Positions 1-64,000 of a stretch of DNA of 64,000 nucleotides are shown here, piece by piece. The notes under the pieces are model-generated. The model had not been told where the DNA came from and made no database searches. It worked only from the letters and a program-made list of their open reading frames with translations. The DNA comes from an uncultured bacterium. GTDB lineage: Bacteria; Patescibacteriota; Minisyncoccia; Phycocordibacterales; GWA1-40-21. A program made the translations under genes and the position numbers. The stretch is from assembly GCA_963798465.1 (NCBI GenBank), contig CAWCTC010000001.1, forward strand, positions 656,465 to 720,464, given 5' to 3'. How positions within the stretch are numbered: the stretch's first letter is position 1; every line of letters starts with the position of its first letter.

Positions 1-280
1 GATAGAATACATGCAAGACAAAGTCGGCAAAACTTTTGACGGCATAATCACCGGCGTCACCGAATGGGGCATCTATGCGGAAGATTCAGAAACTAAGGCT
101 GAAGGAATGATTAAACTTTCTTCTCTCGGCGATGATTTCTACAAGCTCGACAAAAAAACTTATTCCATCGTTGGAGAAAAAACAAAAAAAGTTTACTCGC
201 TCGGACAAAAAGTAAAAATCAAACTAGTTTCAGCTGATTTGGATAGAAGGCAAATGGATTATGAGATTATGAAAGAGTGA
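1..280 (+). CDS. rnr: Ribonuclease R, C-terminal S1 RNA-binding domain (5' part lies outside window)
   Basis: The ORF is open to the window edge. 'VGKTFDGIITGVTEWGIYAE..EGMIKLSSLGDDFY..LGQKVKIKLVSADLDRRQMDYEI' has the layout of the RNase R/VacB C-terminal S1 domain. Confidence 0.7.
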   Translation, partial: IEYMQDKVGKTFDGIITGVTEWGIYAEDSETKAEGMIKLSSLGDDFYKLDKKTYSIVGEKTKKVYSLGQKVKIKLVSADLDRRQMDYEIMKE

Positions 281-332
281 GAACTGTTGGCCGTGTGGTA
301 CGAAGTTGGAACTATTTTGTTAGTTAAAAATA

Positions 333-875
333 TCAAGCCTTTATTAATTCATCCTTGACTCTATCAAGGAGAATTTCAAAAAATCTTTCTTCATCTTCGG
401 ACCAAGAATATAGTGGTTGCACTCCTGTTATAAATGACGTCTGAGGTCTCCAATCTTTATACTTTAAAGGCACAGGATACCGAGTCCAATATTCACCAGC
501 ATTTGTTAATTTTTCTAAAAAATTTTTTTCTTCTAATGAAATCGCCACATCTGATTCAATGAATAGTTGATCTAAATCATGGCTTTTTAATTTAAATTTT
601 GCATCAGAAGTATTAACAATTAACTTTCCTCTCTTTATATACAATCCTTTTACATAATTTTCTAATGCCATTACTCTTAGATACATCATTGGTTCAAAAA
701 TCTCATAGTTTGCTGGGACTATACCTTCTTTTTTAATTTTAATTTCATCTCTGGCGCCATTCCATAAATAATACAATTCATTTGATGCAAGTAATAGTTG
801 ATCACCCTTATGCTTCCATCTTGAGTATTCATTTGCTGATTTAATATAATCTGATTTTCTTTCCTTATCATTCAT
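333..875 (-). CDS. Hypothetical protein, helical; possible HEPN-like fold ('MALENYVKG', 'KSHDLDQLF')
   Basis: 180-aa ORF, last gene of the smc-downstream string. The motif resemblance is weak and comes from reading the sequence only. Confidence 0.45.
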   Translation of the reverse strand: MNDKERKSDYIKSANEYSRWKHKGDQLLLASNELYYLWNGARDEIKIKKEGIVPANYEIFEPMMYLRVMALENYVKGLYIKRGKLIVNTSDAKFKLKSHDLDQLFIESDVAISLEEKNFLEKLTNAGEYWTRYPVPLKYKDWRPQTSFITGVQPLYSWSEDEERFFEILLDRVKDELIKA

Positions 876-915
876 AGCGATTATTAATTAGTGAATAACC
901 TATAATTCTTTTAAT

Positions 916-1419
916 TTATTTTCCTATAATAAAATTGTGCTTCTTTGCTATATCAATAAAATAATCAACATGTTCAAAACCACAAATCATTAAAACCTCT
1001 TTACTTAGTCCATTTTGGAGCCAAATCTGATCTAACCAATATTTTTCGCGTTTTCGATCTGATTCCGCTGCAATATAATTTATTTTATCTTCCTGATCTT
1101 TATTTATTGGAGGAAATGGTATTAAAAGTTCCTTAGCAATTTGAGCTCTTTGCTTAACACCTATTCTACTCCGTTCAGCTATTCCCGGATCACAAAGTAA
1201 ATATTGCACTCCCAATTCAAATATAATTTTTCCTACATGAGTAGAATTTATATTTTGGTATGATAACGCATCCTCGCTAGATTCTTCTGCAATTAATGTA
1301 ATCTTTTTTACTTTACAGATATTTTTTACCTGTTCAAGAAATTGAATAACTTTTTTTAGATCATTATTCGGATTTGGAAGTTGAACTTGAAAATGATCGA
1401 CACCTAAGACATAAATCAT
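916..1419 (-). CDS. Hypothetical protein with GxxH...E...GxxH pattern (TraB/PrgY/Tiki-superfamily-like?)
   Basis: 167-aa ORF with 'VLGVDHF', 'LIAEES' and 'ICGFEHV', spaced like the duplicated GxxH/E motifs of the Tiki/TraB superfamily. No homology search was possible. Confidence 0.45.
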   Translation of the reverse strand: MIYVLGVDHFQVQLPNPNNDLKKVIQFLEQVKNICKVKKITLIAEESSEDALSYQNINSTHVGKIIFELGVQYLLCDPGIAERSRIGVKQRAQIAKELLIPFPPINKDQEDKINYIAAESDRKREKYWLDQIWLQNGLSKEVLMICGFEHVDYFIDIAKKHNFIIGK

Positions 1420-1424
1420 TGACT

Positions 1425-1943
1425 TTAGTTACTGAGATAATAGTTCTCGAGTTGTTTTAAGCGTGCTTCGGTTTCTAATCCTTGATGATTAGGTTCATTA
1501 CAAATTGTTGATGTTTGCCCATTGCTACTAATATCAGCACACCATGCCAACATAGTATCATCGGGGGCAGCTTTAAGATCTGTCTCAATTGCTCCACTAC
1601 TAACAATAGTTAATTCGTAATAGCAATTATTCAGTAATTGATTATAATGTGTCTGTCGAACGGTTACACTTCCATAAGGGTCAGTTCGTTTTTGTTGTGC
1701 ATCATCTACATTTGCCGCTGCGTTTGCAATATTTTTACAAGCAAGACCATTTTCGCTTGCAGTAGTTAAGTTCGCAGACACAGTTGGTTGAGAAATTGGC
1801 TGTGCGACGTAATCTTGTTTTGTACTAGTAGTTGTTGGCGTTGAATATGATTGAGGTGTAGAATTTTTTCCTAAAAAATATACACCAACTATTAACGCAG
1901 CAATAACTACAATTGCTAGTCCGATTTTTGTGTCTTTATCCAT
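1425..1943 (-). CDS. Membrane-anchored extracytoplasmic hypothetical protein
   Basis: 172-aa ORF with an N-terminal TM helix (IGLAIVVIAALIVGVYFLG), a Thr/Ser/Pro linker and a Cys-containing globular part. It lies 5 nt upstream of the next gene. Confidence 0.5.
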   Translation of the reverse strand: MDKDTKIGLAIVVIAALIVGVYFLGKNSTPQSYSTPTTTSTKQDYVAQPISQPTVSANLTTASENGLACKNIANAAANVDDAQQKRTDPYGSVTVRQTHYNQLLNNCYYELTIVSSGAIETDLKAAPDDTMLAWCADISSNGQTSTICNEPNHQGLETEARLKQLENYYLSN

Positions 1944-1968
1944 AAATTAATATTATATACTTGTTAAT

Positions 1969-4264
1969 TTATTTCGCCACCTGCACCGCTTCTTCAAACT
2001 GAATAGAAAGCAATCTTGAAACGCCATCAGAGCCCATTGTTACTCCGTAAATAACGCCGGCACGAGACATCGTTTCCCTATTGTGAGTAATGAGGATGAG
2101 CTGGGAATATTTTGAAAGTTCGGAAATCATATCGCCGTATTTCTTGGAATTGGCTTCATCAAGAGCAGCATCCGTCTCATCAAGAATAATAAATGGTGGC
2201 GGATTCACCTGCGGAGATGGCAAAAAGAAGCGCGATGGAAGTAAAGCTCTTTCTCCGCCGGAGAGCATCATCAGTCCTTTTGTTTTTTTCTTGGCAAGAA
2301 ACTTCAATTTCCAATCCTTCTTCGGTTTCTTCTTCCTCGATTATTTCTTCACCTTCAGATTCGCCATGGCTGAAGTGAAATCTGTATCGGATTTTTTCCT
2401 CTTTTTTTCTTTCAGCAATAACAGAAAGCGAAGCAGAACCTCCGCCAAACATCGCTGAGAAGAATTGCTGGAATTCGAATTAATTTTTGCAACGCCGAGT
2501 TCGAATTCGGTTGCGAGTTTTTCATCAAGCTCTTTGATGAGATTTTTCAAAGATTACGGAAGAATTTATCAAATCGGTCAATTCTTTTTCAAGAAAAGTA
2601 TCGCGCTCCGTCGTTTCTTTGTATTCTTTCACAATTTCATCTCCTCCGGCAACTCCGGCATCTTCCAATCGGATTTTTATTTTTTCCATCACGCGTTTTT
2701 TGTCTTCCTGAATTTGTCTTGGTTCTTTTACAATTTGCTCGATTGAAAGTGCGATACCATCTGCATTTGTCGGCCAGAAATCCTTATAATGAAGCGCGGA
2801 AACGCCAACCAAAATCGAAGCTTCCTGAAGCTCTCGCTTGAATTCTTCTTCATCATGTCGCAATCTTGATTCCCTGCTTTCCAAACCATTTAATCTGCCG
2901 CGGATTTCATTTTGCTCAGCAACAATTCTGAACAATGATTTTTCCGCATCTCTGTTTGAATCTTTTTCTTTTTCAATATCATTTTTCAAAATATGAATAT
3001 TGCTCGGAAAGTTCTGTTTCAAGATTATTCGCGTCTTTCAGCTTGATTTCATAACCGGACTTTTCGATTTCCAGCTTTTTGATTTCGTTTTCCAAATCAT
3101 CGATTGCCTGCTTGTCTTCATTTTCTTTATTTCTTTCTATGAAATCTCTGAGGATTTTCTTGATTGAAGCAAAAATTTCTTTTACTTTTGAAAAATCATT
3201 TTCTGAAACGCCATCAATTTCCAAATCAATTTGCTTTGCGACATTTTCAATCTGCGACAAATCCACTGTCTTTTTTGACATCGCAGAGTTCGCTTCATTT
3301 TGTTTTTTTATCAATCTGGCAAGCGAAGAAATTTCTCCTTCGATTCTTCCGATGCTTCTCATCAGATTGATCTTTTAAATTGCGAACTTCTTTGAGTTTG
3401 CCTTCAACTTTTACAACTTCATCACTGCGAGAATCTTTTGATTCGGACTTCGCCAAAACTTCTTTCGCTTCAGCAAGTTCTTTTTCAAGTTTGTGCGAGC
3501 TTTCAATAAGCGGATTTTTTTCACTAGCGATGCTTTCTTTTTCAAATTTAATATATTCTTCTTCACGGCGAAAATAATCGTGATACATTTTTGTGAGATC
3601 TTCTTTCATCTCGACTGTTTTTTCGATTTTCTCGACAGCTTTTTTCAAAAATTTAATATGCGGAGCGATTTCTCTTCGCAGAGATTCGACTTGTTTTATA
3701 TTTTCTTCCGTTTTTTCGAGCTTGCGGATGCTTTCATCTTTTTTGTTCTGAAATATTTTTAGGCCGAGGGCATCTTCAATCATTTCCCTTCTCTCGCGGA
3801 TATTTGAATTCAAAATCTTGTCAGCTTCGCCCTGAGAAATTATCTGGTGGCCCGAAGCTCCGATATGTGCGCCGAAGAAAGAAGCTCAACGATATCTTTC
3901 AAACGGACAGAACTTCCGTTTATCAGATATTCGCTCGAAGAATCCCTGTTTACGACACGCTCGATTGCAACTTCATCAAAATCAATATTGAAAATTCTTT
4001 GAACATTATTGAAAGTCAATTTGACACGACGCGCGATTTGAACGAGCTGCATCTTTTCCGCCGTTAAAAATCAAATCTTCGGCTCTTTTTCCGCGCAATG
4101 ATTTGATGGATTGTTCACCCAAAACAAAACTAAACGCTTCGGCAACGTTTGATTTACCGGAACCATTCGGCCCGACAATAGCAGAAATCGGCACATTAAA
4201 ATCCAGCGTGGCTTTTTTTACCAAATGACTTGAATCCCGAAATTTCTATGCTCTTTAAATACAT
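1969..4264 (-). pseudogene. smc: SMC-family chromosome partition ATPase, broken by about 10 frame changes (true pseudogene or assembly indels)
   Basis: Collinear minus-strand fragments encode an N-head ([23 protein letters not shown] Walker A), long coiled-coil segments, 'FSAMFGGGSASL', and a C-head ('LSGGERAL/TSIALLFAIS/QVNPPPFIILDETDAALD') spread over alternating frames. Confidence 0.8.
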
Positions 4265-4330
4265 TTATACATGCTATTCTACCAAATTTTTTTAAAATTC
4301 GGTAGTGATTTTTTTGCCTGAAAATCAATA

Positions 4331-4360
4331 AAAAAACCTCCTGATTTAGGAGGCTTTTTC
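4331..4360 (-). terminator. Rho-independent terminator (CCTCCT/AGGAGG stem + U-run) overlapping stop of the 108-aa ORF
   Basis: Minus strand reads 'gcCTCCTaaatcAGGAGGttttttt'. Confidence 0.5.
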
Positions 4361-4672
4361 TTGAACATTTATTATCATACTATTAATAATTGATTCTATC
4401 TTTCCATCTTTATTATCGTAAAATTCATATTCAGACTGATCTGGTAATTTTTCACCAGACATCATAGCTATAAATGCGTTAGCCAAGAAATATTTATCAC
4501 GCTTTAAATTATTCTCATTCAAATATTCCATAAACTCTGGTCTCATAGTCGAGTCTAAATTGGGCAATAAATATTCAGCAATCTCAGACTTTAAACTATC
4601 AAAGTTTGTGAATTTTTCTGGCCTTTCTTGCTGTTCTTCCGATATTAAATTTAAATTTTCCATACTTTTCAT
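4346..4672 (-). CDS. Hypothetical acidic protein (108 aa)
   Basis: Intact ORF between rnc and smc with no recognisable motif. Confidence 0.45.
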   Translation of the reverse strand: MKSMENLNLISEEQQERPEKFTNFDSLKSEIAEYLLPNLDSTMRPEFMEYLNENNLKRDKYFLANAFIAMMSGEKLPDQSEYEFYDNKDGKIESIINSMIINVQEKAS

Positions 4673-4686
4673 AATTTTTATAAATA

Positions 4687-5007
4687 TTATTTGTGCGTTT
4701 CTGAAAACTTATAATCAAAATCCCTTATGAATTTTTCTATGTCTTTTTCTGGAGTATCAAATTTTTCAATTTCATCTTGCGGAGTGCTGCCGATAACTCT
4801 GTGCCACAAAATATAGTCCAGCGGATTATATCCTTTGTCCTCCAATTCTAAAATAAAATCTTTTGCAGCTTTTTGTCGTGCCATAAATTTATCCAAAGCA
4901 TGCGGAGCATTTCTGTCAACCAACAATAAAGCATTTATCTCGGAAAGAATTTCATTCTGTTCCGAAGTTAAATTTTCATATTCTTTTTTTCCTTGATAAC
5001 TTTCCAT
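4687..5007 (-). CDS. Hypothetical acidic protein (106 aa)
   Basis: Intact ORF 8 nt downstream of rnc with no recognisable motif. Confidence 0.45.
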   Translation of the reverse strand: MESYQGKKEYENLTSEQNEILSEINALLLVDRNAPHALDKFMARQKAAKDFILELEDKGYNPLDYILWHRVIGSTPQDEIEKFDTPEKDIEKFIRDFDYKFSETHK

Positions 5008-5015
5008 GAATATTT

Positions 5016-5717
5016 TTAATTTATTTCCCAGCCTTTGGCTTTCAGCGCATTTTTTGCCGCTTCCTGCTCGGCTTCCTGTTTTGATTTGCCTGTTCCTTCC
5101 GCGATTTTTTCTTTGCCTAGAAATACTCCGACTGTGAATTTTTTGTCATGATCCGGACCTTCTTCTTTCAAAGTTTTGTAAGCCGGCGTGACGCTTTCAT
5201 TTTCCTGCGCCTGTTCCTGAAATTTGCTTTTTGCATCAAGCCAAGTTTTTTCCTCGACTATTTTTTCGATAAGATTGAAAATGTATCTTGAAATGAAATA
5301 TTTTGCCATTTCATATCCTTGATCCAAGAATATTGCGCCAATCAAAGCTTCTATAGTATTTGCCAAAATAATCTGCCTGGCTCTTCCGGTATCTTTTGCT
5401 TCGCCTTTTGAAAGCAGAAGATAATCATTCATACCAATTTTTGAAGCGGCATCTGACATCGTGACGGCATTTACAAGTGCAGATCTGAAAGATGTCAGCT
5501 CTCCTTCATTACTGTCAGGATATTTTTCATATAAATGTTCAGTGACAATAAGTTCAAGAACCGCATCGCCCAAAAATTCTAATCTTTCATTGTGAACCAG
5601 TTCAGAATCCTTGTGCTCGTTCAAATAAGACCTATGGGTAAAAGCCTGTTTCAAAAGATTCTTGTCTTTAAAAGTTATTCCTATATTTTTTTCGAAACTT
5701 GAAAAATCTGGCTTCAT
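5016..5717 (-). CDS. rnc: Ribonuclease III
   Basis: Carries the RNase III signature 'NERLEFLGDAVLELIV' and a C-terminal dsRBD ('KKFTVGVFLGKEKIAEGTGKSKQEAEQEAAKNAL'). Confidence 0.92.
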   Translation of the reverse strand: MKPDFSSFEKNIGITFKDKNLLKQAFTHRSYLNEHKDSELVHNERLEFLGDAVLELIVTEHLYEKYPDSNEGELTSFRSALVNAVTMSDAASKIGMNDYLLLSKGEAKDTGRARQIILANTIEALIGAIFLDQGYEMAKYFISRYIFNLIEKIVEEKTWLDAKSKFQEQAQENESVTPAYKTLKEEGPDHDKKFTVGVFLGKEKIAEGTGKSKQEAEQEAAKNALKAKGWEIN

Positions 5718-5860
5718 TTACCCGAGGAAATTTTTGCCAATAAAAATTACTGTTTCGGCAAAACAGTGATATTCGTTATTTTTCTTGATTAAACCTGTTG
5801 TCATTATAAGTTGTTATGTAACAATTTTTAGAAACGTTGGCAAAAACTTTGACGGGTGAA
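5718..5860 (-). repeat. Family-1 intergenic hairpin element, copy A (abuts rnc ATG)
   Basis: The ends 'TTACCCGAGGAAATTTTTGCCAAT' and 'CGTTGGCAAAAACTTTGACGGGTGAA' form an imperfect inverted repeat. They are shared with the copies at 8886-9022 and 26458-26596. Confidence 0.75.
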
Positions 5861-5875
5861 CTTCTCGCTAAAATT

Positions 5876-6775
5876 TTATTGGTTATTTCTGCTGCTTATT
5901 ATTGTTATTGCTTTCGTGATGATTGGCAAGATGTCGTTGTAGAAATTTAAATTTTGAATATCTTGAAGCTTGAACCATTTTGCGTCATCAAGTCCTCCGC
6001 TGTCTCCGAGATGCAATTCCTTTCTGTCGGTTCGAGCAAGAAAATAAGTGACTTGTTTCCTAATCTTTCCTTCTTCAGGATGATTTGCAACATATTCATT
6101 TTTCAAAAGCTCTTCTTCAACTGTGATATCCAAACCGAGCTCGTCTTTTATTTCTCTCAGCACTCCGATTTTTGGATCTTCGCCTGGATTGATTTTACCT
6201 TTTGAAAGAGTCCATTTTCCAAAAACATCGTGAACGAAAGCAAAATAAATATTTCCGTCTTCAATACTATATATCACGGCTCCCGCAAGCTGTTTTATCG
6301 GCATCTTATCAAATGGAATATCTTTATGTTTTTTGGAAACTTCTTCTTTGCCCGGCTCTCCGAGCTCTTTGTAAATCGTTCCCAAAACTCCATTTATAAA
6401 ACCGCCGCTTTTTTCTCCGCTATAAGTTTTTGCAAGCTCAATAGCTTCGTTGATTGCAACTTTTGCCGGAACTTCTTTTCTATCAGAGAACAAAAGCTCA
6501 TAAAGCCCGATGCGCAAAATATTTCTGTCGGCAATCGAAATTTTGTCTATCGGCCAATCCGGCGCAGCTTTCACAATAATACTGTCCAAATCCGCTTTTT
6601 TGTCTATAACTCCTTTCAAAAGATTTTCTGAAAATGCTTTTTCGGAATTGCCTTCTCCAAACTCGGCATTATTTCTTTCAAGCGAGGCAAGAGCCTCTTC
6701 TCTCGAAGAATTGCGAAAATCCCACTCAAAGGCGGATTGAAATACTATTGATCTTGCAAGGTGCCTAGAAGACAT
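5876..6775 (-). CDS. nusB: NusB antitermination factor fused to a C-terminal Nudix hydrolase domain
   Basis: The N-terminal ~145 aa are NusB-like ('ADRNILRIGLYELLF..VPAKVAINEAIELAK..GFINGVL'). The C-terminal half carries a Nudix box, 'GKINPGEDPKIGVLREIKDELGL'. Confidence 0.8.
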   Translation of the reverse strand: MSSRHLARSIVFQSAFEWDFRNSSREEALASLERNNAEFGEGNSEKAFSENLLKGVIDKKADLDSIIVKAAPDWPIDKISIADRNILRIGLYELLFSDRKEVPAKVAINEAIELAKTYSGEKSGGFINGVLGTIYKELGEPGKEEVSKKHKDIPFDKMPIKQLAGAVIYSIEDGNIYFAFVHDVFGKWTLSKGKINPGEDPKIGVLREIKDELGLDITVEEELLKNEYVANHPEEGKIRKQVTYFLARTDRKELHLGDSGGLDDAKWFKLQDIQNLNFYNDILPIITKAITIISSRNNQ

Positions 6776-6879
6776 ATATTTTGCTTAGCTTTTTATGGCT
6801 TATTTGATTACTGAGATTATTCTATAATAAAAAAAGAAAAAAGAAAAGGCCTCGTGATAATATGCGCGAAGCCTTCTTT

Positions 6880-7290
6880 CTAACATATAATTGTTGATTT
6901 TTTCTTTAATAATTTTATCAACCTTCTTGTTTGCTTGTCATTACCTTCCAAACCCTCCAAAATTTTTTCCTTTCTTTCATCAGCACTTTTAAGATATTTT
7001 TTCACAGCAATAATAATCTGTGAATTAATATTAAAAGGTTCTGAAGAGTATGGTTGCTGAACGACTTTAAACTTATACATAAATGGATCCATAACAATAT
7101 GAACATCGTACCTCGATCTCGAATAGCATGAGTGCTCGTTTAAAGCCGGATATATATACAACTTCATTCCCCGACTTTTCAAAGCTTTGCACATTTCCAG
7201 CCACTCTTTTTTTACACTTTCTGACATTCCGCACAAAACAAGTTCAACCGCCATAGAATAACTATCTTTTGTAAAGATTTTTTTATTCAT
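6880..7290 (-). CDS. Hypothetical protein (136 aa) with strong SD
   Basis: Intact ORF preceded by 'AAAGGAGGtttttATG'. Confidence 0.55.
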   Translation of the reverse strand: MNKKIFTKDSYSMAVELVLCGMSESVKKEWLEMCKALKSRGMKLYIYPALNEHSCYSRSRYDVHIVMDPFMYKFKVVQQPYSSEPFNINSQIIIAVKKYLKSADERKEKILEGLEGNDKQTRRLIKLLKKKSTIIC

Positions 7291-7382
7291 AAAAACCTCC
7301 TTTTGTCCGATTGGACTATTCTTGTTTGGCTAACTTCCAAATACAAGGCTAGCACAAGAAAACATGCAGTCAAATAAAATAT

Positions 7383-7413
7383 AAAAGGGCGGTCGCTTCG
7401 CGACCGCCCTTTT
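7383..7413. terminator. GC-rich hairpin terminator (GGGCGGTCGC-TTC-GCGACCGCCC flanked by A/T runs)
   Basis: Perfect 10-bp palindromic arms directly after the rpmF stop. Same design as the hairpins at 16511 and 19698. Confidence 0.7.
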
Positions 7414-7418
7414 ATATT

Positions 7419-7685
7419 TTATTTTTTATCTTCCGTCTTTTTCTCAGCCTTTTTTGGTTTAGTTGCTTTTTCCGTCTTTGCTACTTTCGCAGTTTTGACT
7501 GGCTTCGGCTTCTTCTCCATATTTATTACAACTCTTCCTCTGTATTTTCCACAATTTGAACATGCTTGATGTCTCATAACTGGGCTGTTACAATCTGGGC
7601 ACTTTGTAAGTGCAATCCCTTTCAAAGCATGATGTGATCTCGTGCTTCCTCTCTGGGATCTATTATGTCTCATTCGGTTTACCAT
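7419..7685 (-). CDS. rpmF: 50S ribosomal protein L32 with Lys-rich C-terminal extension
   Basis: 'RMRHNRSQRGSTRSHHALK' plus a CxxC...CxxC zinc ribbon ('CPDCNSPVMRHQACSNCGKYRGR'), followed by a K/A/T/E-rich tail. Confidence 0.85.
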   Translation of the reverse strand: MVNRMRHNRSQRGSTRSHHALKGIALTKCPDCNSPVMRHQACSNCGKYRGRVVINMEKKPKPVKTAKVAKTEKATKPKKAEKKTEDKK

Positions 7686-7737
7686 AGTGAAAAAGAGTAT
7701 AGCGTATTTCTTTAAAAAAGAAAAGGCCCGGAATAAA

Positions 7738-8196
7738 TTATTCCGGGCCGTAACTTTTAATTATTTCTTGGAGAGTTTTGAACTCCTCGTCTGTTTTTTT
7801 AAACTCTCCAATTCTTAACATCTCGCCTATGAGCATTTTAAACTCCTTTTTTTGCTCAAAAGAAAGATTATTACTAATCTCAATAAGAGGCCTTACAAAA
7901 ATATCTCTTATGCTGTAAGGTACCTCTACAAAAATATAAAGTGACATCTTGTCATTCCTCGTATCAACACCGAATTCAATCGGCGACTCATCTTTATGAA
8001 GAACGATAAGTCCTTTTTTTTCCAATTCATTGGATACCCTATAAAAAATAATTTCCAACAAATTAGGAAACTTTTCATTCACTTCCACTTCAACAATCGG
8101 AAATTTATAATTTCCCGGAGTAGCATCCGCTACAACGGCATAAAAGCCGTTATGAAGATACTTCATACAAAAACAAGTGCATGACACTTTTACCAT
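7738..8196 (-). CDS. Hypothetical protein (152 aa) with strong SD
   Basis: Intact ORF preceded by 'AGAGGTGATcatccATG'. Confidence 0.55.
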   Translation of the reverse strand: MVKVSCTCFCMKYLHNGFYAVVADATPGNYKFPIVEVEVNEKFPNLLEIIFYRVSNELEKKGLIVLHKDESPIEFGVDTRNDKMSLYIFVEVPYSIRDIFVRPLIEISNNLSFEQKKEFKMLIGEMLRIGEFKKTDEEFKTLQEIIKSYGPE

Positions 8197-8264
8197 GGAT
8201 GATCACCTCTTTTTTCATATTTTAAACAACTCTTTTTTTGATTATACAATAATATTTTATATTG

Positions 8265-8867
8265 TCAAATAGTAAATTTCTTGCAAAAACTTCTTCTATG
8301 TTCGGCACTCAAACCATATTTTGCAATTAAATCACGATGTTTTTTGGTACCATAACCTTTATGAATCTCAAAACAATATTTTGGATATTTTTTGGCGAGT
8401 TTGCACATGAGCGCGTCTCTCCTAACTTTCGCAACAATTGAAGCAAAAGCAATCGCCCTTTCCTTCTCATCACCTTTTATTATCGTCTTTTGGTTTTTAA
8501 ATATTTTTGGAGCTTTGAGTCCGCCATCAAGCAACACCAAACATTCTTTCGGTTTTACTTTAAGTTTTTTCATTCCGCTTTCTATGCAATTTCTAATCGC
8601 TTTACTTAAACCAAGTTTATCAATTTGTTTCGCACTCTGAAAGCAAACAAAAAAATCCACAATTTTTTCTTTTTTTAATTTTTTTAATTTTTTGTCTATT
8701 TCTTCTCTTTTTTCCGGAGTAAGCTTTTTAGAATCTTTTATTTTCCCGAAATTTTTCCCGTCAAAATCTGCCGGCATTTTAAAAGCACCGATTGCAACCG
8801 GCCCAGCAAGCGGACCTCTTCCTACTTCATCGATTCCGATAATATATTTGATGACACTTTTTTTCAC
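8265..8867 (-). CDS. rnhB: Ribonuclease HII
   Basis: 'IGIDEVGRGPLAGPVAIGAF' and 'DSKKLTPEKRE' are typical RNase HII motifs. Confidence 0.9.
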   Translation of the reverse strand: MKKSVIKYIIGIDEVGRGPLAGPVAIGAFKMPADFDGKNFGKIKDSKKLTPEKREEIDKKLKKLKKEKIVDFFVCFQSAKQIDKLGLSKAIRNCIESGMKKLKVKPKECLVLLDGGLKAPKIFKNQKTIIKGDEKERAIAFASIVAKVRRDALMCKLAKKYPKYCFEIHKGYGTKKHRDLIAKYGLSAEHRRSFCKKFTI

Positions 8868-8885
8868 ATTAATATTATATATTAT

Positions 8886-9022
8886 TTACCCGAGAAAATT
8901 TTTACTGATGAAAATGTTATTGATAATATACCAACAATTTTAGTCTATCATTGTCATATTTTATTACCAAACTCTGTTAAATTACATTTTCAATAACATC
9001 AGTAAAAACTTTAACGGGTTAA
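8886..9022 (-). repeat. Family-1 intergenic hairpin element, copy B (18 nt upstream of rnhB ATG)
   Basis: The ends are 'TTACCCGAGAAAATTTTTACTGATGAAAATGTTATTG' and 'CAATAACATCAGTAAAAACTTTAACGGGTTAA'. The ACTGAT/ATCAGT pair covaries with GCTGAT/ATCAGC in copy C. Confidence 0.75.
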
Positions 9023-9026
9023 AAAC

Positions 9027-9064
9027 AAAAGGCGCAAGTTATTTTTTACTTTGCGCCTTTTTTG
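9027..9064 (-). terminator. Rho-independent terminator (GGCGCAA...TTGCGCC + U-run)
   Basis: Minus strand reads 'aaaaaGGCGCAAagtaaaaaataacTTGCGCCttttgttttt'. Confidence 0.55.
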
Positions 9065-9549
9065 TGATTGTTGTAATGAGCCACATGAACAGGATGCTTG
9101 AGAAAAAATTCTTTTCTTTTTATAGCAAACTCCTTTGCGCCTCCATTATAAATATAATGTTTAATGAGACGTTCATGGTCTCTATCTCTACCAAAAAACT
9201 TTGCGGGTCGCACTTATATTCCTCCATGGTCATGACCAAATTTACAATACATGTGCATGCCTGTACAACTTGCCTTCCATTATGACTTCTGGCATATTTC
9301 AAAATCAAAATCTTTTCTCTTTTACTTAAACACACTCCGCTGTATTTAAAATAGTGTTTAAACAGTCTCAATGGATGCAAGAATAAATCCATGTTCATTG
9401 CAATGATGCTCTTCCATTGTTGCACCACGATTAATTACACACAATAACGCAGTTAGAAAGTGCGTACTTAGGTCAGCTATAGTCGTAAGATGTTTTTTCT
9501 GAAAAAACAAAGAGCGGAAAAAACGTACTACATGTTTAAATGTAATCAT
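9064..9549 (-). pseudogene. Hypothetical gene (~160 aa) split over three frames; strong SD
   Basis: Fragments at 9358-9549 and 9120-9428, plus a third-frame tail ('..HERLIKHYIYNGGAKEFAIKRKEFFLKHPVHVAHYNNHKKGAK*'), run to the terminator. SD is 'TGGGGGTGGAtaaagtATG'. Confidence 0.4.
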
Positions 9550-9687
9550 ACTTTATCCACCCCCAAGGCAGAATTTTTTACAACAAATATAAAAGAACGA
9601 TATTCCTTATAATTTTACGACTGCGAATTATAGATGTCAATGAGTTTAATTATTTTATTTTTTGATATACTTAGCTTAACCAATTTT

Positions 9688-12600
9688 ATGGCAAAATTTA
9701 CCCATTTACATACGCATTCTCACTACTCTCTTCTAAACGCACTGCCTCAATTGAAGGAGCTTGTTAAAATGACGAAAGAACTCGGGATGTCATCTCTTGC
9801 TCTTACCGATGCAGGCAATATGTACGGCGCGATTGAGTTTTATCAGACATGCAAAAAAAATGATATCAAGCCAATCCTCGGCGTAGATTTTTATGTCGCA
9901 GCAAGAACTCGCCACGACAAGCAAGGAGGAATAGACAATCGCAGAGCAAGACTCGTTCTTCTCGCAAAAAATAATGCCGGTTATAAAAATCTCATCAAGC
10001 TCGTCACAGATTCATAACTTCGAAGGATTTTATTACAAGCCGAGAATCGACCGCGAACTTATGGAAAAATATTCCGACGGGCTCATCTGCATCATGCCGC
10101 ATTTTTCCGGAGAAATTTCTTATGCATTGAAAAATGGCGACACAGAAAAAGCAAAAGAAATTGTTGAATTGGTATAAAAAAGTTTATGGCGCGGAAAATT
10201 TCTTTTTGGAAATCACGCATCATCCGGAAATCGAAGGACAGATGGAGCTCAAAGAAAAAATAATAAAATTTGCAAAAGAAACAAAGACACCGACTTGTCG
10301 CCGCTCATGATGTTTATTATCTGAAACCTGAAGACAAAGCTGCACGCGACACTCTTGTCCAAGTAAATTCTCATTCCGATTTTTCAGACAGGGCAGATAG
10401 CGGAAGCACAGATGATTTTTCTCTTATTTCTCCGGAAAAAGCTGAAGAATATTTCAAAGACACTCCCGAAGCATTGGAAAATACTCAGAAAATTGCCGAG
10501 GCTGTGCAACATTGAAATAACGTTTCGGCCAAGCCGCTTGGAAATTTCCAAATTACATCGTTGAAAATGGAAATTCTTACGACGAAGAATTGCGAAGGCT
10601 TTCATACGAAGGATTGGAAAAAAGAGGATTGCCACATTCAAAAGAAGTTATAGACAGGCTCGAATATGAATTGAAAGTCATTCAAGATAAAGGCTATGCG
10701 CAATACTTTCTTGTCGTTTACCGATCTTCTCAAATTTTCAGAAGAAAATGAATATTTATACGAACATCAGAGGTTCCGTCGCAGGCTCTCTCGTCACTTA
10801 TGTCACAGGAATTACAAAAGTAAATCCGATTGAATACAAGCTTCCGTTTGAAAGATTTTTGAATCCTGAAAGGCCTTCCGCTCCCGATATCGATATGGAC
10901 TATGCCGACAACAGGCGCGATGAAGTCATCAATTATGCCAGAGAAAAATATGGAAAAGAAAATGTCGCGCAGATCGGAACTTTCGGAACAATGATGGCTC
11001 GCGGAGCTTGCAGAGATGTTGCGCGCGCAATGGGTTATCCTCTCGTTCTTGCAGACAAGATTGCAAAACTCGTGCCGATGGGTTCGCAAGGTTTTCCGAT
11101 GACGATCAAAAAAGCTCTGGCGGAAGTTGCTGAATTGAAAGAAATGTATAAAAATGACAAAGACACGAAAGCAATTATAGACATGGCGAAAAAAATAGAA
11201 GGTTGTGCACGACACATTTCCGTTCACGCAGCCGGAGTCGTCATTGCGCCTACTCCGCTCACAGATTACACTCCGCTTCAATATGATCCAAAAGGCGAAG
11301 GGAAAATCATCACTCAATATGATATGCACGCAGTCGGCGAAGATGGTGTCGGACTTTTGAAATTTGATTTTCTCGGAATTAAAAATCTTTCCATCCTTGC
11401 CGATGCGGTAAAACGCGTGAAAAAAATAGAAAATATAGATTTGGACATTGAAGAAATTCCGCTCGATGACAAACTCACTTTTGATCTTGCTCTCACGAGG
11501 AGAAACGACCGGGCTTTTCCAATTGAACGGCTCCGGCATGACAAAATATTTGAAAGATTTGAAACCGACGACTATCCACGATATCAACGCGATGGTCGCA
11601 CTTTACCGTCCAGGTCCGATTGAACTCATTCCGGAATATATCGAAAGAAAACACAATCAGAAAAAAATAAAATATTTCGATCCGAGAATGAAAGAATATC
11701 TCGATCTTTCTTACGGGCTTATCGTGTATCAAGATGACGTCATGCTGACGGCTATCAAGCTTGCCGGATATTCCTGGCTTGAAGCGGACAAACTCAGAAA
11801 AGCCATGGGAAAGAAAATCCCAGCGGAAATGGCAGGCGCAGAAAGATAAAATTCTGAAAGGTTTTATCGAACATGGACTGACAGATAAAAAAGCAGATAC
11901 GCTTTGGAAACTCATCGAGCCTTTCGCAGCTTACGGTTTCAATAAAGCTCACGCAGCAAGCTATGGAAGAGTTGCATATCAGACCGCTTACATGAAAGCA
12001 AACTTCCCTGCAATCTATATGTCCGCAGTTCTTACAGCAGACTCTGGCGATGTGGAAAAAATCGGCGAGTTCATCGCAGACTGTAGAAAAATGGGAATTC
12101 CTGTTTTGCCTCCAAGCGTAAACGAAAGCTTCAGCGACTTCACCGTTGTAAAAACTCCCGGAGCAGATGTTCATTCAGTCGGTGAAGATCGCGACAAGAT
12201 TCGCTTCGGACTTACAACAATAAAAAACTTCGGCGAAGAAATTTCAAAAGTTATAATTGAAGAAAGAAAGAAAAATGGAAAATTCACTTCCCTTTCAAAC
12301 TTCTTGGAAAGAATCATCGACCGAAATCTGACAAAAAGATCGCTTGAACCTCTCATAAAAACCGGCGCACTCGACGAATTCGGCGAAAGAGGCCAGATGC
12401 TTGCAAATGCTGAAAATCTTTTAAAATATAATAAAGAGATCGGCAAAAAAGATCAAAATCAAGATTCTCTTTTTGGAATGTTCGACGGCCCATCCGAAGA
12501 TGGAAAAACAAAAGAAGCTTTCACTCTCCTACCAGCACCGGAAGCCACGATGAAAGAAAAACTTTCCTGGGAAAAAGAATTGCTCGGACTTTATATTTCC

Positions 12601-12945
12601 GGACATCCGCTTGATAAATATAAAAGCATTTTGGAAAAACAAAAAATTACAATAAAAAGAATCAAAGGAGATACAGAAAATGTAAAAAGCATCGTTGACG
12701 GCGGACAGCCAATCGGCGGAATCATCGAAGAAGTCCGCGAAATAACGACCAAAAATAACGAGCTTATGGCTTTCATAAAAATTGCAGATTTGACCGGCTC
12801 AATCGACGCAGTAGTTTTTCCAAGGACTTATGCCGAAATGAAAAATGCAATCACGCCGGACAGATGTGTTGCAGTCATTGGAAAAGTTTCTGAAAGAAAT
12901 GGAGAAATAAGTTTGATTATAGATAAACTTAAAATTTTGGAATAA
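9688..12945 (+). pseudogene. dnaE: DNA polymerase III alpha subunit, about 9 frame changes between ~10,000 and ~11,850
   Basis: The PHP domain ('FTHLHTHSHYSLL'), 'EGFYYKPRID', 'RGSVAGSLVTYVTGIT', 'PDIDMDYA', 'GLLKFDFLGIKNL', 'ALYRPGP' and 'YGFNKAHAASYG' are collinear but spread over three frames. The last 1.1 kb is intact. Confidence 0.85.
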
Positions 12946-13071
12946 AGACTCGCTCGAATTCGCCTTTTAAAAACGCACATAAAAATCTGTTGATTTTTTG
13001 TTATGCTCGGCTCGACAGCCTGCGCAATGTTTTTAAAATGTGAATCCTCGCTCGTTGGTGAAAATACAAAA

Positions 13072-13539
13072 TCATTTGTCAACAAATCCTCCAATATATT
13101 TGGTTTCAAATACGCAAATATCATCTTTAAAAATCTTTTCTTCTCCTGAAAAATTATCAACGTCTCCAATAAGATTATTCGTATATTTAAAATTACCTTT
13201 TTCATACAATTTTGGTCCGCGGTATGGCATCTCAATAGTTGCGTTAGATAAAGATTCAACCAAAAAAGGGTAAATTTCTTTTACTTCTACATTTTTATGA
13301 ACAAATCCGTAATAAACCATCATCCAAATTGGTTTATTTTTTAAAAATAAAACTTCTCTGCCACCATAAGGTTCACCACCAAAATAGTTGTCGTGATATT
13401 TGTAATCACCATCTTCAAAAACTATTGTAGTAGAACCATCGGTCTGTTTTTGTTGAATAGATTTATCACCGGAAGCATAAGTCGCTCGGCTAGCTTTAAA
13501 AATAAATTCCTTGAGTTGTTCTTTGTCTAAATTATTCAC
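13072..13539 (-). CDS. Hypothetical protein, DUF5680-like (GTG start)
   Basis: 'ATYASG..DGS..FEDGDYKYHDNYFGGEPYGGREVLF..KPIWMMVYYG' resembles the DUF5680 pattern, recalled from memory rather than searched. Confidence 0.45.
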   Translation of the reverse strand: MNNLDKEQLKEFIFKASRATYASGDKSIQQKQTDGSTTIVFEDGDYKYHDNYFGGEPYGGREVLFLKNKPIWMMVYYGFVHKNVEVKEIYPFLVESLSNATIEMPYRGPKLYEKGNFKYTNNLIGDVDNFSGEEKIFKDDICVFETKYIGGFVDK

Positions 13540-13564
13540 GGCAATATTGTATCATATAATCAAT

Positions 13565-13593
13565 TTGACATCACAAACTCAATTGACTATTAT
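13565..13593 (+). promoter_or_regulatory. Sigma70-type promoter (TTGACA-17 nt-TATTAT) for the thrS leader
   Basis: Hexamers and spacing were read directly from the sequence. Confidence 0.55.
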
Positions 13594-13599
13594 AGACAT

Positions 13600-13730
13600 G
13601 TAGAGATTGGTGGCTACTAACCACATAAAAGCAATTTCTAGGTAAAGAGTTAAAAGCCGGGTGGAACCGCGAGTAGAATCGCCCCGACAAAACACGAGTA
13701 ATCGTTTTTTGTCGGGGCGATTTTGATTTT
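13600..13730 (+). promoter_or_regulatory. T-box riboswitch leader (Thr specifier ACU) with intrinsic terminator
   Basis: 'AGAGA' lies at the Stem I base and a hairpin loop 'CUACUAA' carries ACU. The T-box sequence is 'GCCGGGUGGAACCGCGAG', followed by the terminator 'AUCGCCCCGACAAAA...UUUUGUCGGGGCGAU' plus a U-run, all directly upstream of thrS. Confidence 0.8.
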
Positions 13731-13832
13731 TGAGCTACAAAAATCATGTCGAAAGAATTTTTTAAATACGAAGTATTTTAAAAATTTTTTGACTATTTTT
13801 TAAGAAAAATTTATTAGAATAATTATATAAAA

Positions 13833-15575
13833 ATGGAAAACGAAAAATTACACAGAATGAGACATTCACTTGCACACCTTCTCGGTGCTGCAGTCAAAGA
13901 ATTATATCCGGATGCAAAAATTGCTACAGGACCAGCAATTGAAAATGGTTTTTATTATGACTTTGATTTTTCCGCTCCAATCACAGATAAAGACCTCGGA
14001 AAGATTGAACAGAAAATGAGAGAACTCGTAAAAAAGATTAAATCTTTTGATAAAGCTGAAATTTCTAAAAAGGACGCAGAAAAACTTTTTGCCGGAAATC
14101 CTTACAAACTTGAGCTCATTGAAGAATATTCAAAAGAAGGAAAAACTCTCACAACTTACACTTCGGGAGATTTTACAGACCTTTGTGCCGGACCTCATGT
14201 TGAGTCTATGGATGAAATAAAAAATGTCGCATGGAAGCTTGAAAGAGTTGCCGGGGCTTACTGGAAAGGCAATGAAGATAACAAAATGCTCACAAGAATT
14301 TATGGTTTGGCTTTTGAAACAAAAGATGAACTTGATGCATATTTAAAAAGAATTGAGGAAGCAAAAGCCCGTGATCACAAAAAACTTGGAAAAGAGCTTG
14401 GGCTTTTTGTATTTTCAGATCTTGTTGGTCCAGGACTTCCACTTTACACATTCAAGGGCGCAATTGTCAGACGAGAAATTATAAATTACTCAAATGAATT
14501 GCAAAAAACAATCGGTTATCAAGAAGTTCATACTCCAAATATAAACAAGGGTGAATTATTCAAAGTTTCAGGTCATTATGAAAAATATCTTGGAAGTATG
14601 TTAAAGGTTTTTTCAAATTTTTCAAAAGAAGAATATTTCTTGAAACCTATGAATTGCCCACAGCACACGCAGATTTATGCTTCTGAAGGAAGAAGTTACA
14701 GAGATTTACCTATCAGAATTGCTGATTTTGCAAACCTTTACAGAGATGAAAAACCTGGAGAATTGAATGGACTTACAAGATTGAAGTGTTTTTGCCAAGA
14801 TGACGGTCACGCTTTCTGCAGAGAAGACCAGATAAAAGATGAATTCGTAAATGTTTTGGAAATAATCAAAAAAGCTCTTGCAACTTATAAAATGGAATAC
14901 ACCATCCGTCTTTCGCTTTGGGATCCAGCAAAACCGGAAAAATATTTGGGCGGAGCGGAAGTTTGGGACAAATCACAAAAAATACTTGAAGATATTCTTA
15001 TAGAAAATAAAATTGAATATGTAAAAGCTGTCGGCGAGGCTGCCATCTATGGACCAAAAATGGATATAGTTACAAAAGATTCTCTTGGAAGAGAATGGCA
15101 GATTTCTACGATACAACTAGACCTTATAATGCCTGAGAGATTTAAACTTACATACACAGATAAAGATGGGCAACAAAAAACTCCTATGATGATTCATAGA
15201 GCTATTATCGGAAGCCCGGAAAGATTTATGGGAATACTTATTGAACATTATTCTGGAAACTTCCCCCTTTGGCTCGCTCCAGTTCAAGTAAAAATAATTC
15301 CAATCAGAGAAAATCATAACGAGCACGCGGAAAAAATTGCAAAAGAATTAAAAACTCTAGATTTCAGAGTTGATTGCGATACAAAAGAAGGAAACATGGG
15401 AGGAAAAGTCCGTGATGCAAAAAATATGAAAATTCCTTACACAATAATTATCGGCGACAAAGATATCGAAGCAAAAAAGATTTCTGTCGAATCTCGCGAC
15501 AAAGGCCAGCTCGGACAAATGGATTTGAAAGATTTTATTGAAAAAATTGAGAAGGAAAGAAAAAATAGAGAGTAA
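13833..15575 (+). CDS. thrS: Threonine--tRNA ligase (no N-terminal TGS domain)
   Basis: Starts in the second additional/editing-type region ('HRMRHSLAHLLGAAV'). Class II core motifs are present ('FLKPMNCPQH', 'YRDE..G.L.GL.RL', 'HRAIIGSPERF'), as is an anticodon-binding C-terminus. Confidence 0.92.
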   Translation: MENEKLHRMRHSLAHLLGAAVKELYPDAKIATGPAIENGFYYDFDFSAPITDKDLGKIEQKMRELVKKIKSFDKAEISKKDAEKLFAGNPYKLELIEEYSKEGKTLTTYTSGDFTDLCAGPHVESMDEIKNVAWKLERVAGAYWKGNEDNKMLTRIYGLAFETKDELDAYLKRIEEAKARDHKKLGKELGLFVFSDLVGPGLPLYTFKGAIVRREIINYSNELQKTIGYQEVHTPNINKGELFKVSGHYEKYLGSMLKVFSNFSKEEYFLKPMNCPQHTQIYASEGRSYRDLPIRIADFANLYRDEKPGELNGLTRLKCFCQDDGHAFCREDQIKDEFVNVLEIIKKALATYKMEYTIRLSLWDPAKPEKYLGGAEVWDKSQKILEDILIENKIEYVKAVGEAAIYGPKMDIVTKDSLGREWQISTIQLDLIMPERFKLTYTDKDGQQKTPMMIHRAIIGSPERFMGILIEHYSGNFPLWLAPVQVKIIPIRENHNEHAEKIAKELKTLDFRVDCDTKEGNMGGKVRDAKNMKIPYTIIIGDKDIEAKKISVESRDKGQLGQMDLKDFIEKIEKERKNRE

Positions 15576-15580
15576 TTATT

Positions 15581-15616
15581 AAAAAAACCGCGCTGTAAAA
15601 GCGCGGTTTTTTTTTT
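15581..15616. terminator. Bidirectional terminator (ACCGCGC-TGTAAAA-GCGCGGT) between thrS and the 154-aa gene
   Basis: A/T runs flank both sides of the stem. Confidence 0.7.
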
Positions 15617-16079
15617 AAAATAAATCAAAGTGAAAAATACTTCTGAACTTGTCTTTTATTAATGTTTGATTAAATGCGGCATGAATCTCATCCATATCAG
15701 TGACCCTCATGAAATCACATTCCTCGTGCAAGCCTCTGATTTCCTCCCGCATAGAATACGGATTTTTTATCATCAGACATAGTGCAACAATTAATCCTTT
15801 TTCATATCCTCTCAAAATCCAGCCAACCAAATAATGAACATAGCCAATAATCCAAAATATAATTTCACGGATCATGTCAAATATCATTTGGTTAACGCTA
15901 GCTACAAAACCTGCCAAGAGCAAAAGGATAATTAATATAATGAGAAGAAAGTCTGGATAATTTTTAAAAAGGCTTAAAACCTCTGGCTCCGAGATAAGAA
16001 CAATTTCTGCAAATACAACAGAGACAAAAACTGCCAAACGAAAAATTATTTCAACAACCATATCAAAGAATTCACTCAT
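15615..16079 (-). CDS. Hypothetical multi-pass membrane protein (start moved to MSEFFDM; strong SD)
   Basis: The internal ATG at 16079 is preceded by 'TTGGGGGTGGAaaATG'. Several hydrophobic helices are present. Confidence 0.55.
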   Translation of the reverse strand: MSEFFDMVVEIIFRLAVFVSVVFAEIVLISEPEVLSLFKNYPDFLLIILIILLLLAGFVASVNQMIFDMIREIIFWIIGYVHYLVGWILRGYEKGLIVALCLMIKNPYSMREEIRGLHEECDFMRVTDMDEIHAAFNQTLIKDKFRSIFHFDLF

Positions 16080-16188
16080 TTTCCACCCCCAATTTTTTAT
16101 TTTAAAAGCAACAAATCTAATCACAATGCTAGCATGAAAAAATAAAAAACAAAACCGCCTTTTTATGGACGGTTTTTGTTTAAAACAT

Positions 16189-16443
16189 TTAGAAATGGCT
16201 GTAGTTTGTTTTTAGATACCGCAAATAATCTTTTTTATAGATTAAAACCAGTATTATCTGCAATATCACAAAAAAAATTAACCATAAAGCCGCCGCTATC
16301 AGCAATATGATTGCCAATATAAACGGGGTCGTTTCTATGTGTAAAATTAACACACAAAAGGCAAGAAAGACGACTGAAATAATAAAACTGATAACTTTAA
16401 TCCACTCATTCAACGCCTCGAATTTCAAAAAAAGTTTGAACAT
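16189..16443 (-). CDS. Hypothetical small membrane protein (84 aa; strong SD)
   Basis: 'AAGGGAGGTGAtatatccATG' precedes the ORF, which has two or three TM helices. Confidence 0.55.
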   Translation of the reverse strand: MFKLFLKFEALNEWIKVISFIISVVFLAFCVLILHIETTPFILAIILLIAAALWLIFFVILQIILVLIYKKDYLRYLKTNYSHF

Positions 16444-16510
16444 GGATATATCACCTCCCTTTTTTTATAATGAACGATTTTTAAATATGTTAGCACAAAA
16501 AGGCAAAATT

Positions 16511-16541
16511 AAAAGGGCGGCCGCTTCGCGGCCGCCCTTTT
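16511..16541. terminator. GC-rich NotI-containing hairpin (GGGCGGCCGC-TTC-GCGGCCGCCC)
   Basis: Perfect palindromic arms flanked by AAAA/TTTT. Confidence 0.65.
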
Positions 16542-16560
16542 AATTTTGCTTTTATCGTAG

Positions 16561-16648
16561 ATCGATTCGCGAAAGTGTAATCACTTAAGTGAAGCGAGTC
16601 GTGCATAGTAGTCCGCGGAGGCGGACACTTATAACGAAAAGAAAACCT
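16561..16648 (-). repeat. Family-4 ~85-nt repeat, copy 1
   Basis: 'ATCGATTCGCGAA..GAAGCGAGTCGTG..GTCCGCGGAGGCGGACACTT..CG.AAAGAAAACCT' is shared with 45190-45272. Confidence 0.7.
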
Positions 16649-16690
16649 GGCATTTTAAAAGCCGTCTTGAAACGGCTTTTAAAATTTTTC

Positions 16691-17824
16691 TTAAATATAC
16701 TTTTCCAAATCATTTTCCCCCACAGCTGTCCAATCCGTTCCAGACATTTTTTTGATAGTTTCCGAAGCATTAATTTTGCCGAGTTTTGAAAGCTTAAATA
16801 TTTTTATGGAAGCATCTGAAGAAAGCAAAACTTTATTCAATCTCGCATAATCTTCAATCTGCTTCAATTCATTTCCTTCATTTGAAATCTTTGTTTTAAC
16901 TTTTTCAGAATTTGCCGAGATACTAGAAACATTTTCAGTGGCAAGAACTTCCGAAGCCGATTTGTTTTTCAAAAACATATAAGCCAGCATCGCGCTCCAA
17001 AGCAATAAAATTGAAATGAATAATATAGAACTTGTAACATCATCAAATCCGGTATAAGGAACTGAGCTCAAATATACGGATGAAAGATTTGTGTTCGTAT
17101 CATTGTAAGAAAGAACCTGATTATTTGTCGTTGGTGTCGTGTAAGTCGGAGTATAAGTTGTCGAAGTATTTGCAACTGTGCTTGGAATTATATCGACTGA
17201 ACAAGTTCTTGTGACACTTTGTCCGTTTGAAGTAATCACCAAATTCATATATTCCAAACCAGTGTACTGATAATATTGAGAAACATATTGTCCAGAGTAC
17301 GAATTATTGTAACTGTCTGTCCAATAATAATTGTAAGCTCCATTTCCTCCAGAAGCTGAAGCGGACCAGTTGATTGTATTTCCAGCATTCGCACTAGAGA
17401 CAGTTGCAGTGCATGAACCATCAAGAGCTGCGTAAGTCGGATAAGAATAATATGGATAATAATAACTTTGTGTCGGATAAACATTAACATTTCCGCAATT
17501 TGCCGTTACCGATTGTCCATTTGATGTTACTGTAACATTTGCCGTTTTTGTTCCTGCTGAAATATAATTTTGCGAAACATAGCTTGAATATCCAAAAAGT
17601 CCGTCTGTTCCTGACCATGAATAAGAATAAGCTCCGTTTCCGCCGGACACTGAAGCAGACCATCCTATTGAATTATCGGTTTGAATTGAATATGAATTCG
17701 GCTGGCAAGAAACTTGCAAAGCTGGATAATAATATTGCGCGTTTGATACAGCCGGAATAATAAAGCCAGCCAGCAAAACAATTGCGACAGCTGAATATTT
17801 AGTTATTTTTTTCATGTTTTTCAT
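16691..17824 (-). CDS. Secreted repeat-domain surface protein with VPYTG sortase-like signal, TM helix and ~95-aa tail
   Basis: Has a signal peptide and two Cys-bracketed ~80-aa repeats ('W.AS.SGGNGAY.Y.W...ITSNGQSVT..C'). These are followed by 'LSSVPYTGF', a hydrophobic helix and 'KNK'. Confidence 0.7.
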   Translation of the reverse strand: MKNMKKITKYSAVAIVLLAGFIIPAVSNAQYYYPALQVSCQPNSYSIQTDNSIGWSASVSGGNGAYSYSWSGTDGLFGYSSYVSQNYISAGTKTANVTVTSNGQSVTANCGNVNVYPTQSYYYPYYSYPTYAALDGSCTATVSSANAGNTINWSASASGGNGAYNYYWTDSYNNSYSGQYVSQYYQYTGLEYMNLVITSNGQSVTRTCSVDIIPSTVANTSTTYTPTYTTPTTNNQVLSYNDTNTNLSSVYLSSVPYTGFDDVTSSILFISILLLWSAMLAYMFLKNKSASEVLATENVSSISANSEKVKTKISNEGNELKQIEDYARLNKVLLSSDASIKIFKLSKLGKINASETIKKMSGTDWTAVGENDLEKYI

Positions 17825-17879
17825 ATCTTTGTATTACATCTAAAACTATAAAAAGTCAATGATACCATTTTCACAAAAT

Positions 17880-18530
17880 TTAATTCACAGTACTCGTAGC
17901 GGTAATTGGACTTTGAGAAACAAATTCAGACTGGACGACAAATCTGTCTTCTTTTGTCGCGAAGTTATCACAAGTGGAAAGAGTCAGCATTTTCGTCTTG
18001 GTATCAAACACAACTAAAGCTTGATCCGCGGTTGTCATGGTTACAGACAAAACTTTATAAGTGTAAACATTATCGCTTGAATAAAGATATATCAAATCTC
18101 CTTCTTTCAAAGTATTCAGTCCATTGAAAGTTTTGAAAGCTTGATTATTTACAATTTTAATTCTGGTATTATGCCCGAAAATATAAATATTTCCATTTCC
18201 TCCGGGAAGTCCTGACCCTGGATATCTTACAGCTCCACTCAAAAGATAATTATCAAGTGCATCTATACTCGTAGTTGCAGGATTGTAGACTTGAGCATTG
18301 ACCCCAATAGCGGGAATCTGAATGCTCATAGGAAGTTCTCCGACTTCATTACCTTTTGATTCCTGAATAGGAGCTCTGCCTATGAAAGACTTGAATTCCT
18401 CGGGAACCAAGCCAAAAAGATACAAAATCGAAAACGTAATCGTAAGAATAATAAAAAGATTCAAGAAGAAATATCCCTTGTTTTGCCAAATTAAGCTTAT
18501 TATTCCTTGTTTTTTTTGTTGTTTATCCAT
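17880..18530 (-). CDS. Sortase-family transpeptidase
   Basis: N-terminal TM anchor, with His motif 'IYIFGHNT', Cys motif 'LTLSTCDN' and a downstream Arg ('EDRFVV'). Confidence 0.8.
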   Translation of the reverse strand: MDKQQKKQGIISLIWQNKGYFFLNLFIILTITFSILYLFGLVPEEFKSFIGRAPIQESKGNEVGELPMSIQIPAIGVNAQVYNPATTSIDALDNYLLSGAVRYPGSGLPGGNGNIYIFGHNTRIKIVNNQAFKTFNGLNTLKEGDLIYLYSSDNVYTYKVLSVTMTTADQALVVFDTKTKMLTLSTCDNFATKEDRFVVQSEFVSQSPITATSTVN

Positions 18531-18571
18531 AATGCGTGTTTTGGTTTGTTTAATGACTCAATTATACTTGC

Positions 18572-18600
18572 TTGACAATAAAAGTCAAGTAGTGTATAGT
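18572..18600 (+). promoter_or_regulatory. Sigma70-type promoter (TTGACA-17 nt-TATAGT) for the CARDB gene; -35 sits in a CTTGAC/GTCAAG inverted repeat
   Basis: Read directly from the sequence. Confidence 0.55.
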
Positions 18601-18638
18601 ATTGTTTCATTAATTTAATCAATAAAAAAACAAATTTT

Positions 18639-19679
18639 ATGAATAAAGACGTTACAACAAAAGAAATAACACCGGTAGTAGTAAAGAAAACATTCTGGGA
18701 AAAAACCAAGGAATCTTTTCATGTTGCTTTGATATCGGCAGGAATCATTCTTGCAATTTTACTTTTGGTCTGGGTTCCATTCAAACTCATTCCATCAATC
18801 TACAGCCATGGTTCAAACTTCGTATCTACTTCCCTTTCATCTTTGTTTATTCCTAGTGAATCAACTTCGACTCAGCAAACTGCTCCAGAAAATGCTCTCA
18901 TAACTACAGCAACAACCAGCCAAACTACAAATGCGTCAGCTACAAAAACATCTTCTGCTCAAGTTCAGCAAGTCGCATATTATGGCGAACCAGATTTGGC
19001 GATAACTCTTATAGGAACAGGTATCATAGATCCAGCTTCAAAACAATTTATCCAGACAAATTATGCCGGTATGAACGATGAAGTTGCGATGAAATTCCAA
19101 GTAAAAAATATCGGAACAAATGTTTCCGGAGCTTGGCAGCTTAGAATAAATTCGCCCTCAAGAACGACACCTTATTATGATTCTCCTTATCAGCAATCAA
19201 TAAAACCGGGAGACAGCATGATATTCACAGCAAGTTTTGACAGTCCTATAACTACAGGCATCAACACTGCTTACGTAACTGTTGATCCTTTGAACATGAT
19301 TGCCGAATCTTCAAAAGCAAATAATCAACTCATAATTCCTATAGATATAAGCGGGACAAACTATGCTTATGCAAATGAAAATAATTATGGAAGTGTCACC
19401 ACGAATACTCCAGGAACTTTATACACTTGGACAAATATGAGCGTAAATTGCTTTGCAAATCCACAAACATCATATGTTGGAAGTCCGATAACTTGGTACG
19501 CAACAGTATCAGGAGGAAACGGATACTACACTTATTCATGGGCAGGATCAGATTTATTGAGTGCAAGCGAAAGTTACACGACAAAAACTTACTACTCAGC
19601 CGGAACAAAAGCTGCCGTAGTAACAGTCACATCAAATGGACAATCTGTGACAGCACAATGTATGGCGAATATTAATTAA
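18639..19679 (+). CDS. Membrane-anchored surface protein with CARDB-like domain and one SGGNG-Y-Y-W repeat
   Basis: The CARDB-like stretch is 'PDLAITLIG..VKNIGTNVSGAWQLRI...VTVDPLNMIAESSKANNQ'. The C-terminal repeat matches those of the 377-aa protein. Confidence 0.7.
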   Translation: MNKDVTTKEITPVVVKKTFWEKTKESFHVALISAGIILAILLLVWVPFKLIPSIYSHGSNFVSTSLSSLFIPSESTSTQQTAPENALITTATTSQTTNASATKTSSAQVQQVAYYGEPDLAITLIGTGIIDPASKQFIQTNYAGMNDEVAMKFQVKNIGTNVSGAWQLRINSPSRTTPYYDSPYQQSIKPGDSMIFTASFDSPITTGINTAYVTVDPLNMIAESSKANNQLIIPIDISGTNYAYANENNYGSVTTNTPGTLYTWTNMSVNCFANPQTSYVGSPITWYATVSGGNGYYTYSWAGSDLLSASESYTTKTYYSAGTKAAVVTVTSNGQSVTAQCMANIN

Positions 19680-19697
19680 TTTTAAAAAAATAAAAAT

Positions 19698-19731
19698 AAA
19701 AGGGCGGCCGCGAAAGCGGCCGCCCTTTTTT
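19698..19731. terminator. GC-rich NotI-containing bidirectional terminator (GGGCGGCCGC-GAAA-GCGGCCGCCC)
   Basis: Lies between the convergent CARDB gene and gyrB. Confidence 0.7.
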
Positions 19732-19773
19732 GATTCTGTGGAATCACATCGCACGAGTCCTTATGGTGCGATG
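19731..19773 (-). repeat. Two-hairpin 'AAGGAC-loop' element, copy 1 (downstream of gyrB)
   Basis: Minus strand reads 'CATCGCAC-cauAAGGACuc-GUGCGAUG' followed by 'UGAUUC-CACA-GAAUCA'. Confidence 0.65.
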
Positions 19774-19780
19774 CACTTTT

Positions 19781-21869
19781 TTAAATATCAATATTCGCCA
19801 ATTTTGCATTTGACTGTATGAAAGCTTTTCTCGCAGGAACATCGGTACCCATGAGCATATCGAATGTTTTATCCGCTTCTTGTGCATCAATTACAGTAAC
19901 TCTTTTCATCATTCTTCTTGCCGGATCCAAAGTTGTTTCCCAAAGTTCGTCTGCATTCATTTCTCCAAGACCTTTATATCTTTGAACTGAAACTTTCGGA
20001 CCTTTTTTGGTTTCAATTTCTTCATCCTCAACAATTTCTTCTGATGTCGATTCAACTTCGGCAACTTCGCTATCGGCAATTTTTTCTTTTTTAAAAAAGG
20101 CTTCTTTTTCTTCCTCTGTATAAAAATAATGAACTTCTTTTCCTATTTTAACTTTATACAATGGCGGCTGCGCAATACAAATATGTCCACCATCTATGAG
20201 CGGTCTAAAATATCTGTAGAACAAAGTTAGAAGAAGCGTTGTAATGTGCGCTCCATCAACGTCAGCATCGGTGGCAATAATTATTTTATGATATCTTAAT
20301 TTTTCAATATCAAATGTATCTCCTATCGCGGTGCCGAGCGCTACGACAATATTTTTTATCATTTCTGATTCAAGCATTTTATCAAGTCTTGCTCTTTCAA
20401 TGTTCAAAATTTTTCCTCGAAGCGGAAGTATCGCTTGAATTTTTCTATCGCGTCCCATCTTTGCCGTACCGCCTGCAGAATCTCCCTCCACAATTATTAT
20501 TTCTGATTCTGATGCATCCTTGCTTTGACAATCTGCAAGCTTACCGGGAAGCGTCATTCCTTCAAGTGCACCTTTTCTGAGTATTGAATCCTTCGCGGCC
20601 TTAGCTGCTTTTCTCGCTTTAAGAGCTAAAATTACCTTAGAAACTATTGCTCTTGCATCATCTGGGTTCTCTTCAAGAAAGGCTCCGAAAGCCTCGCCAA
20701 AGACCTCTTCAACTGCGCCACGAGCCTCGACAGAACCAAGCTTTGCTTTCGTCTGACCTTCAAATTGAATTTCGCGGAGCTTCACAGAAATGACAGCAGT
20801 CAAACCTTCAAGTACATCATCTCCGGTAAAATTTTCCTCACTTTCTTTTGTCAGATTATTTTTTCTTGCATAATTATTCAGCGATCTCGTGAGAGAGGTT
20901 TTGAAACCTGTGACATGAGTTCCGCCTTCAGGAGTTTCAATATCGTTTGCAAATGCCATAATCCTCGAAGAAATATCATCAACATATTGCAATGCTATTT
21001 CTACAGATTCAACTCCTGCAGCTTTTTTCTCAACATAAAAAACATTTTTATGAATTGGTTTTTGAAATTGATTGTAAAATTTAACAAGAGATAAAAGTCC
21101 GCCTTCAAAATAAAAAGATTGCGATGGCGCTTCTATATCCAAGTTCTGAAAAATAAAATACTTCTTTATCGTCGATTTTTTCTGTAATTTCTCTTGCATC
21201 CATTGCAGTGATTCTCAAACCTTTTACAAGATAAGCTTGTTGTCTCATGTGAGAAACCACGCTGTTGAAATCAAAAACAATTCCCTCTTTGAAAATTTCA
21301 GGATCCGGCTCAAAAGTAACTATCGTTCCATGTTTGTCTGTCTTTCCGATTTTTTTTACAGAAGCTTTTGGTTTTCCTTTTGCATATTCTTGAATGTAAA
21401 TCGCGCCATCTTTATGAACGACAACTTTCATGTAAGTTGAAAGAGCGTTCACTACTGAAGCTCCGACTCCGTGAAGTCCTCCGGAAACTTTATATTCTGT
21501 TCCTTCACCTCCAAATTTTCCTCCAGCATGAAGGACGGTCATAATGGTTTCGAGTGCTGAAACTTTTGTTTGTTTGTGAATATCTACAGGAATACCTCTT
21601 CCGTTATCTGTAACTCTTACTCTGTTTCCAGGCAATAAAACAATCTCGATGTGATTGCAATAACCGTTCATCGCTTCATCGCGAGAATTGTCAAAAATCT
21701 CTGTTATAAGGTGATGCAAACCATCTGGACCTGTTGTTCCAATATACATACCTGGACGCCTTCTGACGGGCTCCAGCCCCTCAAGGACCTGGATGGCACT
21801 GGCATCATAATGATGTTCACTCTTTGCTTCTTTTTTGGGTTTTTCTTGCCCGTTCAAATTTTTTGCCAT
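19781..21869 (-). pseudogene. gyrB: DNA gyrase subunit B with a single +1 insertion in a T-run (~21,150)
   Basis: The N-terminal GHKL ATPase ('LEGLEPVRRRPGMYIG', 'DNGRGIPV') and the Toprim/C-terminal part ('EIIIVEGDSAGG', 'IIATDADVDGAHI') lie in two frames. The junction 'TTT TAT TTTT CAG' restores '..KEVFYFQNLDIEAPSQSFYFEGG'. Confidence 0.88.
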
Positions 21870-22143
21870 AATTATATATGTTTATAATATTTACTTTTAC
21901 TTGTTATAATAAGCCTTTATGTACAGCCCTATTTCTTCAAAAAACTTGTTCGGGTGAAGCATAATTTAAAAACAGCTTATAGCTTTTTATACCTTGTATT
22001 ATAACAAATAATCGGCGTAAAAGAAACAGAAAATTGGGTTTTTATAAAATAAATTCCTAAAATATTAAATAAAAAGCTATTTACATATTATTTTTATTGT
22101 GTTAATCTAGCAATAGAAAAACAAATCTGAAAGGAGGTATTAC

Positions 22144-22320
22144 ATGGACAAAATAGATATAGAGATAAAAGAACTTGTAAGAAATTATCTATCTTCTACA
22201 GAAACACCGACCCAGAACGATAAGCACATAAGAGAATCAGCAATAAAGTTAAACAAACCTGTTTCTCTAATGAGGGGTAAGTTCAACGACAAATTGGATG
22301 AAATGAATCCCTTCAGGTAA
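22144..22320 (+). CDS. Small hypothetical protein (58 aa), strong SD
   Basis: 'AAAGGAGGTattacATG' precedes MDKIDIEIKELVRNYLSSTETPTQNDKHIRESAIKLNKPVSLMRGKFNDKLDEMNPFR. The ORF falls below the ORF-track size cutoff. Confidence 0.5.
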   Translation: MDKIDIEIKELVRNYLSSTETPTQNDKHIRESAIKLNKPVSLMRGKFNDKLDEMNPFR

Positions 22321-22366
22321 TTACAGATTTTTGCCTCGATGTACATTTTAAAAAATAGGAGGATTA

Positions 22367-22543
22367 ATGGAAACATTGACAAAAACTTTGGCTGAAAGAC
22401 GCGTAAATGATCTAATGAAAAATATTGCCGGCAAAAATATAAATTCAAGGGCAATCGAAAAAGCCGCCAAAAAAATTGCTGGAGAGACAAAAACAAATCT
22501 CGAAAAAGTAAGAACGATGATATCCGAAAAAAACAACAAATAA
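22367..22543 (+). CDS. Small hypothetical protein (58 aa), strong SD
   Basis: 'ATAGGAGGAttaATG' precedes METLTKTLAERRVNDLMKNIAGKNINSRAIEKAAKKIAGETKTNLEKVRTMISEKNNK. A terminator follows. Confidence 0.5.
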   Translation: METLTKTLAERRVNDLMKNIAGKNINSRAIEKAAKKIAGETKTNLEKVRTMISEKNNK

Positions 22544-22560
22544 GAAACTAATCGGATATA

Positions 22561-22589
22561 AAGAGCTAGGTCAAACCTAGCTCTTTTTT
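22561..22589. terminator. Bidirectional terminator (AAGAGCTAGG-TCAAA-CCTAGCTCTT + T-run)
   Basis: 10-bp perfect stem between the convergent small-ORF pair and the 190-aa gene. Confidence 0.7.
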
Positions 22590-23160
22590 ATTTCTCCGTA
22601 AAAATTACCAATCTTTTCCAGCCGAGTTTAAATTTATCTATTTCTACAAAAAGATTCTCGCCTCCATTTTCTTCCGGCATTTCCGGATCATGATAATAAA
22701 ATCCGTTTATTTTTCCTTTATCATCTTTTTCATAGCCGACAATCACAATTCCGTGATGCCTGTCTTTCTCAGTAAAATATTTGTAGATTGAAACAATCGA
22801 TGGCATTCCTTCGTCTATTTTTTCTGCAATTTTTCCTATTCCCTTTTCCAAAAATAAATCTGACATCGGGCCGGCTTTCATTTCTCCATTTTTTATATCC
22901 ACATCAACAGATTTAAATTCTTGAGCATACGCGGAAATCCCGTGGTTTCTAAAAAGCCTTATGACTTCGTTGTGTTTCCAGAATTTGCCATCCCAGGCGC
23001 CGACAGAAGTTCCCTCTTTTATCCAATCGTCAGCTGGAATATTTTTTTCTCCCAAAAATTCAGCCACCATTTTTATACAAACAACAAGACAAGAGTGAGC
23101 TTTCCATTCAGGATCTATCACATCTGTGCGCTGAGAATAATATGGTACTTTTAATTTCAT
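22588..23160 (-). CDS. Papain-like cysteine peptidase, C39-like (Peptidase_C39_2-type)
   Basis: 'VPYYSQR', the candidate Cys in 'AHSCLVV' and the candidate His in 'RHHGIVIVGY' follow the order seen in C39-like domains. Confidence 0.5.
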   Translation of the reverse strand: MKLKVPYYSQRTDVIDPEWKAHSCLVVCIKMVAEFLGEKNIPADDWIKEGTSVGAWDGKFWKHNEVIRLFRNHGISAYAQEFKSVDVDIKNGEMKAGPMSDLFLEKGIGKIAEKIDEGMPSIVSIYKYFTEKDRHHGIVIVGYEKDDKGKINGFYYHDPEMPEENGGENLFVEIDKFKLGWKRLVIFTEK

Positions 23161-23268
23161 CCCGTAAAGAAATTTTAATATTTTGATAATTTCGACTTCT
23201 TGATAAATTGATTCTATACTTTTTTAGAAAAATTTTAATACTGAGCTGAATTTCACACGGGACAAGTA
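23161..23268 (-). repeat. Family-2 intergenic element, copy 1 (fills pheT stop to next ATG)
   Basis: The left block 'CCGTAAAGAAATTTTAATATTTTGATAATTTCGAC' and right block 'ACGGGACAAGTA' are shared with 61805-61914. The minus-strand ends CCCGU...ACGGG can pair, and ACGGG directly abuts the ATG. Confidence 0.65.
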
Positions 23269-23271
23269 TAA

Positions 23272-25632
23272 TTATCTTACTTGCCAATCTTTTTTTGCAT
23301 TCATCTTATCGGTAATTTTCTGCATAATTGCATTTACTTCATCATCAGAAAGAGTTTTTTCATATGACTGAAAAATTATTCTGTATGCGTAAGAAGTTTT
23401 TTTAGTTCCGTCTTCCAAAGTTTTTGTGAAGACATCGAACAATCTGTTTTTCAACATAAGTTCTCCAGCATTTTTATTTATTATTTCCAAAACTTCATCG
23501 GCTTTCGTTCCTTCCGGAGTAAATACAGCAATATCGCGAATCATGAACGGAAATGGTGAAATCTTTTTAAATTTTAAGTCTCTACCATCTTCTTTTGGAA
23601 AATCATATTCTAAAACATCGGGTAAATTCTTAATCATATCTGAAATTAAAAATTCAGCGATATTTTCATCATTATTTATCTTCTCTAGTTTTAAGTTTAG
23701 TGTTTCAGAAAGCTTCTTCAAAGTTGCATCAAGCACATCTTTTTCTTTTGGTTTTTTAACTCCTGCTGGATTTTGTACTCCAATGACAAAATTTTCAGTT
23801 TCTCCATTAAAACTAAATACATGGCCAAATTCAAATATTTTTATTTGAGGCATATCAATAAGTTCAGAATATCTAGCATTTAGATCTAAAGAATCCTTGA
23901 TACCAGAAGAAAGATTAGTTCTCAAATATTTTTTCTCTGGAGATAAAGGTTTTAATAATTCAATATCACCCTTCTTTACAAAAGAGTAATTCATTACTTC
24001 AGAAAAACCTTCTTCATACAAAAAATTTCTTATTTTTTGCTTATAAGCAAAAACTTTATTTGTTTTTGGTTTTTTTATTGAATCAGGAATATCAATATAT
24101 TTTATTTTATCGTAACCATATATCCTTCCTATCTCTTCCGCGAGATCTTCCTTGATTCTCAAATCCAATCTTTCATCAGGAACAGTAATGACAAATCTTT
24201 CTTCATTGTCAGACATTCTTCTGTATCCGACGATATTTTTGAATCTTTCTGATATTTTTAAATCTTCTATAACTACTTTTCCTGTAAGAGATGTTGCATG
24301 AGTAACTTTTCCATCTCCTAAATATAATCCGCAATGATCTACCCCCTCTAGAACTTTAGTGCCAGGTAAAAATTCAATTGTTTCTGTGTATATCTTTCCA
24401 TCTTTTGTATTTGAAAATATAACATCTCCAGCCTTCAAATCTTTTTCTTCTATTTTTTCTCCAAACACATATTGATCAACTGACATTCTTGGAATCTGAA
24501 TTCCCGCTTGAGCAAAAAGGTTGCTGACAAAACCTGAGCAATCAAAAGCTTTCGGCGCATCGTAAGTTATGCTTGCTCCACGTTTATATGGAACTCCAAC
24601 AAAAGTTGGTGCGAGTTTCAAAACCTCATCAATCGGTCTGACTTTCTTCCATTCAAAATTAAATCTGTCAAAAATCTTTTCAATATCAGAATCTTTTATT
24701 GGAACGCCGATTATTGAGCTTGCTTCGGCTGAAGAAATGCCGAGCTTGAATTTATTTGCTCTTTTTGGATAATTATCTACAACATCTCCAACTTTTGTAT
24801 CTTTTGTTCCGGCAATTTCAACAATTAATTTTGTGAGAATATCCATCGCTTCCCCGCAAAGCTCAGGCGTCAAATCATTTTCATATCTTTTTGAAGCATC
24901 TGTTTGAATTTTAATTTTTTGTGCGGTTTTTCTTATGTTTACCGGGCTAAAATTCGCCGACTCCAAAATAATATTTTTTGTATTGAGATCGAGCTCAGCA
25001 AAATCTCCGCCTTTTATGCCGGCAATTGCAAGCGGATTTTTTCCGTCCGTAATAAGCAGGACGCTTTCATCAAGCTCGACTTCTTTTTTATCAAGAGTTG
25101 TTATTTTTTGGCCTTTCCCGGCATTTTTAACGACAATTTCATTGCCGATTTTATCAGAATCAAAAGCGTGCATCGGCTGGCCGATTTCAAGCATGACAAA
25201 ATTTGTCGCATCAACAATATTATTTATCGATCTCTGTCCGAGTATTTCCAGCTTTTCCGCTAGCCATTTTGGCGAAGGACCAACTTTGATATTTTCAACG
25301 ACTCTTCCGATATATCTTCTGCACAGTTTTTCATCATCAATTTTTACTTCAAGATTTTTTGAAGTTTTTGAAATATTAAAATCTTTAAATTTTCTAGAAT
25401 ATTTTTCTATTTTAATATCAGCAATAGTTCCGAGTTCTCTTGCAATTCCTCTGTGACATAAGCAACTATGATTTAAGTTTGGCGTAGCTTTTGTATCTAT
25501 GACAACATCACCATTCATTTTTTCAGTTCCTTCAACTTCCATCGAATGCATTTCCAAAAGCTCCACCGTTTTTTCAACTTTCGGTGCTTTGCCATTAAAA
25601 TATTCATTTAACCATTTATAAGAAACTTTCAT
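23272..25632 (-). CDS. pheT: Phenylalanine--tRNA ligase beta subunit carrying an internal NlpC/P60 insertion
   Basis: B1, B3_4 ('NNIVDATNFVMLEIGQPMHAFD'), B5 ('FVITVPDERLDLRIKEDLAEEIGRIYGYDKI'), core and C-terminal FDX-ACB-like segments are all present and intact. No OB-fold B2 domain was seen. Confidence 0.9.
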   Translation of the reverse strand: MKVSYKWLNEYFNGKAPKVEKTVELLEMHSMEVEGTEKMNGDVVIDTKATPNLNHSCLCHRGIARELGTIADIKIEKYSRKFKDFNISKTSKNLEVKIDDEKLCRRYIGRVVENIKVGPSPKWLAEKLEILGQRSINNIVDATNFVMLEIGQPMHAFDSDKIGNEIVVKNAGKGQKITTLDKKEVELDESVLLITDGKNPLAIAGIKGGDFAELDLNTKNIILESANFSPVNIRKTAQKIKIQTDASKRYENDLTPELCGEAMDILTKLIVEIAGTKDTKVGDVVDNYPKRANKFKLGISSAEASSIIGVPIKDSDIEKIFDRFNFEWKKVRPIDEVLKLAPTFVGVPYKRGASITYDAPKAFDCSGFVSNLFAQAGIQIPRMSVDQYVFGEKIEEKDLKAGDVIFSNTKDGKIYTETIEFLPGTKVLEGVDHCGLYLGDGKVTHATSLTGKVVIEDLKISERFKNIVGYRRMSDNEERFVITVPDERLDLRIKEDLAEEIGRIYGYDKIKYIDIPDSIKKPKTNKVFAYKQKIRNFLYEEGFSEVMNYSFVKKGDIELLKPLSPEKKYLRTNLSSGIKDSLDLNARYSELIDMPQIKIFEFGHVFSFNGETENFVIGVQNPAGVKKPKEKDVLDATLKKLSETLNLKLEKINNDENIAEFLISDMIKNLPDVLEYDFPKEDGRDLKFKKISPFPFMIRDIAVFTPEGTKADEVLEIINKNAGELMLKNRLFDVFTKTLEDGTKKTSYAYRIIFQSYEKTLSDDEVNAIMQKITDKMNAKKDWQVR
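24199..24642 (-). other. NlpC/P60 (C40 peptidase-like) module embedded in PheT (aa ~331-478)
   Basis: 'VGVPYKRGAS....FDCSGFVSNLF...DHCGLYLGDGKVTHAT' shows the canonical NlpC/P60 order with Cys, His and His present. Confidence 0.75.
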
Positions 25633-25694
25633 TGTTTTTATTTTTTGTATTTATTCGTAGCCATTCGTAACATTCGCATAATATTCGTATCTTA

Positions 25695-26453
25695 TTAAAA
25701 TTGATTTACTAATCTCAAGTCTCCAGAATATAAAAGTCGGATATCATCTATTTCATATTTAAGCATTGCAAGTCTGTCTACTCCAAAACCAAAAGCAAAA
25801 CCTCTCCAATCATTAGAATTTATTCCTACACTATTTAAAACTTTTGGGTGCACCATTCCTGCACCACCGAGCTCAAGCCATCCAGAACCTCCGCAAAGCT
25901 GACACTTACCTTCTCCTTTGCATTTAAAACAAGTGACGTCAACTTCAACACCTGGTTCAACAAAAGGAAAATAACTAGGTCTAAATCTAACATTTACATC
26001 CTTCTTTAAAAATTTATCAAAAAAAGTATTTATTGTAGATTTTAAATCAGCTAAGGAAACATTCTTATCTACAAGAAGTCCTTCACACTGGTGAAATAAC
26101 GCTTCGTGTCTTGCATCTGTAGCTTCATTTCTAAAAACTCTTCCTGGACAAATTATTTTGAAAGGAGGTTTATTATTTTCCATATAACGAATCTGCATGG
26201 CACTAGTTTGGGTGGTCATAAGTCTATCTTCTTTTTCTCCAAAATTTTTACTTGATTTAATCCAAAAAGTATCCTGCATATCGCGCGCAGGGTGATCCTT
26301 AGGAACATTTAGTGCATCAAAATTGTGGTATTCGTCTTCTAGCTCAGGACCATCTACTAGAGTAAATCCCATCTCAAAAAAGATTCTGTTCATGTCGTCT
26401 ATAACACGAGTGAGCGGATGAATATGTATATTTTTTTGATTTGTATCTTGCAT
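25695..26453 (-). CDS. pheS: Phenylalanine--tRNA ligase alpha subunit (short form, no N-terminal coiled coil)
   Basis: Carries the class II motifs 'HPARDMQDTF', 'PGRVFRNE', 'FRPSYFPFVEPGVEVDV' and 'GAGMVHPKVL..GFAFGFGVDRLAML'. Confidence 0.92.
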   Translation of the reverse strand: MQDTNQKNIHIHPLTRVIDDMNRIFFEMGFTLVDGPELEDEYHNFDALNVPKDHPARDMQDTFWIKSSKNFGEKEDRLMTTQTSAMQIRYMENNKPPFKIICPGRVFRNEATDARHEALFHQCEGLLVDKNVSLADLKSTINTFFDKFLKKDVNVRFRPSYFPFVEPGVEVDVTCFKCKGEGKCQLCGGSGWLELGGAGMVHPKVLNSVGINSNDWRGFAFGFGVDRLAMLKYEIDDIRLLYSGDLRLVNQF

Positions 26454-26457
26454 ATGT

Positions 26458-26596
26458 TTACCCGAGAAAATTTTTGCTGATAAAAATGTTATTGCTAATA
26501 TTTTGATAAATTATATTTTATTACTATTTCTGCCCTGATAGATACAGTATCTTTTTTGCATTTTCAATAACATCAGCAAAAACTTTAACGGGTTAA
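26458..26596 (-). repeat. Family-1 intergenic hairpin element, copy C (4 nt from pheS ATG)
   Basis: The ends are 'TTACCCGAGAAAATTTTTGCTGATAAAAATGTTATTG' and 'CAATAACATCAGCAAAAACTTTAACGGGTTAA'. Confidence 0.75.
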
Positions 26597-26617
26597 TTAT
26601 ACAGAAAATACGAAGTT

Positions 26618-27514
26618 TTACAAAAGAATTTCAGAAATATTATTGCCATCCTTAACATATAAAGAACCATCAATCATCTTGAAGTCCGGATCTTTTCCGG
26701 TATAAATAATCTGTGTAATTTTATTAGGATTATCTTCTATCTGTATTGCAAACACCAATCCACCAACTGATGTGACTATGACGCCATCATATCCGGACAA
26801 GAAATCTATTTCTGTCGGTGATTTTGGCAGATCAAAAACTAATTTATTTTCTGTACAATCCGATGATTCATCGCACAGATATTTTGGAGCGGAATCATTG
26901 CTGCCGAACCATTTTACAAAAATCTTTCCGTTCTCATTCCATAAACCTAGATTGCCATTCATAATTGGAGATATTTTCGTTCCAAGATTATTTTTTAAAT
27001 TTATTCCTATTGTGGACAGCGCCTGAGAAATTTTTGTACTCGTGGCGGTAAAAATAGAAAGAATGTCTTCATATTCCTGATTTTTAATTTTTACGGAACT
27101 TGTCGCGCCATTACTTTCAGTTTCAAAAACATATTCAGGTATTTCTCTCGCTCCGATTTTTTCCGGCAGCATAAAAACATCGGCATTTTCCACTAAATTA
27201 TTGGCTACCTGTATTTTTTTGGTCCAAGTATTGTATTCCGTTTTTTTAACTTGAATTTCATATTTTCCAGGAACAAGATTCCTTATTAGAATATCTCTTT
27301 TGAAAAAAGACGTCTTGTCTTCAAATTTATTATTCAAAAAAATTTCAGAACCTATCGGAGCATCGGAAACGTAAATGCCTCCGGTTGCCAAAATATTCCA
27401 CCCATCTGAAAATATGTCTCCGTTTGCATAAAGAACTACAAGCGGAGCTATCACTATAAATAATATTATAAATATTAATAATTTTAATCTTTTTTTTGTA
27501 ATAATATTTGTCAT
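26618..27514 (-). CDS. Membrane-anchored PEGA-domain protein
   Basis: N-terminal TM helix, with a PEGA-like segment 'VSDAPIGSEIFLNNKF...IRNLVPGKYEIQVKKTEYNTW'. Confidence 0.6.
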   Translation of the reverse strand: MTNIITKKRLKLLIFIILFIVIAPLVVLYANGDIFSDGWNILATGGIYVSDAPIGSEIFLNNKFEDKTSFFKRDILIRNLVPGKYEIQVKKTEYNTWTKKIQVANNLVENADVFMLPEKIGAREIPEYVFETESNGATSSVKIKNQEYEDILSIFTATSTKISQALSTIGINLKNNLGTKISPIMNGNLGLWNENGKIFVKWFGSNDSAPKYLCDESSDCTENKLVFDLPKSPTEIDFLSGYDGVIVTSVGGLVFAIQIEDNPNKITQIIYTGKDPDFKMIDGSLYVKDGNNISEILL

Positions 27515-27531
27515 GTAGTTTAAAATTGAAT

Positions 27532-29094
27532 CTATGAAATTTTAGATTCCGAATTATTAGCTTCTTTCATATGTTTTGGCGTAACCCAAAAACCCATATA
27601 TTTTCCGAACATCAGCCTAGTTTGCGCATCTATTGATGGAATACTTCCTATAAATATTACCAAAATTGGAATTAAAAACCACTGCAACCAGAATATTGTT
27701 TTTTCCTTCCAGCCAAGACCTGTCGGGTGTGGTGGCAAAAATTCATAAGAAATAAAAGCAGAAAGTAAAAGACCTATCATAGTTATGCTTATAAGATGAC
27801 CGGCCATTATCGGCAGATTGTATGACAAAACCGTTGAGTTGAAATTTCTTCCTCCGAACCATAGAATAAACCATCCCGAAAGTAAAATAACGAGTGACAC
27901 CATTGAACGAGTCCAAAATGAATCAATCATGAGGAATGAAAGAACAATTTTTTTCTTTAGTTGAACTTTTTTATTTTTTAAGAAACCCATAAAAATGTAA
28001 GGCATGTTTTCAACGCCCCATGCCCATCTTCTCTGCTGCTTGTAAATATTTTTAATTGTTTCCCAAAAACCTGGAGCCAGATTTGCATCCATATAAATCG
28101 GATAGCACATCGGCACAACTTTATAATCGCCGTCGAAAGCGAAAAAAGCATTCCAAAAAATTCTGGTATCTTCAGAAACCATATTTTTCTGCCAATATCC
28201 TAATTCATCCAATGCCTTGAAACTCATTGAGTGCGAAGAAAAAGTGACGAGCGTATCCGGCCTTTCCTGCTGCATCATCTGAAGCAAAGAAACGAAAGCA
28301 CTGGAAAGCCTGGAAATAGTATTCGTGTCCCAAAGATTATTATTATAAAAAGGAACTGGCTGGAATGAAGTTCGCAAAGGTTCTTCGGTTGTCAAAAAAT
28401 TCCAAGTCAGACAATTGAAATAATCCGGCAAAACAACCGTATCTATATCAAATGCCGAAACGATTACATTTTCATAAGGTATTTTTTCTTTGTCCAAAAT
28501 CTGAATTTTTGTCTGCTCCGCCGCATAAGCGATATTTGATCCCTTTCCCGGCATTTCTCCCGGCAGATCTTTCGGATGAACTGTTATCAGAAGATGTCCG
28601 AATTTATCTTTATATTTTTTTTCTATCTCTTCGGAAACTTTTCTCGCCTGCTCGCCTGCCCTTTCCTCAGAAGCCATGACGACTATCATTTTTTTCATGT
28701 CATATCTGCTCGCCAATATCGAATCCAATCCTCTCTTTGCGACCTCGTAGCTTTCATTATAAAAAGGCAAAAGTATCACATGATAAAGATGTCCGTATTC
28801 AAAATGTAGAAGCCTTTCTTTCCAATCGATTTTCACATTATGAGAAGTTTTTCTCCAATTTTGATAAAGATATATCGAAAAATACGCCGTCCTTAAAAGC
28901 CAATAGACATCGAAAACTATTATGAATATGGCGCTCTCATACGGAAAAAAAAACGGGCATATGAACAAAAGTGCCACAGTCGCCCACGTAAGAAAACCAG
29001 GGAAAATTTCAAACAAACGATATATAAATCTGTCCATTCCGGACAAATCGCTTGCTTTTCCGACTCTATAATAAATACTATCTTTGAATTCCAT
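27532..29094 (-). CDS. Integral-membrane family-2 glycosyltransferase, processive (cellulose/chitin-synthase-like)
   Basis: A GT-A region ('LLPFYNES') and the 'QQRRWAWG' (QxxRW) motif are flanked by multiple TM helices. Confidence 0.7.
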   Translation of the reverse strand: MEFKDSIYYRVGKASDLSGMDRFIYRLFEIFPGFLTWATVALLFICPFFFPYESAIFIIVFDVYWLLRTAYFSIYLYQNWRKTSHNVKIDWKERLLHFEYGHLYHVILLPFYNESYEVAKRGLDSILASRYDMKKMIVVMASEERAGEQARKVSEEIEKKYKDKFGHLLITVHPKDLPGEMPGKGSNIAYAAEQTKIQILDKEKIPYENVIVSAFDIDTVVLPDYFNCLTWNFLTTEEPLRTSFQPVPFYNNNLWDTNTISRLSSAFVSLLQMMQQERPDTLVTFSSHSMSFKALDELGYWQKNMVSEDTRIFWNAFFAFDGDYKVVPMCYPIYMDANLAPGFWETIKNIYKQQRRWAWGVENMPYIFMGFLKNKKVQLKKKIVLSFLMIDSFWTRSMVSLVILLSGWFILWFGGRNFNSTVLSYNLPIMAGHLISITMIGLLLSAFISYEFLPPHPTGLGWKEKTIFWLQWFLIPILVIFIGSIPSIDAQTRLMFGKYMGFWVTPKHMKEANNSESKIS

Positions 29095-29171
29095 TTAGAT
29101 TGAAAGAATAGCGTAAAAATGTGCGAATTGCAAAATAAAATATTTAGAAAATTTTAGCGCAAACTACAACT

Positions 29172-29585
29172 CTAAATATTATTTTTTACATATTTGAATT
29201 TTCTCCACAATCTGCCGCTGCCTTTATTTAGGTTTTTAAAATTTGATGTCAAAGCATGACAGTTTGGACAAATCAACCTCAAATTCTTTTCTAAATTATT
29301 TTCTGAATTACCGTCAATATGATCAATCTCAAGAGGAACTTTTCCGGTAATTTTATGTTTTTTATTCCATCCGCACAAACTGCACATCTCACCGTTTTTC
29401 TGTATAAAATATTTTTTAATATACTTTGAGATATTTCTTGTGATAATTCCTCTCTTGCCATTTTTTTTGCCTGCTTTCCAAAATTTAATATATTTTTTAA
29501 ATTGATAATCTATCTGACATTTGTTCGAACAATATTTTATCTGTGAGCGTGTTTTTAATTTCTTTTTGCAATTTATGCATTTCAT
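29172..29585 (-). CDS. HNH endonuclease with N-terminal zinc ribbon
   Basis: 'CINCKKKL..YCSNKC' and 'LEIDHIDGNSENNLEKNLRLICPNCHA'. Confidence 0.8.
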   Translation of the reverse strand: MKCINCKKKLKTRSQIKYCSNKCQIDYQFKKYIKFWKAGKKNGKRGIITRNISKYIKKYFIQKNGEMCSLCGWNKKHKITGKVPLEIDHIDGNSENNLEKNLRLICPNCHALTSNFKNLNKGSGRLWRKFKYVKNNI

Positions 29586-29672
29586 TTAAAATATTATACC
29601 ACAGATTATATCGCACTGTGGTATTAACACTGGATTTTTTTATAATATTGTGTATAATCCTAAAAAGAATAA

Positions 29673-29745
29673 GCCACCTTAGCTCAGTTGGTAGAGCGCC
29701 ACTTTTGTAAAGTGGATGTCCCCAGTTCAAATCTGGGAGGTGGCT
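29673..29745 (+). tRNA. tRNA-Thr (anticodon UGU), discriminator U, CCA not encoded
   Basis: Manual cloverleaf: acceptor GCCACCT/AGGTGGC, D arm GCTC-AGTTGGTA-GAGC, anticodon arm CCACT-TTTGTAA-AGTGG, T arm CCCAG-TTCAAAT-CTGGG. Confidence 0.9.
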
Positions 29746-29754
29746 CAAAAAAAA

Positions 29755-29782
29755 CAAGTTGCTTTAAGCAACTGTTATTTCA
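29755..29782 (+). terminator. Putative terminator after tRNA-Thr (AGTTGC-TTTAA-GCAACT)
   Basis: 6-bp stem followed by a T-rich tract. Confidence 0.4.
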
Positions 29783-29789
29783 TTCAAAA

Positions 29790-30167
29790 TTACAAACTTT
29801 TTTTCCTGAGAGAATTTTTATAATCCGAAACATTCTTTATAAAAAAAGATACTGAATTCTTTTTCAAATGGCTGGGTTTCTGAGGACTAAGAAAAAATGC
29901 CGGCTGTTTGCTGTCGAATTTTCTCTTTAAATATATTATTTCCTTTTTTATGAAGTCTGCGGTTCTGACGGTCAATCTATGGAAGTTTTCAAATTTTATT
30001 TTTGAAAAAATATTTTTACTATGATGATATATCTTTCTGCAATGCGCGTCGTTCTCGCAAACTATGTTTGAAATAGCTTCGTGATGATCCAGAGAAAATC
30101 CAAAATACTTTATCGCAAACATTGCGACTATGAGAAATAAGGATGTATAAAATAAGATAAAAGCCAT
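29790..30167 (-). CDS. Hypothetical protein with N-terminal TM helix (125 aa)
   Basis: Intact ORF downstream of tsf. Confidence 0.45.
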   Translation of the reverse strand: MAFILFYTSLFLIVAMFAIKYFGFSLDHHEAISNIVCENDAHCRKIYHHSKNIFSKIKFENFHRLTVRTADFIKKEIIYLKRKFDSKQPAFFLSPQKPSHLKKNSVSFFIKNVSDYKNSLRKKSL

Positions 30168-30192
30168 ATGTGTTTAATTAAACAAAATGATT

Positions 30193-30801
30193 TTAACAAA
30201 CTTTCGGGCCTGTGATTTCGCTTGTGCTGAGACGGACAAATCTTGCCACTTCTATCTTCTCGCCAAATTTTTGTATCGCGTTTTGAATCAAAGTATTTAC
30301 TGTTATCGATGGATCTTTTATAAAATCCTGTTCCAATAATATTCTTTCTTTGAAAAAGGCATCGAGCTTTCCGGCTAAAATCTTTTCTCTCATCGCTTCC
30401 GGCTTATCTTTGACTTCATCCTCAAATGCATCGAGAACTTTTGTTCTAGATTCAAGAGACACATCGTCTTTTTTTATGTAAGCAGGATTCGTAGCTGCAA
30501 TCTGCATGGCTATATCATAAGCAAGTTGTTTAAAATCTTCATTTTTTGAAACAAAATCTGATTCGCTTGAAAGTTCAACAAGAACTCCGACTGAACCTAT
30601 TCCGTGAATATAGGAAACTATTCTGCTTGATTTCAAAACTCTGTCAGCTTTTTTAGCTGCTGTCTCTGCTCCTTTCTTCTGCAAATAGATCATTGCTTTA
30701 TCCATATCTCCCTTTGCTTCCTCAAGAGCTTTTTTGCACTGCATTATAGAGATTCCTGTTTTCTCGCGGAGATTCTTAACTTGTTCCATTGATATTTCCA
30801 T
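30193..30801 (-). CDS. tsf: Elongation factor Ts (short form)
   Basis: UBA-like N-terminus 'VKNLREKTGISIMQCKKALEEAKGDMDKAMIYLQKKG'. The true start may be the second Met (30789). Confidence 0.88.
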   Translation of the reverse strand: MEISMEQVKNLREKTGISIMQCKKALEEAKGDMDKAMIYLQKKGAETAAKKADRVLKSSRIVSYIHGIGSVGVLVELSSESDFVSKNEDFKQLAYDIAMQIAATNPAYIKKDDVSLESRTKVLDAFEDEVKDKPEAMREKILAGKLDAFFKERILLEQDFIKDPSITVNTLIQNAIQKFGEKIEVARFVRLSTSEITGPKVC

Positions 30802-30804
30802 AAT

Positions 30805-30850
30805 TGATTTTGCGAAATCACGTCGCGCGACCGTCCTTTAAGCGCGATGC
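30805..30850 (-). repeat. Two-hairpin 'AAGGAC-loop' element, copy 2 (abuts tsf start)
   Basis: Minus strand reads 'UCGCGC-uuaAAGGACgguc-GCGCGA' then 'UGAUUU-CGCA-AAAUCA' then AUUAUG. Confidence 0.65.
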
Positions 30851-30928
30851 TATTCATATTTAATTAATTTGATAATGACCAAACAAAAATTTTTTTTTAC
30901 AAAAAAAAGTAAAAATTGAAACCGAATC

Positions 30929-31639
30929 TTAAGCCTTCGCAACTTTGCCAGCTTTATATGATTTTACTATTTGTGACACGAAAAATGCAATACTTGAAGT
31001 TGATGCGTCATTCGCAACAATAGGAAAATCTATTTCTTTGATATTGCAATCTGTGTTTGCAACTGCAATAACCGGTATTCCAGCTTTCTTTGCTTCAGCA
31101 ACTGCTATATTTTCTTTCTTTGGGTCAATCACAAAAAGTGCTTTTGGCATTTCTCTCATACTGACAATTCCTGAAAACATTTCGTCGAGATTTTCTATTT
31201 CTCTGTCGATAAGCAATCTTTCCTTCTTGGTATATTTTGTCAATTCGCCTTTTTCTTTTTGTTTTTGCAAATCTTCAAACTTTGCAATTCTCTTTTTGAT
31301 TTCTGTAAAATTTGTAATTGCGCCTCCAATCCATCTTCCATCAACATATGGCATATCTATGGACATTGCGCCGATTTTTACCGCAGTCTTTGCTTCGCTT
31401 TTTCCTCCGACAAAAAGTATTTGTCTGCCTGCTTTTGCTAAATCTGAAACGAACGCTTCAGCTTTCTCGAGCTGTGGAAGTGTCTTTTCAAGATCGATAA
31501 TTTCTATTTTATTCTTCGTTCCAAAAATAAATGGCGAAGTCGAAGAATCTCTTCTTGATTTCTGATAACCGAAATGAGCTCCTGCTTTAAACATTTCATC
31601 AATAATATCGCTTGTTTTTGTTTTCTTTTCTTCTGTCAT
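30929..31639 (-). CDS. rpsB: 30S ribosomal protein S2
   Basis: 'MFKAGAHFGYQKSRRD' and 'ILFVGGKSEA' are typical uS2 motifs, and the gene has the conserved rpsB-tsf order. Confidence 0.92.
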   Translation of the reverse strand: MTEEKKTKTSDIIDEMFKAGAHFGYQKSRRDSSTSPFIFGTKNKIEIIDLEKTLPQLEKAEAFVSDLAKAGRQILFVGGKSEAKTAVKIGAMSIDMPYVDGRWIGGAITNFTEIKKRIAKFEDLQKQKEKGELTKYTKKERLLIDREIENLDEMFSGIVSMREMPKALFVIDPKKENIAVAEAKKAGIPVIAVANTDCNIKEIDFPIVANDASTSSIAFFVSQIVKSYKAGKVAKA

Positions 31640-31882
31640 CCTAGTTGTATAATTTTAAAGCTTTTAAAGTTTGGTTAAGTAATATTTATCTATCTATTTT
31701 AAGTCCTAAATTTTGCTACTTGATTCATCTCGTAATTTACAACGGGACAAGTAAGTGAAAAGCAGTCTATCAGAAAAAAGACTGTTTAGCAACCTGATTT
31801 ATTGTCGACGTAGAACGAGTGAGATGAAAAGATACTTTTCATCTCCGAGTCGAGGAGACAATATAAGAGCCAAAGGCTGCTT

Positions 31883-32884
31883 CTATTCATTATTATCCTC
31901 AGAATCGCCCGCTTGAGGCTTACCGTCATTTTTTACTATATAATCTATTACATTATTCAAACCATCGCCTGTAAAAATATTTTCTATGTTATACCAAGAA
32001 TGTTTTACTCTGTGGTCCGTAACTCTGTCCTGCAAAACATTATATGTCCTGATTTTTTCTGATCTGTCCGCTGTTCCAATCTGATCCTTTCTTTCACTGG
32101 CAAATTTCTTTGCATCTTCTTCTTCTTTTTGAAGTTCAATTTTTGCAATCAAAATCGACATTGCTTTATCTTTATTTTTTGCCTGACTTCTTTCAGCAGT
32201 TGAACGGACATCTATACCTGTCGGCTTGTGAACAATTCTTACAGCCGTTTCAACTTTGTTTACATTTTGTCCGCCAGCTCCACCAGAACGAGATGTTTCA
32301 ATAATCAAATCCGACGGTTTGATTTCAATTTTTGATTTCTTTCTTATCGGCAAGATTGCAATTGATGCAGTCGACGTATGAACTCTTCCGGATTTTTCCG
32401 TTTCTGGAACTCTCTGAACTCTGTGAACTCCCGTTTCAAACCTCAATTCTTTGTAAACTTCTTTTCCTTTTATTTCAATCGAAACTTCCTTGTATCCGCC
32501 AAGAGCCGAGCGTGATTCATCGACAAATGAAAATTGCCAGCCTTTGATTTCAGCATATCTTTTGTACATTTTTGCCAAATCTTCGGCAAAAATAGCAGCT
32601 TCTTCTCCGCCAACTCCGGCTCGAATTTCCATGATAACTTCATTCGGAAATTTTTCCTCTTCGGCATCTACTGCAACAATATCTTTCATCTGAGCAAGCA
32701 AGTTTGTTTTTTGAGATTCTATACTTTTTATTTCTTCTTCAGCAAGAACAAACATGGCAGGATCTTTTTCCGCCATCTTCTTTATCGACTCTTCTTCATT
32801 TTCCAATCGAACATACTCTTCGGCAAAAAAAGTCGTTTTTTTATTTTTTCTGAATTCTTCTATTATCTCTTGATTCGGATTCAT
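31883..32884 (-). CDS. prfA: Peptide chain release factor 1
   Basis: GGQ motif '[18 protein letters not shown]' and an RF1-type PxT region '[17 protein letters not shown]'. Confidence 0.85.
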
Positions 32885-33023
32885 AAGTTAATTATATATC
32901 AAATAAGTTTGCGTTGGAAAATTTTTTAAACACTTCGTATTTTAAAAATTCTTCCGACGTGATTTTTGTGGTATCAAAAATCAAAAAACCGCACTTTTAA
33001 AGCACGGCTTTTATTTAAAATAG

Positions 33024-33254
33024 TTATTTTGATTTCTTGACTGCTTTTGTAACACCGGCCGCCTTTCTAGCTCTGAATTTTTCTACTCTTCCAGCAGTAT
33101 CAAGCACCTTCTCGTTTCCAGTGTAAAATGGATGGCAAGCAGCGCAGATTTCAACGTTTATATTTTCTTTGGTTGAACCAAAATCATAAGTAGCTCCGCA
33201 AGCGCAGGTTGTTTTTGCCTTATCAAAATATTTTGGGTGTATATCCTTTTTCAT
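33024..33254 (-). CDS. rpmE: 50S ribosomal protein L31 (start moved to MKKDIHPKY)
   Basis: 'MKKDIHPKY...C.CG...CAACHPFYTG' matches the L31 pattern. The longer upstream ORF extension is unlikely to be real. Confidence 0.88.
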   Translation of the reverse strand: MKKDIHPKYFDKAKTTCACGATYDFGSTKENINVEICAACHPFYTGNEKVLDTAGRVEKFRARKAAGVTKAVKKSK

Positions 33255-33445
33255 AGTTTGGGATAATAACAGATTTGAACCAAAAAAGCAAGAAAATAAG
33301 GAGCTCCTGCGACTATATTTTCGCAGTCCCGTAGCAATTTCATAAACATCCAATATCAAAAATTAATACATTAAATTCAATATATTCTACCTTAAACAAA
33401 GATAAAATAAGTAAAAATTTGCTACTGGGACAAAATAAAGCCAAA

Positions 33446-34823
33446 CTATAAGCTCAACGTATTGATATCTTTCTGGAATTGCTGTGCTCTTACCAAAACT
33501 GCAGCGCCATAGCCGTGATACATAGAAGTAGTCAATTTTGTTCCCTTCAAAGCCAGACCGCCATAATATTTTGCTGCCGTGCATGCCCAAATATCGCTTT
33601 GTTTTTTAAATGCAGTGTCGCATCTGTCCTGATTTTCTTTGAGCAATACTCCAGAAGCGACAAAAGCGTCAAGATTATTAAAAGGAGAAGGATTCGCAAC
33701 TCCGATGATGCCGGAAACTTCCGAAGAAATTCCATTCCAAGTCAGAGGCATGAATTGAGCAGGACCCATAGCTCCGCCATAATCGCCGTCATCGCATATC
33801 GGGCAAGATACCGGAGTGATATTCGGATTCAGATTCAAACTGCTCGTGATTGAAAGAAAATATGGCTGCTGAGTAGCCGACATTACATCGCCGTCATCGG
33901 GAGAACAAGTTGATGGCTGGTTGTAATAGCATTCTCCGATATTATTTCCGATGGTAGTTCCCATTGAAGATTCCTGAAATAATACCGCGAGAATCAAAGC
34001 GGAATTGACTCCGATATTGCTTTCATACGGCTGAATAAGTTTTAAAGCATCTCCGAAAGAAATTTCTTCCCCGCTTGCTGTCTTGTAAAGTTTGTCTCTT
34101 ATTTCGTTTTTTAATTTTTCTTTTTCCGCAATAAGCTCGGAATATTCAGCTTCCGCATTCTGCGTCAAAGACAGCAAACTCTGCTGTTCGGATTTATAAT
34201 TTTCCGTCGACTGTTTCGCCTGTTCCTGCTCAAACTCCAATTTTGAAACTTGCGATTGCTGATTTTTCAAATCCGTTTTTTCATTCTCTGAAGTTTTTTT
34301 GAGTGCTTTGAAGTTGCAAAGTAAGTGCCTGAAGTTTTGCGTTTATTGAAGCGTAGTTGTATGTGTCCGAGAAAAATTCCGAAAGATTTTGTGTGGATAA
34401 TAAAACATCGATAATTGAAGCATTGTCCATTGAATAGCTATCTTGCAACATCTTTCCTATTGAATCTTTTATATCGCTCATTCTGTCGGAAAGCTGTCCG
34501 ATGTATTGAGTTTTTGAATCAATACTTTCATTCAGCTGTTTCATCTGAACTTTTTGGTCTTCAATCTCCAGCTGTATTTTTGAAATATTATAATTTATCT
34601 CGGCTAGACCCTGTTCCAACTGCGAAGAATATTGTTTCGTGCTGTTGTATTGATTATTAAGAGAGGTAATATCTGCATCGCATTGCGCTGATATTGCTTG
34701 CAATTCCTGATCAGTTTTTCCATCCAGATTTGAATCGCAAGTAACGGCATTCACAATTAATGGAGCTGAAAAAAATACTATATAAACAAAAGCTAAAAGT
34801 ATATTCCTGAATTTTGCGAACAT
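33446..34823 (-). pseudogene. Secreted coiled-coil protein with C-terminal lytic transglycosylase (SLT_2/MltB-like) domain; one frameshift in an A7 run (~34,275)
   Basis: A signal peptide and coiled coil (34281-34823) continue in another frame into 'GAMGPAQFMPLTW' (33446-34270). The junction reads 'CAAAAAAAC'. Confidence 0.7.
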
Positions 34824-34870
34824 TGTAGTATTTTACTACATTATTGAGATTTGGAAAAATAGGTAAATTA

Positions 34871-34910
34871 AAAAGAAAGAGCGGCGCCGTACGGCGCCGC
34901 TCTTTATTTT
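34871..34910 (-). terminator. Rho-independent terminator after rplY (AGAGCGGCGCCG-TA-CGGCGCCGCTCT)
   Basis: 12-bp GC-rich palindromic stem with flanking A/T runs. Confidence 0.7.
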
Positions 34911-34914
34911 TAAT

Positions 34915-35592
34915 TTATTTCTTTTCTTCCTTCTTAGGGGCAGGTTCTGCTGCGGCTTCTGCGCCAGCTTCTCCTTCTTTAGCTTCCTTACCTTTCTTTT
35001 CAACTTCTACTGCTGAAAGATCTACAGGTGCTGCTTCAACAACTTCCTCTTTAGGTTCATAGACTGAGGCGATGACATCTTCGGGTTTTACTTTCAAAGT
35101 GACTCCTTCTGGAAGCTTTATGTCTCCGGCGGTAACTGTGCTGTCGAAAGTTTTCAATCCTGAAATATCAACTTCAAGCTTGTGCGGCAAATCTTTTGGC
35201 AAAGCTTCAATTTCTATTTCGTGCATAACTTTTACAAGAATTCCTCCGAGGTCTTTTACAGCTGGAGCGACTCCGATGAATTCAAGCGGAATAGCGAGTG
35301 AAAGTTTCTTCCCTTTTTCAATTGCATAAAAGTCTGCGTGTCTTGGCTTATCTGTGACAGGATCAAGATCAACATCGTGTATCAAAACATCGACATCAAT
35401 TCCTTTTCCATCAAGATGCAAAATAGTTGATTCTCCGGCTTCTTTCAAAGTTTTTTCAAAAATTGCAAACGGAAGCATTATAGGAGTTGAGGGTTCCATT
35501 TTTCCATAAAAAACAGCCGGCATTTTTCCTGCCTTTCTGATTTCAGATAAACTTGTTTTCTTGTCTCTCTTTTCTACGCTCAATGTAATCAT
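34915..35592 (-). CDS. rplY: 50S ribosomal protein L25/Ctc form
   Basis: 'EKRDKKTSLSEIRKAGKMPAVFYG' is followed by a two-domain length and an acidic/Ala-rich tail. Confidence 0.85.
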   Translation of the reverse strand: MITLSVEKRDKKTSLSEIRKAGKMPAVFYGKMEPSTPIMLPFAIFEKTLKEAGESTILHLDGKGIDVDVLIHDVDLDPVTDKPRHADFYAIEKGKKLSLAIPLEFIGVAPAVKDLGGILVKVMHEIEIEALPKDLPHKLEVDISGLKTFDSTVTAGDIKLPEGVTLKVKPEDVIASVYEPKEEVVEAAPVDLSAVEVEKKGKEAKEGEAGAEAAAEPAPKKEEKK

Positions 35593-35780
35593 AGTTCAAA
35601 CATTATACATAAACGCGACAATTAATCAAGGAATCTTGGACAAAATTAAGCCAAAAAATAGCGGAAATAAACTGGCGGAATTTTGGCTTCGCCAAAATTC
35701 CGCCGTTTTATTAAAACATATTTATATTATCAGAGTCAAAAAACGCTATTTTAGCCTTGAAAAATAAGGCTTTTTAGCAT

Positions 35781-35809
35781 TTGACTTATTTAACAAGCTA
35801 TGTTACAAT
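35781..35809 (+). promoter_or_regulatory. Sigma70-type promoter (TTGACT-17 nt-TACAAT) for the lipoprotein gene
   Basis: Read directly from the sequence. Confidence 0.55.
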
Positions 35810-35890
35810 TTCCACAGAGTTTTAAATGACAAGAAGTTCTAAAAAAATTGGCTTAAAGCCGTAAGATAAAAAAACAGGAGGTAATACAAA

Positions 35891-36448
35891 ATGAAAAAAA
35901 TCATTTTGGCTCTGGTAGTAGTAATCTCAATCGTCATGATGGCGGTTGGGTGCAGTAAAGCAACTGCAACAGGACCGTCGCCAATAAACACGGCAACAAC
36001 TGTAAACACAGCAGTTGTCGTAGTAAGTTCTGCGACGGCAACATCAACTGCGACAGTAACACCTACATCGACGGTAACATTAACGCCGATGGACACGCCG
36101 GTTCCGACAAATACCCCGCTTACAATGGTGTACGTCGGTTTGTACATTAAATCGGTATCGGGAAATCCGTCAAACACAGCTAATATAAGCTGGAGTTGCG
36201 GCGGAAATTCAGTTTCGTCTAACGAAACATTGCCATACGATTACGAGTTCAGTACGTACAGTAATCAAAGCGTGGCAATAACTGTAACTGCGGGAACAGC
36301 GGGAGGAGTGGTAGAGGCAGATTTTCATTTGTCAAATATCCCTCTGGTTATACCCATCGAAAGTGATCCAAGTATTCTTTACACATCACAAAGTGTTCCG
36401 AATACAAATGGGATAGAAATGTTTTTCCCTTTTAGTAATTATTACTAA
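35891..36448 (+). CDS. Putative lipoprotein, Thr/Val-rich (185 aa), strong SD
   Basis: Signal peptide with lipobox 'MMAVGC', SD 'ACAGGAGGTaatacaaaATG', and visibly higher GC than the neighbouring genes. Confidence 0.65.
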   Translation: MKKIILALVVVISIVMMAVGCSKATATGPSPINTATTVNTAVVVVSSATATSTATVTPTSTVTLTPMDTPVPTNTPLTMVYVGLYIKSVSGNPSNTANISWSCGGNSVSSNETLPYDYEFSTYSNQSVAITVTAGTAGGVVEADFHLSNIPLVIPIESDPSILYTSQSVPNTNGIEMFFPFSNYY

Positions 36449-36461
36449 AGGGAAAAAAGAT

Positions 36462-36494
36462 AAAGGCCGTTCAACGAAAGTTGACCGGCCTTTT
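36462..36494. terminator. Bidirectional terminator (GGCCGTTCAAC-GAAA-GTTGACCGGCC)
   Basis: Lies between the convergent lipoprotein and DUF1653 genes. Confidence 0.65.
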
Positions 36495-36501
36495 CACTTG
36501 C

Positions 36502-36735
36502 CTATTTTTCTCCCACAAATTCAAATCTTTTCTTTTTTGTTCCATCTAGAGCGACTATTTCTTCTGCAAACATCGCAAGCGGTCTTGCCCAAAGTTTTGA
36601 AATTTCATTTTCATAAAGCGCTTCATAAAAAACCAAATCTTCCAAAGTTTCCGAATGTTTTCCGACTCCGATGACGCGATAAAGATTTCCGGTCTTATAA
36701 TGCTTGTAGATTCCTAATTTTATTTTTTCAGTCAT
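36502..36735 (-). CDS. DUF1653-like small protein
   Basis: 'YKHYKTGNLYRVIGVGKHSETLEDLVFYEALY....LWARPLAMF' fits the DUF1653 pattern, recalled from memory. Confidence 0.6.
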   Translation of the reverse strand: MTEKIKLGIYKHYKTGNLYRVIGVGKHSETLEDLVFYEALYENEISKLWARPLAMFAEEIVALDGTKKKRFEFVGEK

Positions 36736-36741
36736 TTTAAA

Positions 36742-37461
36742 TCAGGCTTTTTCCATTTCCTCCCAAGCTTCTTTTATATTGTCACTTTCATAAAGCGCCG
36801 AGCCGGAAATGAGTTTGTTCGCGCCGGCCTTCGCCAAATCTTTATAATTTTCAAAACTGACTCCCCCATCCACGCTGATCGTTACATCCGGATATTTTTC
36901 TCTGAGCGCTTTTATTTTTTTCAAAACTTCTTCATCAAAAGGCTGGCCTTGATATCCGATTTTTTTGATTCCCATAAATTGGATAAAATCAGCAAGAGTA
37001 TGACCTTCTGGATTTTTTTCCAGAAATACATCAAGCTCGCTGTTTTGCGTATCTATATTCAAAGCGATTCCTATTTCAAAATTGGCAAGAGAATCTCCGG
37101 CATAGCCGTATGTTTTTCTCAAATCTTTTACCAAGTCCAAAACTTTCGGCGAAGATTCAATGTGAACAACAAGAGCTTTCGCTCCGGCCTTGATCCATTT
37201 TTCAATAGTTTCTTCTGGATTTTTTATCATCAAATCCGCTTCAAAATCCATATTCTGCCAAAAAGGAAAACCTTCGTCTTCTTCCGTAATTTTTTCAAAA
37301 TGATTTTCATCGTCGCCGACATAAGGCCAGCATTTTGACGGGACAAATTTTCCATCGCAAACATCCACTTGGACAAGCTTTACAAAATTCTTTACAAGAG
37401 ACATCTTGTATGAAAGGTCTTCATAAGATTCTGGAATTATCGCTGGAAGGACTTCTATCAT
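36742..37461 (-). CDS. rpe: Ribulose-phosphate 3-epimerase family protein
   Basis: 'VQVDVCDGKFVP', 'VVHIES', 'ISVDGGV' and 'GANKLISGSALY' parallel the Rpe TIM-barrel motifs. Confidence 0.7.
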   Translation of the reverse strand: MIEVLPAIIPESYEDLSYKMSLVKNFVKLVQVDVCDGKFVPSKCWPYVGDDENHFEKITEEDEGFPFWQNMDFEADLMIKNPEETIEKWIKAGAKALVVHIESSPKVLDLVKDLRKTYGYAGDSLANFEIGIALNIDTQNSELDVFLEKNPEGHTLADFIQFMGIKKIGYQGQPFDEEVLKKIKALREKYPDVTISVDGGVSFENYKDLAKAGANKLISGSALYESDNIKEAWEEMEKA

Positions 37462-37595
37462 ATTATAAAGTATTATATCAGATTTTGAGTAAATTTTTTA
37501 TGAAATACGCGAAGCGAGCGAGGCTTGCGACCAAAATGTACGTTCAGTACATTGCGGGAGCAAACGTAGCTCGCGACAAAGCAGTTCGAAAAAAT

Positions 37596-38120
37596 TTACT
37601 TAAAATCAAAATTATTCTTAATCTCGCGGGAAATCCTTTCAATCTTTTTTATTCTGCGAACATGTCTGGCTTCATTTGAAAAATCCGTTCCAAGCCAAAT
37701 CTCCACGGCTTTTTTCGCAACGTTCGGCTTCAAAAATCTCGCACCGAGAGAAAGGATGTTTGAATCGTTATGCAATTTTCCGAGTTTTACAATCTGATAT
37801 TTTGAAAAAATCCCTGGATTTCCATAAAAAACAGTTGCACGGACATTCGGATATCTGTTTGCAACCATCGCCTCGCCTTGTCCCGAACCGCCGAGAATAA
37901 TTCCTATATTATTTTCCGGATTGAGCGCGACAGCTTTTGCGACAGGTGAAATAAAATCTGGATAGTCATCTCCATTTTCATATTGATGCGCACCGAGATC
38001 GTAAACTTCATAGCCGAGACTTTTCACGAAAGGAACAAGCTCTTCTTTCAATTCAAAACCGGCATGATCAGTGCCAATATAAACTTTTGGTTTGTGACTT
38101 CTGAATCCAAGATTCTTCAT
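37596..38120 (-). CDS. rpiB: Ribose-5-phosphate isomerase B (RpiB/LacA/LacB family)
   Basis: 'VYIGTDHAGFELKE' and 'GIILGGSGQGEAMVANR'. Confidence 0.85.
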   Translation of the reverse strand: MKNLGFRSHKPKVYIGTDHAGFELKEELVPFVKSLGYEVYDLGAHQYENGDDYPDFISPVAKAVALNPENNIGIILGGSGQGEAMVANRYPNVRATVFYGNPGIFSKYQIVKLGKLHNDSNILSLGARFLKPNVAKKAVEIWLGTDFSNEARHVRRIKKIERISREIKNNFDFK

Positions 38121-38165
38121 ATGAATATTATATCACTTACTTCTAATTTATTAAATGATATTCTC

Positions 38166-38190
38166 AATTCTACTAGGTCTTGCCTAGTAG
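38166..38190. repeat. Hairpin repeat flanking Y1 transposase (AATTCTACTAGG-TCTTG-CCTAGTAG), copy 1
   Basis: The identical 25-nt sequence recurs at 38869-38893. Confidence 0.8.
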
Positions 38191-38843
38191 TTTTTATAAC
38201 TAAGCCAATCAAAAATTTCTTTTTTAAAAATTTGATTGTTTAAAAAATAATTTGGGAAATTTTTAATATCTAAAATTGTATTTTGAATTCTCGATTCAAA
38301 TATATAATCCAGATAACTAGAATACTCATAATTATTTAAATATATCAAAACATCAGTTTTATTTTTAATCCCCTTTTCTTTCCATTCTTTATCTATATTT
38401 TTTATTGGATTTAAATGAATATATGAAAATAAATATTTTAAATATCTATCATTATTTGCATGCTGTGATTTAAATTTTCCTTCAAAAAGTCCACCTGTTC
38501 GTTTATATTTCTTATTATAATACATTGAATATGCGGTACTTAATTTTTGCATAAATTTACTTATACCCCCATCTTTGGTCTCTGTGATTAGTATATGAAA
38601 ATGATTCGGCATAAGACAATATGCACCAATAGAGACAATATTGTTTACCCTATCAAAATCATATGGAGTTTCTTTTCGTCCGAGAGAAAGTGCTCTAAAA
38701 TTATTAATTGAATTACAAGCATACATTAAACTCATAAAACGAAAATAATCTTCCTTGTCGTGAAAGATCCTTTGTTTACTATTACCACGATTATACAAAT
38801 GATAAAATTCATTTATAACAAAATTAATTTTACGAATAGACAT
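38184..38843 (-). CDS. IS200/IS605-type Y1 (HUH) transposase / REP-associated tyrosine transposase (RAYT)-like
   Basis: 'YHLYNRGN', HUH motif 'LMPNHFHILI' and C-terminal 'YIHLNPIK', with a Tyr-containing helix ('YSSY'). Confidence 0.75.
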   Translation of the reverse strand: MSIRKINFVINEFYHLYNRGNSKQRIFHDKEDYFRFMSLMYACNSINNFRALSLGRKETPYDFDRVNNIVSIGAYCLMPNHFHILITETKDGGISKFMQKLSTAYSMYYNKKYKRTGGLFEGKFKSQHANNDRYLKYLFSYIHLNPIKNIDKEWKEKGIKNKTDVLIYLNNYEYSSYLDYIFESRIQNTILDIKNFPNYFLNNQIFKKEIFDWLSYKNY

Positions 38844-38866
38844 AAAATCATTATACTATAAATACT

Positions 38867-38899
38867 GTAATTCTACTAGGTCTTGCCTAGTAGAATTAC
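38867..38899. repeat. Hairpin repeat flanking Y1 transposase, copy 2 (14-bp stem GTAATTCTACTAGG/CCTAGTAGAATTAC)
   Basis: Direct repeat of the 38166-38190 hairpin. It lies 8 nt after the gatB stop. Confidence 0.8.
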
Positions 38900-38906
38900 T
38901 TTTTGT

Positions 38907-40352
38907 TTATTTCAACAATTCCACCAAAACTTTCTTAATAACCTGCGGATTTGCCGAGCCTTTCGTTTCTTTCATTATTTGTCCGACAAAAAACATCAAA
39001 GCCATTTCCTTTCCTGCTTTATAATCAGCCACAACTTTCGGATTATCTTTAATCAATTTTTCTCCAATTGTTTTTATCGCACCTTCGTCGGATTTTTGTA
39101 TCAAACCTTCTTTGTTTGCAACTTCTTCAGGATCAATATCAGCTTTCAATAATCTTTCAACTAAATCTTTTGCAGCTCTTGAGCCAAGCTTCCCATCTGA
39201 AACCATCACAATTATTTTTGCAAATTTTTCCGGCTTTGGAAATTTCAAATTGGAATCTTTTGACATAAAACCAACCATGTCAGACGCAATGTAGTTTGAA
39301 GCAAGCTTTGCCAAATCTTTATTTCCAGCGAAACCAGCAATTACAGCTTCAAAAAACTTTCCAAGTTCAATATTATTTACAAAAGCATCCGCATCTTGTT
39401 CTTTAATGCCGAATTCTTTCAAATATTTTTCTCTTCTTTCCCATGGAAGTTCCGGAAGCCCAGCTTTCAAAACTTCCAAATCAAAAACTTCTGAAATCAT
39501 CATCTTTGGCAAATCTGGATCTGGAAAATATCTGTAATCCTGAGAATCTTCTTTTATTCTCTGCGAATATGTTTTTTGTTTTGCTTCATCCCAGCCTCGA
39601 GTTTCCTGAATAACTTTCTCGCCTTTTTCAATCGCGTCGATTTGTCTTTCAATTTCATAAGCGACAGCTCTTTCAACAGTTCTGAAAGAATTCAAATTTT
39701 TAATTTCAACTTTTGTTCCAAGCTTGTCAGTGTCAGAAACGGAAATATTTGCTTCAACTCTCATTTCTCCTTTTTCCATATTTGCATCTCCGGCTCCGAG
39801 ATACTGCAAAAGCAATTGCAATTCTTTTGCGAAGTCCGCAGCTTGTTTCCCTGAATGAATCACCGGCTCGGTGACAAGTTCCATAAGCGGAACTCCACCA
39901 CGATTAAAATCAACTAAAGAAAAATCTCCCTGATCATGTTTTGAACCGCCAGTATCTTCTTCAAGATGAATTCTCGTCAGCTGAATTCCTTTTATCGAAC
40001 CGCCAGTGACCAAAGGATATTTGTATTGAGAAATCTGATAGCCTTTTGGAATATCCGGATAAAAATAATTTTTTCTGTCCCATTCTGTAAAGTCGGCGAT
40101 GTTATTAATTTTGTCTTTGTTATCACAACAAGCTATTCCAACTCTCAAAACATGCTCAATAGCCTTTTTATTTAATACAGGCAAAGTTCCCGGTTGAGCA
40201 GTGCAAATCTCACAAACGTTTGAATTTGGTTTTTCTTCGTCTGGATCGTTCTTGCAAGAACAAAACATCTTTGTTTGTGTCTTCAATTCGGCATGAATTT
40301 CCAAACCAATTGTCGCAGTATATTTATTTTTAATTTTAATTTCTTCTGACAT
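38907..40352 (-). CDS. gatB: Asp/Glu-tRNA(Asn/Gln) amidotransferase subunit B
   Basis: 'IGLEIHAELKT.TKMFCSC', 'VDFNRGGVPLMELVTEP' and a C-terminal YqeY-like tail. Confidence 0.92.
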   Translation of the reverse strand: MSEEIKIKNKYTATIGLEIHAELKTQTKMFCSCKNDPDEEKPNSNVCEICTAQPGTLPVLNKKAIEHVLRVGIACCDNKDKINNIADFTEWDRKNYFYPDIPKGYQISQYKYPLVTGGSIKGIQLTRIHLEEDTGGSKHDQGDFSLVDFNRGGVPLMELVTEPVIHSGKQAADFAKELQLLLQYLGAGDANMEKGEMRVEANISVSDTDKLGTKVEIKNLNSFRTVERAVAYEIERQIDAIEKGEKVIQETRGWDEAKQKTYSQRIKEDSQDYRYFPDPDLPKMMISEVFDLEVLKAGLPELPWERREKYLKEFGIKEQDADAFVNNIELGKFFEAVIAGFAGNKDLAKLASNYIASDMVGFMSKDSNLKFPKPEKFAKIIVMVSDGKLGSRAAKDLVERLLKADIDPEEVANKEGLIQKSDEGAIKTIGEKLIKDNPKVVADYKAGKEMALMFFVGQIMKETKGSANPQVIKKVLVELLK

Positions 40353-40367
40353 ATATTATGCATTTTT

Positions 40368-40443
40368 GTCATTGCGAGCGAAGCGTGGCAATCTAGAAAT
40401 AATTCAATCCAGACCTGGTTTGCTTCGCTATGCTCGCAAAGAC
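40368..40443. repeat. Inverted pair of GC-rich 'TTGCGAGCGAAGC' modules
   Basis: 'GTCATTGCGAGCGAAGCGTGGCAATC' and 'GCTTCGCTATGCTCGCAAAGAC' face each other across 37 nt. Confidence 0.6.
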
Positions 40444-40518
40444 AATTCGAAAAATACAAAAATAATTTTAGCATGAAATATGGTGAAATAAAAGAATATT
40501 TAAGCCATATTTTGATTC

Positions 40519-40547
40519 TTGACAAAATATTTATAATAAGATATAAT
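40519..40547 (+). promoter_or_regulatory. Perfect consensus sigma70 promoter (TTGACA-17 nt-TATAAT) with no downstream plus-strand gene
   Basis: Hexamers and spacer were counted directly. A terminator hairpin starts about 35 nt downstream. Confidence 0.45.
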
Positions 40548-40581
40548 TTACAGTAAATAGGAGTTGAATTGGAAAAAATTT

Positions 40582-40611
40582 AAAAGGCGGGCTGTAATCA
40601 GCCCGCCTTTT
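40582..40611. terminator. Bidirectional terminator (GGCGGGCTG-TAAT-CAGCCCGCC with A4/T4 flanks)
   Basis: 9-bp GC stem downstream of obg (minus strand) and of the orphan promoter (plus strand). Confidence 0.7.
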
Positions 40612-40615
40612 GTAT

Positions 40616-40687
40616 TGTCATTCCCGCGGAGGCGGGAATCCATAATAATTAAATTCAGTCTAGATTCCCGTCTGCACGGGAATGACA
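40616..40687. repeat. Pair of 'ATTCCCG(C)...(G)CGGGAAT' hairpins forming a larger inverted repeat (TGTCATTCCCG...CGGGAATGACA)
   Basis: Both hairpins were read directly. They lie immediately after the obg stop. Confidence 0.65.
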
Positions 40688-40689
40688 CA

Positions 40690-41673
40690 CTATTCTTCCT
40701 TTTCAGCTTTTCTTAATATTTTAATTAGATTATCTTTCAAGAGCTTGATTGATTTATCATCAAGTACTGTCGCAGACAAAATATTTTTATTCAGCTTTGA
40801 AATTTTCTTTTCAGCTTTTTCCAAAGTTTTCTCATCCACCATATCTGTTTTAGTAAGAATCACAACTTCCTGTTTTTCTGCAAGTTCTGGACTATAATCT
40901 TCAAGCTCTTTTCTAATAACTTTATATGCAGCAACGACATCTTCATTTTCAAGTGAAAGACAATGTAGCAAAACTTTCGTTCTTTTTATATGTCTCAAAA
41001 ATTTATGTCCAAGTCCCTTTCCTTCTGAAGCTCCTTCGATAAGTCCAGGAATATCAGCCAAAATATATCCGTGCATATCGCCAAGCGATGGTTCAAGAGT
41101 TGTAAATTGATATGCGCCGATTTTTGATTTTGAATTTGTCAAAACATTTATAAGCGAAGATTTTCCCGCATTTGGCAATCCAATAAGTCCCGCGTCCGCA
41201 ACAAGCTCGACTTCAATATTAAAATCCGATTCTTCCGCAGCTTTCCCGTCAGTCTGCTCTTCTGGAGATCTATTTGTCGCGCTTTTAAAATATTCATTTC
41301 CAAGTCCGCCTTTTCCTCCGTTTAAAACTTTTATCAGTTTTTCATCTTCTACAAGATTGAATTTTTCTCTTGTTTCAAGGTTTGTAATAATTGAGCCGAT
41401 TGGAACATCGATTATCAAATCGATACCATTTTTTCCATGCATTCCTTTTTTCATTCCAGCCTCACCTGGCTCTGCAGTAAATTCTTTTGTGTTTTTATAT
41501 CTGGCAAGCACAGCAATATCGCGAATGGCGCGAAAATATACGTCGCCACCTTTTCCGCCGTTTCCTCCGGCAGGACCAGCTCGGTCTATGCCTTTTTCAT
41601 GAAGCCAGCGGACAACCCCGTCGCCACCACGACCAGCTGAAATATGTATTTTTAGTTCATCAATAAATGCCAT
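40690..41673 (-). CDS. obg: GTPase Obg/CgtA (short, no C-terminal extension)
   Basis: Gly-rich Obg fold 'AGRGGDGVVRW..GGNGGKGGDVY' and GTPase motifs 'GLPNAGKSSL', 'DIPGLIEGA' and 'TKTD'. Confidence 0.92.
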   Translation of the reverse strand: MAFIDELKIHISAGRGGDGVVRWLHEKGIDRAGPAGGNGGKGGDVYFRAIRDIAVLARYKNTKEFTAEPGEAGMKKGMHGKNGIDLIIDVPIGSIITNLETREKFNLVEDEKLIKVLNGGKGGLGNEYFKSATNRSPEEQTDGKAAEESDFNIEVELVADAGLIGLPNAGKSSLINVLTNSKSKIGAYQFTTLEPSLGDMHGYILADIPGLIEGASEGKGLGHKFLRHIKRTKVLLHCLSLENEDVVAAYKVIRKELEDYSPELAEKQEVVILTKTDMVDEKTLEKAEKKISKLNKNILSATVLDDKSIKLLKDNLIKILRKAEKEE

Positions 41674-41679
41674 AGGATT

Positions 41680-41712
41680 AGTCTAAAGGTAAAAGTCTAT
41701 AAAGTCAAAAGT
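41680..41712. repeat. GACTTT-unit inverted repeat, left arm
   Basis: 'AGTCTAAAGGTAAAAGTCTATAAAGTCAAAAGT' is about 80% complementary to 42099-42125. Confidence 0.6.
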
Positions 41713-41774
41713 AAAATCATTTTAATAATCAAGATTTTAATGTTTTTATTAAACCTGAAAGAATTTTTGATATT

Positions 41775-42080
41775 TCAATTTGATAAATTATTTGCAAAGA
41801 TAAAATTTTTTTCACTTAAATAATTTAAATCGAGGCCAAGACTTAACATTGATCTAACTTCTCCACAAGATCCTTTTGCTATAAATAAAAATTGTTTGAA
41901 TTCTTTATCTCCTTTTCTTTCAAAACCTTCAGCTATATTATTCATAATTGATACTGAGGCTCTTTCTATCTGATTTCTAAACGAAAAATCTTTACTGTTA
42001 GAAAAAAGTTTATACGTAAAAATTGTTAACTCTTTTGCTTTAATCCAAGCTTTAATATCCTCAAACTTTTCTATACTCAT
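41775..42080 (-). CDS. Four-helix-bundle protein (23S rRNA intervening-sequence protein family); start moved to MSIEKF
   Basis: 'FRNQIERASVSIMNNIAEGFERKGDKEFKQFLFIAKGSCGEVRS' is the characteristic pattern of this family. Confidence 0.8.
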   Translation of the reverse strand: MSIEKFEDIKAWIKAKELTIFTYKLFSNSKDFSFRNQIERASVSIMNNIAEGFERKGDKEFKQFLFIAKGSCGEVRSMLSLGLDLNYLSEKNFIFANNLSN

Positions 42081-42098
42081 TTTGTATTTTGCTTTATG

Positions 42099-42125
42099 GA
42101 CTTTATGACTTTTGACTTTCGGACT
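42099..42125. repeat. GACTTT-unit inverted repeat, right arm (overlaps MYG1 stop)
   Basis: 'GGACTTTATGACTTTTGACTTTCGGACT'. Confidence 0.6.
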
Positions 42126-43020
42126 CAAGTGCGAGCTTCGCGAGCGCGACTGCGCCTTCTTTTGTTTTAGCCACAGCAATAAATCTGTCATCGTGACAAA
42201 AAACTGCGTCAGAAACTCCGGTTATTTTTTCCAACTCGCCATCTTTTTTTCCCGCCCAGCTTTCAGGAAAATACATTTTTCTTTCAAATTTTTCATTCTG
42301 TTTAACAACGGTTTCTACACCCCACGTAGCATTATCAGTCCTGGGATGAACTACAAACAAAAGTTCAGAATAATCTGCCAGAGCTTTTCTCCAAGGATAA
42401 TCAACATCAAGAATAATCATTCTTTTATCTTCAGTTTTTTCATAAATTTGTTTTACAAAAACCGAGGCGTCCAAGCTGTCCTTTGCACGTTTTATTTCTC
42501 TTTCGAGCATTTTTTTTGCTTCAAAAACCGCACGATTAAAGCTTGCGAAAAGATCAGTTTTTTCTTCCCAAGTCGGATTGAATGAAAATAAGTAATCTGG
42601 AAAAGAATAAGGGTAAATCTTATCAAAATTATTTTTATAAAGTTCTATGCCGTTGTCATCGGCATCCATCGGTGCGATTATCGTATCATCGATTTTTTTT
42701 GCGATTTCAGCCGAACCGGTAATCTTTTCTCCAAACTCTTTCCAAATTAAACCGCTTGCCGCATAAAGAATCCCGTTTTCTCTCTTTACATCCCAATTTT
42801 CTTGGTGATGATCAAAAATATGTTTTTCTGGATTATATTCTCCGCCAACATCGCAGACATAATCGCACTTTGCCCAGATTTTCGGATCTCTTGTTCGGAA
42901 CACTTTTAGCGGCTTTTTCAAATACAAAGACAAAATCGCCACCGCTGAAACATCATCAGCATGAAATTTGCCATTGTGTACCGCAACTTTTACTTTTTTA
43001 TTTAACAGGCTTAACATCAT
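42103..43020 (-). CDS. MYG1/UPF0160 family metal-dependent hydrolase
   Basis: 'VAVHNGKFHADDVSAVAIL' and 'CDVGGEYNPEKHIFDHHQ'. Confidence 0.8.
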   Translation of the reverse strand: MMLSLLNKKVKVAVHNGKFHADDVSAVAILSLYLKKPLKVFRTRDPKIWAKCDYVCDVGGEYNPEKHIFDHHQENWDVKRENGILYAASGLIWKEFGEKITGSAEIAKKIDDTIIAPMDADDNGIELYKNNFDKIYPYSFPDYLFSFNPTWEEKTDLFASFNRAVFEAKKMLEREIKRAKDSLDASVFVKQIYEKTEDKRMIILDVDYPWRKALADYSELLFVVHPRTDNATWGVETVVKQNEKFERKMYFPESWAGKKDGELEKITGVSDAVFCHDDRFIAVAKTKEGAVALAKLALESESQKS

Positions 43021-43441
43021 TATTTTTGCTTGGGAATGAATTTTTTATCTCTTCAATATCTTTGGACATCTGATATATTCTTGCTCTCATTGTTTTAATC
43101 TCCTCCTCTTCTTTATCAACCTCCTCTTCCGTTTTTTCCTCGATTTTCTTTTCATGTTTGACTCCAGATAATATTATTCTGTCACCTACGAAGAACGACA
43201 CGAAAAGCCCCGTGGCGAGAAGTATGAGAGTAGTCCAAACTATCGTAAACGGTGCATAGAAAATAACAGCCCATATTCCGCCATTCTGAGACAAGACATC
43301 GGCGGTTTCCCACACTCCTCTCCAAAAGAGAACGATGGCAATACCGCTTATAATTGCGTAAATTATCGTGTAGTGGCTGAGTTTTCCTCTGACTTTATCC
43401 TCAAATTTATCGAAAAATCCGAATATTTTTTTAAGCATCAA
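42998..43441 (-). CDS. Hypothetical membrane protein (3 TM) with acidic coiled-coil tail
   Basis: 147-aa ORF that overlaps the MYG1 start by 23 nt. Confidence 0.5.
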   Translation of the reverse strand: MMLKKIFGFFDKFEDKVRGKLSHYTIIYAIISGIAIVLFWRGVWETADVLSQNGGIWAVIFYAPFTIVWTTLILLATGLFVSFFVGDRIILSGVKHEKKIEEKTEEEVDKEEEEIKTMRARIYQMSKDIEEIKNSFPSKNNDVKPVK

Positions 43442-43483
43442 GTAATAATTTAAAATTTATAATACAGCCATTATACACCATAA

Positions 43484-43786
43484 TTATGACTCTTCCAAAA
43501 TGATTCTTTTCTTGAAAGCCCCGCGCTCTTTAACTTTTTTATCCTTTATTGACTCAAGATTTTTCTTGTCGAACTTTTTATATTCGCAGATTGCATCGAT
43601 AACTTCTTCTATGTCGGCGATTTCCTCGATATTTTCATCCGCTAAAAATTCTTTCACTTCTTCCGACAATTTTTCTTTCAACTTTTCCCAGTATTCTTTA
43701 TTATCGGCAATGTGATATGCAACTTTTTCTCCTTTGTTTTTTATTCTCTCGGGAATTTTGTCCCTAACTAGTTTGTTGTATTTCAT
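43484..43786 (-). CDS. MazG-like nucleoside triphosphate pyrophosphohydrolase (small all-alpha type)
   Basis: '[13 protein letters not shown]' and 'EE..EF......EE.ADIEEVI' (EExxE-type acidic helices). Confidence 0.6.
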
Positions 43787-44118
43787 ATTAATTCAAAAAC
43801 TATTATACCAAATTTTTCAATTTTTTCCTTGTAATTAGGAAAACTGTAATACATTTCTTCTAATTCTTTTGATGTTTTTAAAACAGGATTAATTTCCTGA
43901 ACTTTATATTTTTTGAGCAAATCAGAAATTGTTTTAAAACTTTCAACTTTTTTAACCTGTTTAATAATAGTGTCCTTCCCACAAACAAGTTCAATAATAT
44001 CCCCTTCTTTAATATCAAGAAATTTCTGAGCTGCAGCTCTGGTTTCAATTTTCTTTCTGCCATCACAAATAGCTTCAAATATATCTCTATTTACTTCATA
44101 AAAATTTAATTTGGTCAT
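43783..44118 (-). CDS. ASCH domain protein (start moved to MTKLNF)
   Basis: '[16 protein letters not shown]......GDIIEL' fits an ASCH/PUA-like pattern. It overlaps the next gene by 4 nt. Confidence 0.55.
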
Positions 44119-44120
44119 TT

Positions 44121-45146
44121 TTATTTCAAATATTCCTGAATATTCTGATCTTGTTCTTCTAGCGTGTCGGCACAATGAATTTGTCCGCTTGAATCATGAA
44201 GATAATATATGCATGAAGTTGTTGCGGGATTCAAAACTGCGTTTATCGCATCAAGTCCTGGATTGCAAATCGGAGTTGGCGGAAGACCTTTGTTCAAATA
44301 AGTATTGTATGCCGATTTTATGCTTGTGTCGCTTGCTTTTATTGGCGACCACCAGCTTCCTGCTCTTCTATAATTCAATAATTGTTCTCCATTCGATACT
44401 TTTCCATAATGCGTAATATCATCATCTATATATTGAATTGTTGAATCGACATCGAGCTCCATGCCGGCTGACAATCGATTCCAAATTATTCCAGAAATAA
44501 GAGGCATGTCATTCGTGCCAGCAGCTTCGCGCTGGACAATCGAGGCAATTTTCAAAACAGTTGGCCATCTTATATTTTGTTGTAAAGATTCAGTCAGATA
44601 CGGCTCGAATTTTCCGTTGAATTCATTTATAAATATCTGCGCGACTTCGGCCGGAGTGTCGTTCATCGGAATCAAATATGAATCTGGAAAATAAACTCCT
44701 TCCATATAATTGCTGTCGGTGTCTGTGTCTTTTGTAATCCATTCTATTTTTTCCGCGTCGCTCCAGCCGAGATTGCTCGCGAGAATTTCCGCAATCTGCT
44801 CTTTTCGCAAACCTTCAGGAATCACAATCCATTTCATGTACGGATTTTTCATCGCGATTGCAAGCTGCCAAGCTGTCATACTTTTTGAAATTTTATAAGA
44901 GCCTGGCACGATTTGCGTTTTTTTCAAAGCAAATTCAAAACCCCATTCGCTTTTTATAAAACCTTGAGTTTTTAAATTATTTATCGCAACTTGCTCCGTC
45001 TGATTTAGCGACACAACAAAATTTTCTGCTGTTGCATTTTTACTTGGCGCACCAAAAAGCGAATTATATATAAAAAAACTTCCTGCAATAACAAGAACTA
45101 AAATGGTTCCAGTAATTATGAGTATGTCCTTTGTTTTATCTGACAT
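44121..45146 (-). CDS. mltG: Endolytic murein transglycosylase MltG (YceG-like)
   Basis: N-terminal TM helix, with 'EGVYFPDSY', 'ASIVQREA', 'NTYLNKGLPPTPICNPG' and 'YYLHD'. Confidence 0.85.
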   Translation of the reverse strand: MSDKTKDILIITGTILVLVIAGSFFIYNSLFGAPSKNATAENFVVSLNQTEQVAINNLKTQGFIKSEWGFEFALKKTQIVPGSYKISKSMTAWQLAIAMKNPYMKWIVIPEGLRKEQIAEILASNLGWSDAEKIEWITKDTDTDSNYMEGVYFPDSYLIPMNDTPAEVAQIFINEFNGKFEPYLTESLQQNIRWPTVLKIASIVQREAAGTNDMPLISGIIWNRLSAGMELDVDSTIQYIDDDITHYGKVSNGEQLLNYRRAGSWWSPIKASDTSIKSAYNTYLNKGLPPTPICNPGLDAINAVLNPATTSCIYYLHDSSGQIHCADTLEEQDQNIQEYLK

Positions 45147-45189
45147 GGAATTTTCTATTTCCTATTTTCCACAGCACTTTTTAACGGAG

Positions 45190-45272
45190 ATCGATTTGCG
45201 AAGCTCGTCTGAGCAAAGCGAGTCGTGTTTTGCTGTCCGCGGTGGCGGACACTTCTACCGTAAAGAAAACCT
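45190..45272 (-). repeat. Family-4 ~85-nt repeat, copy 2 (between secA and mltG)
   Basis: 'ATCGATTTGCGAA..AAAGCGAGTCGTG..GTCCGCGGTGGCGGACACTT..CG.AAAGAAAACCT'. Confidence 0.7.
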
Positions 45273-45317
45273 AGTGTGTTAAATTTTAATAAATTTAACA
45301 CTTTTCTTATATTTTTT

Positions 45318-47786
45318 CTACTTACCACAGCACTTCTTGAACTTCTTACCTGAACCGCAAGGGCAAGGATCATTTCTTCCGACTTCATCTTTCTTTTTTG
45401 CGGAAATTTGTGTATTGTCGGCCTTTCCTTCCCGCCGGCCATTTTCATTCCTTTCTGAGTTTCTTTCATTTTTTCTTCTTCGGCAACAAAGGCACCGGCT
45501 CCAATATGAGGCAAAAGACTTAATACCTGCGCATTTATCGCTAATTGCATTTCTTTGAAAAGTCCAAGCCCTTCTCTTTTATATTCGACAAGCGGATCCC
45601 TTTGTCCATAAGCGCGAAGATTTACCGAGCCACGCAAATAATCCATCATTTCCAAATGATCCACCCAGAACATGTCTATAGCCTGAAGCATTATTATTCT
45701 CGCAATTCTGTAAAATTCTTCTTCTCCGAGTGCAGTAATTTTTTCCGCTATAATTTTCTGGGAATTTTCATCAACTGCGATTTCCGATAATTTTTCTTTC
45801 ACAGCTTCAATTCCGCCGGTCAAAATTTTTCTTCTTCTTTCATAAACGGTTTTTCTTTGGAAATTCAAAACATCGTCGTATTCCAAAACATTTTTTCTGG
45901 CATCAAAATTGAAACCTTCTATTTTTGTCTGCGCATTTTCAAGAGCTCTCGTTATGAGAGAATTTTCAATCGGCTCGTCTTCAGGAATTCCGAATCTATT
46001 CATCATTTTTTTGACAGTATCATTTGCAAAAATTCTCATCAGAGAATCTTCGAGCGAAACGAAAAATCGAGTTTCTCCGGGATCTCCTTGTCTGCCGGAT
46101 CTTCCTCGAAGCTGATTGTCGACTCTTCTTGCATCATGTCTTTCCGTTCCAAAAACACAAAGTCCGCCGAGAGATTTTACTTTTTCATATTCTTCCTTGT
46201 CAAAAATAAATCCTCCGAGTTTGATATCAACTCCTCTTCCGGCCATGTTCGTGGCAACGGTGACAGCTCCGAATTTTCCCGCGCCCGCAGTTATTTCTCC
46301 TTCTTTTTCATGATTCTTTGCATTCAAAACATTGTGAGGCACGCCTTCTCTTTTCAAAAATTCAGAAAGCAATTCATTTTTCTCGATTGAAACAGTACCG
46401 ATGAGCACCGGCTGACCGGCTTTATGCTTTTCTTTTATCATCCTCGCAAGCGCCATAAATTTTCCCTGTTCTGTCTGGAAAATCAAATCATTCAAATCTT
46501 TTCTCTGAGTCGGCACATTTGTCGGAACAGGAATAGTGTCCATACTGTAAACTTTGAAAAATTCTTCGCTCGATGTCAGAGCGGTTCCCGTCATACCGGA
46601 AAGCCTTTTGTATAATCTGAAATAATTTTGATATGTGATGGAAGCAAAAGTTCTCGATTCTTTTTGGATTTTTACGCCTTCTTTCGATTCAATCGCCTGA
46701 TGCAATCCTTCGGACCATCTTCTTCCCGGCTGAAGTCTTCCAGTAAATTCATCGACAATAATTATTTCTCCGTCTTTCACGACATAATCCGTATTTATTT
46801 CATAAAGCGCTTTTGCGCGAGTCGCCGTTTCCAAATGGTGGACATATTTGATTCCTCCTTCGGTATAAATATTTTCAACTCCTAAAGATTTTTCGGCTTT
46901 ATTTATTCCGGCATCTGTGAGCTGTATCGCTTTATGCTTTTCATCTACAGTATAATCGACGTCTTTTACAAAACCGCTGACAATTTTAGTAAAAACATCG
47001 TAAAGTTCTCCGGAATCTTGCGCCGGCGCAGAAATAATGAGCGGAGTTCTTGCTTCATCAATAAGAATAGAGTCGACTTCATCGACGATTGCAAAATTAT
47101 ATCCTCTTTGCCTCAATTTGCTGACATCATATTCAATATTGTCTCGCAGATAATCAAAACCGAATTCATTGTTTGTTCCATAAGTGATATCAGCTTCGTA
47201 TGCTTGTCTTCTCGAACAAGGTTTCAAAAATTCATGGACAACTTTGAAAGAACCGATTTCATCTACTTTCTTCGTCGAGCTCAACATGAGCCGGATCATA
47301 AAGATAAGAAGCTTCATGATTTAAAATTCCGACAGACAAGCCGAGTGCGTTATAAATCTGCCCCATCCAAACTGCGTCTCTTCTCGAAAGATAATCATTG
47401 ACAGTGACGACATGAACGCCTTCTCCGGAAATTGCATTCAAATATGCCGGCAATGTTGCAACAAGAGTTTTTCCTTCTCCGGTTTTCATCTCGGAAATAT
47501 TTCCTCGATGAAGAATAATTCCTCCAACCAATTGGACATCAAAATGTCTTAACTTTAAAGTTCTTTCAGATGCTTCTCTGACTGCGGCAAAAGCTTCCGG
47601 CAATATCAAATCTAGTTCTTCTCCATTTTTCAATCTGTCTCTGAATTCCTGAGTTTTATTTTTAAGCTGTTCATCCGAAAGTTTTTTCAAATTATCAGAA
47701 AAAGACCCTATTTGCGCGATAATCGGCTCTAAAGTCTTTATATATTTTTCATATCTGTCTCCAAAAATTTTGTTCAAAAATGACAT
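45318..47786 (-). pseudogene. secA: Preprotein translocase ATPase SecA with at least 2 frame changes (~47,280 and ~45,400)
   Basis: The N-terminus (47259-47786, '[19 protein letters not shown]') and body (to ~45,400) lie in different frames. The zinc-finger tail '[20 protein letters not shown]' is in a third frame and ends at 45318. Confidence 0.88.
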
Positions 47787-47953
47787 AAAATATATAATAG
47801 CATAAATACATTATATATAAAGTAATCTAGAAACTTACTATTTTAATTTTTCTTAACAGAAATGTCCGCACATTTGTAATCAATTGTGCGGACATAATCT
47901 TGAAGAATCAGCGGTGGCTGATACAGATTCTGTAAAAACAACCGGGTATAAAA

Positions 47954-47976
47954 ATACCGCTTTTCTGAAGCGGTAT
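47954..47976 (-). terminator. Rho-independent terminator (ATACCGCTT-CAGAA-AAGCGGTAT + U-run)
   Basis: Lies 11 nt after the stop of the 20-codon ORF on the minus strand. Confidence 0.65.
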
Positions 47977-47987
47977 TTTTATTTGTT

Positions 47988-48050
47988 TTATCTCTTCTTT
48001 CCTTTCTTTGCTTTTTTTGCTACTTTCTTTGCTTTCTTTTTAGCTGCCAT
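47988..48050 (-). CDS. Candidate 20-aa Lys-rich peptide (MAAKKKAKKVAKKAKKGKKR)
   Basis: ATG-initiated ORF followed directly by a strong terminator. No conservation evidence is available. Confidence 0.25.
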   Translation of the reverse strand: MAAKKKAKKVAKKAKKGKKR

Positions 48051-48241
48051 GTTTTTTTGTATTCCGGATTAAGGAGAATATTTACAAGTTATCCGGAAAA
48101 ATTATTTTAATTTGTTTTTAAATAGTAGTTTATCGACACAAGTTTTTAAAAAACTTGAAACCTACTGCTGGCTATAATTTTACAACTTATTAAAATTAAT
48201 ACAATAGTTTTTGACCTGTTGATAACTTTTCATGAAAAATT

Positions 48242-49258
48242 TTAAAAAATATTTTCCACTTCCCTTTCAATTTTTAATTTTGTTTTTTCAAAAACTTTTT
48301 CCTCGATTATTTTTGCAAAATTATTTATCTCAGAAAAATCTGCTCCGCCATAATTTACGATTACAAGAGATTGTTTTTCAAAAAGTCCGACTTGCCCTAC
48401 GCGAAATCCCTTAAGAAGACATATTTTATCTATTACAAAGCCCAATGGAATCTTCACAAAATCTTTTCCGGCATCATATCTCGGCAAATCCGGAAATTTT
48501 TCCAAAAGCTTTGAATATTCTTCTTCTGTGATGATTGGATTTTTAAAAAATGAACCCGCGGTGCCCAAAACTTTCCAATCCGGCAATTTTTCTCTTCTGA
48601 TTTTTCCTATAACTTCAATAATTTCCTTTATGCCAACATTCTCCTTGTCCAAAAAATATTCTTTCAAAGAAGGATATGAAAAATTCGGCAAAAAAACATT
48701 GTTCAGCTTGAATGATACTTTTGTAATTATGAGATTTTTATTTTTTTTGAAGATACTTTCCCTGTATCCAAATCTGCACTCATTATTTTTAAAAGAAAAT
48801 TTTTCAAAATTGTTCGCATCTATACCTTCCACTAGAAAAATAAAATCTTTTGCCTCAACTCCATAAGCTCCTATATTTTGCACAGCTGAAGCTCCAACAG
48901 TCCCCGGAATATTCCAAAGATTTTCTATTCCATAAAGTCCGTTTTCGGACGCAAACATTATCAAATCGTCAAATAATTCTCCCGCGCCAGCTGACACGAT
49001 TGAAAAATCTGACTCTTTCGATTCGATTTTTTTGCCTTTGATTCCCATTTTGATGACAATTCCCGGAAAATCCCTGTCGCTCAATAAAAGATTTGAGCCG
49101 TTACCTATTATAAAAAATTCCAATTTATTTTCTTTTGCAAATTTTAAAGCTTCAATCAATTCATCTTCGCTTTCAACTTCACAAAAAAACCGTGCGTTTC
49201 CGCCGGTCTTGAAAGTATTAAAAATGGAAAGATTTATATTTTTTCTTATGTTTTGCAT
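48242..49258 (-). CDS. murB: UDP-N-acetylenolpyruvoylglucosamine reductase
   Basis: FAD-binding N-terminus ('TFKTGGNARFF', 'IIGNGSNLL') and 'AGSFFKNP'. Confidence 0.88.
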   Translation of the reverse strand: MQNIRKNINLSIFNTFKTGGNARFFCEVESEDELIEALKFAKENKLEFFIIGNGSNLLLSDRDFPGIVIKMGIKGKKIESKESDFSIVSAGAGELFDDLIMFASENGLYGIENLWNIPGTVGASAVQNIGAYGVEAKDFIFLVEGIDANNFEKFSFKNNECRFGYRESIFKKNKNLIITKVSFKLNNVFLPNFSYPSLKEYFLDKENVGIKEIIEVIGKIRREKLPDWKVLGTAGSFFKNPIITEEEYSKLLEKFPDLPRYDAGKDFVKIPLGFVIDKICLLKGFRVGQVGLFEKQSLVIVNYGGADFSEINNFAKIIEEKVFEKTKLKIEREVENIF

Positions 49259-49278
49259 ATTTTTAAAAAGATTATTTC

Positions 49279-49349
49279 CACTTATAGCCGGCGAGGTTCA
49301 ACTCTAAAAGTTAATATCTTTAAATGAGTGCGATCGCCGGCTATAAGTG
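49279..49349. repeat. 16-bp perfect inverted repeat (CACTTATAGCCGGCGA ... TCGCCGGCTATAAGTG) with 39-nt spacer, 20 nt upstream of murB ATG
   Basis: The arms were read and reverse-complemented directly. Confidence 0.8.
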
Positions 49350-49483
49350 AAAACAATCCTTCTTTATCATTATAACAAAATAAACTATTCCCTGCCAAAG
49401 CAGATAGTTTTGTTTGAAATTAAAATCTAGGATTAATCGTGCGAAGGCCAGACCTTCGCAGATTTCAAATATCAACAAGTACA

Positions 49484-49506
49484 TAAAAAACCCCTTTCGG
49501 GGTTCA
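49484..49506 (-). terminator. Rho-independent terminator (AACCCC-GAAA-GGGGTT + U-run) after the 710-aa gene
   Basis: Minus strand reads 'AACCCCGAAAGGGGTTTTTTAT'. Confidence 0.7.
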
Positions 49507-49596
49507 ATATGAAGATATTAACAAAGTGCTAAACTCTTTCTACTAGCACTCACTTGCCAATATCGTATCACACATATCAAGAAAAATCAAGTATAA

Positions 49597-51729
49597 CTAT
49601 TTGAGCGTCCCGTTATTGATTCCTGTTATTACAGTTTCTCCTTGAGATTCAAATCCTGGATTAATTTTCATTGCATCTTTGACTTGCGCAATTGCGGAAG
49701 CCTTGTCGCCTTTCTGCAAATAATTTTCTGCTCTTATCAAATATGCTCTGACTATGTCTTGACTGGTTGTCGTAGCGGTGCCGATAATCTGGTTAGCCAA
49801 AGAATCCTGATTATCAACAATCAGAGCTGCGGCATAACTCATCTTTGCATCATCATCAATCGGCATCAAATCATATTCTTTCTTTGCGATTGCAACTGCT
49901 TGATCTCCTTGTCCAAGATATGAATAACATTTTGCCAACTCAGCCATCATTGTCAATTTATCCGGTGAAAGTTCAACGGCTTTCTGCAAATAAGGCAAAG
50001 CCAGCTGATATTGGCTCATATTGTCCAAAAATGTTCCCATGAAAAACTGATATCTTGCATCATTCGGGGTTTGCAACAATTGGGTTTGCATTTGAGTGTA
50101 TGCGAGCTCGACAAAATTCTGCTTCGTCGTATTATCTACGGAACTTGCCGCAGCTATTGATGGCGCAATGCTGATTATCTGCTCTCTCGCTTCCGGACTT
50201 CCAAAAGTATTTTCAGCAAATACTTTATTGAAATAATTCAAAGATGCTTGCGGAGATTGATTGACCGATTCCATTGCATTTATGAGATTGAGATTTGCGT
50301 CTATCGGTTTTATATTGCAATACCAGAGAGATGCTCCCAAAGCTAAAATCAAAATCGGCGCGACGACATAATTTGCGATATCATTGCTTACTCCGGTTTT
50401 TTCAACAGAAGATTCATCAGTTTTTGCATCCCTAAAATAGATATATGCTAATATCGCGTAGAAAAACATGTAACTCGTAAGATTGTCGAAAACAAAAAGA
50501 TTTTGCGCAAAATATGCAGCAAGCAAACCGACTATCAATCCTGCTTCTATTACTCCAAAATTATTTCTCTTCTTTATAAAGACAAACAGTGCTGTAATAA
50601 AAATTGAAAGATAAGCCAAGAGACCGATTGCTCCGCCTGCGACAAGAACATCGAGAGGTGTATCATGCGCACGATCAAACCATTGCTCTTGATTCCACAT
50701 TCTTGGATCATAATATTTATTGAAGACATAATTGAATCCTTCCTGTCCCCAGCCGAGCACCGGCTTTTCCAAGAAACCTTTAGCCGCCATTTCCCAAACA
50801 TATTGTCTTGCTTGTCCGGAATCAGAAACATTATCCCATGAAATTTCTGCAAATCTTTCCAAAGTCGGATTATTTTTTACGAATTGAGTATTTTTTATTG
50901 CAATAAAACCACCAATAAGCAAAACTACTATCGCGATTAAACCTATTGAAGAATTCTTGACCAGTTTATTTTTCTTTTCAAAAATTGCAACTATGATTGA
51001 TGTCACGACTAAACCTCCGAGCAAGCCGAGTACAACTCCTCTTGTTCCAGTCCTCCAAATGCCGAATGCGCATATCGCAGCTGCCACAGCATAAGCATAA
51101 GTAAGCCAATTGCTGAAAATATCTCTTATCGGTTTCAAAGAGTCTGCTTTTTTTTCAATTACATCTTTGTACAAAAGTATCAAAGCGAAGAAGAAATTGA
51201 ACAAGAAATAAACTGCGACATAAATGGCATTTCCAAAAGTCACAGAAACTCTCGTCGTATGAGTCGTGAGCCATTCATTTATCACAAAAATAATCATAAT
51301 GACGCTGGCAAAAACAGAAGTTCTGAAAAACCACATCCAGATTTTTTCCGATTTCATGATTGAACCGAAAACGAGCAGATACATCAAAAGATGCACGAGA
51401 GTTATTCCTCCGTCCATTCTTTCAAAATTGCTCCAGAAAGCTTTCGCTGGATTTACAGCAAAAATATCGGCGATTATCATTACAAAAACAAAAGCTGCAA
51501 CTGAAATTGCCACCCACGAAAATTTTGGCCTGTATTTAGGATCGACAAAGGCAAGATAAACCCACAAAGCAAAAATTATTTCTATTATTATTCTGAAAGC
51601 GAAATTTTTTCCTGTGATGAACGGAAAGAACATATTATTCGCCACATAAAAAGGTATCAGCAAAACTGACCAGAGGCCGACAATTATCGTCCACTTTATT
51701 ATATTATTTACTGTATTATTTTTACTCAT
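49597..51729 (-). CDS. O-antigen ligase/polymerase-like (Wzy_C) polytopic membrane protein with C-terminal TPR repeats
   Basis: At least 10 TM helices, with a loop 'GTRGV...' and 'GWGQEGFNYVF...RAHDTPLDVLVAGG'. The C-terminal ~230 aa are TPR-like ('YQLALPYLQKAVELSPD'). Confidence 0.65.
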   Translation of the reverse strand: MSKNNTVNNIIKWTIIVGLWSVLLIPFYVANNMFFPFITGKNFAFRIIIEIIFALWVYLAFVDPKYRPKFSWVAISVAAFVFVMIIADIFAVNPAKAFWSNFERMDGGITLVHLLMYLLVFGSIMKSEKIWMWFFRTSVFASVIMIIFVINEWLTTHTTRVSVTFGNAIYVAVYFLFNFFFALILLYKDVIEKKADSLKPIRDIFSNWLTYAYAVAAAICAFGIWRTGTRGVVLGLLGGLVVTSIIVAIFEKKNKLVKNSSIGLIAIVVLLIGGFIAIKNTQFVKNNPTLERFAEISWDNVSDSGQARQYVWEMAAKGFLEKPVLGWGQEGFNYVFNKYYDPRMWNQEQWFDRAHDTPLDVLVAGGAIGLLAYLSIFITALFVFIKKRNNFGVIEAGLIVGLLAAYFAQNLFVFDNLTSYMFFYAILAYIYFRDAKTDESSVEKTGVSNDIANYVVAPILILALGASLWYCNIKPIDANLNLINAMESVNQSPQASLNYFNKVFAENTFGSPEAREQIISIAPSIAAASSVDNTTKQNFVELAYTQMQTQLLQTPNDARYQFFMGTFLDNMSQYQLALPYLQKAVELSPDKLTMMAELAKCYSYLGQGDQAVAIAKKEYDLMPIDDDAKMSYAAALIVDNQDSLANQIIGTATTTSQDIVRAYLIRAENYLQKGDKASAIAQVKDAMKINPGFESQGETVITGINNGTLK

Positions 51730-51776
51730 TGATTTTGAGAAATCACGTCTACGCAGTCGTCCTTCCCGCGCGACGG
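51730..51776 (-). repeat. Two-hairpin 'AAGGAC-loop' element, copy 3 (abuts start of 710-aa gene)
   Basis: Minus strand reads 'CGUCGCGC-gggAAGGACgacu-GCGUaGACG' then 'UGAUUU-CUCA-AAAUCA' then AUG. Confidence 0.65.
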
Positions 51777-51920
51777 AACTTTTTAAATTAATTTATAAAT
51801 GCCTTCGACTTATTATTTTTAATGTCTGGGATTATATCATAAAAAAATACAAGCAACTATAAGCATGCGTTTTGTTTTTTAGCCCAAAAATGCTAACATT
51901 CACCTGTAAAAAATAAAATT

Positions 51921-53249
51921 ATGTACAGGCTTTCTTGGAATTATATAAAAGAAAAATGGGCAGATGCCGGCTTTCAGAAATATTTTAAAAATACAGGATG
52001 GCTGTTTGGTGCTCAAATTTTCAGCATGGGTGCATCCTTTATTGCAACAATAATTATCGCCAGGAAACTTGGACCGGGAAATTTCGGACAGTTAAGTTAT
52101 GCGGTAAGCTTCATAAGCATTTTTTCCATCCTGGCAACGCTTGGAATAGACAATATACTTTATAGAGATCTGATAAAACATCCGGAGAAGAAGAAAGAAT
52201 ATCTTGGCACAGCTCTTACGATAAAACTCATAGCAAGTTTTATTACGGCAATATTAGTATGTATTTTTGCATTTTATTTTGGACAAGACGATGTATCAAA
52301 AATACTTATAGCAATTCTTTCAATCGGCTTGATTTTCAATGCCTTCCAAATAATAAATTATGAATTCCAAGCGCAAGTAAAATCAAAATATCCGTCCATA
52401 ATATCCTGCATTGCAAATTTTACAGTCAATGCACTCGAAGTGATGGTCATCTTGACGGGCAGAGGCGTCATTTATTTGGCAATTGTTGCAACTTTTGGAT
52501 CAATACTCAGTGCAATACTTTACTGGTATTTCTATGAAAAAAAGATAGAAGGAAAATTATTCTCATGGAAATTTGATAAGAATATTGCAAAAAATTTATT
52601 GAGAGATTCCTGGCCGCTGATTTTTACCGGCGGGTTTACATTAGTATACGCAAGAATAGATCAGGTCCTTATAAAAAATATGCTTGGGGCAAGCCAAGTC
52701 GGTATATACGGAGTCGCAGTAATCCTGGCAGAAGTATGGAATTTCATACCAGGAATTCTTGTCTCGTCATTTTTCCCAGCAATCATAAATGCTAAAAAAA
52801 CTTCAGAAGAAATATATTACGCAAGATTAAAAAAACTTTCACTTCTTTTGCTGTCGCTTGCAATTATAATTTCCTTGTCAATGACAGTGCTTTCGTCATT
52901 TTTCATACACCTTATTTACGGTCAAGCATTCATGGGTGCAAGCATAATATTGCAGATATATGTTTGGTCATCAGTAGGCACATTTTTGGGAGTTTTAGCA
53001 AGTAATTATCTGATAACGGAAAATAATCAAAAGACGCTGATTTTTATGACTTTTATTCCAATGGTAATAAATGTCATCTTGAATATATGGTGGATACCAA
53101 AATACGGCATAGTCGGATCTGCATATGCAACGCTGATCTCATATTCTTGTGGACCACTTACATTGCTATTATTTAAGGAAACACGAGAAGATATCAAAAA
53201 AATATTCATGGCAAAAAATTATCAGGTATCTATAGCCGATAAAAAATAA
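51921..53249 (+). CDS. Wzx-type polysaccharide flippase (MOP superfamily)
   Basis: 442 aa with about 12 TM helices, and the typical N-terminus 'KNTGWLFGAQIFSMGASFIATIIIARKLGP..FG'. Confidence 0.7.
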   Translation: MYRLSWNYIKEKWADAGFQKYFKNTGWLFGAQIFSMGASFIATIIIARKLGPGNFGQLSYAVSFISIFSILATLGIDNILYRDLIKHPEKKKEYLGTALTIKLIASFITAILVCIFAFYFGQDDVSKILIAILSIGLIFNAFQIINYEFQAQVKSKYPSIISCIANFTVNALEVMVILTGRGVIYLAIVATFGSILSAILYWYFYEKKIEGKLFSWKFDKNIAKNLLRDSWPLIFTGGFTLVYARIDQVLIKNMLGASQVGIYGVAVILAEVWNFIPGILVSSFFPAIINAKKTSEEIYYARLKKLSLLLLSLAIIISLSMTVLSSFFIHLIYGQAFMGASIILQIYVWSSVGTFLGVLASNYLITENNQKTLIFMTFIPMVINVILNIWWIPKYGIVGSAYATLISYSCGPLTLLLFKETREDIKKIFMAKNYQVSIADKK

Positions 53250-54301
53250 TGAAAAATAAAAAACAAATTTTTATATCAATAATTTGGGGATATCCGAAAT
53301 ATTTTTATAATTTTGTAACAGAAGAACATTATCATCTTCACGCACTTAAAGTTGCAAAAGATTTAGGATATGAAGTTGTTGTTCTAATTAAAAATGAGCC
53401 GGGTATTATAGAAAATGACCCGCAATTTGATAAAAATACTCAAGTAATTTATTACTCGAATATATTTAATTATTTATTTCAAATTATTAAATATTCATTG
53501 CAAGGTGCTATTTTTTATGTAAACAGCGTTGAACCGCAATCTCTTTTAATTCCCTTCTTAGCCAAAAAAACCATCTTTATGGGCCACACTCACCCTAAAA
53601 GACAAACTGTTTTAAAACAAAAAATCTTCAATTTTTCCATGATGTTTTTTACTAAGTTAAGATTAAATAATAATGAAGAAAAAGATTTTTTATTGAAAGA
53701 AGGGCTAAAAAAAGAAAAATTAAAAGTTGTGCCTTTATCAGTATCTTCAAAAGATTATCGAATATTAGACGCTAATAAAATTAGAAAAGATCTAGTTTAT
53801 TTTGGGAATGTAGTTATTAAGAAAAATCTGCCAACAATAGTAAAGGCTTGCAATATTGTTTGCGAAAAATACCCAGACGTTCAATTAAATATTGTCGGAA
53901 AAGAATATGATAAAATAGATGAGAAAATAGTAAACAATAAATTAAAAATCATCAGACATGGTTTTATTGAAAAAATTGAAGACGTAAATATATTATTAAA
54001 TAATTATTTAATATATTTGAATTCATCCTTTGATGAGGGTATGTGTGTTTCTGTTTATCATGCTGCTCTCTCCGGATGCGCGCTCTGCCTGCCAAAAATA
54101 ATGTCATTTACAGGCGTATTCAAAGACAAGGCATTATTTCATGAAGTTACTGATTATGAACAATTATCAAAAAATATCATTTACTATTTAGAAAATCCGC
54201 AAATCGCCAAAGAGCACAATAGATTATGCCGGGAAATGATAATTAGAAATTATAATTATCAGAAAATATCGGATGGGATGAAAAAATTATTCACTTTTTA
54301 A
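53249..54301 (+). CDS. Glycosyltransferase, GT-B fold (GT4-like)
   Basis: C-terminal 'YLNSSFDEGMCVSVYHAALSGCAL' resembles the E-x7-E region. The start overlaps the wzx stop. Confidence 0.5.
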   Translation: MKNKKQIFISIIWGYPKYFYNFVTEEHYHLHALKVAKDLGYEVVVLIKNEPGIIENDPQFDKNTQVIYYSNIFNYLFQIIKYSLQGAIFYVNSVEPQSLLIPFLAKKTIFMGHTHPKRQTVLKQKIFNFSMMFFTKLRLNNNEEKDFLLKEGLKKEKLKVVPLSVSSKDYRILDANKIRKDLVYFGNVVIKKNLPTIVKACNIVCEKYPDVQLNIVGKEYDKIDEKIVNNKLKIIRHGFIEKIEDVNILLNNYLIYLNSSFDEGMCVSVYHAALSGCALCLPKIMSFTGVFKDKALFHEVTDYEQLSKNIIYYLENPQIAKEHNRLCREMIIRNYNYQKISDGMKKLFTF

Positions 54302-54310
54302 TAATAAAAA

Positions 54311-55075
54311 ATGAAAAACATAATTAAAAAAATTTGGAAAAAAGTAATGAAACCAATACTGAGATTATATACATCTAGTCCAGATTTATACATAAAAAAT
54401 ACTTTTCCTGTTAGCAACACGGAAAAATACTATAGCCAATTTGGCCAAGATGTTTTCGCACTAAAAAACATTTTTAAAAATAAAAAGGAAGGTTTTTTTG
54501 TCGATGTTGGTGCAAATGAGCCTATTAGTGGAAATAATACATATTTACTGGAATTAAACGGCTGGAATGGCTTAGCTATCGAACCGCAACTGTCTCTCAG
54601 AGAAAAATGGCCATCTATAAGAAAAACAAAATGCCTTAATTATGTTGTCGGACCAGAAAATAAAGAAATAACTTTCATTGAGGGCGACAAGGAAGAACAT
54701 GGTCTTTCTGGAGTTGAGGGATTTAATAAGTGCAGCAATAAATGCAATAAAATATCAGTTCAACAAAAAAGTTTGACGGATATTCTTTCTGAAAATTCTA
54801 TAACAAATGTTGATTACCTATCAATAGATGTGGAAGGATATGAACTCAATGTCCTTAAAAGTATTGATTTTTCCAAATTAAATATCACACTAATAGATAT
54901 TGAAAATGATATAGGATTTAAAAACATACCTTTTATCGGCAAGATGCTTGGAAGCGAGTTCGGTGACAATAAACCAAGAAAATTTTTAGAAAAACACGGC
55001 TACAAATATATCGCAAGAATATTCTGCGATGATTTTTTTATAAAGAAAGAAAAATTGCAAAATCTTAATTTTTAA
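54311..55075 (+). CDS. FkbM-family methyltransferase
   Basis: 'FFVDVGANEPISGNNTYLLE..GWNGLAIEP' and 'YLSIDVEGYELNVLKS'. Confidence 0.8.
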   Translation: MKNIIKKIWKKVMKPILRLYTSSPDLYIKNTFPVSNTEKYYSQFGQDVFALKNIFKNKKEGFFVDVGANEPISGNNTYLLELNGWNGLAIEPQLSLREKWPSIRKTKCLNYVVGPENKEITFIEGDKEEHGLSGVEGFNKCSNKCNKISVQQKSLTDILSENSITNVDYLSIDVEGYELNVLKSIDFSKLNITLIDIENDIGFKNIPFIGKMLGSEFGDNKPRKFLEKHGYKYIARIFCDDFFIKKEKLQNLNF

Positions 55076-55079
55076 TAAA

Positions 55080-56066
55080 ATGCAAAAAGAAATTAACATT
55101 TTATTTTCTTGTGATTCAAATTATGTGATGCCTTTGTGTGTTTGTCTGACTTCAATATTTGAAAATAATACAAATAATAAAATTAATATTTATCTTTTGC
55201 ATAGTGGTTTATCTGAAATAGAAGAAAAAAATATTAATAATCTAGCAACAAAGTATAACCAAACAATCAATCTGATTCATGTTCAAGAATCATATTTTTC
55301 TGATGCTCCAGCATTAAGATGGTCAAAAGAAACATATTATAGACTGCTAATCAATGAGCTTATACCAAAAAATATCGACAGATTATTGTATTTTGATGTT
55401 GATATTATAATAAATAAACCTCTTAATGACCTGTATAATTTAGATCTAGGAGAATATTATATTAGTGCCCTGATCGAAAATGCTGACTATAAAAAAACTC
55501 GCTCAAGACTGGGATTAAACTCGGATGGATTCTATTACCAGGCTGGCGTATTATTATTTGATTTGAAGAAGACAAGAGAAATTTTAAGTTATGATAAATC
55601 AATGGAAGTTATTCATAAACTTGGAAAAAATCTTACAACTGTGGATCAAGATGTTATGAATGTAATCTTTGATGGTAAAATTAAAGCACTTGATAAAAAA
55701 TTTAACAATGTAAGCGTAACTATTTTTGACAGCAATAATATTGATCGATTATTAAACAAAATAAATAAAAAAGAAATCGCGGAAACATATGTTTTACATT
55801 ATGCATCATCAAAACCTTGGAATAATCTATTCTCTGGATCCTGCGAAAATATTTGGTATAAGTATCTTAAACTATCGCCATATAAAAATTTATATGAGGA
55901 AAAATTCAATACATTAAAATATAAAATATTAAGAACTGGAATAGTTAAAACGATTTTTTTTATATATATTGACATAACACCATTAATAAATAAAATGTTT
56001 ATGACAATCTTACCATTGCATTTATACAATTCTTTTAAGAAATATTATAGAAAACACATTAAATAA
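55080..56066 (+). CDS. Glycosyltransferase family 8
   Basis: 'ILFSCDSNYVMPLCVCLTSI', DxD 'LYFDVDIII' and 'HYASSKPW'. Confidence 0.8.
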   Translation: MQKEINILFSCDSNYVMPLCVCLTSIFENNTNNKINIYLLHSGLSEIEEKNINNLATKYNQTINLIHVQESYFSDAPALRWSKETYYRLLINELIPKNIDRLLYFDVDIIINKPLNDLYNLDLGEYYISALIENADYKKTRSRLGLNSDGFYYQAGVLLFDLKKTREILSYDKSMEVIHKLGKNLTTVDQDVMNVIFDGKIKALDKKFNNVSVTIFDSNNIDRLLNKINKKEIAETYVLHYASSKPWNNLFSGSCENIWYKYLKLSPYKNLYEEKFNTLKYKILRTGIVKTIFFIYIDITPLINKMFMTILPLHLYNSFKKYYRKHIK

Positions 56067-56072
56067 TATAAG

Positions 56073-56915
56073 ATGGATAACTTTTTTAAAAAATTAAGAC
56101 CCTTGCATGAATTAATAAGCCAAAACAAATGGCTTGGTCATATAATGCTCATACTGGAAGACAGTATGAATAATATTTGCAGTTATTTCTATCTGCAAAA
56201 TAAAATCGATATAAGTTTTTTAAACGAAATACCAAAAGATAATCTGTGGATAATATGCGTAGCATTTAATAATTCAATTTTAATCAAAAAACAGATAGAA
56301 TCTTTCAGAAAAAATGCCAGCGGTGAAATAACTTTGATAATCGCAGATAATTCATCCGACAATAACAAGCGGAATATCATAAAAACCATATGTGAACAAG
56401 AAAAAATACCTTACGTCAGCTTACCAAAAAATCCAAGGACACAAGTAAACCTGAATCACAGTTTGTCGCTTAACTGGATTTACTATAATATAATAAAGGA
56501 AGAGCAACCATTTGCTTTCGGTTTTATTGATCATGATATTTTTCCATTAAGCAAGATAGACATAAAAGAAAAACTGAACGCATATGATACTTACGGTTTA
56601 AAACAAGAAAGAAATAGGGATGATATTCATGCTTGGTATTTATGGGCAGGTTTTTGTTTTTACAGGACAAATTATTTAAATTCCTTTAAGCCAAATTTCA
56701 GTTCAGTTGCCTTGTCAAATTGGAAAAATTCAATAGGACTGGATACTGGCGGTGGAAATTTTGAAAGGATATATAAGAATTCAAATATAAAAGTATTGTT
56801 TGCAAAAAAACAGGTTGATAGCAACGGAAGCGAAATAATCGATAATTGGATGCACATAGCAAAAGCATCTTTCAAAAGTCAGGACGATATAGATAATATA
56901 ATCAAAAAAATATGA
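56073..56915 (+). CDS. Hypothetical protein, possible GT-A glycosyltransferase
   Basis: 'IICVAFNNS...LIIADNSSD' and 'FIDHDIFP' are a weak GT2-like pattern. Confidence 0.4.
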   Translation: MDNFFKKLRPLHELISQNKWLGHIMLILEDSMNNICSYFYLQNKIDISFLNEIPKDNLWIICVAFNNSILIKKQIESFRKNASGEITLIIADNSSDNNKRNIIKTICEQEKIPYVSLPKNPRTQVNLNHSLSLNWIYYNIIKEEQPFAFGFIDHDIFPLSKIDIKEKLNAYDTYGLKQERNRDDIHAWYLWAGFCFYRTNYLNSFKPNFSSVALSNWKNSIGLDTGGGNFERIYKNSNIKVLFAKKQVDSNGSEIIDNWMHIAKASFKSQDDIDNIIKKI

Positions 56916-57829
56916 TTTCAATAAAAAGAATAGTCATCTGGGGATTAAGAACCAGATACCACACGCACAGACATATACACCAAGCTTTCTACGAGAACGC
57001 AAAAAAACTTGGCTACGAAGCAATCTGGGTTGAAGATGAAGGAAAAAATGCAAAGCTAATTCAGGCTGGAGATTTAGTCATAGCTGCTGAAACTGTGGGA
57101 AAAATGGTTCCGGAAAAATTAAAATTCGAGGACTACAAGCTCCCTATCAAAGATGGCGTATACTATTGTCTTCACAACTATAAAGATATTTTTAAAGAAA
57201 AAATTAATAAGGATTTTTTATTAAATCTTAAAGTTTATATGAATGAAGCTGAAAAGGCAGACCAAAAATGGGGACCAGCAACTTTTTTCGATTCAAAGAC
57301 GAGAACTCTGTATCAGCCATGGGGTACAAATCTGCTTGCGGAAGAATTCAAAAAGCCTGTTTTCAATAACAATAGGCTAGTGTTTTGGATTGGAAGCATT
57401 TGGAATAATGCTCTAAATCAGGGGAATATTGAAGAAATAAAAGAACTCAAGAAAGTATTGATATCATTAAAATTAAAATTCATAAATATAAGATTCATAC
57501 CTGACTGGCTTAATATTTTCCTGACAAGAATCTCCAGGATTGCACCAGCAATCGCCGGTGAATATCAGGTAAAAGTTGATTATCTTCCCTGCCGAATGTT
57601 CAAAAACATTTCATATGGCCAGCTTGGAATAATAAATGTAGAAAAATTCAAGGATATTTTAGGTAATAATTTCATTGATGGAGATTCAATCAGAGAATTA
57701 ATTGAAAATGCTCTTTCTCTTTCAAAAGAAGAATACTTAAAAAAAGTTGAAGCTCAGCAAGAAATAATTAAAAACTACACTTACAAACAGTCAATAGAAA
57801 ATATTATTAAAGCATTAACAAAAAATTAA
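56912..57829 (+). CDS. Hypothetical protein in glycan operon (305 aa)
   Basis: Intact ORF with a 4-nt overlap (ATGA) with the upstream gene. No motif was recognised. Confidence 0.45.
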   Translation: MISIKRIVIWGLRTRYHTHRHIHQAFYENAKKLGYEAIWVEDEGKNAKLIQAGDLVIAAETVGKMVPEKLKFEDYKLPIKDGVYYCLHNYKDIFKEKINKDFLLNLKVYMNEAEKADQKWGPATFFDSKTRTLYQPWGTNLLAEEFKKPVFNNNRLVFWIGSIWNNALNQGNIEEIKELKKVLISLKLKFINIRFIPDWLNIFLTRISRIAPAIAGEYQVKVDYLPCRMFKNISYGQLGIINVEKFKDILGNNFIDGDSIRELIENALSLSKEEYLKKVEAQQEIIKNYTYKQSIENIIKALTKN

Positions 57830-57834
57830 TTATC

Positions 57835-58647
57835 ATGGGAATTGACCGAGCAGGAATACAAGCTTTAGATTATGCACGCAAAAACAATGTGTCGCTCAAT
57901 AATGTTGCCACAATTGGAAGACAAGGTATATATATTAAACCAAATTTTATTAATAAAATTCTAAAGCAAAATACCATCAAACCAATTACGCCGACAAAAG
58001 AAAACGGTGTATGGTATGCGGAAGAACTTTTCAAAAAACTTGGTGCAAAAAATATTGATTCATTCGATTATTCAGATTACGAAAATGCAACCGTCATTCA
58101 CGACATGAATATACCGATACCGGAGCAATATAAAAATACATATGATTTTGTTTTTGATGGTGGCACCCTTGAACATGTTTTTAATTTCCCCACAGCAATC
58201 AAAAACTGCATGGAGATGGTTTCGGTCGGTGGATACTTTATGTCAGTAACACCAACCAATAATTTTAGTGGACATGGTTTTTATCAATTTAGCCCAGAAC
58301 TCTTTTTTAGAATTTTTGGCGCGGGAAATACAAACGGATTTGAGTTGATTGGTATTTTTATGAGCGCAAATGATACCTGGTATAAAGTATCTGACCCTGC
58401 CGCCATTCATGGTCGGGTAACATTTCGTAACTATACGGAAACATCACTTATTGTACTTGCAAAAAAGACTGAGCAAAAAAATATCTTTGAAAAAACACCA
58501 CAACAAAGTGATTATATCGAAATTGGGAATAATAAACCAAAACAGATATCATTTGGTATCGGACATAAAATCATACAAAAAATACGCCACCTTTGGATAA
58601 GACATGTGAGAATATATGACCCAAATTTTTTCAAAAAAATAAAATAA
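57835..58647 (+). CDS. Class I SAM-dependent methyltransferase-like protein
   Basis: 'YDFVFDGGTLEHVFNFPTAIKNCMEMVSVGGYF'. Confidence 0.55.
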   Translation: MGIDRAGIQALDYARKNNVSLNNVATIGRQGIYIKPNFINKILKQNTIKPITPTKENGVWYAEELFKKLGAKNIDSFDYSDYENATVIHDMNIPIPEQYKNTYDFVFDGGTLEHVFNFPTAIKNCMEMVSVGGYFMSVTPTNNFSGHGFYQFSPELFFRIFGAGNTNGFELIGIFMSANDTWYKVSDPAAIHGRVTFRNYTETSLIVLAKKTEQKNIFEKTPQQSDYIEIGNNKPKQISFGIGHKIIQKIRHLWIRHVRIYDPNFFKKIK

Positions 58648-59468
58648 TGAAAATTGGAATCTTATACATCTGCACGGGAAAATATAAAATCTTTTGGAAA
58701 GATTTTTATTTAAGCTGTGAAAAAAACTTCATACCTGAGGCAGAAAAAGAATATTTTGTCTTCACAGATGCGCCAGAAATAGATTTTGAAAAAGAAAATA
58801 AAAATATACATAGAATATATCAGGAAAATCTCGGCTGGCCTGGCAATACCCTGAAAAGATACGCTATATTTAAAAAATCTGAAGATTTGATAGAAAAAAC
58901 TGATTATTTATTCTATTTGAACGCAAACATTTTATTTCTCAAAAAAATCACTGCTCAGGAATTTTTACCGAATAATAATGAAAAAATCGTTGCGTGTCTG
59001 CATGCGGGATATTATGATAAGCCGATTAAAAAATATCCGTTTGAAAAAAATCCCCGATCGGCCGCATACTTGGAAAAAAAAGATGGAATGAGATATTATC
59101 AAGGAGCGATTAACGGCGGAAAAACCAATGATTTTATTGAGGTAATTAAAATACTCGACGACAATATAGAAAAAGATTTGAAAAATAACATAATTGCGGA
59201 ATGGCATGACGAGTCGCATTGGAATTGGTATATAAACACGCATGCAAGCGGTGTTAAAATATTATCCCCTTCTTATTTATATCCCGAAGGAGTATCATTG
59301 CCATTTGAAGCAAAAATGATGATTCGGGAAAAAAGTCTGATCGGCGGCAGTTCAAGCTTTAGGAATAAAATAGAATTGCGTCTAGTGATCAATGATTTTA
59401 AAAAATTTGTTAAAAATCTTTTATCAAAACTAAAAACTTTTAATTCAAAACATGACTCTGCTAAATAA
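58647..59468 (+). CDS. Glycosyltransferase family 6 (ABO/alpha-1,3-Gal(NAc)-transferase-like), bacterial NxN type
   Basis: 'IGILYICTGKYKIFWKDFY', 'FYLNANILF' (NxN in place of DxD) and 'EWHDESHWNWY'. Confidence 0.8.
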   Translation: MKIGILYICTGKYKIFWKDFYLSCEKNFIPEAEKEYFVFTDAPEIDFEKENKNIHRIYQENLGWPGNTLKRYAIFKKSEDLIEKTDYLFYLNANILFLKKITAQEFLPNNNEKIVACLHAGYYDKPIKKYPFEKNPRSAAYLEKKDGMRYYQGAINGGKTNDFIEVIKILDDNIEKDLKNNIIAEWHDESHWNWYINTHASGVKILSPSYLYPEGVSLPFEAKMMIREKSLIGGSSSFRNKIELRLVINDFKKFVKNLLSKLKTFNSKHDSAK

Positions 59469-60120
59469 AATTTTGTTCAAAATATTCGCTGTGAGGCTCA
59501 TCAGCAGCCAGTGCGGAGAAGATTTGATAATAGAATCGTTCCTGCCTTTCAAAAAAGACGGCTTTTATGTGGATATAGGAGCGCATCATCCCATCAAATA
59601 CAGCAATACTTTTCTTTTTCATAATAAAGGCTGGAGAGGAATAAATATCGAGCCGAATCCTTCAAAAAAATGGCTTTTTAACTTTCTAAGAAATAAAGAT
59701 ACGAATCTAAATATAGGAATCGGACCGGAAAAATCTGAGATGGATTTTTATGTTTTTGACGAAAGCACGCTAAGCACTTTTGATAAGAATTCTGCCGAAG
59801 AATACAAAAAAATCGGACACGTGATTACAGAAATAATAAAAGTTCCCGTTCTCCCGCTCAAAGAAGTTCTTGAAAAATATGCTAGAGATAAAGAGATAGA
59901 TTTGATGTCGGTTGACACTGAAGGATACGATATGCAAGTGCTGAATAGCAATGACTGGAAAAAATTCAGGCCTAGCTTTATTATTCTGGAAACAATAGAA
60001 TACAGCAAAGACGGCAAAGGCAAAAAAATGAACGATGTTTATGATAAATATATGGAAGGAATCGGATATTCAAAAATAGCCGACACAAATATAAATACCA
60101 TATATAAAAAATTAATGTAA
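59452..60120 (+). CDS. FkbM-family methyltransferase
   Basis: 'FYVDIGAHHPIKYSNTFLFHNKGWRGINIEPNP' and 'LMSVDTEGYDMQVLNS'. Confidence 0.8.
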   Translation: MTLLNKILFKIFAVRLISSQCGEDLIIESFLPFKKDGFYVDIGAHHPIKYSNTFLFHNKGWRGINIEPNPSKKWLFNFLRNKDTNLNIGIGPEKSEMDFYVFDESTLSTFDKNSAEEYKKIGHVITEIIKVPVLPLKEVLEKYARDKEIDLMSVDTEGYDMQVLNSNDWKKFRPSFIILETIEYSKDGKGKKMNDVYDKYMEGIGYSKIADTNINTIYKKLM

Positions 60121-60957
60121 ATGATAGAAATAAATCTAAAAGGCGGGCTAGGCAATCAAATGTTTGAATATTCGGCTGCAAGAAATTTGAGCATAAAATA
60201 TAAAACAGATTTGGTTTTGAATACCGAATATTTTTCAAACATTCCAAAAGGAGATGTCGTCAGAAAATATCAGCTTGATATTTTCAATATAGACAAAGAT
60301 GCCAAGATAAAAGATAAGATAAGCCCAGCATTAAAATTAACGCAGAAAATAATATTCAAATTACTCGGTGAAAAAATACCTTATAAAATATCACTTTTAT
60401 TGTTAAAATTCAGACTTTCAATACATTTGGACGGATATTTCCAAAGTGAAAAATATTTTAAGGATATCAGGAATATCCTATTGAAGGAATTCACTTTAAC
60501 AAAAAATCTCGGCAACGAAGCAAAAAAAATAAAAGATGTTTTGGAAAAATCCGAAGGAGTCGCGATAAATATCCGCCGGGGAGATTATCTGAGGCCAGAT
60601 TATATGAAATTATACGGCTCTCCTGCCAAGGAATATTATAATCAAGCCATTTCATATATGAAAAATAAAATTGAAAATCCGACATTCTGCATTTTTTCCG
60701 ATGATCCAGAGTGGACCAGAAAAGAATTCAAGATTGACGGCGCAATATTCGCCGGAAACGATATTCTGAAAGATTATGAGCAGATGTATTTGATGTCTAT
60801 CTGCAAACACAACATAATCGCAAACTCATCTTTTGCTTGGTGGGGCGCATGGCTGAATAAAAATCAAAATAAAATTGTCATTGCTCCAAAGCAATGGACC
60901 GTCGCAAAAAATTCAGATGAATTGGATATTCTGCCGAAAGAGTGGATTAAAATCTAA
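60121..60957 (+). CDS. Glycosyltransferase family 11 (alpha-1,2-fucosyltransferase)
   Basis: 'GGLGNQMFEYSAA', 'AINIRRGDYL' and 'IIANSSFAWWGAWL'. Confidence 0.85.
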   Translation: MIEINLKGGLGNQMFEYSAARNLSIKYKTDLVLNTEYFSNIPKGDVVRKYQLDIFNIDKDAKIKDKISPALKLTQKIIFKLLGEKIPYKISLLLLKFRLSIHLDGYFQSEKYFKDIRNILLKEFTLTKNLGNEAKKIKDVLEKSEGVAINIRRGDYLRPDYMKLYGSPAKEYYNQAISYMKNKIENPTFCIFSDDPEWTRKEFKIDGAIFAGNDILKDYEQMYLMSICKHNIIANSSFAWWGAWLNKNQNKIVIAPKQWTVAKNSDELDILPKEWIKI

Positions 60958-61651
60958 AAATAAATCTGGACAGAGCCAAAAATCTTACTGCAATTCCTTT
61001 AAATATCATTGAAAAATGGTATTTGTTTGTTATCTGTTCTTCATGCATGCGGTATTTTAAAAGTTCTTCCTGAATATTTCCGGTTTTATATTTGAAAACT
61101 ATTCTTGTCCAGAGCTCGTAGTCTTCTATATGCTTGAAAAACATCTTGTATCCGCCGACTTTTTCAAAAACATCTTTCCTGAAAATTACAGACGGATGGA
61201 TAAATGGATTATGAAGCAAAGCAAAAGTTTTTATCTTTTCTGAAACCGGAGGATAATTTAATTCTTTTATTTTATTTCCAGAATCATCGACAGCTTCCGC
61301 CCAAGCGCCGCAAACTGCCAAATTATTATCTTCGATAAATTTAATCTGCTTCTCCAGCCTGTCCAGCATGGAAATATCATCCGCATCCATCCTGGCAATA
61401 TATTCTCCTTGCGCCATTTTAATTCCCTCATTTAAAGAAAATATGAGGCCTTCATTTTTTCTTGATATTACTTTTATTATTCCATCTTTATTTTGAAATT
61501 CTTTTATAATACTCAGACTTTTGTCGGTAGAGCCATCATCAATAATAATGAATTCAAAATCTTTTAATGACTGATTTAAAATGCTCTCAACAGCTTCTTT
61601 GAGATATTTTTCACCATTATATACTGACATTACAACGCTTATTTTTGGCAT
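60947..61651 (-). CDS. Glycosyltransferase family 2
   Basis: 'ISVVMSVYNGEKYLKEAVESILNQS..FEFIIIDDGSTD' and 'ARMDADD'. Confidence 0.85.
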   Translation of the reverse strand: MPKISVVMSVYNGEKYLKEAVESILNQSLKDFEFIIIDDGSTDKSLSIIKEFQNKDGIIKVISRKNEGLIFSLNEGIKMAQGEYIARMDADDISMLDRLEKQIKFIEDNNLAVCGAWAEAVDDSGNKIKELNYPPVSEKIKTFALLHNPFIHPSVIFRKDVFEKVGGYKMFFKHIEDYELWTRIVFKYKTGNIQEELLKYRMHEEQITNKYHFSMIFKGIAVRFLALSRFIFRF

Positions 61652-61654
61652 TTT

Positions 61655-61804
61655 TTATATATCTTCTATTATATCAAAATCATCGGCAGACAATTCGCCC
61701 TTCTCTATCCTGTCCGCTTCTTTTCTGCTTTCAGCACGGACAAGCAGTGCAAATATGGATGACAAAATAATGAGAACGAGAACAATTATAAACCATTTTG
61801 ACAT
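61655..61804 (-). CDS. Small single-TM protein (49 aa), 3 nt upstream of the GT2 gene
   Basis: Manual translation gives MSKWFIIVLVLIILSSIFALLVRAESRKEADRIEKGELSADDFDIIEDI. The ORF falls below the track cutoff. Confidence 0.45.
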   Translation of the reverse strand: MSKWFIIVLVLIILSSIFALLVRAESRKEADRIEKGELSADDFDIIEDI

Positions 61805-61914
61805 TCCGCAAAGAAATTTTAATGTTTTGATAATTTCGACTAAATATATTAATTAATTCTGTGTTTATTACTAAGCATAATTTAGAGGCCTTGCCTCTAA
61901 ATACGGGACAAGTA
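61805..61914 (-). repeat. Family-2 intergenic element, copy 2 (contains hairpin TTTAGAGG-CCTTG-CCTCTAAA)
   Basis: Shares 'CCGCAAAGAAATTTTAATGTTTTGATAATTTCGAC' and 'ACGGGACAAGTA' with 23161-23268. Confidence 0.65.
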
Positions 61915-61917
61915 ATT

Positions 61918-63891
61918 TTATACGCCTAAAATTTTTCTTAGCTCTTCCTCGGAAATTTCTTTTGCTCCGGGTTCTTCGGCTTTTGTTTTTCCATCTTCCG
62001 ATTTTTTTGGTTCTTCTTTTTTAATTTCCGGCTTAAATTCAGGTTTCGATTCTTCAATTTTTACTGATTCAATTTTTGGAGCTTCTGGTTTTGATTCAGT
62101 TTTTACCGGTATCTCAACTTTTTTCGGCTCGGTTTTTTTCATGACTGATGCAAGCACGGAACGAAGATCAGCCAAATTTTCCTGACTCATCGTTTTTACA
62201 TGACTCTCCGGCTTCACCTTGGACTGATTGTCAGAAACTGTTTCAGATTTTACTTCAGGAATATTTGTAGAAACTTCTTCTTTCGGCTCGGCAACAAATT
62301 TCTTGGCCAATTCTTTCAAAGGCAAAAAATCATCTTCGGCACTTTCCTCCATCGGTGGAAACTTCTTTTCATATTTTGGCTTTTCTTCTCTTGTCGGCTT
62401 CGGGGAAACTGGTTTGATATATTCTTTTTCTTTTGCTTCTGAAACTACAGGCGCCGGCTTCGGCTCATAAACCGGCTTTTTTATTTCAGGCTTCGCAATA
62501 ATAGTTTTAGATTCTGATGGAGCCGGATACTTTCTCATTCCATAGCTTGGACTTGAAGCAGCTGAAGCAGATTTGGATGCAGTTACCACTTTCATCGAAC
62601 TTTTCGCATCCTCTATCCATTTTCTGATAATTTCTTCAACTTCGGCGCGAGGTTTTGAAAAATTCTTTCTTGAATTTTCAATAATTTCAGTCCTGTAAGA
62701 AATCACGGGTTCTGGAAATGGCGGAAGAGACGATGCAGAAAATGGAACAGAACCAACGCCATCTATCATCAATTTCAAATACATTTGATATATGCCGAGA
62801 TTCACTAAATCTTCAGCTGTAAATTGCGGTGCGAATTCTTTTTCAAGAACTTCAGCATCATAGGCTCCGACACGAAATACTATCATTGTTCCAACGTTTC
62901 CAAACACGGCAGCTCTCACCTCTTCCGACATTTGCTCGACATACTGGTGCGCAATCGTAAGATTCAAATTATATTTTCTTGCTTCAGAAAGAATATCCGC
63001 AAAAGATTCATTGGCAAAAGATTGAAATTCATCCACATAAAGATAAAAGTTCGGCAAAGTTCGAAGAGTTTTTTCAGGAACATCGGCACGAGACATGGCA
63101 GCAAGATATATTTTTGTAATGAGCATCGAGCCAAGCAAATTTGCATTTGCCTCGCCGACTCTTCCTTTTGAAAGGTTGATTATCAGAATTTTTTTCTCAT
63201 CCATCAATTTTCTGATATCAAAAGATGATTTCGGCTGGCCGAGAATATTTCTTATCAGAGGATTTGCGGTAAATTGTCCAACTTTGTTTTGAATAGATGG
63301 AATTGCTTCTGCCGCTTGCCTTTCGGTATATTTTGCAAATTCATCAACCCAAAAACTTTTTACAGAAACATCTTTCACATTGTCCACAACTTTTTTTCTG
63401 TATTCTTTATCAGAAAGCAACCTGTTCACACCAAGAAGTGTTGAACCGGGATATTCGATGAGAGCGAGAAGAGAGTTCGTCAAGATATATTCCATTCTTG
63501 CAGACCAAGCATCAACCCAGATTTTTTTAAATGAACTCATGAGTCCGGCAACAACCAAATGCCTTTTATCTGCACCGATATCTTCAAGTACATTAAAAGA
63601 AATAGGATTTTCAACATCAAACGGAGCGAAGTAAACAACATCATTTAATCTTTCCGGCGGAATGTAATTTAGAAGCAATTCGGCCGTCTTTCCGTGCGGA
63701 TCCATAAAAGCCATACCTTCGCCATTTTGGAGGTCCTGAATGGCCATATTTTCAAGAAGAGTGGACTTTCCCATGCCGGTTTTACCGATAACATAGACAT
63801 GTTTCGTTCTATCTTTGGCTTTGATTCCAAATTTGACTTTTTTTCCGCGAGAATCCGTTTCTCCAAAGTATGTGATTTTTTCAGGATCCAT
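61918..63891 (-). CDS. VirD4/TraD/HerA-superfamily P-loop ATPase (T4SS coupling-protein-like) with ~230-aa Lys/Pro/Glu-rich tail
   Basis: Walker A 'GKTGMGKST', Walker B 'FYLYVDEFQSF' and 'LNLTIAHQYVEQM', followed by a low-complexity C-terminus. Confidence 0.6.
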   Translation of the reverse strand: MDPEKITYFGETDSRGKKVKFGIKAKDRTKHVYVIGKTGMGKSTLLENMAIQDLQNGEGMAFMDPHGKTAELLLNYIPPERLNDVVYFAPFDVENPISFNVLEDIGADKRHLVVAGLMSSFKKIWVDAWSARMEYILTNSLLALIEYPGSTLLGVNRLLSDKEYRKKVVDNVKDVSVKSFWVDEFAKYTERQAAEAIPSIQNKVGQFTANPLIRNILGQPKSSFDIRKLMDEKKILIINLSKGRVGEANANLLGSMLITKIYLAAMSRADVPEKTLRTLPNFYLYVDEFQSFANESFADILSEARKYNLNLTIAHQYVEQMSEEVRAAVFGNVGTMIVFRVGAYDAEVLEKEFAPQFTAEDLVNLGIYQMYLKLMIDGVGSVPFSASSLPPFPEPVISYRTEIIENSRKNFSKPRAEVEEIIRKWIEDAKSSMKVVTASKSASAASSPSYGMRKYPAPSESKTIIAKPEIKKPVYEPKPAPVVSEAKEKEYIKPVSPKPTREEKPKYEKKFPPMEESAEDDFLPLKELAKKFVAEPKEEVSTNIPEVKSETVSDNQSKVKPESHVKTMSQENLADLRSVLASVMKKTEPKKVEIPVKTESKPEAPKIESVKIEESKPEFKPEIKKEEPKKSEDGKTKAEEPGAKEISEEELRKILGV

Positions 63892-64000
63892 TTGAAATAT
63901 ATTATACCAAACTTTTCAGGACATACAAAATGCGTAATAAAAAAAGACGGTCTTCACCGCCTTTCTTGATTGTTTGATTATTCTGATTTTTGAGTCTGTT

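Follow-up and report, generated by a model that had tools for sequence, protein, structure and literature searches.

The clustered frame changes in a short smc-like gene of a Paceibacteria-type bacterium are very probably errors of the assembled consensus

In long-read assemblies, indels left in the consensus break up gene calls (PMC9262707), and the frameshift artefacts described in this context (PMC9262707; proovframe, 10.1101/2021.08.23.457338; the IDEEL test) split conserved genes into adjacent open reading frames (ORFs), removal of the indels restoring the protein of a gene that is otherwise under purifying selection. Such artefacts are classically genome-wide, centred on homopolymers and biased to deletion. 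Collapsing alleles that carry nearby variants likewise produces INDEL errors and apparent frameshifts (PMC8445201), and in the diploid eukaryote in which this was described (Cosentino et al. 2021, PMC8445201) the errors track allelic divergence and identical stretches are clean. Genuine pseudogenes in reduced bacterial genomes are also conserved genes with many frameshifts. Genome reduction is common among small episymbiont-like bacteria, and bacterial gene decay is reportedly biased to deletion (Mira, Ochman and Moran 2001).

The smc-like gene considered here, which lies in a 64 kb stretch of DNA analysed as a whole (the window), resembles each of these in part. With the long-read artefacts it shares the splitting of a conserved gene into adjacent ORFs, the recovery of the protein once indels are removed, and purifying selection on the gene otherwise, but its frame changes are confined to few patches of the window, are mostly insertions and lie mostly outside homopolymers. 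As in the collapsed-haplotype artefacts, the lesions follow allelic divergence while identical stretches are clean, except that the ‘alleles’ would here belong to co-existing metagenome strains, and that the presence of two of them in the reads is deduced from a second assembly. The many frameshifts in a conserved gene recall genuine pseudogenes, from which the locus departs in showing no relaxed selection, nonsense mutation or deletion bias, in affecting housekeeping genes required for growth, and in that the breaks are not reproduced in contigs of the same strain. We hold with great confidence that the smc frame changes are consensus errors of the assembly and not mutations of the organism.

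Six-frame translation identifies the gene, on the minus strand, as that of an SMC-like ATPase hopping among all three frames. Its product carries a Walker A motif (GPNGSGKSN) at the N-terminus, extended regions of coiled coil, and a C-terminal signature motif (LSGGERAL) followed by Walker B, so that both the Walker A head and the signature motif/Walker B head of a bacterial SMC are present; ILDETDAALD is among the motifs found. Pfam SMC_N matches the protein with an E of 4.6e-62, and among solved structures Smc head domains come closest (E 1e-85). The full-length form of SMC, with about 1180 aa, a hinge at its centre and a score above the curated cut-off, is not seen in the intact orthologue P0001 (760 aa), which scores 495.7 bits against NCBIfam TIGR02168 (SMC_prok_B, cut-off 567.35), its best-scoring stretch covering model positions 1-474 of 1181. 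Its shortfall against canonical SMC comes from the lack of the central region with its hinge, and Pfam finds no SMC_hinge domain in the SMC-like protein. This hinge-less form of about 760 aa is lineage-wide and not produced by the indels in the window: the comparison with related genomes proposed in an earlier, sequence-only reading of this DNA, made here by searching with the hand-corrected product of 766 aa, recovers orthologues that are intact, at about 760 aa, in hundreds of Paceibacteria relatives. The corrected product is 93% identical end to end to P0001, the best of these. Ten contigs (L001-L010) carry P0001 in the gene order of window positions 1950-12945, with a DNA identity to this region of 86-98% that varies by segment, and in the syntenic loci examined the orthologues are intact and present once each. 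The window has a GC content of about 34%, and the names of its closest homologues are those of Paceibacteria-type Patescibacteria, the Paceibacteria being a lineage whose members are very small and uncultured.

Frame changes in smc were placed by global alignment to the intact orthologous gene of contig L001, about 91% identical in DNA, which gives 203 mismatches and 13 frame-changing events (Table 1) and a length of 2296 nt against 2283 nt in L001, a net gain of 13 nt. Nine of the 13 events add bases and the other four each remove one; their density is about one per 155 bp over 4219-2216, and only two, at 4213-4219 and at 2289, clearly lengthen or shorten a long base run. A codon-usage frame tracker used without any reference divides 1970-4216 into eight frame segments. 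The sequence-only reading had counted about ten frame switches in smc; six-frame translation and frame tracker confirm that the gene is split by many, and all ten of its positions match events, the compensating pair at 2405/2372 having been missed. These two sum to +9 and are thus in frame, one frame remaining open throughout. The A7 run that had been set at 4206-4212 is in fact 7 nt away, at 4213-4219. At the other end of the gene the 2242/2216 pair garbles TSIALLFAIS, directly C-terminal of the LSGGERAL signature motif. An apparent further pair at 2505/2498 was rejected as an alignment artefact.

Table 1. Genes, frame-changing events, patches and matching same-strain contigs, in window coordinates.
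Feature	Coordinates	Strand	Observation
smc-like ATPase gene	1969..4264	-	Frame broken by 13 indel events
Indel-dense patch proper	2216..4223	-	First difference from L011 at 4223; last frame change at 2216
smc event 1	4213..4219	-	+1, homopolymer A6 to A7; A6 in L011, L001 and L014
smc event 2	4027..4029	-	+1, serine codon; TCGT in window, AGT in L011, TCT in L001
smc event 3	3865..3869	-	+2, CA/AT; CACATATC in window, CACATC in L011, CATATC in L001
smc event 4	3369	-	+1 (C), outside homopolymer; alignment to L001
smc event 5	2992	-	+1; alignment to L001
smc event 6	2555	-	+1 (A); alignment to L001
smc event 7	2476	-	-1; alignment to L001
smc events 8 and 9	2369..2409	-	Net +4 (~2405) and net +5 (~2372); low-complexity acidic/lysine linker
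smc events 10 and 11	2289..2300	-	Two -1, ~10 nt apart (~2297, 2289); A8 to A7 at 2289
smc events 12 and 13	2216..2242	-	-1 (G lost, 2242) and +1 (2216); alignment to L001
Shared segment	4224..4668	-	445 bp, 100% identical to L001 and L014
dnaE	9634..12945	+	9 single-base insertions vs L001, L002, L014 and L016
gyrB	21869..19781	-	One inserted G at 21140
gyrB mini-patch	20814..21156	-	6 substitutions and inserted G vs L180; both flanks identical
secA	47786..45155	-	Single frame break
secA frame break	47259..47317	-	+1 or -2; linker of variable length among relatives
Contig L012	1-1872		2 substitutions
Contig L017	7383-8863		0 differences
Contig L013	13652-16535		0 differences
Contig L018	16664-19726		0 differences
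Contig L179	47776-57908		0 differences in 10,133 bp

The second dense patch is in dnaE, with insertions at 10015, 10163, 10293, 10504, 10522, 10720, 10750, 11489 and 11833, the final 1.1 kb of the gene being clean. Taking out these nine bases leaves a perfect ORF of 1100 aa, so that minimal indel removal restores the orthologous reading frame here as it does in smc. Eight of the nine are not homopolymer extensions, the inserted base is a G in six, and six come after a wobble base; inspection of the insertion sites showed neither a shared motif nearby nor regular spacing. The earlier reading had named gyrB and secA together with smc and dnaE, noting that a joint loss would not be viable unless paralogues exist. 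All four frames are interrupted, gyrB and secA by one break each, and only smc and dnaE contain dense patches. Elsewhere in the window pheT and thrS, already read as free of breaks, are intact (786 aa and 580 aa), as are gatB, obg, murB and the glycosyltransferase cluster, and the uneven distribution that had been pointed out is borne out by the 22 of 24 events that fall within 3.8 kb of the 64 kb (binomial P ~3e-25). Insertions make up 19 or 20 of the 24 (P ~8e-4 against 50:50), and none is a deletion of more than 2 nt. Lengthening or shortening of a base run accounts for only about five (4219, 2289, 2555, 11833 and 21140). Association with homopolymers is the mark of nanopore, 454 and Ion Torrent sequencing. 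This mostly non-homopolymer insertion spectrum is unlike the classic homopolymer-deletion signature of nanopore sequencing, or the textbook signature of any platform, and is a point against consensus error.

Part of the window is also covered by contigs of run ERR11594402, from the k-mer-based assembly of the Logan project, which were found by exact-protein look-up with the intact proteins of the window. They represent an independent assembly that may share reads with the window, and so not necessarily independent data, and to judge from their sequence they evidently derive from the same strain (Table 1). Contig L011 is identical to the window over 3189 bp (7412..4224) and diverges abruptly from 4223, 42 nt into smc, with 15 substitutions and three indel events in 447 bp; its own smc frame stays open up to where the contig stops (162 aa). 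Contig L180 is identical over 5330 bp (26486..21157), differs over the next 343 bp by six substitutions and the G inserted in the window at 21140, and is then identical again to 20456, with a gyrB frame open for 471 aa. Outside these patches the run’s contigs show two substitutions against the window in about 28.3 kb, with no indel, compared with 21 substitutions and four indel events in 790 bp inside them (Fisher P ~1e-37). All four of the events that the contigs cover (three of the 13 in smc and the one in gyrB, of 24 in all) are missing from them. This supports the suggestion in the sequence-only reading of poorly polished or low-quality assembly patches, as do the low dN/dS values given below. 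Beyond what that reading had noticed, the smc and gyrB patches are dense not only in indels but also in substitutions relative to the same-strain contigs, and these are mostly synonymous overall, a pattern that speaks for segments varying between strains and not for the plain filling of gaps with single reads. In smc, 13 of the 15 are synonymous, the other two conservative, and 12 are transitions; they are natural allelic variation filtered by selection and not random error. A three-way comparison makes the window and L011 smc alleles sisters, about 3.3% apart and each about 8% from L001/L014, so that the patch is a stretch in which two genomes very close to each other, with identical flanks, differ in their natural allele, the window copy having indels besides. 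The Logan contigs recovered end at or within the conserved genes. Among partial proteins of the same run, none matched the remaining smc patch (C-terminal 338 aa) or the dnaE patch (230 aa) at more than about 80% identity, and an indel-tolerant exact pattern over 2216-2242 had no match in genome and metagenome contig collections. Exact look-up of the protein of 1425-1943, of rnhB and of yceG returned no record, a different choice of start codon being the likely reason.

The position at which the smc patch begins is itself informative. The 445-bp segment that L001 and L014 share without a difference with the window, to which they are about 90% identical overall, takes in hyp108, the intergenic DNA and 41 nt at the start of smc, and the patch starts exactly where it stops. 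The end of such a segment is a natural place for strain paths to branch or switch in an assembly graph. We therefore favour, with good confidence for the explanation as a whole, consensus errors in strain-variable segments. The sampled population would comprise closely related strains, identical over most of the region and differing in natural alleles at a few segments, namely smc, dnaE and small pieces of gyrB and secA. These segments would form bubbles in the assembly graph, bounded by stretches common to the strains, and within the bubbles the published consensus may have been built from few reads of a minor strain or from mixed reads of two alleles. Either route could leave single-base indels, chiefly insertions, while the flanks, supported by reads of all strains, would come out clean. 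That strain-variable segments specifically are the mechanism is, on balance, probable, the read-level cause and the sequencing technology being inferred from assemblies. Proteins of the window are also indexed on a contig of 0.2-1 Mb, as would suit a highly contiguous source assembly of long-read style. One variant, in which the consensus would have retained both alleles of a polymorphic site, fits the smc events at 4029, 3866 and 2216. The second allele that such doubling requires is absent at the dnaE sites among the available haplotypes, and we keep the idea as a possibility. The true smc-like gene is almost certainly intact, with a length of about 2283 nt and a product of 760 aa.

An artefact of this kind could also have arisen with no contribution from strain variation, as the consensus of noisy long reads that were unpolished or of low coverage, for example in gap fills. 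The substitutions would then be errors too, or L011 and L180 would come from a slightly different strain. With 0.4-0.6% of indels and a surplus of insertions, the patches do resemble a raw or draft long-read consensus, three of the six substitutions in the gyrB patch are non-synonymous and so compatible with errors, and the divergence of dnaE from its relatives does not rise inside the patch compared with outside. Against this stand the smc substitutions, whose synonymous and transitional character is that of filtered variation, a patch boundary that coincides exactly with the point where a stretch common to different genomes stops, and flanks that are 100% identical across kilobases. We consider this version unlikely, if the most serious competitor to errors in strain-variable segments.

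The sequence-only reading had offered decaying gene copies as its other explanation. The strain would then have real pseudogenes, with frameshifted smc, dnaE, gyrB and secA, and its genome would be decaying or defective or would contain intact paralogues elsewhere. The deposited sequence does contain the frame breaks, 13 of them in smc relative to intact orthologues, and reduction is, as noted, frequent in bacteria of this type. Selection gives a different picture. With the window projected onto the codons of relatives after frame correction, dN/dS is 0.05 for smc and 0.07 for dnaE, against 0.04-0.12 for the intact neighbours rnc, nusB and hyp106. The smc differences fall on codon positions 1, 2 and 3 in the ratio 31:7:164, and no stop codon made by substitution occurs in frame-corrected smc or dnaE. 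In dnaE synonymous and non-synonymous codon changes stand in the same proportion within the patch (64:22) and after it (53:13), and there is no excess of non-synonymous change. If indels make up roughly 10% of spontaneous mutations, as mutation-accumulation studies suggest, 13 real indels gathered after loss of function should have come with unfiltered, neutral substitutions on the order of 100 and with several stops, which is not the pattern seen. The events are dominated by insertions of 1-2 nt, with none of the larger deletions of a decaying gene, and this excess, being the opposite of the deletion bias of decay, counts against it. Moreover, smc, dnaE, gyrB and secA are housekeeping genes that growth generally requires, the simultaneous loss of which would presumably not be viable, while 50 kb of other genes are clean; the orthologues occur once each, intact, in the syntenic loci examined, and every break that could be checked is missing from the same-strain contigs. 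Decay is therefore not supported, and real pseudogenes are highly improbable.

Real indels could also be held by a co-existing strain, or by its relic or extracellular DNA, with bursts of insertion confined to recombination tracts. Error-prone repair synthesis during homologous recombination would be one route, acting on natural alleles of smc, dnaE, gyrB and secA that were functional until recently. We give this very little credence; if true, it would be a remarkable, localised ‘mutation shower’ mechanism in very small bacteria. Programmed recoding by ribosomal frameshifting or transcriptional slippage at the shift sites has a negligible probability: two smc events do lie in A7/A8 runs, and poly(A) slippage is reported to rescue frameshifted genes in some endosymbionts (Tamas et al. 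2008), but the 13 shifts run in both directions and mostly off slippery or homopolymer sequence, none of them, and hence no conserved slippery site, occurs in any relative compared, and L011 of the same strain lacks those that it covers. An alternative genetic code was rejected, the problem being one of frame changes and not of in-frame stop codons.

The breaks in smc are thus almost certainly a flag of data quality and not a real biological feature. Automatic annotation would label smc, dnaE, gyrB and secA as pseudogenes or split genes, and such mislabelling would distort completeness estimates, inventories of metabolic and essential genes, and claims of gene loss in reduced-genome bacteria. 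The errors are unevenly spread and sit where co-existing strains would differ, so clusters of frameshifts together with synonymous SNPs could serve as a marker, in metagenome-derived genomes that are near-perfect elsewhere, of strain segments that were collapsed or wrongly chosen. The frame tracker also hinted at a broken gene at 41.8-45.2 kb, which Pfam resolves into a row of separate small genes.

The smc start lies within a segment of the window shared at 100% DNA identity with relatives (4224-4668), which against the relative's contig L014 reaches to about 4968, giving a length of 445 to about 750 bp. Besides the beginning of smc, it takes in the intergenic region and hyp108, a hypothetical gene. 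In the same relatives the flanking genes differ by 9-15%, and its neighbours rnc, nusB and hyp106 show mosaic identities among the relatives' contigs L001, L002 and L014. This identical segment amid divergent flanks and mosaic neighbours is evidence that these populations have recombined recently.

The SMC-like protein itself, encoded at 1969-4264 and represented intact by its orthologue P0001, is only about 760 residues long in this lineage, and a homologue search shows the short form to be common to hundreds of Paceibacteria orthologues. Its TIGR02168 score of 495.7 bits falls below the cut-off of 567, the best-scoring stretch being model positions 1-474 of 1181, and no hinge domain was detected in the protein by Pfam.

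Short dnaE fragments have been called on two other long contigs in public collections, P0349 (135 aa) on one of 717 kb and P0332 (132 aa) on one of 47 kb, which suggests that dnaE is broken up by frameshifts in the same way in further assemblies of high contiguity from related bacteria. Outside the indel-bearing patches the window differs from contigs assembled from the same sequencing run at only two places, a pair of G/A substitutions 3 nt apart (see the table).

The product of pheT, the phenylalanyl-tRNA synthetase beta chain (786 aa), contains an NlpC/P60 peptidase domain at residues 346-466, between the B3_4 and B5 domains, an unusual fusion or insertion.

Coordinates of individual features in the window
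Feature	Position	Strand	Remarks
RNase R C-terminus	11-280	plus	G/A substitutions at 166 and 169
pheT	23272-25632	minus	same gene at 855-3215 in L180, a same-run contig
tRNA gene, single	29673-29745	plus	Rfam match above threshold
Two ORFs	38184-38843 and 41775-42191		one with an IS200-like Y1 transposase domain, the other matching the Pfam '23S rRNA intervening sequence protein' family
TraG/TrwB/HerA-like ATPase, 657 aa	61918-63891	minus	

The tRNA gene, the sole above-threshold Rfam match in the window, sits in a 680-nt stretch (29515-30196) scored as non-coding by the codon-usage frame tracker. The transposase and intervening sequence protein ORFs are surrounded by housekeeping genes. The ATPase, which resembles the coupling proteins of type IV secretion systems, adjoins a glycosyltransferase/polysaccharide gene cluster (51.9-61.7 kb).

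Follow-up and report, generated by a model that had tools for sequence, protein, structure and literature searches.

The window, that is, the whole stretch of 64,000 nucleotides of DNA that was analysed, carries on its minus strand (5876..6775) a gene, nusB::nudix, for a protein of 299 amino acids, followed by a stop codon. The ORF, read directly from the window, begins with ATG and contains zero internal stops, and Pfam assigned two domains to its product (NusB at aa 7-136, E 1.2e-33; NUDIX at aa 186-281, E 1.3e-12). The NusB domain comprises aa 1-140 (6356..6775, minus strand), supported by PF01029, TIGR01951, and Foldseek. It is followed by a linker (aa 141-160; 6296..6355, minus strand), which starts with a conserved G-E-P-G-K motif and was modelled by AF2 with low pLDDT, and by a Nudix-fold domain of the Ap4A-hydrolase/MutT1 type (aa 161-299; 5879..6295, minus strand), assigned from PF00293, PDB sequence matches, and Foldseek. 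The Nudix box (GKINPGEDPKIGVLREIKDELGL; aa 193-215; 6131..6199, minus strand), likewise taken from the sequence itself, matches G-x5-E-x7-R-E-U-x-[D]E-x-G-U with a single E to D change; it is intact in the window and degenerate in most orthologues. The codon for G261, which aligns (to 1kt9) with a position occupied by Glu in free-standing relatives, lies at 5993..5995 (minus strand).

The gene for RNase III, rnc (5016..5717; TIGR02191, 262 bits), is the next one downstream, on the same minus strand and after a spacer of 158 nt, and the gene for ribosomal protein L32, rpmF (7419..7685, minus strand; identified from phmmer matches), is the conserved upstream neighbour. A preliminary description of this DNA, which gave no strand for the fusion gene, had recognized the single intact ORF with its NusB and C-terminal Nudix domains, the near-canonical box, and rnc as the following gene, and each of these was recovered here. 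The linkage to rnc it had pointed to is conserved as well: the order rpmF, nusB::nudix, rnc was present in 78 of 80 loci (the other two stop at a contig edge), with rnc adjacent and on the same strand as the fusion gene in 78/80 and rpmF (phmmer) immediately upstream and on the same strand, again in 78/80. The spacer between the fusion gene and rnc (5716..5861, minus strand) contains a long-range stem (arms 5837-5861 and 5716-5740), which covers the ribosome-binding region and the start codon of rnc (MFE -31.6 kcal/mol, z -2.2). Its arms are conserved in one other locus (L002), and other loci have different long stems at this place; the stem may be an RNase III site. Small ORFs specific to the window gave no match in Pfam or PHROGs.

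A NusB fusion throughout the Paceibacteria

By sequence and predicted fold, the N-terminal half is a normal NusB. It scored 125.7 bits with the NCBIfam model TIGR01951 (nusB; cut-off 88.35), its alignment to PF01029 spans model positions 3-133 of 133, and it gave full-length matches to solved NusB chains, including those of NusB-NusE-BoxA and rrnTAC structures. The AF2 model has the seven helices of the NusB fold (Foldseek TM 0.88 for 3r2c/3r2d and 0.84 for 1tzv). The N-terminal 140 aa are also like canonical NusB (TIGR01951/PF01029) in the helix motifs DRNILRIGLYEL and VPAKVAINEAIELAK...F.NGVLG, which are as in solved NusB proteins. However, canonical NusB consists of one domain of ~130-150 aa, to which the protein from the window adds the linker and a Nudix-fold domain of 140 aa. 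Neither the 64-kb window nor the surroundings of the 80 loci, up to 6 kb away, contained a second NusB. NusB counts as a universal Nus factor that consists of one domain. RsmB is a known multi-domain relative (NusB-like N-terminal domain plus methyltransferase), which has no Nudix domain. A literature search for NusB together with Nudix, fusion, Candidate Phyla Radiation, or Patescibacteria found no paper describing the fusion. Public annotation names all of these proteins just "NusB", which hides the second domain.

NusB of the Paceibacteria (Parcubacteria, candidate phyla radiation) is fused to a C-terminal Nudix-fold domain lineage-wide. Among the matches listed, the same continuous protein of ~300 aa, 68-99% identical and with both Pfam domains, occurred in 120 clusters. 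Each of the 80 best species-representative genomes in the genome scan, all of them Parcubacteria/Paceibacteria by name, carried the fusion at full length, and it was present in hundreds of metagenome clusters, every named one of which is likewise Paceibacteria/Parcubacteria. A divergent fused member had 7591 relatives at E<=1e-10, the best 120 of which are all 279-317 aa long. The best 80 species genomes contained neither a truncated nor a Nudix-less orthologue, and sequences that look short are contig-edge fragments. Two candidates for split genes were discarded: P0124 is a contig-edge fragment followed by rnc, and P0155 is a true free-standing Nudix protein in a phage-like context and hence uninformative.

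That two separate genes were joined by an assembly or sequencing error might be suspected, as the nearby smc in the window carries several frameshifts. However, the continuous ORF with its conserved linker recurs across hundreds of independent assemblies (NCBI, JGI, ENA, Logan), because of which the fusion is not an artefact; this explanation is already refuted and its probability practically nil. Two of the checks called for in the preliminary description, on a lineage-wide phylogenetic profile and on a hidden stop or frameshift, came out in favour of the fusion, the former through its being full length in all of the best 80 species genomes, the latter because the same ORF in independent assemblies excludes such an error in practice. 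A third check, prediction of the linker and the domain arrangement, was run with AF2 and gave a disordered linker without fixed contact between NusB and Nudix. In the protein from the window, pLDDT fell below 50 at aa 141-151 (pTM 0.54), and the linker of the orthologue P0252 was likewise below 50 (pTM 0.50). A fixed packing of the domains against each other was rejected, since AF2 gave none (pTM 0.50-0.54). According to these models, a disordered linker of ~10-20 residues joins the two halves as a flexible tether, at the start of which each of four residues of the G-E-P-G-K motif (G139, E140, P141, and K143) is shared by at least 78 of 81 species.

Descent of the Nudix half and decay of its catalytic residues

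The best PDB sequence matches of the Nudix half were MutT1 (9cxx), CT771, and the Ap4A hydrolases of C. elegans and Aquifex. Foldseek gave TM values of 0.85-0.89 for 3i7u and 0.85 for Ndx1, compared with 0.66-0.74 for BdRppH, and NrtR was also among the structural matches. Sequence and model comparisons thus place the origin of this half in the diadenosine-polyphosphate-hydrolase branch (Ap4A hydrolase, MutT1, CT771). The closest matches (TM up to 0.89) are Ap4A/ApnA hydrolases, namely those of Aquifex (aq_158, 3i7u), C. elegans and human (1ktg, 3u53), Chlamydia (CT771, 4mpo), and Thermus (Ndx1, 1vc8), and the Nudix domain of mycobacterial MutT1/Rv2985 (9cxx). They have in common with the fused domain a W-T-x-x-K-G motif, phosphate-binding lysines, and an aromatic clamp. 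However, they are free-standing, active enzymes with a full Nudix box and a further catalytic Glu, whereas the fused domain is attached to NusB, has Gly in place of the further Glu, and, in most orthologues, has lost the Glu of the RE pair. With the RppH models, the PRK00714 variants, the Nudix half scored at most 23.6 bits, below the cut-offs of 116-259 (118 for the best); TIGR02705 (YtkD) did not match the Nudix domain from the window, and none of the curated NCBIfam equivalogs was passed. Orthology with RppH was rejected on these NCBIfam scores. With the RppH proteins (E. coli NudH, BdRppH, and B. subtilis YtkD), the fused domain shares the Nudix fold and, possibly, the RNA 5′ end as target, but it differs in model scores far under cut-off, a weaker structural match, and catalytic residues that are not conserved.

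To follow these residues, the box was counted as intact when all five of E199, R207, E208, E/D211, and E212 were present, in three sets of fused proteins (81 species; 51 fused 50%-cluster representatives; a third set of 118). All five were kept in 30/81, 8/51, and 30/118 of the fused proteins, respectively, compared with 21/25 distant free-standing relatives. The box is therefore intact in 25-37% of the fused sets (16% among the 50%-cluster representatives) and degenerate in 63-84%. In place of E208, fused proteins have K, V, I, A, G, S, or N. E212 hardly varies, and E or D is frequent at position 211. The box is the part of the domain with the highest entropy (1.68, compared with 1.30 for the whole domain). 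Parsimony required ~20 changes of box state, which is near the mean of 24 for random scatter, on a neighbour-joining tree that is poorly resolved for so short a protein, so that the number of inferred losses is inflated. Even P0004, 92% identical to the protein from the window, has RK in place of RE. Position 261, which we take to be the site of the catalytic E103 in the C. elegans Ap4A hydrolase, is G in 81/81 species, 46/51 representatives, and 105/118 proteins of the third set, and E in 16/25 free-standing relatives. Judged from these alignments, the catalytic, metal-binding glutamates were lost repeatedly and independently within the fused family. As E212 is almost always and E/D211 often present, it is conceivable that the domain binds some metal and hydrolyses slowly or by a non-canonical route, and the window's own copy, the box of which is intact bar one E to D change, may be a working, perhaps weakly active, enzyme.

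The Nudix half could be an active RppH-like or decapping pyrophosphohydrolase that NusB brings to the nascent rRNA, where it would convert 5′-triphosphate or capped ends to 5′-monophosphate in step with antitermination and RNase III. Besides the nearly canonical box in the window and the full box kept in 25-37% of the fused sets (16% of the 50%-cluster representatives), the lineage-wide linkage to NusB and rnc and the clear structural match with BdRppH speak for it. So does the Nudix tree of Srouji et al., in which E. coli RppH (originally reported as an Ap5A hydrolase) groups with characterised diadenosine-polyphosphate hydrolases, and their suggestion that RNA ends may be among the substrates of ApnA hydrolases (PMC5389931). 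We nevertheless consider a conserved enzyme of this kind unlikely, given the catalytic residues lost in 63-84% (close relatives such as P0004 included), the family-wide G261 in place of the catalytic Glu, the 23.6 bits against 118 with the RppH models, and a box under less constraint than any other segment of the domain, where selection for an enzyme would lead one to expect the reverse. Of the RNA 5′-end enzyme of RppH type proposed in the preliminary description, the fusion and its link to rnc stand; RppH-type chemistry as the conserved function is not supported, in view of the grouping with Ap4A/Ap6A hydrolases and MutT1, the low model score, the degenerate boxes, and G261.

Conserved binding residues and the possible function

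In the third set, Y228 and Y279 were each present in 118/118 proteins and K192 and K240 each in 114/118, with R in the remaining four; all four positions are invariant in the box-degenerate subset too. Position 187 is H in 63/81 species, also R, Y, K, or F, and is K in the protein from the window. Seven C-terminal residues are invariant across fused proteins that are only 37-50% identical overall. Residues binding the terminal phosphate and the base have been assigned in Ap4A hydrolases (PMC4734340, PMC5389931). By alignment, K192, K240, and H/K187 would match those that hold the terminal phosphate, and Y228 and Y279 those that clamp the base. The equivalent of the stacking Tyr is ambiguous: motif and invariance point to Y228, the HMMER alignment and a spacing rule of "+17" to H232. 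The putative geometry of the pocket was drawn from alignments. Mutagenesis of the C. elegans enzyme by Abdelghany et al. 2003 (JBC 278:4435) reportedly is a further source for the roles of these residues. In P0252, where Pfam did not detect the NUDIX domain, AF2 nevertheless predicted the fold (pLDDT 87.7; TM 0.87 with 3i7u). A retained fold, a degenerate box, and conservation of another surface is the pattern of a pseudoenzyme, which would apply to the family rather than strictly to the window's copy.

Repeated and patchy loss of catalytic residues could also mean that the fusion is functionally neutral, that is, that a housekeeping Ap4A hydrolase gene beside nusB was fused to it by stop loss and has been slowly decaying since, kept because its removal would disturb expression of nusB and rnc. 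That these bacteria have reduced genomes, a condition that favours gene fusions, would fit. However, decay should also erase the fold and the binding residues, whereas the seven C-terminal residues are invariant at 37-50% identity, Y228 and Y279 stand at 118/118, AF2 confidently predicts the fold in the most degenerate member as well, and no truncated or domain-less orthologue occurred among the best 80 species genomes; we regard neutrality as very improbable.

With catalytic residues dispensable and the domain strongly conserved, the Nudix half might instead be a pure protein-protein scaffold in the antitermination complex, binding no small ligand and contacting perhaps S10, NusA, NusG, RNA polymerase, or RNase III. 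Nudix domains that lack enzymatic activity and serve in protein interactions form a recognised class (PMC5389931, PMC2425470), and the conserved G-E-P-G-K motif of the linker could serve as a docking element. A scaffold, however, need not keep K192, K240, Y228, and Y279, the counterparts of which bind phosphate and base in Ap4A hydrolases (PMC4734340), and AF2 shows no fixed contact between Nudix and NusB (pTM 0.5), so that a scaffold without ligand appears improbable to us.

Because the catalytic residues were lost while K192, K240, Y228, and Y279 stayed invariant, a binding module is suggested rather than an enzyme, and the evidence favours binding of a polyphosphate nucleotide or an RNA end over obligatory hydrolysis. 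Our tentative reading, which we hold to be somewhat short of an even bet, is that the Nudix half of this NusB is a tethered reader of nucleoside polyphosphates, conserved for binding, with hydrolysis optional. A link to RNA 5′ ends is possible because RppH groups with ApnA hydrolases (PMC5389931) and because the phosphate- and base-binding residues are invariant. In such a reader, the NusB half would bind S10 (NusE) and BoxA in the rRNA antitermination complex, and nusB::nudix would be co-transcribed with the gene for RNase III, which processes the same pre-rRNA. The Nudix domain would most likely target the 5′ end of the nascent rRNA leader, triphosphorylated or Np4N-capped, or else a free alarmone of the dinucleoside polyphosphate kind, such as Ap4A; in both cases NusB would gain a second contact or become open to regulation. 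Where the box is intact, as in a minority of species that includes the one represented by the window, slow hydrolysis may persist. What the analysis shows is the domain architecture and its spread, the gene order, the fold, which residues are kept or lost, and the flexibility of the linker; which ligand is bound, that it is bound but not turned over, and how this would affect antitermination are what we infer here. A fuller picture, possible but doubtful, is that of a Paceibacteria antitermination complex with a built-in reader, in which the decayed Ap4A-hydrolase domain would capture the 5′ end of the leader or sense alarmones of the Ap4A type, thus tethering the 5′ end for RNase III or tuning rRNA synthesis to stress.

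Likeness to other systems and implications

Nudix folds with a degenerate box are present elsewhere in RNA and transcription machinery, namely in CFIm25/NUDT21, NrtR, and DBC1. CFIm25, an RNA-processing Nudix protein that lacks two of the box glutamates, binds Ap4A (Kd 2.4 uM) and ATP but does not hydrolyse them (PMC2425470) and may, by analogy, serve as a precedent for the proposed reader. The fused domain, however, has no specific homology to these proteins; lineages, partners, and residue losses differ, and ligand binding is putative here. Dcp2 is analogous in layout, with an all-helical N-terminal domain, a flexible hinge, and a Nudix domain acting on RNA 5′ ends, and Foldseek aligned it across both domains, albeit poorly (rmsd 11-17 A). 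The likeness is one of analogy only, as the helical domains are unrelated and Dcp2 is an active decapping enzyme. P0211, which combines RNase E/G with two degenerate Nudix-like domains, seemed to back an RNA role independently but was given little weight, as it is a singleton whose Nudix region retrieved no relatives in a search. In the rrnTAC of E. coli, SuhB is an enzyme fold whose own catalysis is not needed by the complex. Its likeness to the fused Nudix domain is conceptual: SuhB has an inositol monophosphatase fold and is a separate subunit, not fused to NusB.

An additional domain on NusB throughout the class indicates that the rRNA antitermination machinery is built differently in these reduced, uncultured bacteria. 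With catalytic residues lost many times and binding residues frozen, the family also represents a natural experiment in the conversion of an enzyme into a binding module. The hypothesis of a Nus factor as reader of an alarmone, of an Np4N cap, or of a triphosphate at a 5′ end is directly testable. If true, it would link non-canonical RNA 5′ ends and Ap4A signalling with co-transcriptional rRNA maturation, and a Nudix pseudoenzyme would be a subunit of a transcription complex.

The fused gene and its distribution

The fusion gene (5876..6775, minus strand) is a 299-aa ORF that runs on from its ATG start without interruption; in it, Pfam recognizes a NusB domain (aa 7-136, E 1.2e-33) and a NUDIX domain (aa 186-281, E 1.3e-12). 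The Nudix box (aa 193-215; nt 6131-6199) fits the consensus with one Glu replaced by Asp, and rnc (5016..5717, minus strand; TIGR02191, 262 bits) follows 158 nt downstream. The preliminary description, a single intact ORF with a near-canonical box and rnc as the next gene downstream, was thus confirmed; it had only omitted the strand, all features lying on the minus strand. The NusB half scored 125.7 bits with the NCBI equivalog model TIGR01951 (cut-off 88.35) and aligned over its full length with solved NusB from T. maritima (4.7e-21), Aquifex (NusB-NusE-BoxA complex; 4e-18) and E. coli (lambda-N and rRNA antitermination complexes; 2e-13); its model matched solved NusB folds with TM 0.84-0.88. 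AlphaFold predicted both domains well (mean pLDDT 82). Because pTM was 0.54 and pLDDT fell below 50 at aa 141-151, the halves are modeled as independent bodies on a flexible tether, although the linker start, G-E-P-G-K, is conserved despite the low pLDDT.

Each of the top 120 protein clusters (68-99% identity, 276-305 aa; NCBI, JGI, ENA and Logan assemblies) had both Pfam domains and was named only "NusB" by its source. A genome scan with one genome per species returned 80 best loci, all with the full-length fusion (54-82% identity), the names among them being Adler-, Kaiser-, Nomura-, Taylor-, Vogel- and Yonathbacteria, Parcubacteria and Paceibacterota. When the very divergent fused protein P0252 was the query, 7591 clusters were found at E<=1e-10, the top 120 of which were 279-317 aa long; breadth beyond the named Paceibacteria rests on source labels, one of them "Gracilibacteria". 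The recurrence of the fusion in both cluster and species searches, across independent assemblies, excludes an assembly artefact, so that an artefactual fusion has practically no probability left, and the fusion is lineage-wide. Many of the 80 genomes were deposited as "uncultured Candidatus Saccharibacteria bacterium"; these labels are probably default or wrong, because the NusB-Nudix proteins and the gene order are those of named Parcubacteria/Paceibacteria genomes.

Gene order around the fusion

The gene for L32, rpmF, lay directly upstream of the fusion gene in 76/80 loci and at most 2 kb away in two more; rnhB was found farther upstream in 61. Directly downstream, on the same strand, was rnc in 77 loci and within 2 kb in another; in the remaining two, the contig edge was reached. 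In related loci, the stop of the fusion gene frequently overlaps or abuts the rnc start; therefore, the two genes make up one operon.

The window shows several further features, all on the minus strand where a strand is given. In the spacer that separates the fusion gene from rnc (5716-5861), long-range pairing can form a stem (arms 5837-5861 and 5716-5740; MFE -31.6 kcal/mol, z -2.2), which overlies the ribosome-binding site and start codon of rnc and whose arms are kept in one related locus (L002). Other loci with long spacers have different long perfect stems, for example of ~30 bp in L023 (z -5.4). By analogy with the E. coli rnc leader, such stems may be sites at which RNase III processes the transcript or regulates its own gene. 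A 136-aa ORF (6880-7290) that matches neither Pfam nor PHROGs separates rpmF from the fusion gene; in 76/80 relatives these two genes are adjacent. The ORF is followed by a hairpin with a T-run (~6852-6869) and looks like an insertion specific to the window, which gives the fusion gene a promoter region of its own. GC-rich perfect palindromes flank rpmF (7375-7421, 20-bp stem; 7725-7749, 11-bp stem), the former readable as a terminator on both strands. Between rnc and smc are two small acidic ORFs (4346-4672, 108 aa; 4687-5007, 106 aa) without family matches and with relatives in just one and three other loci, respectively. The smc-like gene downstream of rnc (1972-4258) is split over four or more reading frames (pieces in -1, -2, -3, -1, -2), whereas it is intact (~760 aa) in 67/80 related loci and the window's neighboring genes are intact; it is either a pseudogene or affected by local sequencing errors.

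Relatives of the Nudix half and decay of its box

By sequence and fold, the Nudix half is closest to mycobacterial MutT1/Rv2985 (deposited as "Nudix diadenosine polyphosphatase"), Chlamydia CT771, the C. elegans and Aquifex Ap4A hydrolases and the Ap6A hydrolase Ndx1 of Thermus. Fold matches were best with 3i7u (TM 0.85-0.89) and Ndx1 (0.85) and weaker with BdRppH (0.66-0.74). None of the curated Nudix equivalog models was passed; RppH models reached 23.6 bits, where the cut-off is 118, which does not bear out the earlier suggestion of RppH-type RNA 5'-end chemistry. An active RppH-like enzyme is unlikely, even with the almost canonical box of the window copy.

Relatives of the Nudix half also occur in other settings. 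P0211 (L081, 8001-11225, ENA contig) is a 1074-aa RNase E/G that carries at its C terminus two Nudix-like domains in tandem, each with a degenerate box; they are related to the domain fused to NusB (31% identity, E 1.6e-17). A further search turned up no relatives of P0211, which appears to be a singleton. Members of the same branch with other architectures are P0226, P0210 and P0174: a 1219-aa protein (STAND NTPase, TPR repeats, NusB and Nudix), a protein with sigma-70 region 4, a DnaA-C helix-turn-helix and Nudix, and one with endonuclease V and Nudix. P0155 (L083, 4001-4453) is a free-standing relative with an intact box, and its neighbors (integrase, DNA methylase, phage replication-protein gene) look like a mobile element or prophage.

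Nudix families ordinarily conserve the box more than any other segment. In the fused domain it is conserved least (mean column entropy 1.68, versus 1.30 for the whole Nudix domain and 0.97 for NusB). Counting as intact only boxes with all of E199, R207, E208, E/D211 and E212 (window numbering), 30/81 species (the window and the 80 loci), 8/51 fused representatives of 50%-identity clusters and 30/118 relatives of P0252 qualified, versus 21/25 distant free-standing relatives (140-150 aa). Substitutes for E208, the Glu in RE, are K, V, I, A, G, S and N, and RK stands for RE even in P0004, at 92% identity to the window protein; E199 and R207 are lost too in some fused proteins, such as the 'GVDPSDGTIAKVKEEIGL' variant. 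On a weakly resolved neighbor-joining tree for which the box columns had been left out, the intact and degenerate states required ~20 changes, close to the mean of 24 for random shuffles, which points to many independent losses.

At position 261, the three fused sets have Gly in 81/81, 46/51 and 105/118 proteins, respectively, and 16/25 free-standing relatives have Glu. Abdelghany and colleagues are said to have found in 2003 that E56Q, E52Q and E103Q in the C. elegans Ap4A hydrolase cut kcat ~1e5-, 1e3- and 30-fold; we take these residues to correspond to E212, E208 and G261, the last being aligned to E103. With a full box (one D for E) but no Glu at 261, the window copy could keep weak hydrolytic activity, which we hold to be somewhat doubtful. 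Judging from the alignments, canonical hydrolysis cannot be the conserved function of the C-terminal domain.

Retained residues and proposed function

Alignment down to 37% identity left seven invariant C-terminal positions (D183, F185, T189, Y228, P233, K240 and Y279), none of them a catalytic box residue. Among the P0252 relatives, Y228 and Y279 were each present in 118/118, K192 and K240 each in 114 (Arg in the other four), and W188 and W267 were close to invariant; these residues were kept in 50-51 of the 51 box-degenerate species. Neutral decay of the domain, with which the scattered box losses would agree, is very improbable beside this retention. The fold, too, is predicted to outlive the box motif: ~22 top matches of the P0252 search lack NUDIX in precomputed Pfam domains, and P0252 itself (box 'SDLPEGEDEIKVAEQAAKRDFGL') was modeled at pLDDT 87.7, its best match being the Aquifex Ap4A hydrolase (TM 0.87).

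In Ap4A hydrolases, the terminal phosphate is held by His and Lys of HWTPPKG plus the Lys after the loop-5 Tyr, and adenine is clamped by a conserved Tyr and a second aromatic residue (PMC4734340, PMC5389931). The putative counterparts are H/K187, K192, K240, Y228 and Y279, the Tyr assignment being ambiguous: by HMMER alignment and the rule placing the stacking Tyr 17 residues after the box (PMC2425470), H232 and not Y228 lies opposite. Y228, with a five-residue hairpin extension, is favored because of its motif match (N-Y-V-A versus E-Y-V-A) and its invariance. That residues for binding phosphate and base are apparently retained speaks for a domain that recognizes a nucleoside-polyphosphate group; a pure protein scaffold, comparable to SuhB, would have no need to keep the binding residues and seems improbable.

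The BoxA element occupied by NusB lies close to the 5' end of the rRNA leader. Because of this position and the cotranscription of rnc, two targets, which we do not rank, are most plausible. One is the 5' end of the nascent leader, as 5'-ppp or with an Np4N cap, for which the domain would serve as tether or second anchor; the other is a free ApnA alarmone, for which it would be a regulatory input. A precedent for such putative binding without hydrolysis is CFIm25, an RNA-processing Nudix protein lacking two box glutamates, which binds Ap4A and does not hydrolyze it (PMC2425470).

A full-text literature search for NusB with Nudix, fusions, Candidate Phyla Radiation or Patescibacteria did not yield the NusB-Nudix architecture, NusB is absent from a large Nudix clan survey, and annotation pipelines call the fused protein simply NusB. 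The two domains are each well known; new is a class-wide, previously unreported NusB architecture, in which the Nudix domain is turning into a pseudoenzyme.

Follow-up and report, generated by a model that had tools for sequence, protein, structure and literature searches.

Strong Shine-Dalgarno-like motifs before a few small genes in a Paceibacteria clade whose 16S rRNA tail appears to lack the anti-Shine-Dalgarno sequence

Why should a genome in which nearly every gene starts without a Shine-Dalgarno (SD) sequence keep very strong ones in front of a few small genes? The question is raised by the 64,000-nucleotide stretch of DNA analysed here (the window), whose genome belongs to the class Paceibacteria of the Patescibacteria (CPR). 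A preliminary description had divided its start regions into SD-less core genes and eight small genes with long SDs at good spacing, and we found all eight motifs at the positions given there (Table 1). Scored as a duplex with the canonical sequence GAUCACCUCCUUU, the eight starts ranged from -10.2 to -18.8 kcal/mol at spacings of 2–8 nt and the remaining 59 scored gene starts stood at -6.8 kcal/mol or weaker, a clear energy gap. The two classes are therefore real, and SD strength in the window, far from being continuous, splits into discrete groups with ~12% of genes bearing an SD. On both strands of the window there are 53 sites at -10 kcal/mol or stronger, and about 0.25 would be expected at gene starts by chance (a hand estimate with the eight excluded; Poisson P ~1e-10). 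The 10-mer TGGGGGTGGA occurs twice in the window, both times as an SD of the eight-gene set (0.01 expected). GGAGGT occurs 13 times against 8.9 expected, with no enrichment of the genome-wide type. The T following GGAGG and the restriction of the central base to A or G were dropped as arguments, since the sites had been chosen by their energy with the canonical tail and the reasoning would be circular.

Table 1. Positions of the SD-led genes, their motifs and other features of the window (energies are duplex energies, dG)
Feature	Position	Strand	Description
SD-led gene	6880-7290	-	136 aa; no known family; -13.0 kcal/mol
SD AAAGGAGG	7296-7303	-	5 nt before ATG 7290
rpmF (bL32)	7419-7685	-	Pfam Ribosomal_L32p; SD-less, -0.3 kcal/mol; between two SD-led genes
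Self-contained unit	7725-8268	-	promoter, leader, SD, 152-aa ORF 7738-8196, terminator
SD AGAGGTGAT	8202-8210	-	5 nt before ATG 8196; -16.6 kcal/mol
rnhB	8265-8879	-	SD-less; RNase_HII Pfam on homologous JGI gene
SD-led gene, frameshifted in window	9064-9640	-	promoter TTGACA-17-TAAAAT at 9640-9612
SD TGGGGGTGGA	9556-9565	-	6 nt before ATG 9549
ThrRS	13833-15575		
SD-led membrane protein	15615-16126	-	154 aa; promoter 16126-16099
SD TGGGGGTGGA	16082-16091	-	2 nt before ATG of 15615-16079
SD-led small membrane protein	16189-16443 (with SD: to 16461)	-	84 aa
SD AAGGGAGGTGA	16451-16461	-	7 nt spacing; -18.8 kcal/mol
Conserved intergenic element	16500-16628	-	directly upstream of SD-led 16189-16443
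SD AAAGGAGGT	22130-22138	+	5 nt before ATG of 22144-22320
SD ATAGGAGGA	22355-22363	+	3 nt before ATG of 22367-22543
Tandem SD-led pair	22144-22320, 22367-22543	+	58 aa each; family searches empty
SD ACAGGAGGT	35874-35882	+	8 nt before ATG of 35891-36448
SD-led predicted lipoprotein	35891-36448	+	185 aa; signal and lipobox ...MMAVGC (read by eye)
Glycan operon, ten genes	51921-60957	+	no SD; coupled class
VirD4/TraG-like ATPase gene	61918-63891 (unit to 63906)	-	Pfam; example of leaderless class

The eight genes encode small, lineage-restricted proteins of no known family (0/8 with a Pfam match) and have promoters and terminators of their own. Their orphan status holds for all eight but is not exclusive to them, as 13 of the 51 scanned SD-less genes were also without a Pfam match (Fisher P ~9e-5 for the difference, calculated by hand). 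In the unit around 7738-8196 the promoter (TTGACA-16-TATAAT, 8268-8241) agrees with the consensus at 12/12 positions, the predicted leader is ~38 nt, and the terminator (7749-7725) lies past the ORF. Foldseek searches of the PDB with an AF2 model of its product (pLDDT 85, pTM 0.81) returned Nudix-fold chains as nearly all of the top matches, at weak similarity (TM 0.4-0.5, E ~3e-4). Pfam NUDIX did not match this protein and, by inspection, the catalytic Nudix box GX5EX7REUXEEXGU is absent from it, with a degenerate ...NELEKKGL... left; G62 and L63 are invariant in its family. The model suggests a degenerate protein with weak similarity to the Nudix fold. The family has 4 cluster representatives among 1.84 billion proteins, which is not what would be seen if the SD-bearing genes were conserved core genes, and the alignments of its distant members all begin at the SD-led Met.

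Variation between strains was marked at several of these genes. Homologs of 6880-7290 came from the same species group only, and its SD reads AAAGGAGG, AGGGAGG or AGGGGGG depending on the strain; the SD of 16189-16443 is represented in strain L084 by the variant GGAGGTGG. The allele at 9064-9549 is hypervariable from strain to strain and, contrary to its listing as a gene in the preliminary description, is no intact ORF in the window, with two frameshifts relative to an intact 152-aa sister-strain homolog (L084:8638-9096). Strain alleles of 15615-16079 are 41% identical (dN/dS 0.48), with flanking DNA ~97% identical. We also noted that the start calls by JGI gave 142 aa for two focal genes, for which the SD-led starts give 152 aa and 136 aa; gene callers set wrong starts in this clade.

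A first set of relatives was gathered through the VirD4/TraG-like gene at 61918-63891, which gave a valid sample of the clade. In 4/4 relatives with a recovered 16S gene (L067, L079, L167 and L168) the 16S tail was without CCUCC, reading GGAAUUUUUCAAAU in place of GAUCACCUCCUUU. Rfam alignments had GAAUAUUUCAAAU (L067) and GAGUAAUUCAAUU (L079) at the position of GAUCACCUCCUUU, and the tail of L167, for which the full 16S was available, and of L168 was GGAAUUUUUCAAAUCGAAC. CCUCC was found nowhere in the L167 16S, nor in the 16S trailers of the four genomes as far as the next tRNA. An unbootstrapped single-protein NJ tree put L167 as the sister of the window subclade and L168 in the same clade, and phylogenetic bracketing from these two suggests that the anti-SD is missing from the 16S of the window genome too. 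Loss of the anti-SD has been reported in about half of the Parcubacteria (PMC9297842). With the anti-SD gone from the 16S of the clade, it is the SD class, and not the core genes, that forms the anomaly.

Several substitutes for the missing pairing were considered and rejected. A relocated anti-SD was not seen, there being no CACCUCC-type sequence outside coding sequence or SD antisense in ~120 kb of the clade (the window, L084, L167, L168 and L002-L004). No sign of an adaptor RNA able to pair with the new tail was seen in the window, where GTTCGATTTGAAAAATTCC had no match at <=3 mismatches. Nor do the motifs amount to a new SD fitting the altered tail: duplexes of SD leaders with the real tails come to only -1.4 to -6 kcal/mol, and those of the L167 and L168 leaders with the canonical tail to -10 to -19 kcal/mol. 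TTGAA-type complements before starts were no commoner than chance in a count made by eye.

The SD-less majority appears to start in other ways. Among 540 clade ORFs only 20 had an SD at -10 kcal/mol or stronger, and an exact TATAAT begins 48 times between -15 and -12 relative to the start codon, versus ~1 per position elsewhere. Over positions -15 to -2, the SD-less starts of 117 genes of the window clade have an A content of 0.42-0.56 and a G content of 0.04-0.14. About 15-20 window genes have a leaderless-type arrangement, in which 6-10 nt separate the -10 box from the start codon: rnhB has a GTG start 6 nt after TATAAT (8874-8879), rpmF has TATACT 10 nt before its ATG and is near-leaderless, and the VirD4/TraG-like gene has TGGTATAAT, with 9 nt between its hexamer (63901-63906) and the ATG at 63891, a promoter-to-ATG spacing that is the same in the window, L167 and L168. 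In the glycan operon (of which the first two genes were scanned with Pfam), starts overlap the previous stop or lie 0-9 nt from it, at A/T-rich junctions. Leaderless promoters would explain the SD-less class, and the SD-less regime is lineage-wide; we found no description of a largely leaderless Paceibacteria clade in the literature searched.

Small ORFs led by canonical SDs are also present in L167 (5497, 6738, 7178) and L168 (830, 1409), the other called genes of the two contigs having no SD, so that an anti-SD-less 16S and canonical SDs occur on the same contigs; motifs of SD type at start-site spacing were seen in L170 and L084 as well. The syntenic ortholog of 7738-8196 in L170 (8001-8435) is only 26% identical to it and keeps the arrangement promoter-leader-AGGAGGTG-ATG with the motif AAAAGGAGGTG. 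Both genes have an extended -10, GAGGTG, and 5-7 nt to the ATG in leaders that are otherwise unalignable. L167:6738 and L168:1409 (~58% identical by a hand count from the alignment) both have TTGACT, a hairpin and AGGAGGT. The SD is kept in 2/4 testable ortholog pairs and lost in two, in which L170:6851 and L170:8935/L171:2561 appear leaderless; the SD-less orthologs include that of 9064-9549 in L170 (29% identical). Judging by these alignments, selection appears to act on the motif in an anti-SD-less clade, with conservation for at least one gene. A motif apparently selected where the anti-SD is absent contradicts the accepted rule, by which SD motifs exist to pair with the anti-SD and the loss of either goes with the loss of its partner (Amin 2018, PMC6107228). 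The earlier suggestion of a specially translated regulon gains strength from an SD element conserved over such deep divergence.

We tentatively favor an explanation, quite possible as a whole though short of probable, that joins an anti-SD-less regime with an SD-like cis-signal maintained by selection and read by a partner other than 16S. In this Paceibacteria lineage a 16S tail without the anti-SD would leave initiation at nearly every gene to proceed without SD pairing. Promoter-proximal genes would be leaderless or nearly so, with the -10 box placed as described above, translation of genes downstream would be re-initiated by coupling where stop and start overlap or abut, and other leadered genes would depend on A-rich, G-poor, unstructured start regions. 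Each of the eight SD genes, among whose predicted products are a lipoprotein and two membrane proteins besides the degenerate protein of Nudix fold, would combine a sigma-70 promoter of its own with a short leader, a terminator and a conserved slot between housekeeping genes, and selection would keep its SD-like element despite a 16S tail unable to pair with it. The element would be a functional cis-signal, and we infer that it is read not by the 16S tail but by another partner, which could be a further RNA that bears CCUCC or a protein, whether ribosome-bound or free. The effect may be a separate level of translational control or of mRNA stability for an accessory gene set. A point against such a reader is that the consensus of the motif matches a true SD exactly, and a reader other than 16S does not by itself explain this match.

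One candidate for a CCUCC-type RNA lies beside an SD-led gene. The intergenic element at 16500-16628 consists of TATAAG, a 5' hairpin GUCCGC-CUCC-GCGGAC and a terminator, folds with z = -9.6, and has copies in L084 (two), L083 and L170, where it precedes rnr; it was not found in L167 or L168. Rfam gave no family at threshold for this element, and a permissive E-value brought sub-threshold, terminator-driven matches. Regulatory RNAs with C-rich loops, such as RNAIII and RsaE of Staphylococcus, pair with SD regions. Like them, the element has a C-rich loop, a CUCC at the tip of a GC-clamped hairpin; it adjoins an SD-led gene and recurs in relatives. Unlike them, its putative target pairing is limited to a 4-6-nt core. 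We regard it as a candidate small RNA or 5' module showing a CUCC loop; its tie to the SD genes is speculative, and it may simply be a promoter with a 5'-hairpin module. In a bolder version of the explanation we favor, the clade deleted the anti-SD yet keeps the SD as a working signal on private, small, fast-evolving genes, where it would be read by a trans-acting CCUCC RNA (e.g., an element with a CUCC loop) or by a protein on the platform of the reduced ribosome of CPR bacteria, making a second, orthogonal channel of start recognition or control evolved from the classical one. This version we consider somewhat doubtful.

Against selection on the motif stands the view that these SDs are relics on imported or young cassettes from an SD-using pool (other Patescibacteria, hosts or mobile elements), with translation being A-rich and SD-independent. 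The preliminary description had likewise raised a horizontal or phage origin, which our searches did not bear out: tblastn of two SD proteins against 50,697 phage genomes gave no matches, PHROGs and PADLOC gave no family match for any of the eight, no homologs of the SD proteins were found outside Paceibacteria, and GC is 0.342 in the SD genes versus 0.343 in the genome. Their syntenic slots are also conserved, since L170 has the order thrS-dnaE-X-rnhB-Y-rpmF-Z-nusB, in which Y is the ortholog of 7738-8196; the slots are empty in the more distant L099, L106 and L115. The classes thus did not differ in overall GC, but GC3 was higher and codon fit poorer in the SD genes, a modest effect (P = 0.006 and 0.002) that counts in favor of relics. 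So do the restriction of the proteins to the species, the promoter and terminator carried by each, the SD losses in two ortholog pairs, and the existence of distant relatives rich in SDs (15/20 genes in L143). SD-gene alleles are swapped between strains, some at strain-variable spots, with variable or replaced alleles at 9064-9549, at 15615-16079 and in the L084 17145 region, and the L167 SD genes adjoin a tRNA with three partial tRNA repeats (att-like). The atypical GC3 and codons and the variable spots fit turnover or import for some SD genes; the set as a whole would nonetheless consist of small, monocistronic, fast-evolving genes and not of phage or plasmid imports. What speaks against relics is the G-rich 7-9-mer that outlived leader divergence in both conserved ortholog pairs, together with the L170 slots, the identical overall GC and the lack of homologs outside the clade or in the phage, plasmid-borne defence and PHROG libraries. 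We judge the relic view unlikely.

Pairing with a canonical anti-SD could persist if the 733-kb genome concealed one, as a second 16S gene, as a tail (CACCUCCU) retained in this particular species or as a separately encoded 3' fragment, and a sub-population of ribosomes used the SDs. The spacing of 2-8 nt in the window would be right for this, complementarity runs along the canonical tail (e.g., GGAGGTGAT and GAGGTGATCA), and the strain variants of the 6880-7290 motif exchange A and G opposite U. Two 16S types within one genome are known from Alteromonas (PMC6107228). All four recovered 16S genes, including that of the sister, are nevertheless without CCUCC, the SD-led ORFs of L167 and L168 sit on the contigs concerned, and the searches described above turned up neither a CACCUCC-type sequence in the ~120 kb of clade DNA nor a complement of the new tail in the window. 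CPR genomes usually have a single rRNA operon, which also counts against a concealed copy, and we find this explanation quite unlikely. The G-rich motif could instead have nothing to do with start recognition, acting as initially transcribed sequence, as a stabiliser of the 5' end or as N-terminal codons, its likeness to an SD being ancestral or coincidental. At 15615-16079 the predicted -10 box is just upstream of the motif, which with a predicted leader of ~13 nt places the motif at the predicted mRNA 5' end, and by eye 16189-16443, 22367-22543 and 35891-36448 have the same layout (-10 box 5-8 nt upstream). In the L084 and L171 homologs of the gene starting at 7290, moreover, an in-frame upstream ATG (giving MDRE(V/E)F) would turn the motif into AGG-GAG codons of a conserved MDRE peptide, so that it is possibly coding there. 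However, the leaders of 7738-8196, of its L170 ortholog and of L167:5497 measure ~33-60 nt and leave the motif well away from the 5' end, motif spacing always tracks the ATG, as for an SD, and not the -10 box, and family alignments begin at the SD-proximal Met. A role apart from start recognition seems very unlikely to us.

The proposed SD-like signal read by a partner other than 16S may be compared with known systems. Bacteroidia have SD-blind ribosomes, their anti-SD being present but sequestered by bS21, bS18 and bS6 and freed in ribosomes lacking bS21; in Flavobacterium johnsoniae rpsU and prfB keep an SD, and the strong-SD genes of Bacteroidia serve special regulation rather than general initiation (PMC7797042, PMC9976891, PMC13000453, PMC10798248). 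The window resembles them in its near-zero SD use, A-rich starts and few strong-SD genes, and differs in that CCUCC is absent (in the 16S of four relatives) and not hidden, the SD genes are unrelated small lineage-specific proteins with no rpsU or prfB in the window, and leaderless promoters are common. Bacteria without an anti-SD have been described (Lim 2012; Amin 2018, PMC6107228), including a Parcubacteria subgroup (Tsurumaki 2022, PMC9297842), and these studies conclude that recognizable SDs are lost too (PMC6107228, PMC9297842). Their 16S tails without CCUCCU (here, in the relatives), SD-less majority of genes and absence of genome-wide SD enrichment are shared by our case; its discrete, correctly spaced strong-SD subset, in part conserved between orthologs, is not. 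With leaderless-rich bacteria such as Actinobacteria and Deinococcus (GeneMarkS-2 group C; PMC6028130, PMC3160421) the clade shares two start classes and a -10 box at a fixed short distance before operon-first starts. In those phyla, however, the anti-SD is intact and leadered and operon-internal genes generally use SDs, whereas here operon-internal genes are SD-less and only small monocistronic genes of orphan-like character carry an SD.

The case thus brings together, on the same contigs, a 16S that lacks the anti-SD and SDs that are strong, placed at the right spacing and in part conserved. If the motifs are relics, they would provide a rare clock for the decay of unused SDs and would mark the flow of genes into CPR genomes. 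A functional motif would mean that a sequence under study for 50 years has a reader not yet recognized, and the genes that carry it would form a small regulon amenable to testing in CPR bacteria, which are poorly understood.

Scoring the 20 nt upstream of 67 curated gene starts in the window for duplex energy against GAUCACCUCCUUU, we saw that eight genes (listed in the table) stood apart, with energies of -10.2 to -18.8 kcal/mol and a motif-to-ATG gap of 2-8 nt, while all other starts scored -6.8 or weaker. These are the eight genes to which a preliminary description had assigned strong Shine-Dalgarno (SD) motifs, and its statement that core and housekeeping genes start without one held as well, the two sets being separated by a gap rather than grading into each other. 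Across the two strands of the window, 53 sites reach -10 or stronger, and besides the eight SDs the non-coding ones are four terminator-type hairpins and one tRNA arm; chance would place an estimated ~0.25 sites at starts (P ~1e-10). TGGGGGTGGA occurs twice in the window, both times as an SD. GGAGGT was not enriched window-wide (13 occurrences vs 8.9 expected), so SD use is limited to the SD-gene subset. All eight motifs are present, but the 9064-9549 ORF is not intact, having two frameshifts in the window; in the sister strain (L084) the same promoter and SD precede a 152-aa counterpart that is intact.

Coordinates of features in the window and in related loci
Feature	Locus	Coordinates	Detail
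SD genes	window	6880-7290; 7738-8196; 9064-9549; 15615-16079; 16189-16443; 22144-22320; 22367-22543; 35891-36448	
7738-8196 unit	window	promoter 8268-8241; terminator 7749-7725	promoter 12/12 consensus
15615-16079 unit	window	promoter 16126-16099	predicted leader ~13 nt, beginning at SD
VirD4/TraG/DUF87-type ATPase	window	61918-63891	657 aa, conserved
CUCC-loop module	window	16500-16628(-); ~40560-40660(-)	
CUCC-loop module	L084	1510-1720; 10746-10935	
CUCC-loop module	L083	260-449	
CUCC-loop module	L170	~16130-16320(-)	
SD-led ORF	L167	5497	AAGGAGG-7-ATG
SD-led ORF	L167	6738	AAGGAGGT-8-ATG
SD-led ORF	L167	7178	AGAGGAGGT-4-ATG
SD-led ORF	L168	830	GGGAGGGG-3-ATG
SD-led ORF	L168	1409	AGGAGGT-9-ATG
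Post-16S arrangement	L167; L168; L067; L079	5183-7330; 521-1700; 352-920; 604-1100	
Divergent SD-led alleles	window; L084	9062-9546; 8641-9101	
Divergent SD-led alleles	window; L084	15638-16080; 2128-2581	
Strain-variable block	window; L084	275-1950; 16201-18408	adjoins smc
Frameshift-split genes	window	dnaE 9634-12945; smc 1951-4264; gyrB 19781-21869; secA 45155-47786; 33446-34823	

The SD-less genes start in other ways. Many operon-first genes (e.g., rnhB, prfA, rplY, rpe, rpiB, the HNH gene, secA and the VirD4-like gene) have a TATAAT, often TGnTATAAT, ending 6-10 nt ahead of the start codon, and for the VirD4-like gene this promoter-to-ATG spacing is kept in three genomes. Among 540 ORFs from the window and 80 related loci, exact TATAAT starts at -15 to -12 48 times and elsewhere ~1 time per position, and an SD of -10 or stronger precedes only 20 of the 540. 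Genes inside operons either overlap the preceding stop or abut it, and from -15 to -2 the SD-less genes have 42-56% A and 4-14% G. A rough automatic sorting of 64 starts put ~21 in the leaderless-type class, 15 in the coupled, 20 among other SD-less leadered genes and 8 in the SD-led; the AATAAT calls within the glycan operon include some that are probably false.

Several observations touch on these starts. The HNH endonuclease gene (29172-29745), which adjoins the window's only tRNA, and an IS200-like (Y1 transposase) gene (38184-38843) have textbook predicted leaderless promoters, with TATAAT 6-7 nt before ATG. The unrelated tsf (30801) and Wzy-TPR gene (51729), which have the strongest, still weak, SD-like scores of the SD-less genes (~-5.5 and -6.7), share an upstream motif GACGTGATTTC(G/T)CAAAATCA with a GC-rich stretch before it. 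A ~30-nt element, CA(G/T)(C/T)AAAAATTT(T/C)CTCGGGTAAA, lies directly before the rnc (5717), rnhB (8867) and pheS (26453) starts, reaching the annotated ATG at rnc and pheS; it could be a promoter or operator that they have in common, or reflect mis-set starts. The JGI calls for 7738-8196 and 6880-7290 (P0001 and P0002) are both mis-set, each at 142 aa: one begins 10 codons too late, the SD-led ATG giving the true 152 aa, and the other 6 codons too early, inside the SD, where the SD-led ATG gives 136 aa. Standard gene callers thus struggle with this start-site regime.

Among Parcubacteria 16S genes, no more than 48% were reported to have a detectable CCTCCT (Tsurumaki et al. 2022, PMC9297842). 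Two related loci, L067 and L079, happen to include the 16S 3' end, and with the VirD4-like protein we found closer relatives in L167 (JGI 3300047675, full 16S) and L168 (ENA ERZ27249422, 3' third). After helix 45, the Rfam alignment put GAAUAUUUCAAAU (L067) and GAGUAAUUCAAUU (L079) against the model's GAUCACCUCCUUU, and the 16S of L167 and L168 both end GGAAUUUUUCAAAUCGAACACG. No CCUCC was found anywhere in the L167 16S, or in the ~250-nt 16S trailers of all four genomes up to the terminator and next tRNA. In a neighbor-joining tree of the N-terminal 425 residues of the ATPase, L167 (88% identical) was sister to the window plus related loci L002, L003 and L004, with L168 within the larger clade and L067 and L079 outside. 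By parsimony on this unbootstrapped single-protein tree, the window organism, whose own 16S lies outside the window, would also be without an anti-SD. Relatives of the ATPase, for which a ThrRS identity was ruled out, all come from Patescibacteria MAGs, with the labels Paceibacterota, Zambryski-, Taylor-, Yonath-, Nomura- or Campbellbacteria; one identical copy sits on a contig of 732,962 bp. The 16S in the four genomes has its own terminator, then a small SD-led membrane/secreted ORF and a tRNA, with no 23S following; in L167 three partial tRNA 3'-end copies (att-like repeats) lie ahead of the next SD-led genes.

Three small SD-led ORFs lie downstream of the anti-SD-less 16S of L167 (3647-5183), and L168 carries SD-led ORFs as well; the remaining called genes of both contigs have no SD. 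Against the real tails the SD leaders of L167, L168 and the window reach only -1.4 to -6 kcal/mol, versus -10 to -19 against the canonical tail. SD motifs and an anti-SD-less 16S on single contigs contradict the generalisation that organisms without an anti-SD are also without SDs (PMC6107228).

None of the eight SD proteins matched Pfam, PHROGs or PADLOC, and for the two focal proteins (those of 7738-8196 and 6880-7290) tblastn against phages found no matches and a word-indexed search of 5.8 billion proteins found same-species copies only. Exhaustive phmmer identified three distant homologs of 7738-8196 (27-40% identical), all starting at the SD-proximal Met. One of these, P0126, comes from locus L170 of a Paceibacterota MAG, where the gene order, thrS-dnaE-[145 aa]-rnhB-[144 aa]-rpmF-[118 aa]-nusB-rnc-..-smc-rnr, is that of the window; the protein in the rnhB-rpmF slot (slot Y) is 26% identical between the two and its neighbours 68-95%. 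The SD-gene orphans therefore sit in conserved slots and evolve fast. The conserved slots and the absence of matches in the phage searches speak against the phage cassettes proposed earlier, a special regulon being possible. An AF2 model of 7738-8196 (pLDDT 85, pTM 0.81) gave weak matches to Nudix-fold domains, and its Nudix box is degenerate. From inspection of the sequences, 35891-36448 would encode a lipoprotein, and 15615-16079 and 16189-16443 membrane proteins. Of the promoters and terminators the preliminary description gave several of these genes, both were found for the 7738-8196 unit and a promoter for the 15615-16079 unit. GC was the same in SD genes and other genes (0.342 vs 0.343), but in the SD genes GC3 was higher (0.352 vs 0.289, P = 0.006), codon fit was worse (P = 0.002) and length was smaller (P = 0.001).

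The motif itself is kept in some orthologs, and four comparisons favour selection on it. In L170 the ortholog of 7738-8196 retains TGATATAAT and, 5 nt ahead of the ATG, AAAAGGAGGTG (dG -15.7), although the leader differs in length and is otherwise unalignable. L167:6738 and L168:1409 are ~58% identical by our count, and their leaders have TTGACT, a hairpin, AAAAC and AGGAGGT in common while the remainder differs. Next to thrS, the window (GGGGGTGG) and L170 (AGGAGGT) each have an SD-led membrane protein, with no detectable homology between the two. The 6880-7290 SD reads AAAGGAGG, AGGGAGG and AGGGGGG in three strains. Against selection, the L170 orthologs of 9064-9549 (29% identical) and 6880-7290 have no SD and look leaderless, and in L084 and related locus L171 an in-frame upstream ATG at the 6880-7290 homolog would make the motif coding, MDRE(V/E)F; start-region type can therefore switch between orthologs. 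In the 7738-8196 leader (8197-8234(-)) we counted an out-of-frame upstream ATG at 8218, which has no counterpart in the L170 leader and from which a 20-codon uORF would run across the SD and main start. Two SD-led genes are hyperdivergent between window and L084 (blastn fails); one such pair has 41% amino acid identity and dN/dS 0.48, and the flanks, promoter and SD included, are 94-98% identical, a pattern of allele replacement or diversification.

In a conserved intergenic module, TATAAG is followed by the 5' hairpin GUCCGC-CUCC-GCGGAC (in a variant, UUCCCGC-CUCC-GCGGGAA), a stretch that varies and a strong terminator. In the window the module sits immediately upstream of SD gene 16189-16443, and in L084 it is duplicated. 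L084 and related locus L083, unlike the window, have it inserted between rpmF and the SD gene, and in L170 it precedes rnr. It has no Rfam family and is a candidate small RNA or mobile promoter plus 5'-hairpin module.

The window (GC ~35%) also encodes rnc, rnhB, rpmF, thrS (13833-15575), pheST, tsf, rpsB, prfA, rpmE, rplY, gatB, obg, mltG, murB, secA, gyrB, dnaE, smc and a ten-gene glycan operon. L084 (JGI Ga0395630_000030) spans window 1-18205 at 91-98% identity; divergence is strongly mosaic, with dS of adjacent genes from 0 (7738-8196, 4346-4672) to 0.8 (rnc), which suggests frequent recombination. Even to L170, nusB-NUDIX and rnc are 92-95% identical, though its ThrRS is only 68%. The strain-variable block holds three hypothetical genes, all without SD, in the window, and in L084 a pilin-like (N_methyl) gene, an SD-led 193-aa lipoprotein and a 176-aa gene. 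Errors of assembly (long-read or strain-mixture consensus) probably account for the split essential genes, which would then not be pseudogenes: dnaE has nine single-base insertions and no deletions relative to the intact sister-strain gene, mostly outside homopolymers, smc has one extra A (A7 vs A6 in L084), and a 458-aa coiled-coil gene likewise (A7 vs A6 in a 99.9% identical Logan contig).

We prefer the reading that the SD element is functional and is read independently of the 16S tail, as it alone fits both the conservation and the rRNA data; that the CUCC-loop module is this reader is a speculative candidate. Recent import, with the SDs as relics, would suit the strain variability and codon bias of the SD genes and their tRNA-adjacent location in L167, but given the deep conservation at the rnhB-rpmF slot and the lack of any homolog outside the clade we consider it unlikely. 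A hidden canonical anti-SD would explain why the motif so exactly resembles a true SD; with the anti-SD absent from four of four 16S genes and no free CACCUCC in ~120 kb of the clade, it seems less probable still.

The nearest analogue is in Bacteroidia, where, as proposed here, a rare SD acts as a special control signal: ribosomes ignore SDs because the anti-SD is sequestered, and the strong rpsU SD is read only by bS21-less ribosomes (PMC7797042, PMC9976891, PMC13000453). There the anti-SD is present, whereas here its sequence is gone, so that mechanism cannot apply. Leaderless-rich phyla have the same promoter geometry as this clade, but their leadered genes retain SDs (PMC6028130, PMC3160421). 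In the literature searched, only Tsurumaki 2022 connects CPR with the anti-SD, and no account covers leaderless dominance in this CPR clade or a residual SD class. The finding is more interesting than first supposed, since the clade that has this SD class lacks an anti-SD.

Follow-up and report, generated by a model that had tools for sequence, protein, structure and literature searches.

A probable surface-display cassette of Paceibacteria with a dedicated sortase and a candidate substrate that carries a conserved cytoplasmic domain behind its sorting signal

A terminal position defines the C-terminal tripartite sorting signals, LPXTG, PEP-CTERM and PGF-CTERM among them, and the remnant that stays behind is regarded as waste. 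In the canonical LPXTG system, exemplified by the housekeeping sortase SrtA and protein A of Staphylococcus aureus, the substrate starts with a signal peptide and carries a pentapeptide containing P, T and G, then a transmembrane (TM) helix and basic residues, and the enzyme is a membrane-anchored Cys/His/Arg transpeptidase of the PF04203 family that serves many scattered substrates. One-to-one pairs of adjacent sortase and target genes also occur, such as SrtB-IsdC or a marine proteobacterial sortase with a single target; pairs of the SrtB-IsdC type use a variant motif that departs from LPXTG, and their targets end soon after the TM helix. Patescibacteria are abundant bacteria that mostly remain uncultured and are believed to lead a host-attached life. 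More than half of the CPR genomes are stated in the literature to encode a sortase, and apart from this frequency our searches of the literature on VPYTG, on sortases of CPR or Parcubacteria and on long cytoplasmic tails returned nothing relevant.

Here, we analysed a sortase locus in a 64-kb stretch of DNA (the window) that had been singled out in an earlier note made from the letters alone. Coordinates and strands of the three open reading frames bear out the arrangement described there, with the sortase lying between a 377-aa and a 346-aa protein: the ORF list gives the gene for the 377-aa secreted substrate at 16691..17824 (minus strand), the 216-aa sortase gene, also identified by Pfam PF04203, at 17880..18530 (minus strand) and the gene for a 346-aa membrane-anchored protein with a Pfam CARDB domain, divergently transcribed, at 18639..19679 (plus strand). 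This cassette of CARDB protein, sortase and substrate is kept across Paceibacteria, often between gyrB and thrS. We consider it quite likely that the three genes form a surface-display cassette conserved in Paceibacteria (Patescibacteria/CPR) and composed of a CARDB protein, a dedicated sortase and one dedicated substrate, in which the sortase cuts the substrate and leaves a membrane stub with a conserved cytoplasmic domain. It would resemble the SrtB-IsdC-type pairs in its variant motif and differ from them in the cytoplasmic domain after the TM helix and in the CARDB protein as a third conserved partner, while the single adjoining substrate sets it apart from canonical LPXTG systems.

The identity of the sortase was confirmed by a Pfam PF04203 match over residues 70-202 (86 bits against a cut-off of 26.6), and the catalytic residues proposed before, H120 (FGHNT), C187 (LTLSTC) and R196, show no variation among 26 homologues. 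A TM anchor is present at the N-terminus. Assignment to a class was attempted with the NCBIfam models, none of whose class cut-offs is reached: class E comes out best (score 53.3, cut-off 160), followed by SrtD (49/140), class D (43.5/165), class C (38.2/160), class F (24/166) and SrtB (18.8/153.75), and among the sortase models only the generic TIGR01076 passes (48.6/39.35). The domain and the catalytic triad are those of classes A-F, and the nearest sequences in the PDB are annotated as class A, as class C or as sortase-family proteins of no class, the top sequence match being 2kw8 (E 1e-10), which is labelled "LPXTG-site transpeptidase family protein". Homologues number 283 at E<=1e-5, and the few named ones belong to Patescibacteria/Paceibacterota. 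Judged from sequence, the enzyme is a member of a large, Patescibacteria-specific and unclassified sortase clade.

The divergently encoded 346-aa protein is anchored by an N-terminal TM segment (residues 27-48), behind which come a juxtamembrane segment that is conserved, a linker rich in S and T, the CARDB domain (PF07705, residues 140-231, 33 bits against a cut-off of 22.7) and a Cys-bracketed module, B1 (residues 271-341, 19449..19661, plus strand). It has no sorting signal, which leaves the 377-aa protein as the only bearer of one among the two flanking proteins, as had been noted. In 67 related loci a homologue of the CARDB protein lies upstream and is read from the opposite strand, in most of them directly abutting the sortase. 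Occurrences of [VIL]PYGT were rejected as signals, being a conserved segment of these CARDB proteins.

The candidate substrate, whose parts all lie on the minus strand, opens with a signal peptide (residues 1-29, 17738..17824) that can be read from its basic N-terminus (MKNMKK), its hydrophobic core and an SNA cleavage-like site between AVSNA and QYYY. Two Cys-bracketed modules follow, A1 (residues 40-110, 17495..17707) and A2 (residues 138-208, 17201..17413), and then the extended sorting signal SVYLSSVPYTG (17048..17080), in which VPYTG occupies residues 255-259 (17048-17062). The TM helix (residues ~263-285) shows the conserved pattern F...LWSA..AY..FL and is followed by KNK (residues 286-288; helix and KNK together at 16961..17038), so that LSSVPYTGF, helix and KNK are all present as first reported. 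The putative sortase site is represented by the peptide sequences SVYLSSVPYTGFDD and SVYLSSVPYTGFDDV. Beyond KNK stand a linker (residues 289-314, 16883..16960), predicted to be disordered (AlphaFold2 pLDDT 49-60) and only 21-45% identical to orthologues, and tail domain A (residues ~315-377, 16694..16882). The tail, put at ~95 residues in the earlier note, is indeed long, extending 89 residues after KNK and 118 after the G of VPYTG.

In its P/T/G pentapeptide and in the TM helix followed by basic residues, the 377-aa protein agrees with LPXTG signals; the differences are V or I rather than L at the first position, mostly Y at the third, a VYLSx block upstream, the LWSA..AY pattern within the helix and, instead of a signal at the extreme C-terminus, 89 residues with a folded domain past the basic ones. 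The curated anchor models (Gram_pos_anchor of Pfam and the LPXTG anchor of NCBIfam) gave no match to the substrate at E<=1. Across 191 unique signals the consensus is LSSVYLS[QD][VI]PYTG, and the family motif can be written as [VIL]P[Y>A,N,S]TG; P and G occur in 100% of the signals and T in 96%, and the third position is variable (Y, N, A, S, Q, R). The motif sits 3-6 residues ahead of the TM helix, in which W (69%), S (77%) and A (53%) are conserved at fixed positions, and the K/R after the helix is conserved across the 191 signals.

The association of this motif with sortases was surveyed in 80 loci collected by sortase similarity alone, blind to the motif. [VIL]PYTG occurs 41 times in their 1.03 M six-frame residues and precedes a hydrophobic stretch in 39 of these 41 cases, which is a strong enrichment near TM helices; permuted motifs occur 0-6 times in the same loci, and classical LPxTG occurs 11 times, once before a hydrophobic stretch. 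An open reading frame with [VIL]P[Y/x]TG and a TM helix lies downstream of the sortase in 47 of the 80 loci, in all 47 on the sortase strand. Several further loci are interrupted by contig ends, and with at least 3 kb of downstream sequence the count of same-strand downstream [VIL]PxTG + TM frames is 42 out of 55 loci. The linkage also holds in reverse, as the tail-family proteins P0004 and P0190 adjoin a sortase. Adjacency is not universal, because about nine close relatives of the sortase have the CARDB protein and the sortase without an adjoining substrate. Where substrates adjoin, they mostly continue for 100-324 residues after the motif; in about ten loci the same extended signal is followed by a canonical ending, 32-42 aa after the motif, which makes function as a sorting signal the simplest common denominator.

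These data bear on a reading in which VPYTG is a structural juxtamembrane element that is never cut and the sortase serves other proteins; the 377-aa protein would then stay in the membrane for good, as a type-I receptor or tether between wall-proximal PKD-like modules and a lid domain in the cytoplasm. Conservation of the signal well past the pentapeptide would suit such a protein, as would the sortase relatives that lack an adjoining substrate. However, of LPXTG the motif retains precisely P, T and G and leaves the third position free, it stands 3-6 residues before a TM helix with basic residues, the short canonical endings recur in related loci, and the same-strand downstream linkage is found in 42 of 55. 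Moreover, no second VPYTG-type motif or other candidate substrate was seen in the 64-kb window, and classical LPxTG is not TM-associated in the surveyed loci. We regard this permanent, uncut protein as quite improbable. The earlier note had left both possibilities standing, a sortase substrate with a cytoplasmic tail domain and a motif that is no sortase site at all; the linkage, the variable third position and the canonical short endings favour the former and speak against the latter.

No part of the substrate is better conserved than the tail, which is 61-84% identical to that of orthologues as compared with 39-59% for the ectodomain. This degree of conservation, together with the fact that tail and ectodomain are always covalently encoded in one protein, is what would be expected if the intact protein were the functional unit, and counts on the side of the permanent membrane protein. 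Orthologues of the substrate were found in five loci (L002, L003, L004, L005 and L021), among which L003 is near-identical and L002 syntenic. A word-index homology search with the tail gave only 5 matches, and an exhaustive profile search was used instead; it recovered the tail domain in ~60 full-length representative clusters at E<1e-30, and a profile of signal, TM helix and tail recovered 314 proteins at E<1e-3, many of them via the signal region only. Among relatives the tail is absent (32-42 aa after the motif), ~50 aa long, or made up of domain A (as in the window), domain B or A+B. A first HMM of domain B also matched extracellular modules and CARDB proteins, probably through a contaminated seed, and only its strong C-terminal matches were kept; a cleaner A+B HMM matched substrates only. 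The tail was also checked for existence as an independent family: the domain was never found outside signal-bearing proteins and always follows the signal.

Such a tail might in principle arise artificially, through a frameshift, a read-through fusion or a miscalled open reading frame. The gyrB gene in the window has at least one probable indel error and the related contig L001 contains many frameshifts, but dozens of separate assemblies and of species share the same uninterrupted architecture; the near-identical locus L003 and the syntenic locus L002 are among them. An artefactual fusion was rejected on this cross-assembly conservation, and we give it a negligible chance.

The tails that contain both domains, A+B, are modelled with confidence (AlphaFold2 pLDDT 93) and superpose over ~190 columns on domains II (AAA+ lid) and III (collar) of clamp-loader subunits (DnaX gamma/tau, HolA delta, HolB delta', RFC), with Foldseek matches to gamma, delta and delta' of Escherichia coli, to delta of Bacillus subtilis and to RFC (E 2e-4, probability 1.00). 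In contrast to clamp-loader subunits, they stand behind the TM helix of a secreted protein, share only 10-17% sequence identity with them and have no ATPase domain I; a P-loop ATPase domain (Walker A/B) is absent from the tail, which starts right after the TM helix and the disordered linker. As modelled, the A+B tails reproduce domains II and III of clamp-loader gamma/delta subunits without the ATPase domain. Sequence matches of the tails are marginal (lids of RFC4/RFC5, E 0.065-0.55, and Pfam DNA_pol3_gamma3, E 0.11), and with this last exception Pfam and NCBIfam searches of the tail alone and of the long tails gave sub-threshold noise.

The window protein differs from clamp-loader subunits further in having a shortened lid only. 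Its domain A (AlphaFold2 pLDDT above 92, topology a-b-a-a-b-a), taken alone, gave a Foldseek list made up nearly entirely of AAA+ lids, none of which is significant (best E 0.9), and its profile match to the RFC4 lid (E 0.065) is marginal. Against domain A of the A+B tails, hhalign gave a probability of 87.8% (E 3.3e-6) with a 10-residue deletion in the window protein. It is on the composition of the Foldseek list and on these profile links to the A+B tails that domain A is described here as a shortened AAA+ lid-like domain, its own best Foldseek match remaining at E 0.9. The top two matches in the list, 2v6z (N-terminal domain of DNA polymerase epsilon subunit B) and 2kxe (N-terminal domain of PolD DP1), are isolated domains of ~70 residues with E ~1, which is not significant, from unrelated proteins with another cellular context. 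Both have the lid-like fold without an ATPase module and act as interaction modules. According to the models, the tail domains may be derived from, or convergent on, domains II and III of clamp loaders; a modular, lineage-wide tail with an AAA+ lid or clamp-loader-like fold had not been foreseen in the earlier note. A histone fold, considered for domain A on account of an "RVSxDA"-like pattern, was dropped, as the Foldseek list consists of AAA+ lids and includes no histone-fold protein.

Most likely, the sortase cleaves between T and G and leaves a stub with a functional cytoplasmic domain, cleavage and acceptor both being inferred. The substrate would be exported via its signal peptide, its disulfide-bracketed PKD-like modules would fold extracellularly, and the conserved TM helix with the basic residues would halt translocation. 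The sortase would then read VYLSxVPYTG, the extended form of a signal in which [VIL]PxTG replaces LPXTG, cut between T and G, and pass the ectodomain to an acceptor in the envelope, which may be peptidoglycan or perhaps the CARDB partner. In place of a short stub, the remnant in the membrane would comprise the G, three residues, the TM helix, the linker and the folded cytoplasmic domain. Before cleavage, after it or at both stages, the tail may serve in the cytoplasm as a module for docking or oligomerisation.

Cleavage could also be the start of signalling or clearance, with the stub of TM helix and lid being freed by a site-2 protease, extracted by FtsH, or reporting the completed anchoring to an AAA+ or clamp-loader partner in the cytoplasm. 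A domain of this fold normally packs on the ATPase modules of AAA+ proteins or makes up the collar of the clamp loader, and one substrate per sortase would yield a stoichiometric stub. A functional remnant peptide has a precedent in Streptococcus gordonii, where, according to the summary in PMC11326707, the C-peptide remnant of sortase A processing is sensed by the two-component system SGO_1180; that remnant is the usual short TM peptide and is perceived inside the membrane, whereas the present one would bear a folded cytoplasmic domain of its own and has no linked kinase. No conserved kinase, site-2 protease or AAA+ protein was found as a partner gene in the cassette, short-tailed lineages manage without such a tail, and the analogy of fold is the sole basis of the idea, which we hold to be unlikely. 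A more specific version of the favoured cleavage, in which the clamp-loader-like module of the stub (lid, collar or both) would act as a stoichiometric record of surface assembly and dock onto, or compete with, the replicative clamp loader, the beta-clamp or another AAA+ machine such as FtsH, is a long shot. If this were true, DNA replication or the turnover of membrane proteins would be coupled to the state of the envelope or of host attachment in these minimal, episymbiont-like cells.

With regard to sorting signals in general, a whole bacterial lineage appears to retain folded, modular and conserved cytoplasmic domains behind the signal, against the rule of terminal position, and [VIL]PYTG with its extended context is a first candidate recognition motif for CPR sortases. 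Substrates with long tails escape predictors that demand a C-terminal signal. The cassette also raises the testable idea that a sortase remnant can be a functional cytoplasmic protein, and, given the abundance and the host-attached life of Patescibacteria, its core-genome position between gyrB and thrS makes it a good entry to their envelope biology.

The Cys-bracketed module is common to both flanking proteins, as had been seen before, with two copies in the 377-aa protein (A1, A2) and one in the 346-aa protein (B1). At 71 aa from Cys to Cys it is shorter than the ~80 residues first given for it. Protein identity among the three copies is 41-56%, with A2 46% identical to A1 and 41% to B1. The copies had also been described as near-identical in places at the DNA level, a description that did not hold: over aligned codons DNA identity is only 50-62%, the longest exact common run is 17 nt, and the best local stretches between modules are 75-76% identical over 59-76 nt. 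Recent gene conversion, examined by aligning the three copies, was rejected for the same reason, the low identity and short exact runs giving no support to it or to near-identical DNA. Matches of the modules to the Pfam PKD family PKD_4 (PF18911) are weak, scoring 17.4 bits (A1, E 0.0046) and 11.2 bits where the cut-off is 27, and among relatives there are faint matches to PKD_4 and SprB.

Sortases are encoded by more than half of CPR genomes (PMC6744442), and the pairing of a sortase with a sorting signal is already familiar. New here are the non-terminal position of the signal, the modular and, from structure models, clamp-loader-like cytoplasmic domains behind it, and the three-gene cassette in the core genome; our literature search turned up no mention of a [VIL]PYTG signal, dedicated substrates or cytoplasmic tails. 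As the earlier note had described, a sortase gene lies in the window between the genes for two repeat-domain proteins: the putative substrate (377 aa, 16691–17824, minus strand), the sortase (216 aa, 17880–18530, minus strand) and a divergently oriented partner (346 aa, 18639–19679, plus strand). The middle protein matches Pfam PF04203 with 86 bits (cut-off 26.6), has an N-terminal transmembrane (TM) anchor and carries H120, C187 and R196, which are invariant among 26 homologues. None of the NCBIfam sortase class models reached its cut-off, the best being class E (53 bits versus 160), and the solved structures nearest in sequence, at E-values of 1e-10 or weaker, are labeled class A, class C or simply “sortase family”.

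The substrate consists of a signal peptide, two Cys-bracketed modules, the sequence SVYLSSVPYTG (VPYTG at residues 255–259), a TM helix (approximately residues 263–285), KNK (residues 286–288) and 89 further residues. The VPYTG is the sole [LIVMAP]PxT[GASN]-type motif with a TM helix behind it in the whole 64-kb window. Anchored by an N-terminal TM helix, the 346-aa protein continues through a conserved juxtamembrane stretch and a linker rich in S/T to a CARDB domain (33 bits versus a Pfam cut-off of 22.7) and a single C-terminal Cys-bracketed module; it has no sorting signal. In the CARDB proteins of five related loci (L004, L006, L011, L017 and L019), the C-terminal module comes after a conserved [VL]PYGT[LIY][YF][TS]W segment, with TPGTLYTW as its counterpart in the window; this segment is reminiscent of a sorting motif in scrambled form, yet no TM helix follows it. 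The modules span 71 residues from Cys to Cys and match Pfam PKD_4 weakly, below threshold. Pairwise, they share 41–56% protein identity, and the near-identical DNA stretches claimed earlier did not hold up: identity is 50–62% on aligned codons and 75–76% in the best local stretches of 59–76 nt, the longest exact run in common is 17 nt, and nothing points to recent gene conversion between modules.

Homologues of the sortase numbered 283 in the protein collection (E ≤ 1e-5), and the few with named sources belong to Patescibacteria/Paceibacterota. A scan of species-representative genomes with the sortase alignment yielded 80 loci; their record titles name Patescibacteria (Paceibacterota, Kaiserbacteria, Parcubacteria and Nomurabacteria among them) or, in many cases, only a “bacterium”. 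Since these loci were chosen by sortase similarity alone, they provide a motif-blind test of the [VIL]PxTG signal. On the sortase strand, 47 of the 80 loci (43 under a stricter filter) have a downstream ORF in which [VIL]PxTG precedes a TM helix, as do 42 of the 55 with at least 3 kb of downstream sequence; in four further loci (L019, L022, L031 and L032) the contig end cuts a downstream module-bearing ORF, that of L031 ending in ...GVYLSQVPYTGFNSNPRVNLFVLA. Across 1.03 M six-frame residues of the 80 loci, [VIL]PYTG occurred 41 times, 39 of them before a hydrophobic stretch, compared with 0–6 occurrences for permuted motifs and 11 for classical LPxTG (one before a hydrophobic stretch). Conversely, the tail-family proteins P0004 and P0190 were each found to adjoin a sortase. 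Approximately nine close sortase relatives (L006, L007, L009, L010, L011, L013, L015, L016 and L017) have the CARDB and sortase genes without an adjacent substrate, which may be encoded elsewhere in the genome or have been lost.

Among 191 unique signals, P and G are conserved in 100% and T in 96%, position 1 is V (65%), I (27%) or L (6%), and position 3 is Y in 81% and otherwise mostly A, N, S or T, rarely Q or R, as expected for the “X” of LPXTG. The consensus extends well past the pentapeptide (LSSVYLS[QD][VI]PYTGxxDxxKxxxFxxxLxxWSAxxAYxFLKRK), and the conserved TM patterns of both proteins suggest that sortase-substrate recognition reaches into the membrane. Alternatively, the 377-aa protein could be a type-I receptor that is never cleaved; this is possible but less likely, as the motif behaves like LPXTG, short-tailed canonical relatives exist, and the gene is linked to that of the sortase.

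Tails in the sortase-anchored loci fall into several length classes, counted past the motif: 32–42 residues with a canonical ending (approximately 10 loci), approximately 50 residues ending in ...AFKEANxxK, 106–133 residues with domain A (the class of the window), 241–283 residues with a linker and domain B, and 309–324 residues with domains A+B. The domain B-only tails are of the Kaiserbacteria type (L038, L039, L045, L047, L052, L055, L056, L061, L063, L065, L068, L072, L075 and L077), in which the substrates carry the pattern LSQIPYTGLDLGP... and short tandem NVEPIYE linker repeats lead into the domain (…AVFAGLRQ…LLDDAYRAR…TGAKLALTRAL..LGA). An ORF fusion artefact as the source of the long tail is excluded by the conservation of the same architecture across assemblies.

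A profile of signal, TM helix and tail retrieved 314 proteins (E < 1e-3), approximately 60 of which span the entire tail (E < 1e-30); many others match through the signal alone, which there sits at the very C-terminal end of proteins that are otherwise unrelated. The earlier note had considered that the tail domain might be an independent family; in profile searches, domains A and B did not occur outside signal-bearing proteins, obvious fragments excepted. The tail domain is the most conserved portion of the substrate, with 61–84% identity to four orthologues for domain A, followed by signal plus TM helix (54–75%), ectodomain (39–59%) and linker (21–45%). One protein with IPSTG, a TM helix and domain A (P0002, partial) is labeled “Nanoarchaeota archaeon” at NCBI; its contig is probably mis-binned.

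The AlphaFold2 model of the window tail, built from a 52-sequence alignment, has a linker predicted to be disordered and, after it, a domain (approximately residues 315–377, pLDDT > 92) with helix-strand-helix-helix-strand-helix topology. Foldseek gave no significant match to this model in the PDB (best E 0.9), and the non-significant list consists nearly entirely of AAA+ lid domains (Pol epsilon subunit B and PolD DP1, each by its N-terminal domain, LonA, ClpC, ClpX, RuvB, RuvBL1/2, clamp-loader delta and RFC4). Tail profiles matched the RFC4 lid at E 0.065–0.08 and, from a second alignment, the lids of RFC5 and RFC4 at E 0.17–0.55; domain B of a long tail matched Pfam DNA_pol3_gamma3 at E 0.11. 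In Foldseek, the AlphaFold2 model of the A+B tail of P0227 (alignment A5, pLDDT 93) retrieved E. coli clamp-loader gamma, delta and delta', B. subtilis delta and RFC subunits over approximately 190 columns, i.e., the whole query (best E 2e-4, probability 1.00), and A+B is thus the equivalent of the clamp-loader lid (domain II) and collar (domain III), with the ATPase domain missing. In an hhalign comparison, tails of the window type align to domain A of the A+B tails (probability 87.8%, E 3.3e-6) but lack 10 residues around the third helix. From these profile links and the non-significant structural matches, domain A in the window is predicted to be an AAA+ lid. The signal peptide, the single TM helix, the acidic GFDD outside and the basic KNK inside place it in the cytoplasm, in keeping with a fold whose other known occurrences are in cytoplasmic machines.

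Taking the observed anatomy, genetic linkage, motif statistics, fold and conservation together, we propose that the sortase would cut between T and G and hand the PKD-like ectodomain on to an acceptor in the envelope, which by analogy may be peptidoglycan, or alternatively the conserved CARDB partner. The remnant in the membrane would consist of the G, three residues, the TM helix, the linker and the lid domain. Possible roles of the tail are docking or oligomerization ahead of cleavage, a membrane-tethered cytoplasmic factor after it, or a handle by which the stub is extracted or turned over; a functional sortase remnant has a precedent in S. gordonii, as summarized in PMC11326707.

In 67 of the related loci the sortase gene has a CARDB-family gene upstream of it on the other strand, directly abutting in most. 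The order Peptidase_C39_2 (22588–23160 in the window), gyrB, CARDB (divergent), sortase, substrate and thrS (13833–15575) also occurs in L002 (81% identical) and the distant L083; its retention in close and distant Paceibacteria places the cassette in a core-genome neighborhood. Locus L003 (Patescibacteria group bacterium isolate bog_1341), with a sortase 99% identical to that of the window, is from a related strain by BLAST: over window positions 9547–28514, nucleotide identity is 97.5% across the cassette and thrS and 92–94% in most flanking segments, the outliers being one 85% block and a short 375-nt block at 98%. Two small multi-TM ORFs follow the substrate gene on the minus strand and may be part of the cassette operon: one of 169 aa (15615–16124), with a homologue at the corresponding position in L002 (10681–11142), and one of 84 aa (16189–16443). 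The window gyrB (19781–21869, minus strand) is split into two overlapping ORFs of 254 and 472 aa, with one extra A near 21138 relative to L003; the gene is intact in L003 (695-aa ORF), L002 and L083, and the split probably reflects an indel in the assembly, not a true pseudogene. In L001 (ERZ25039473 contig_118918) a related cassette is disrupted by an rve-family IS element and many frameshifts and thrS is also fragmented, a picture resembling an assembly of low accuracy or a locus in decay. In L002, PheT (phenylalanyl-tRNA synthetase beta, 899–3367) carries a precomputed NLPC_P60 Pfam match, an odd pairing.
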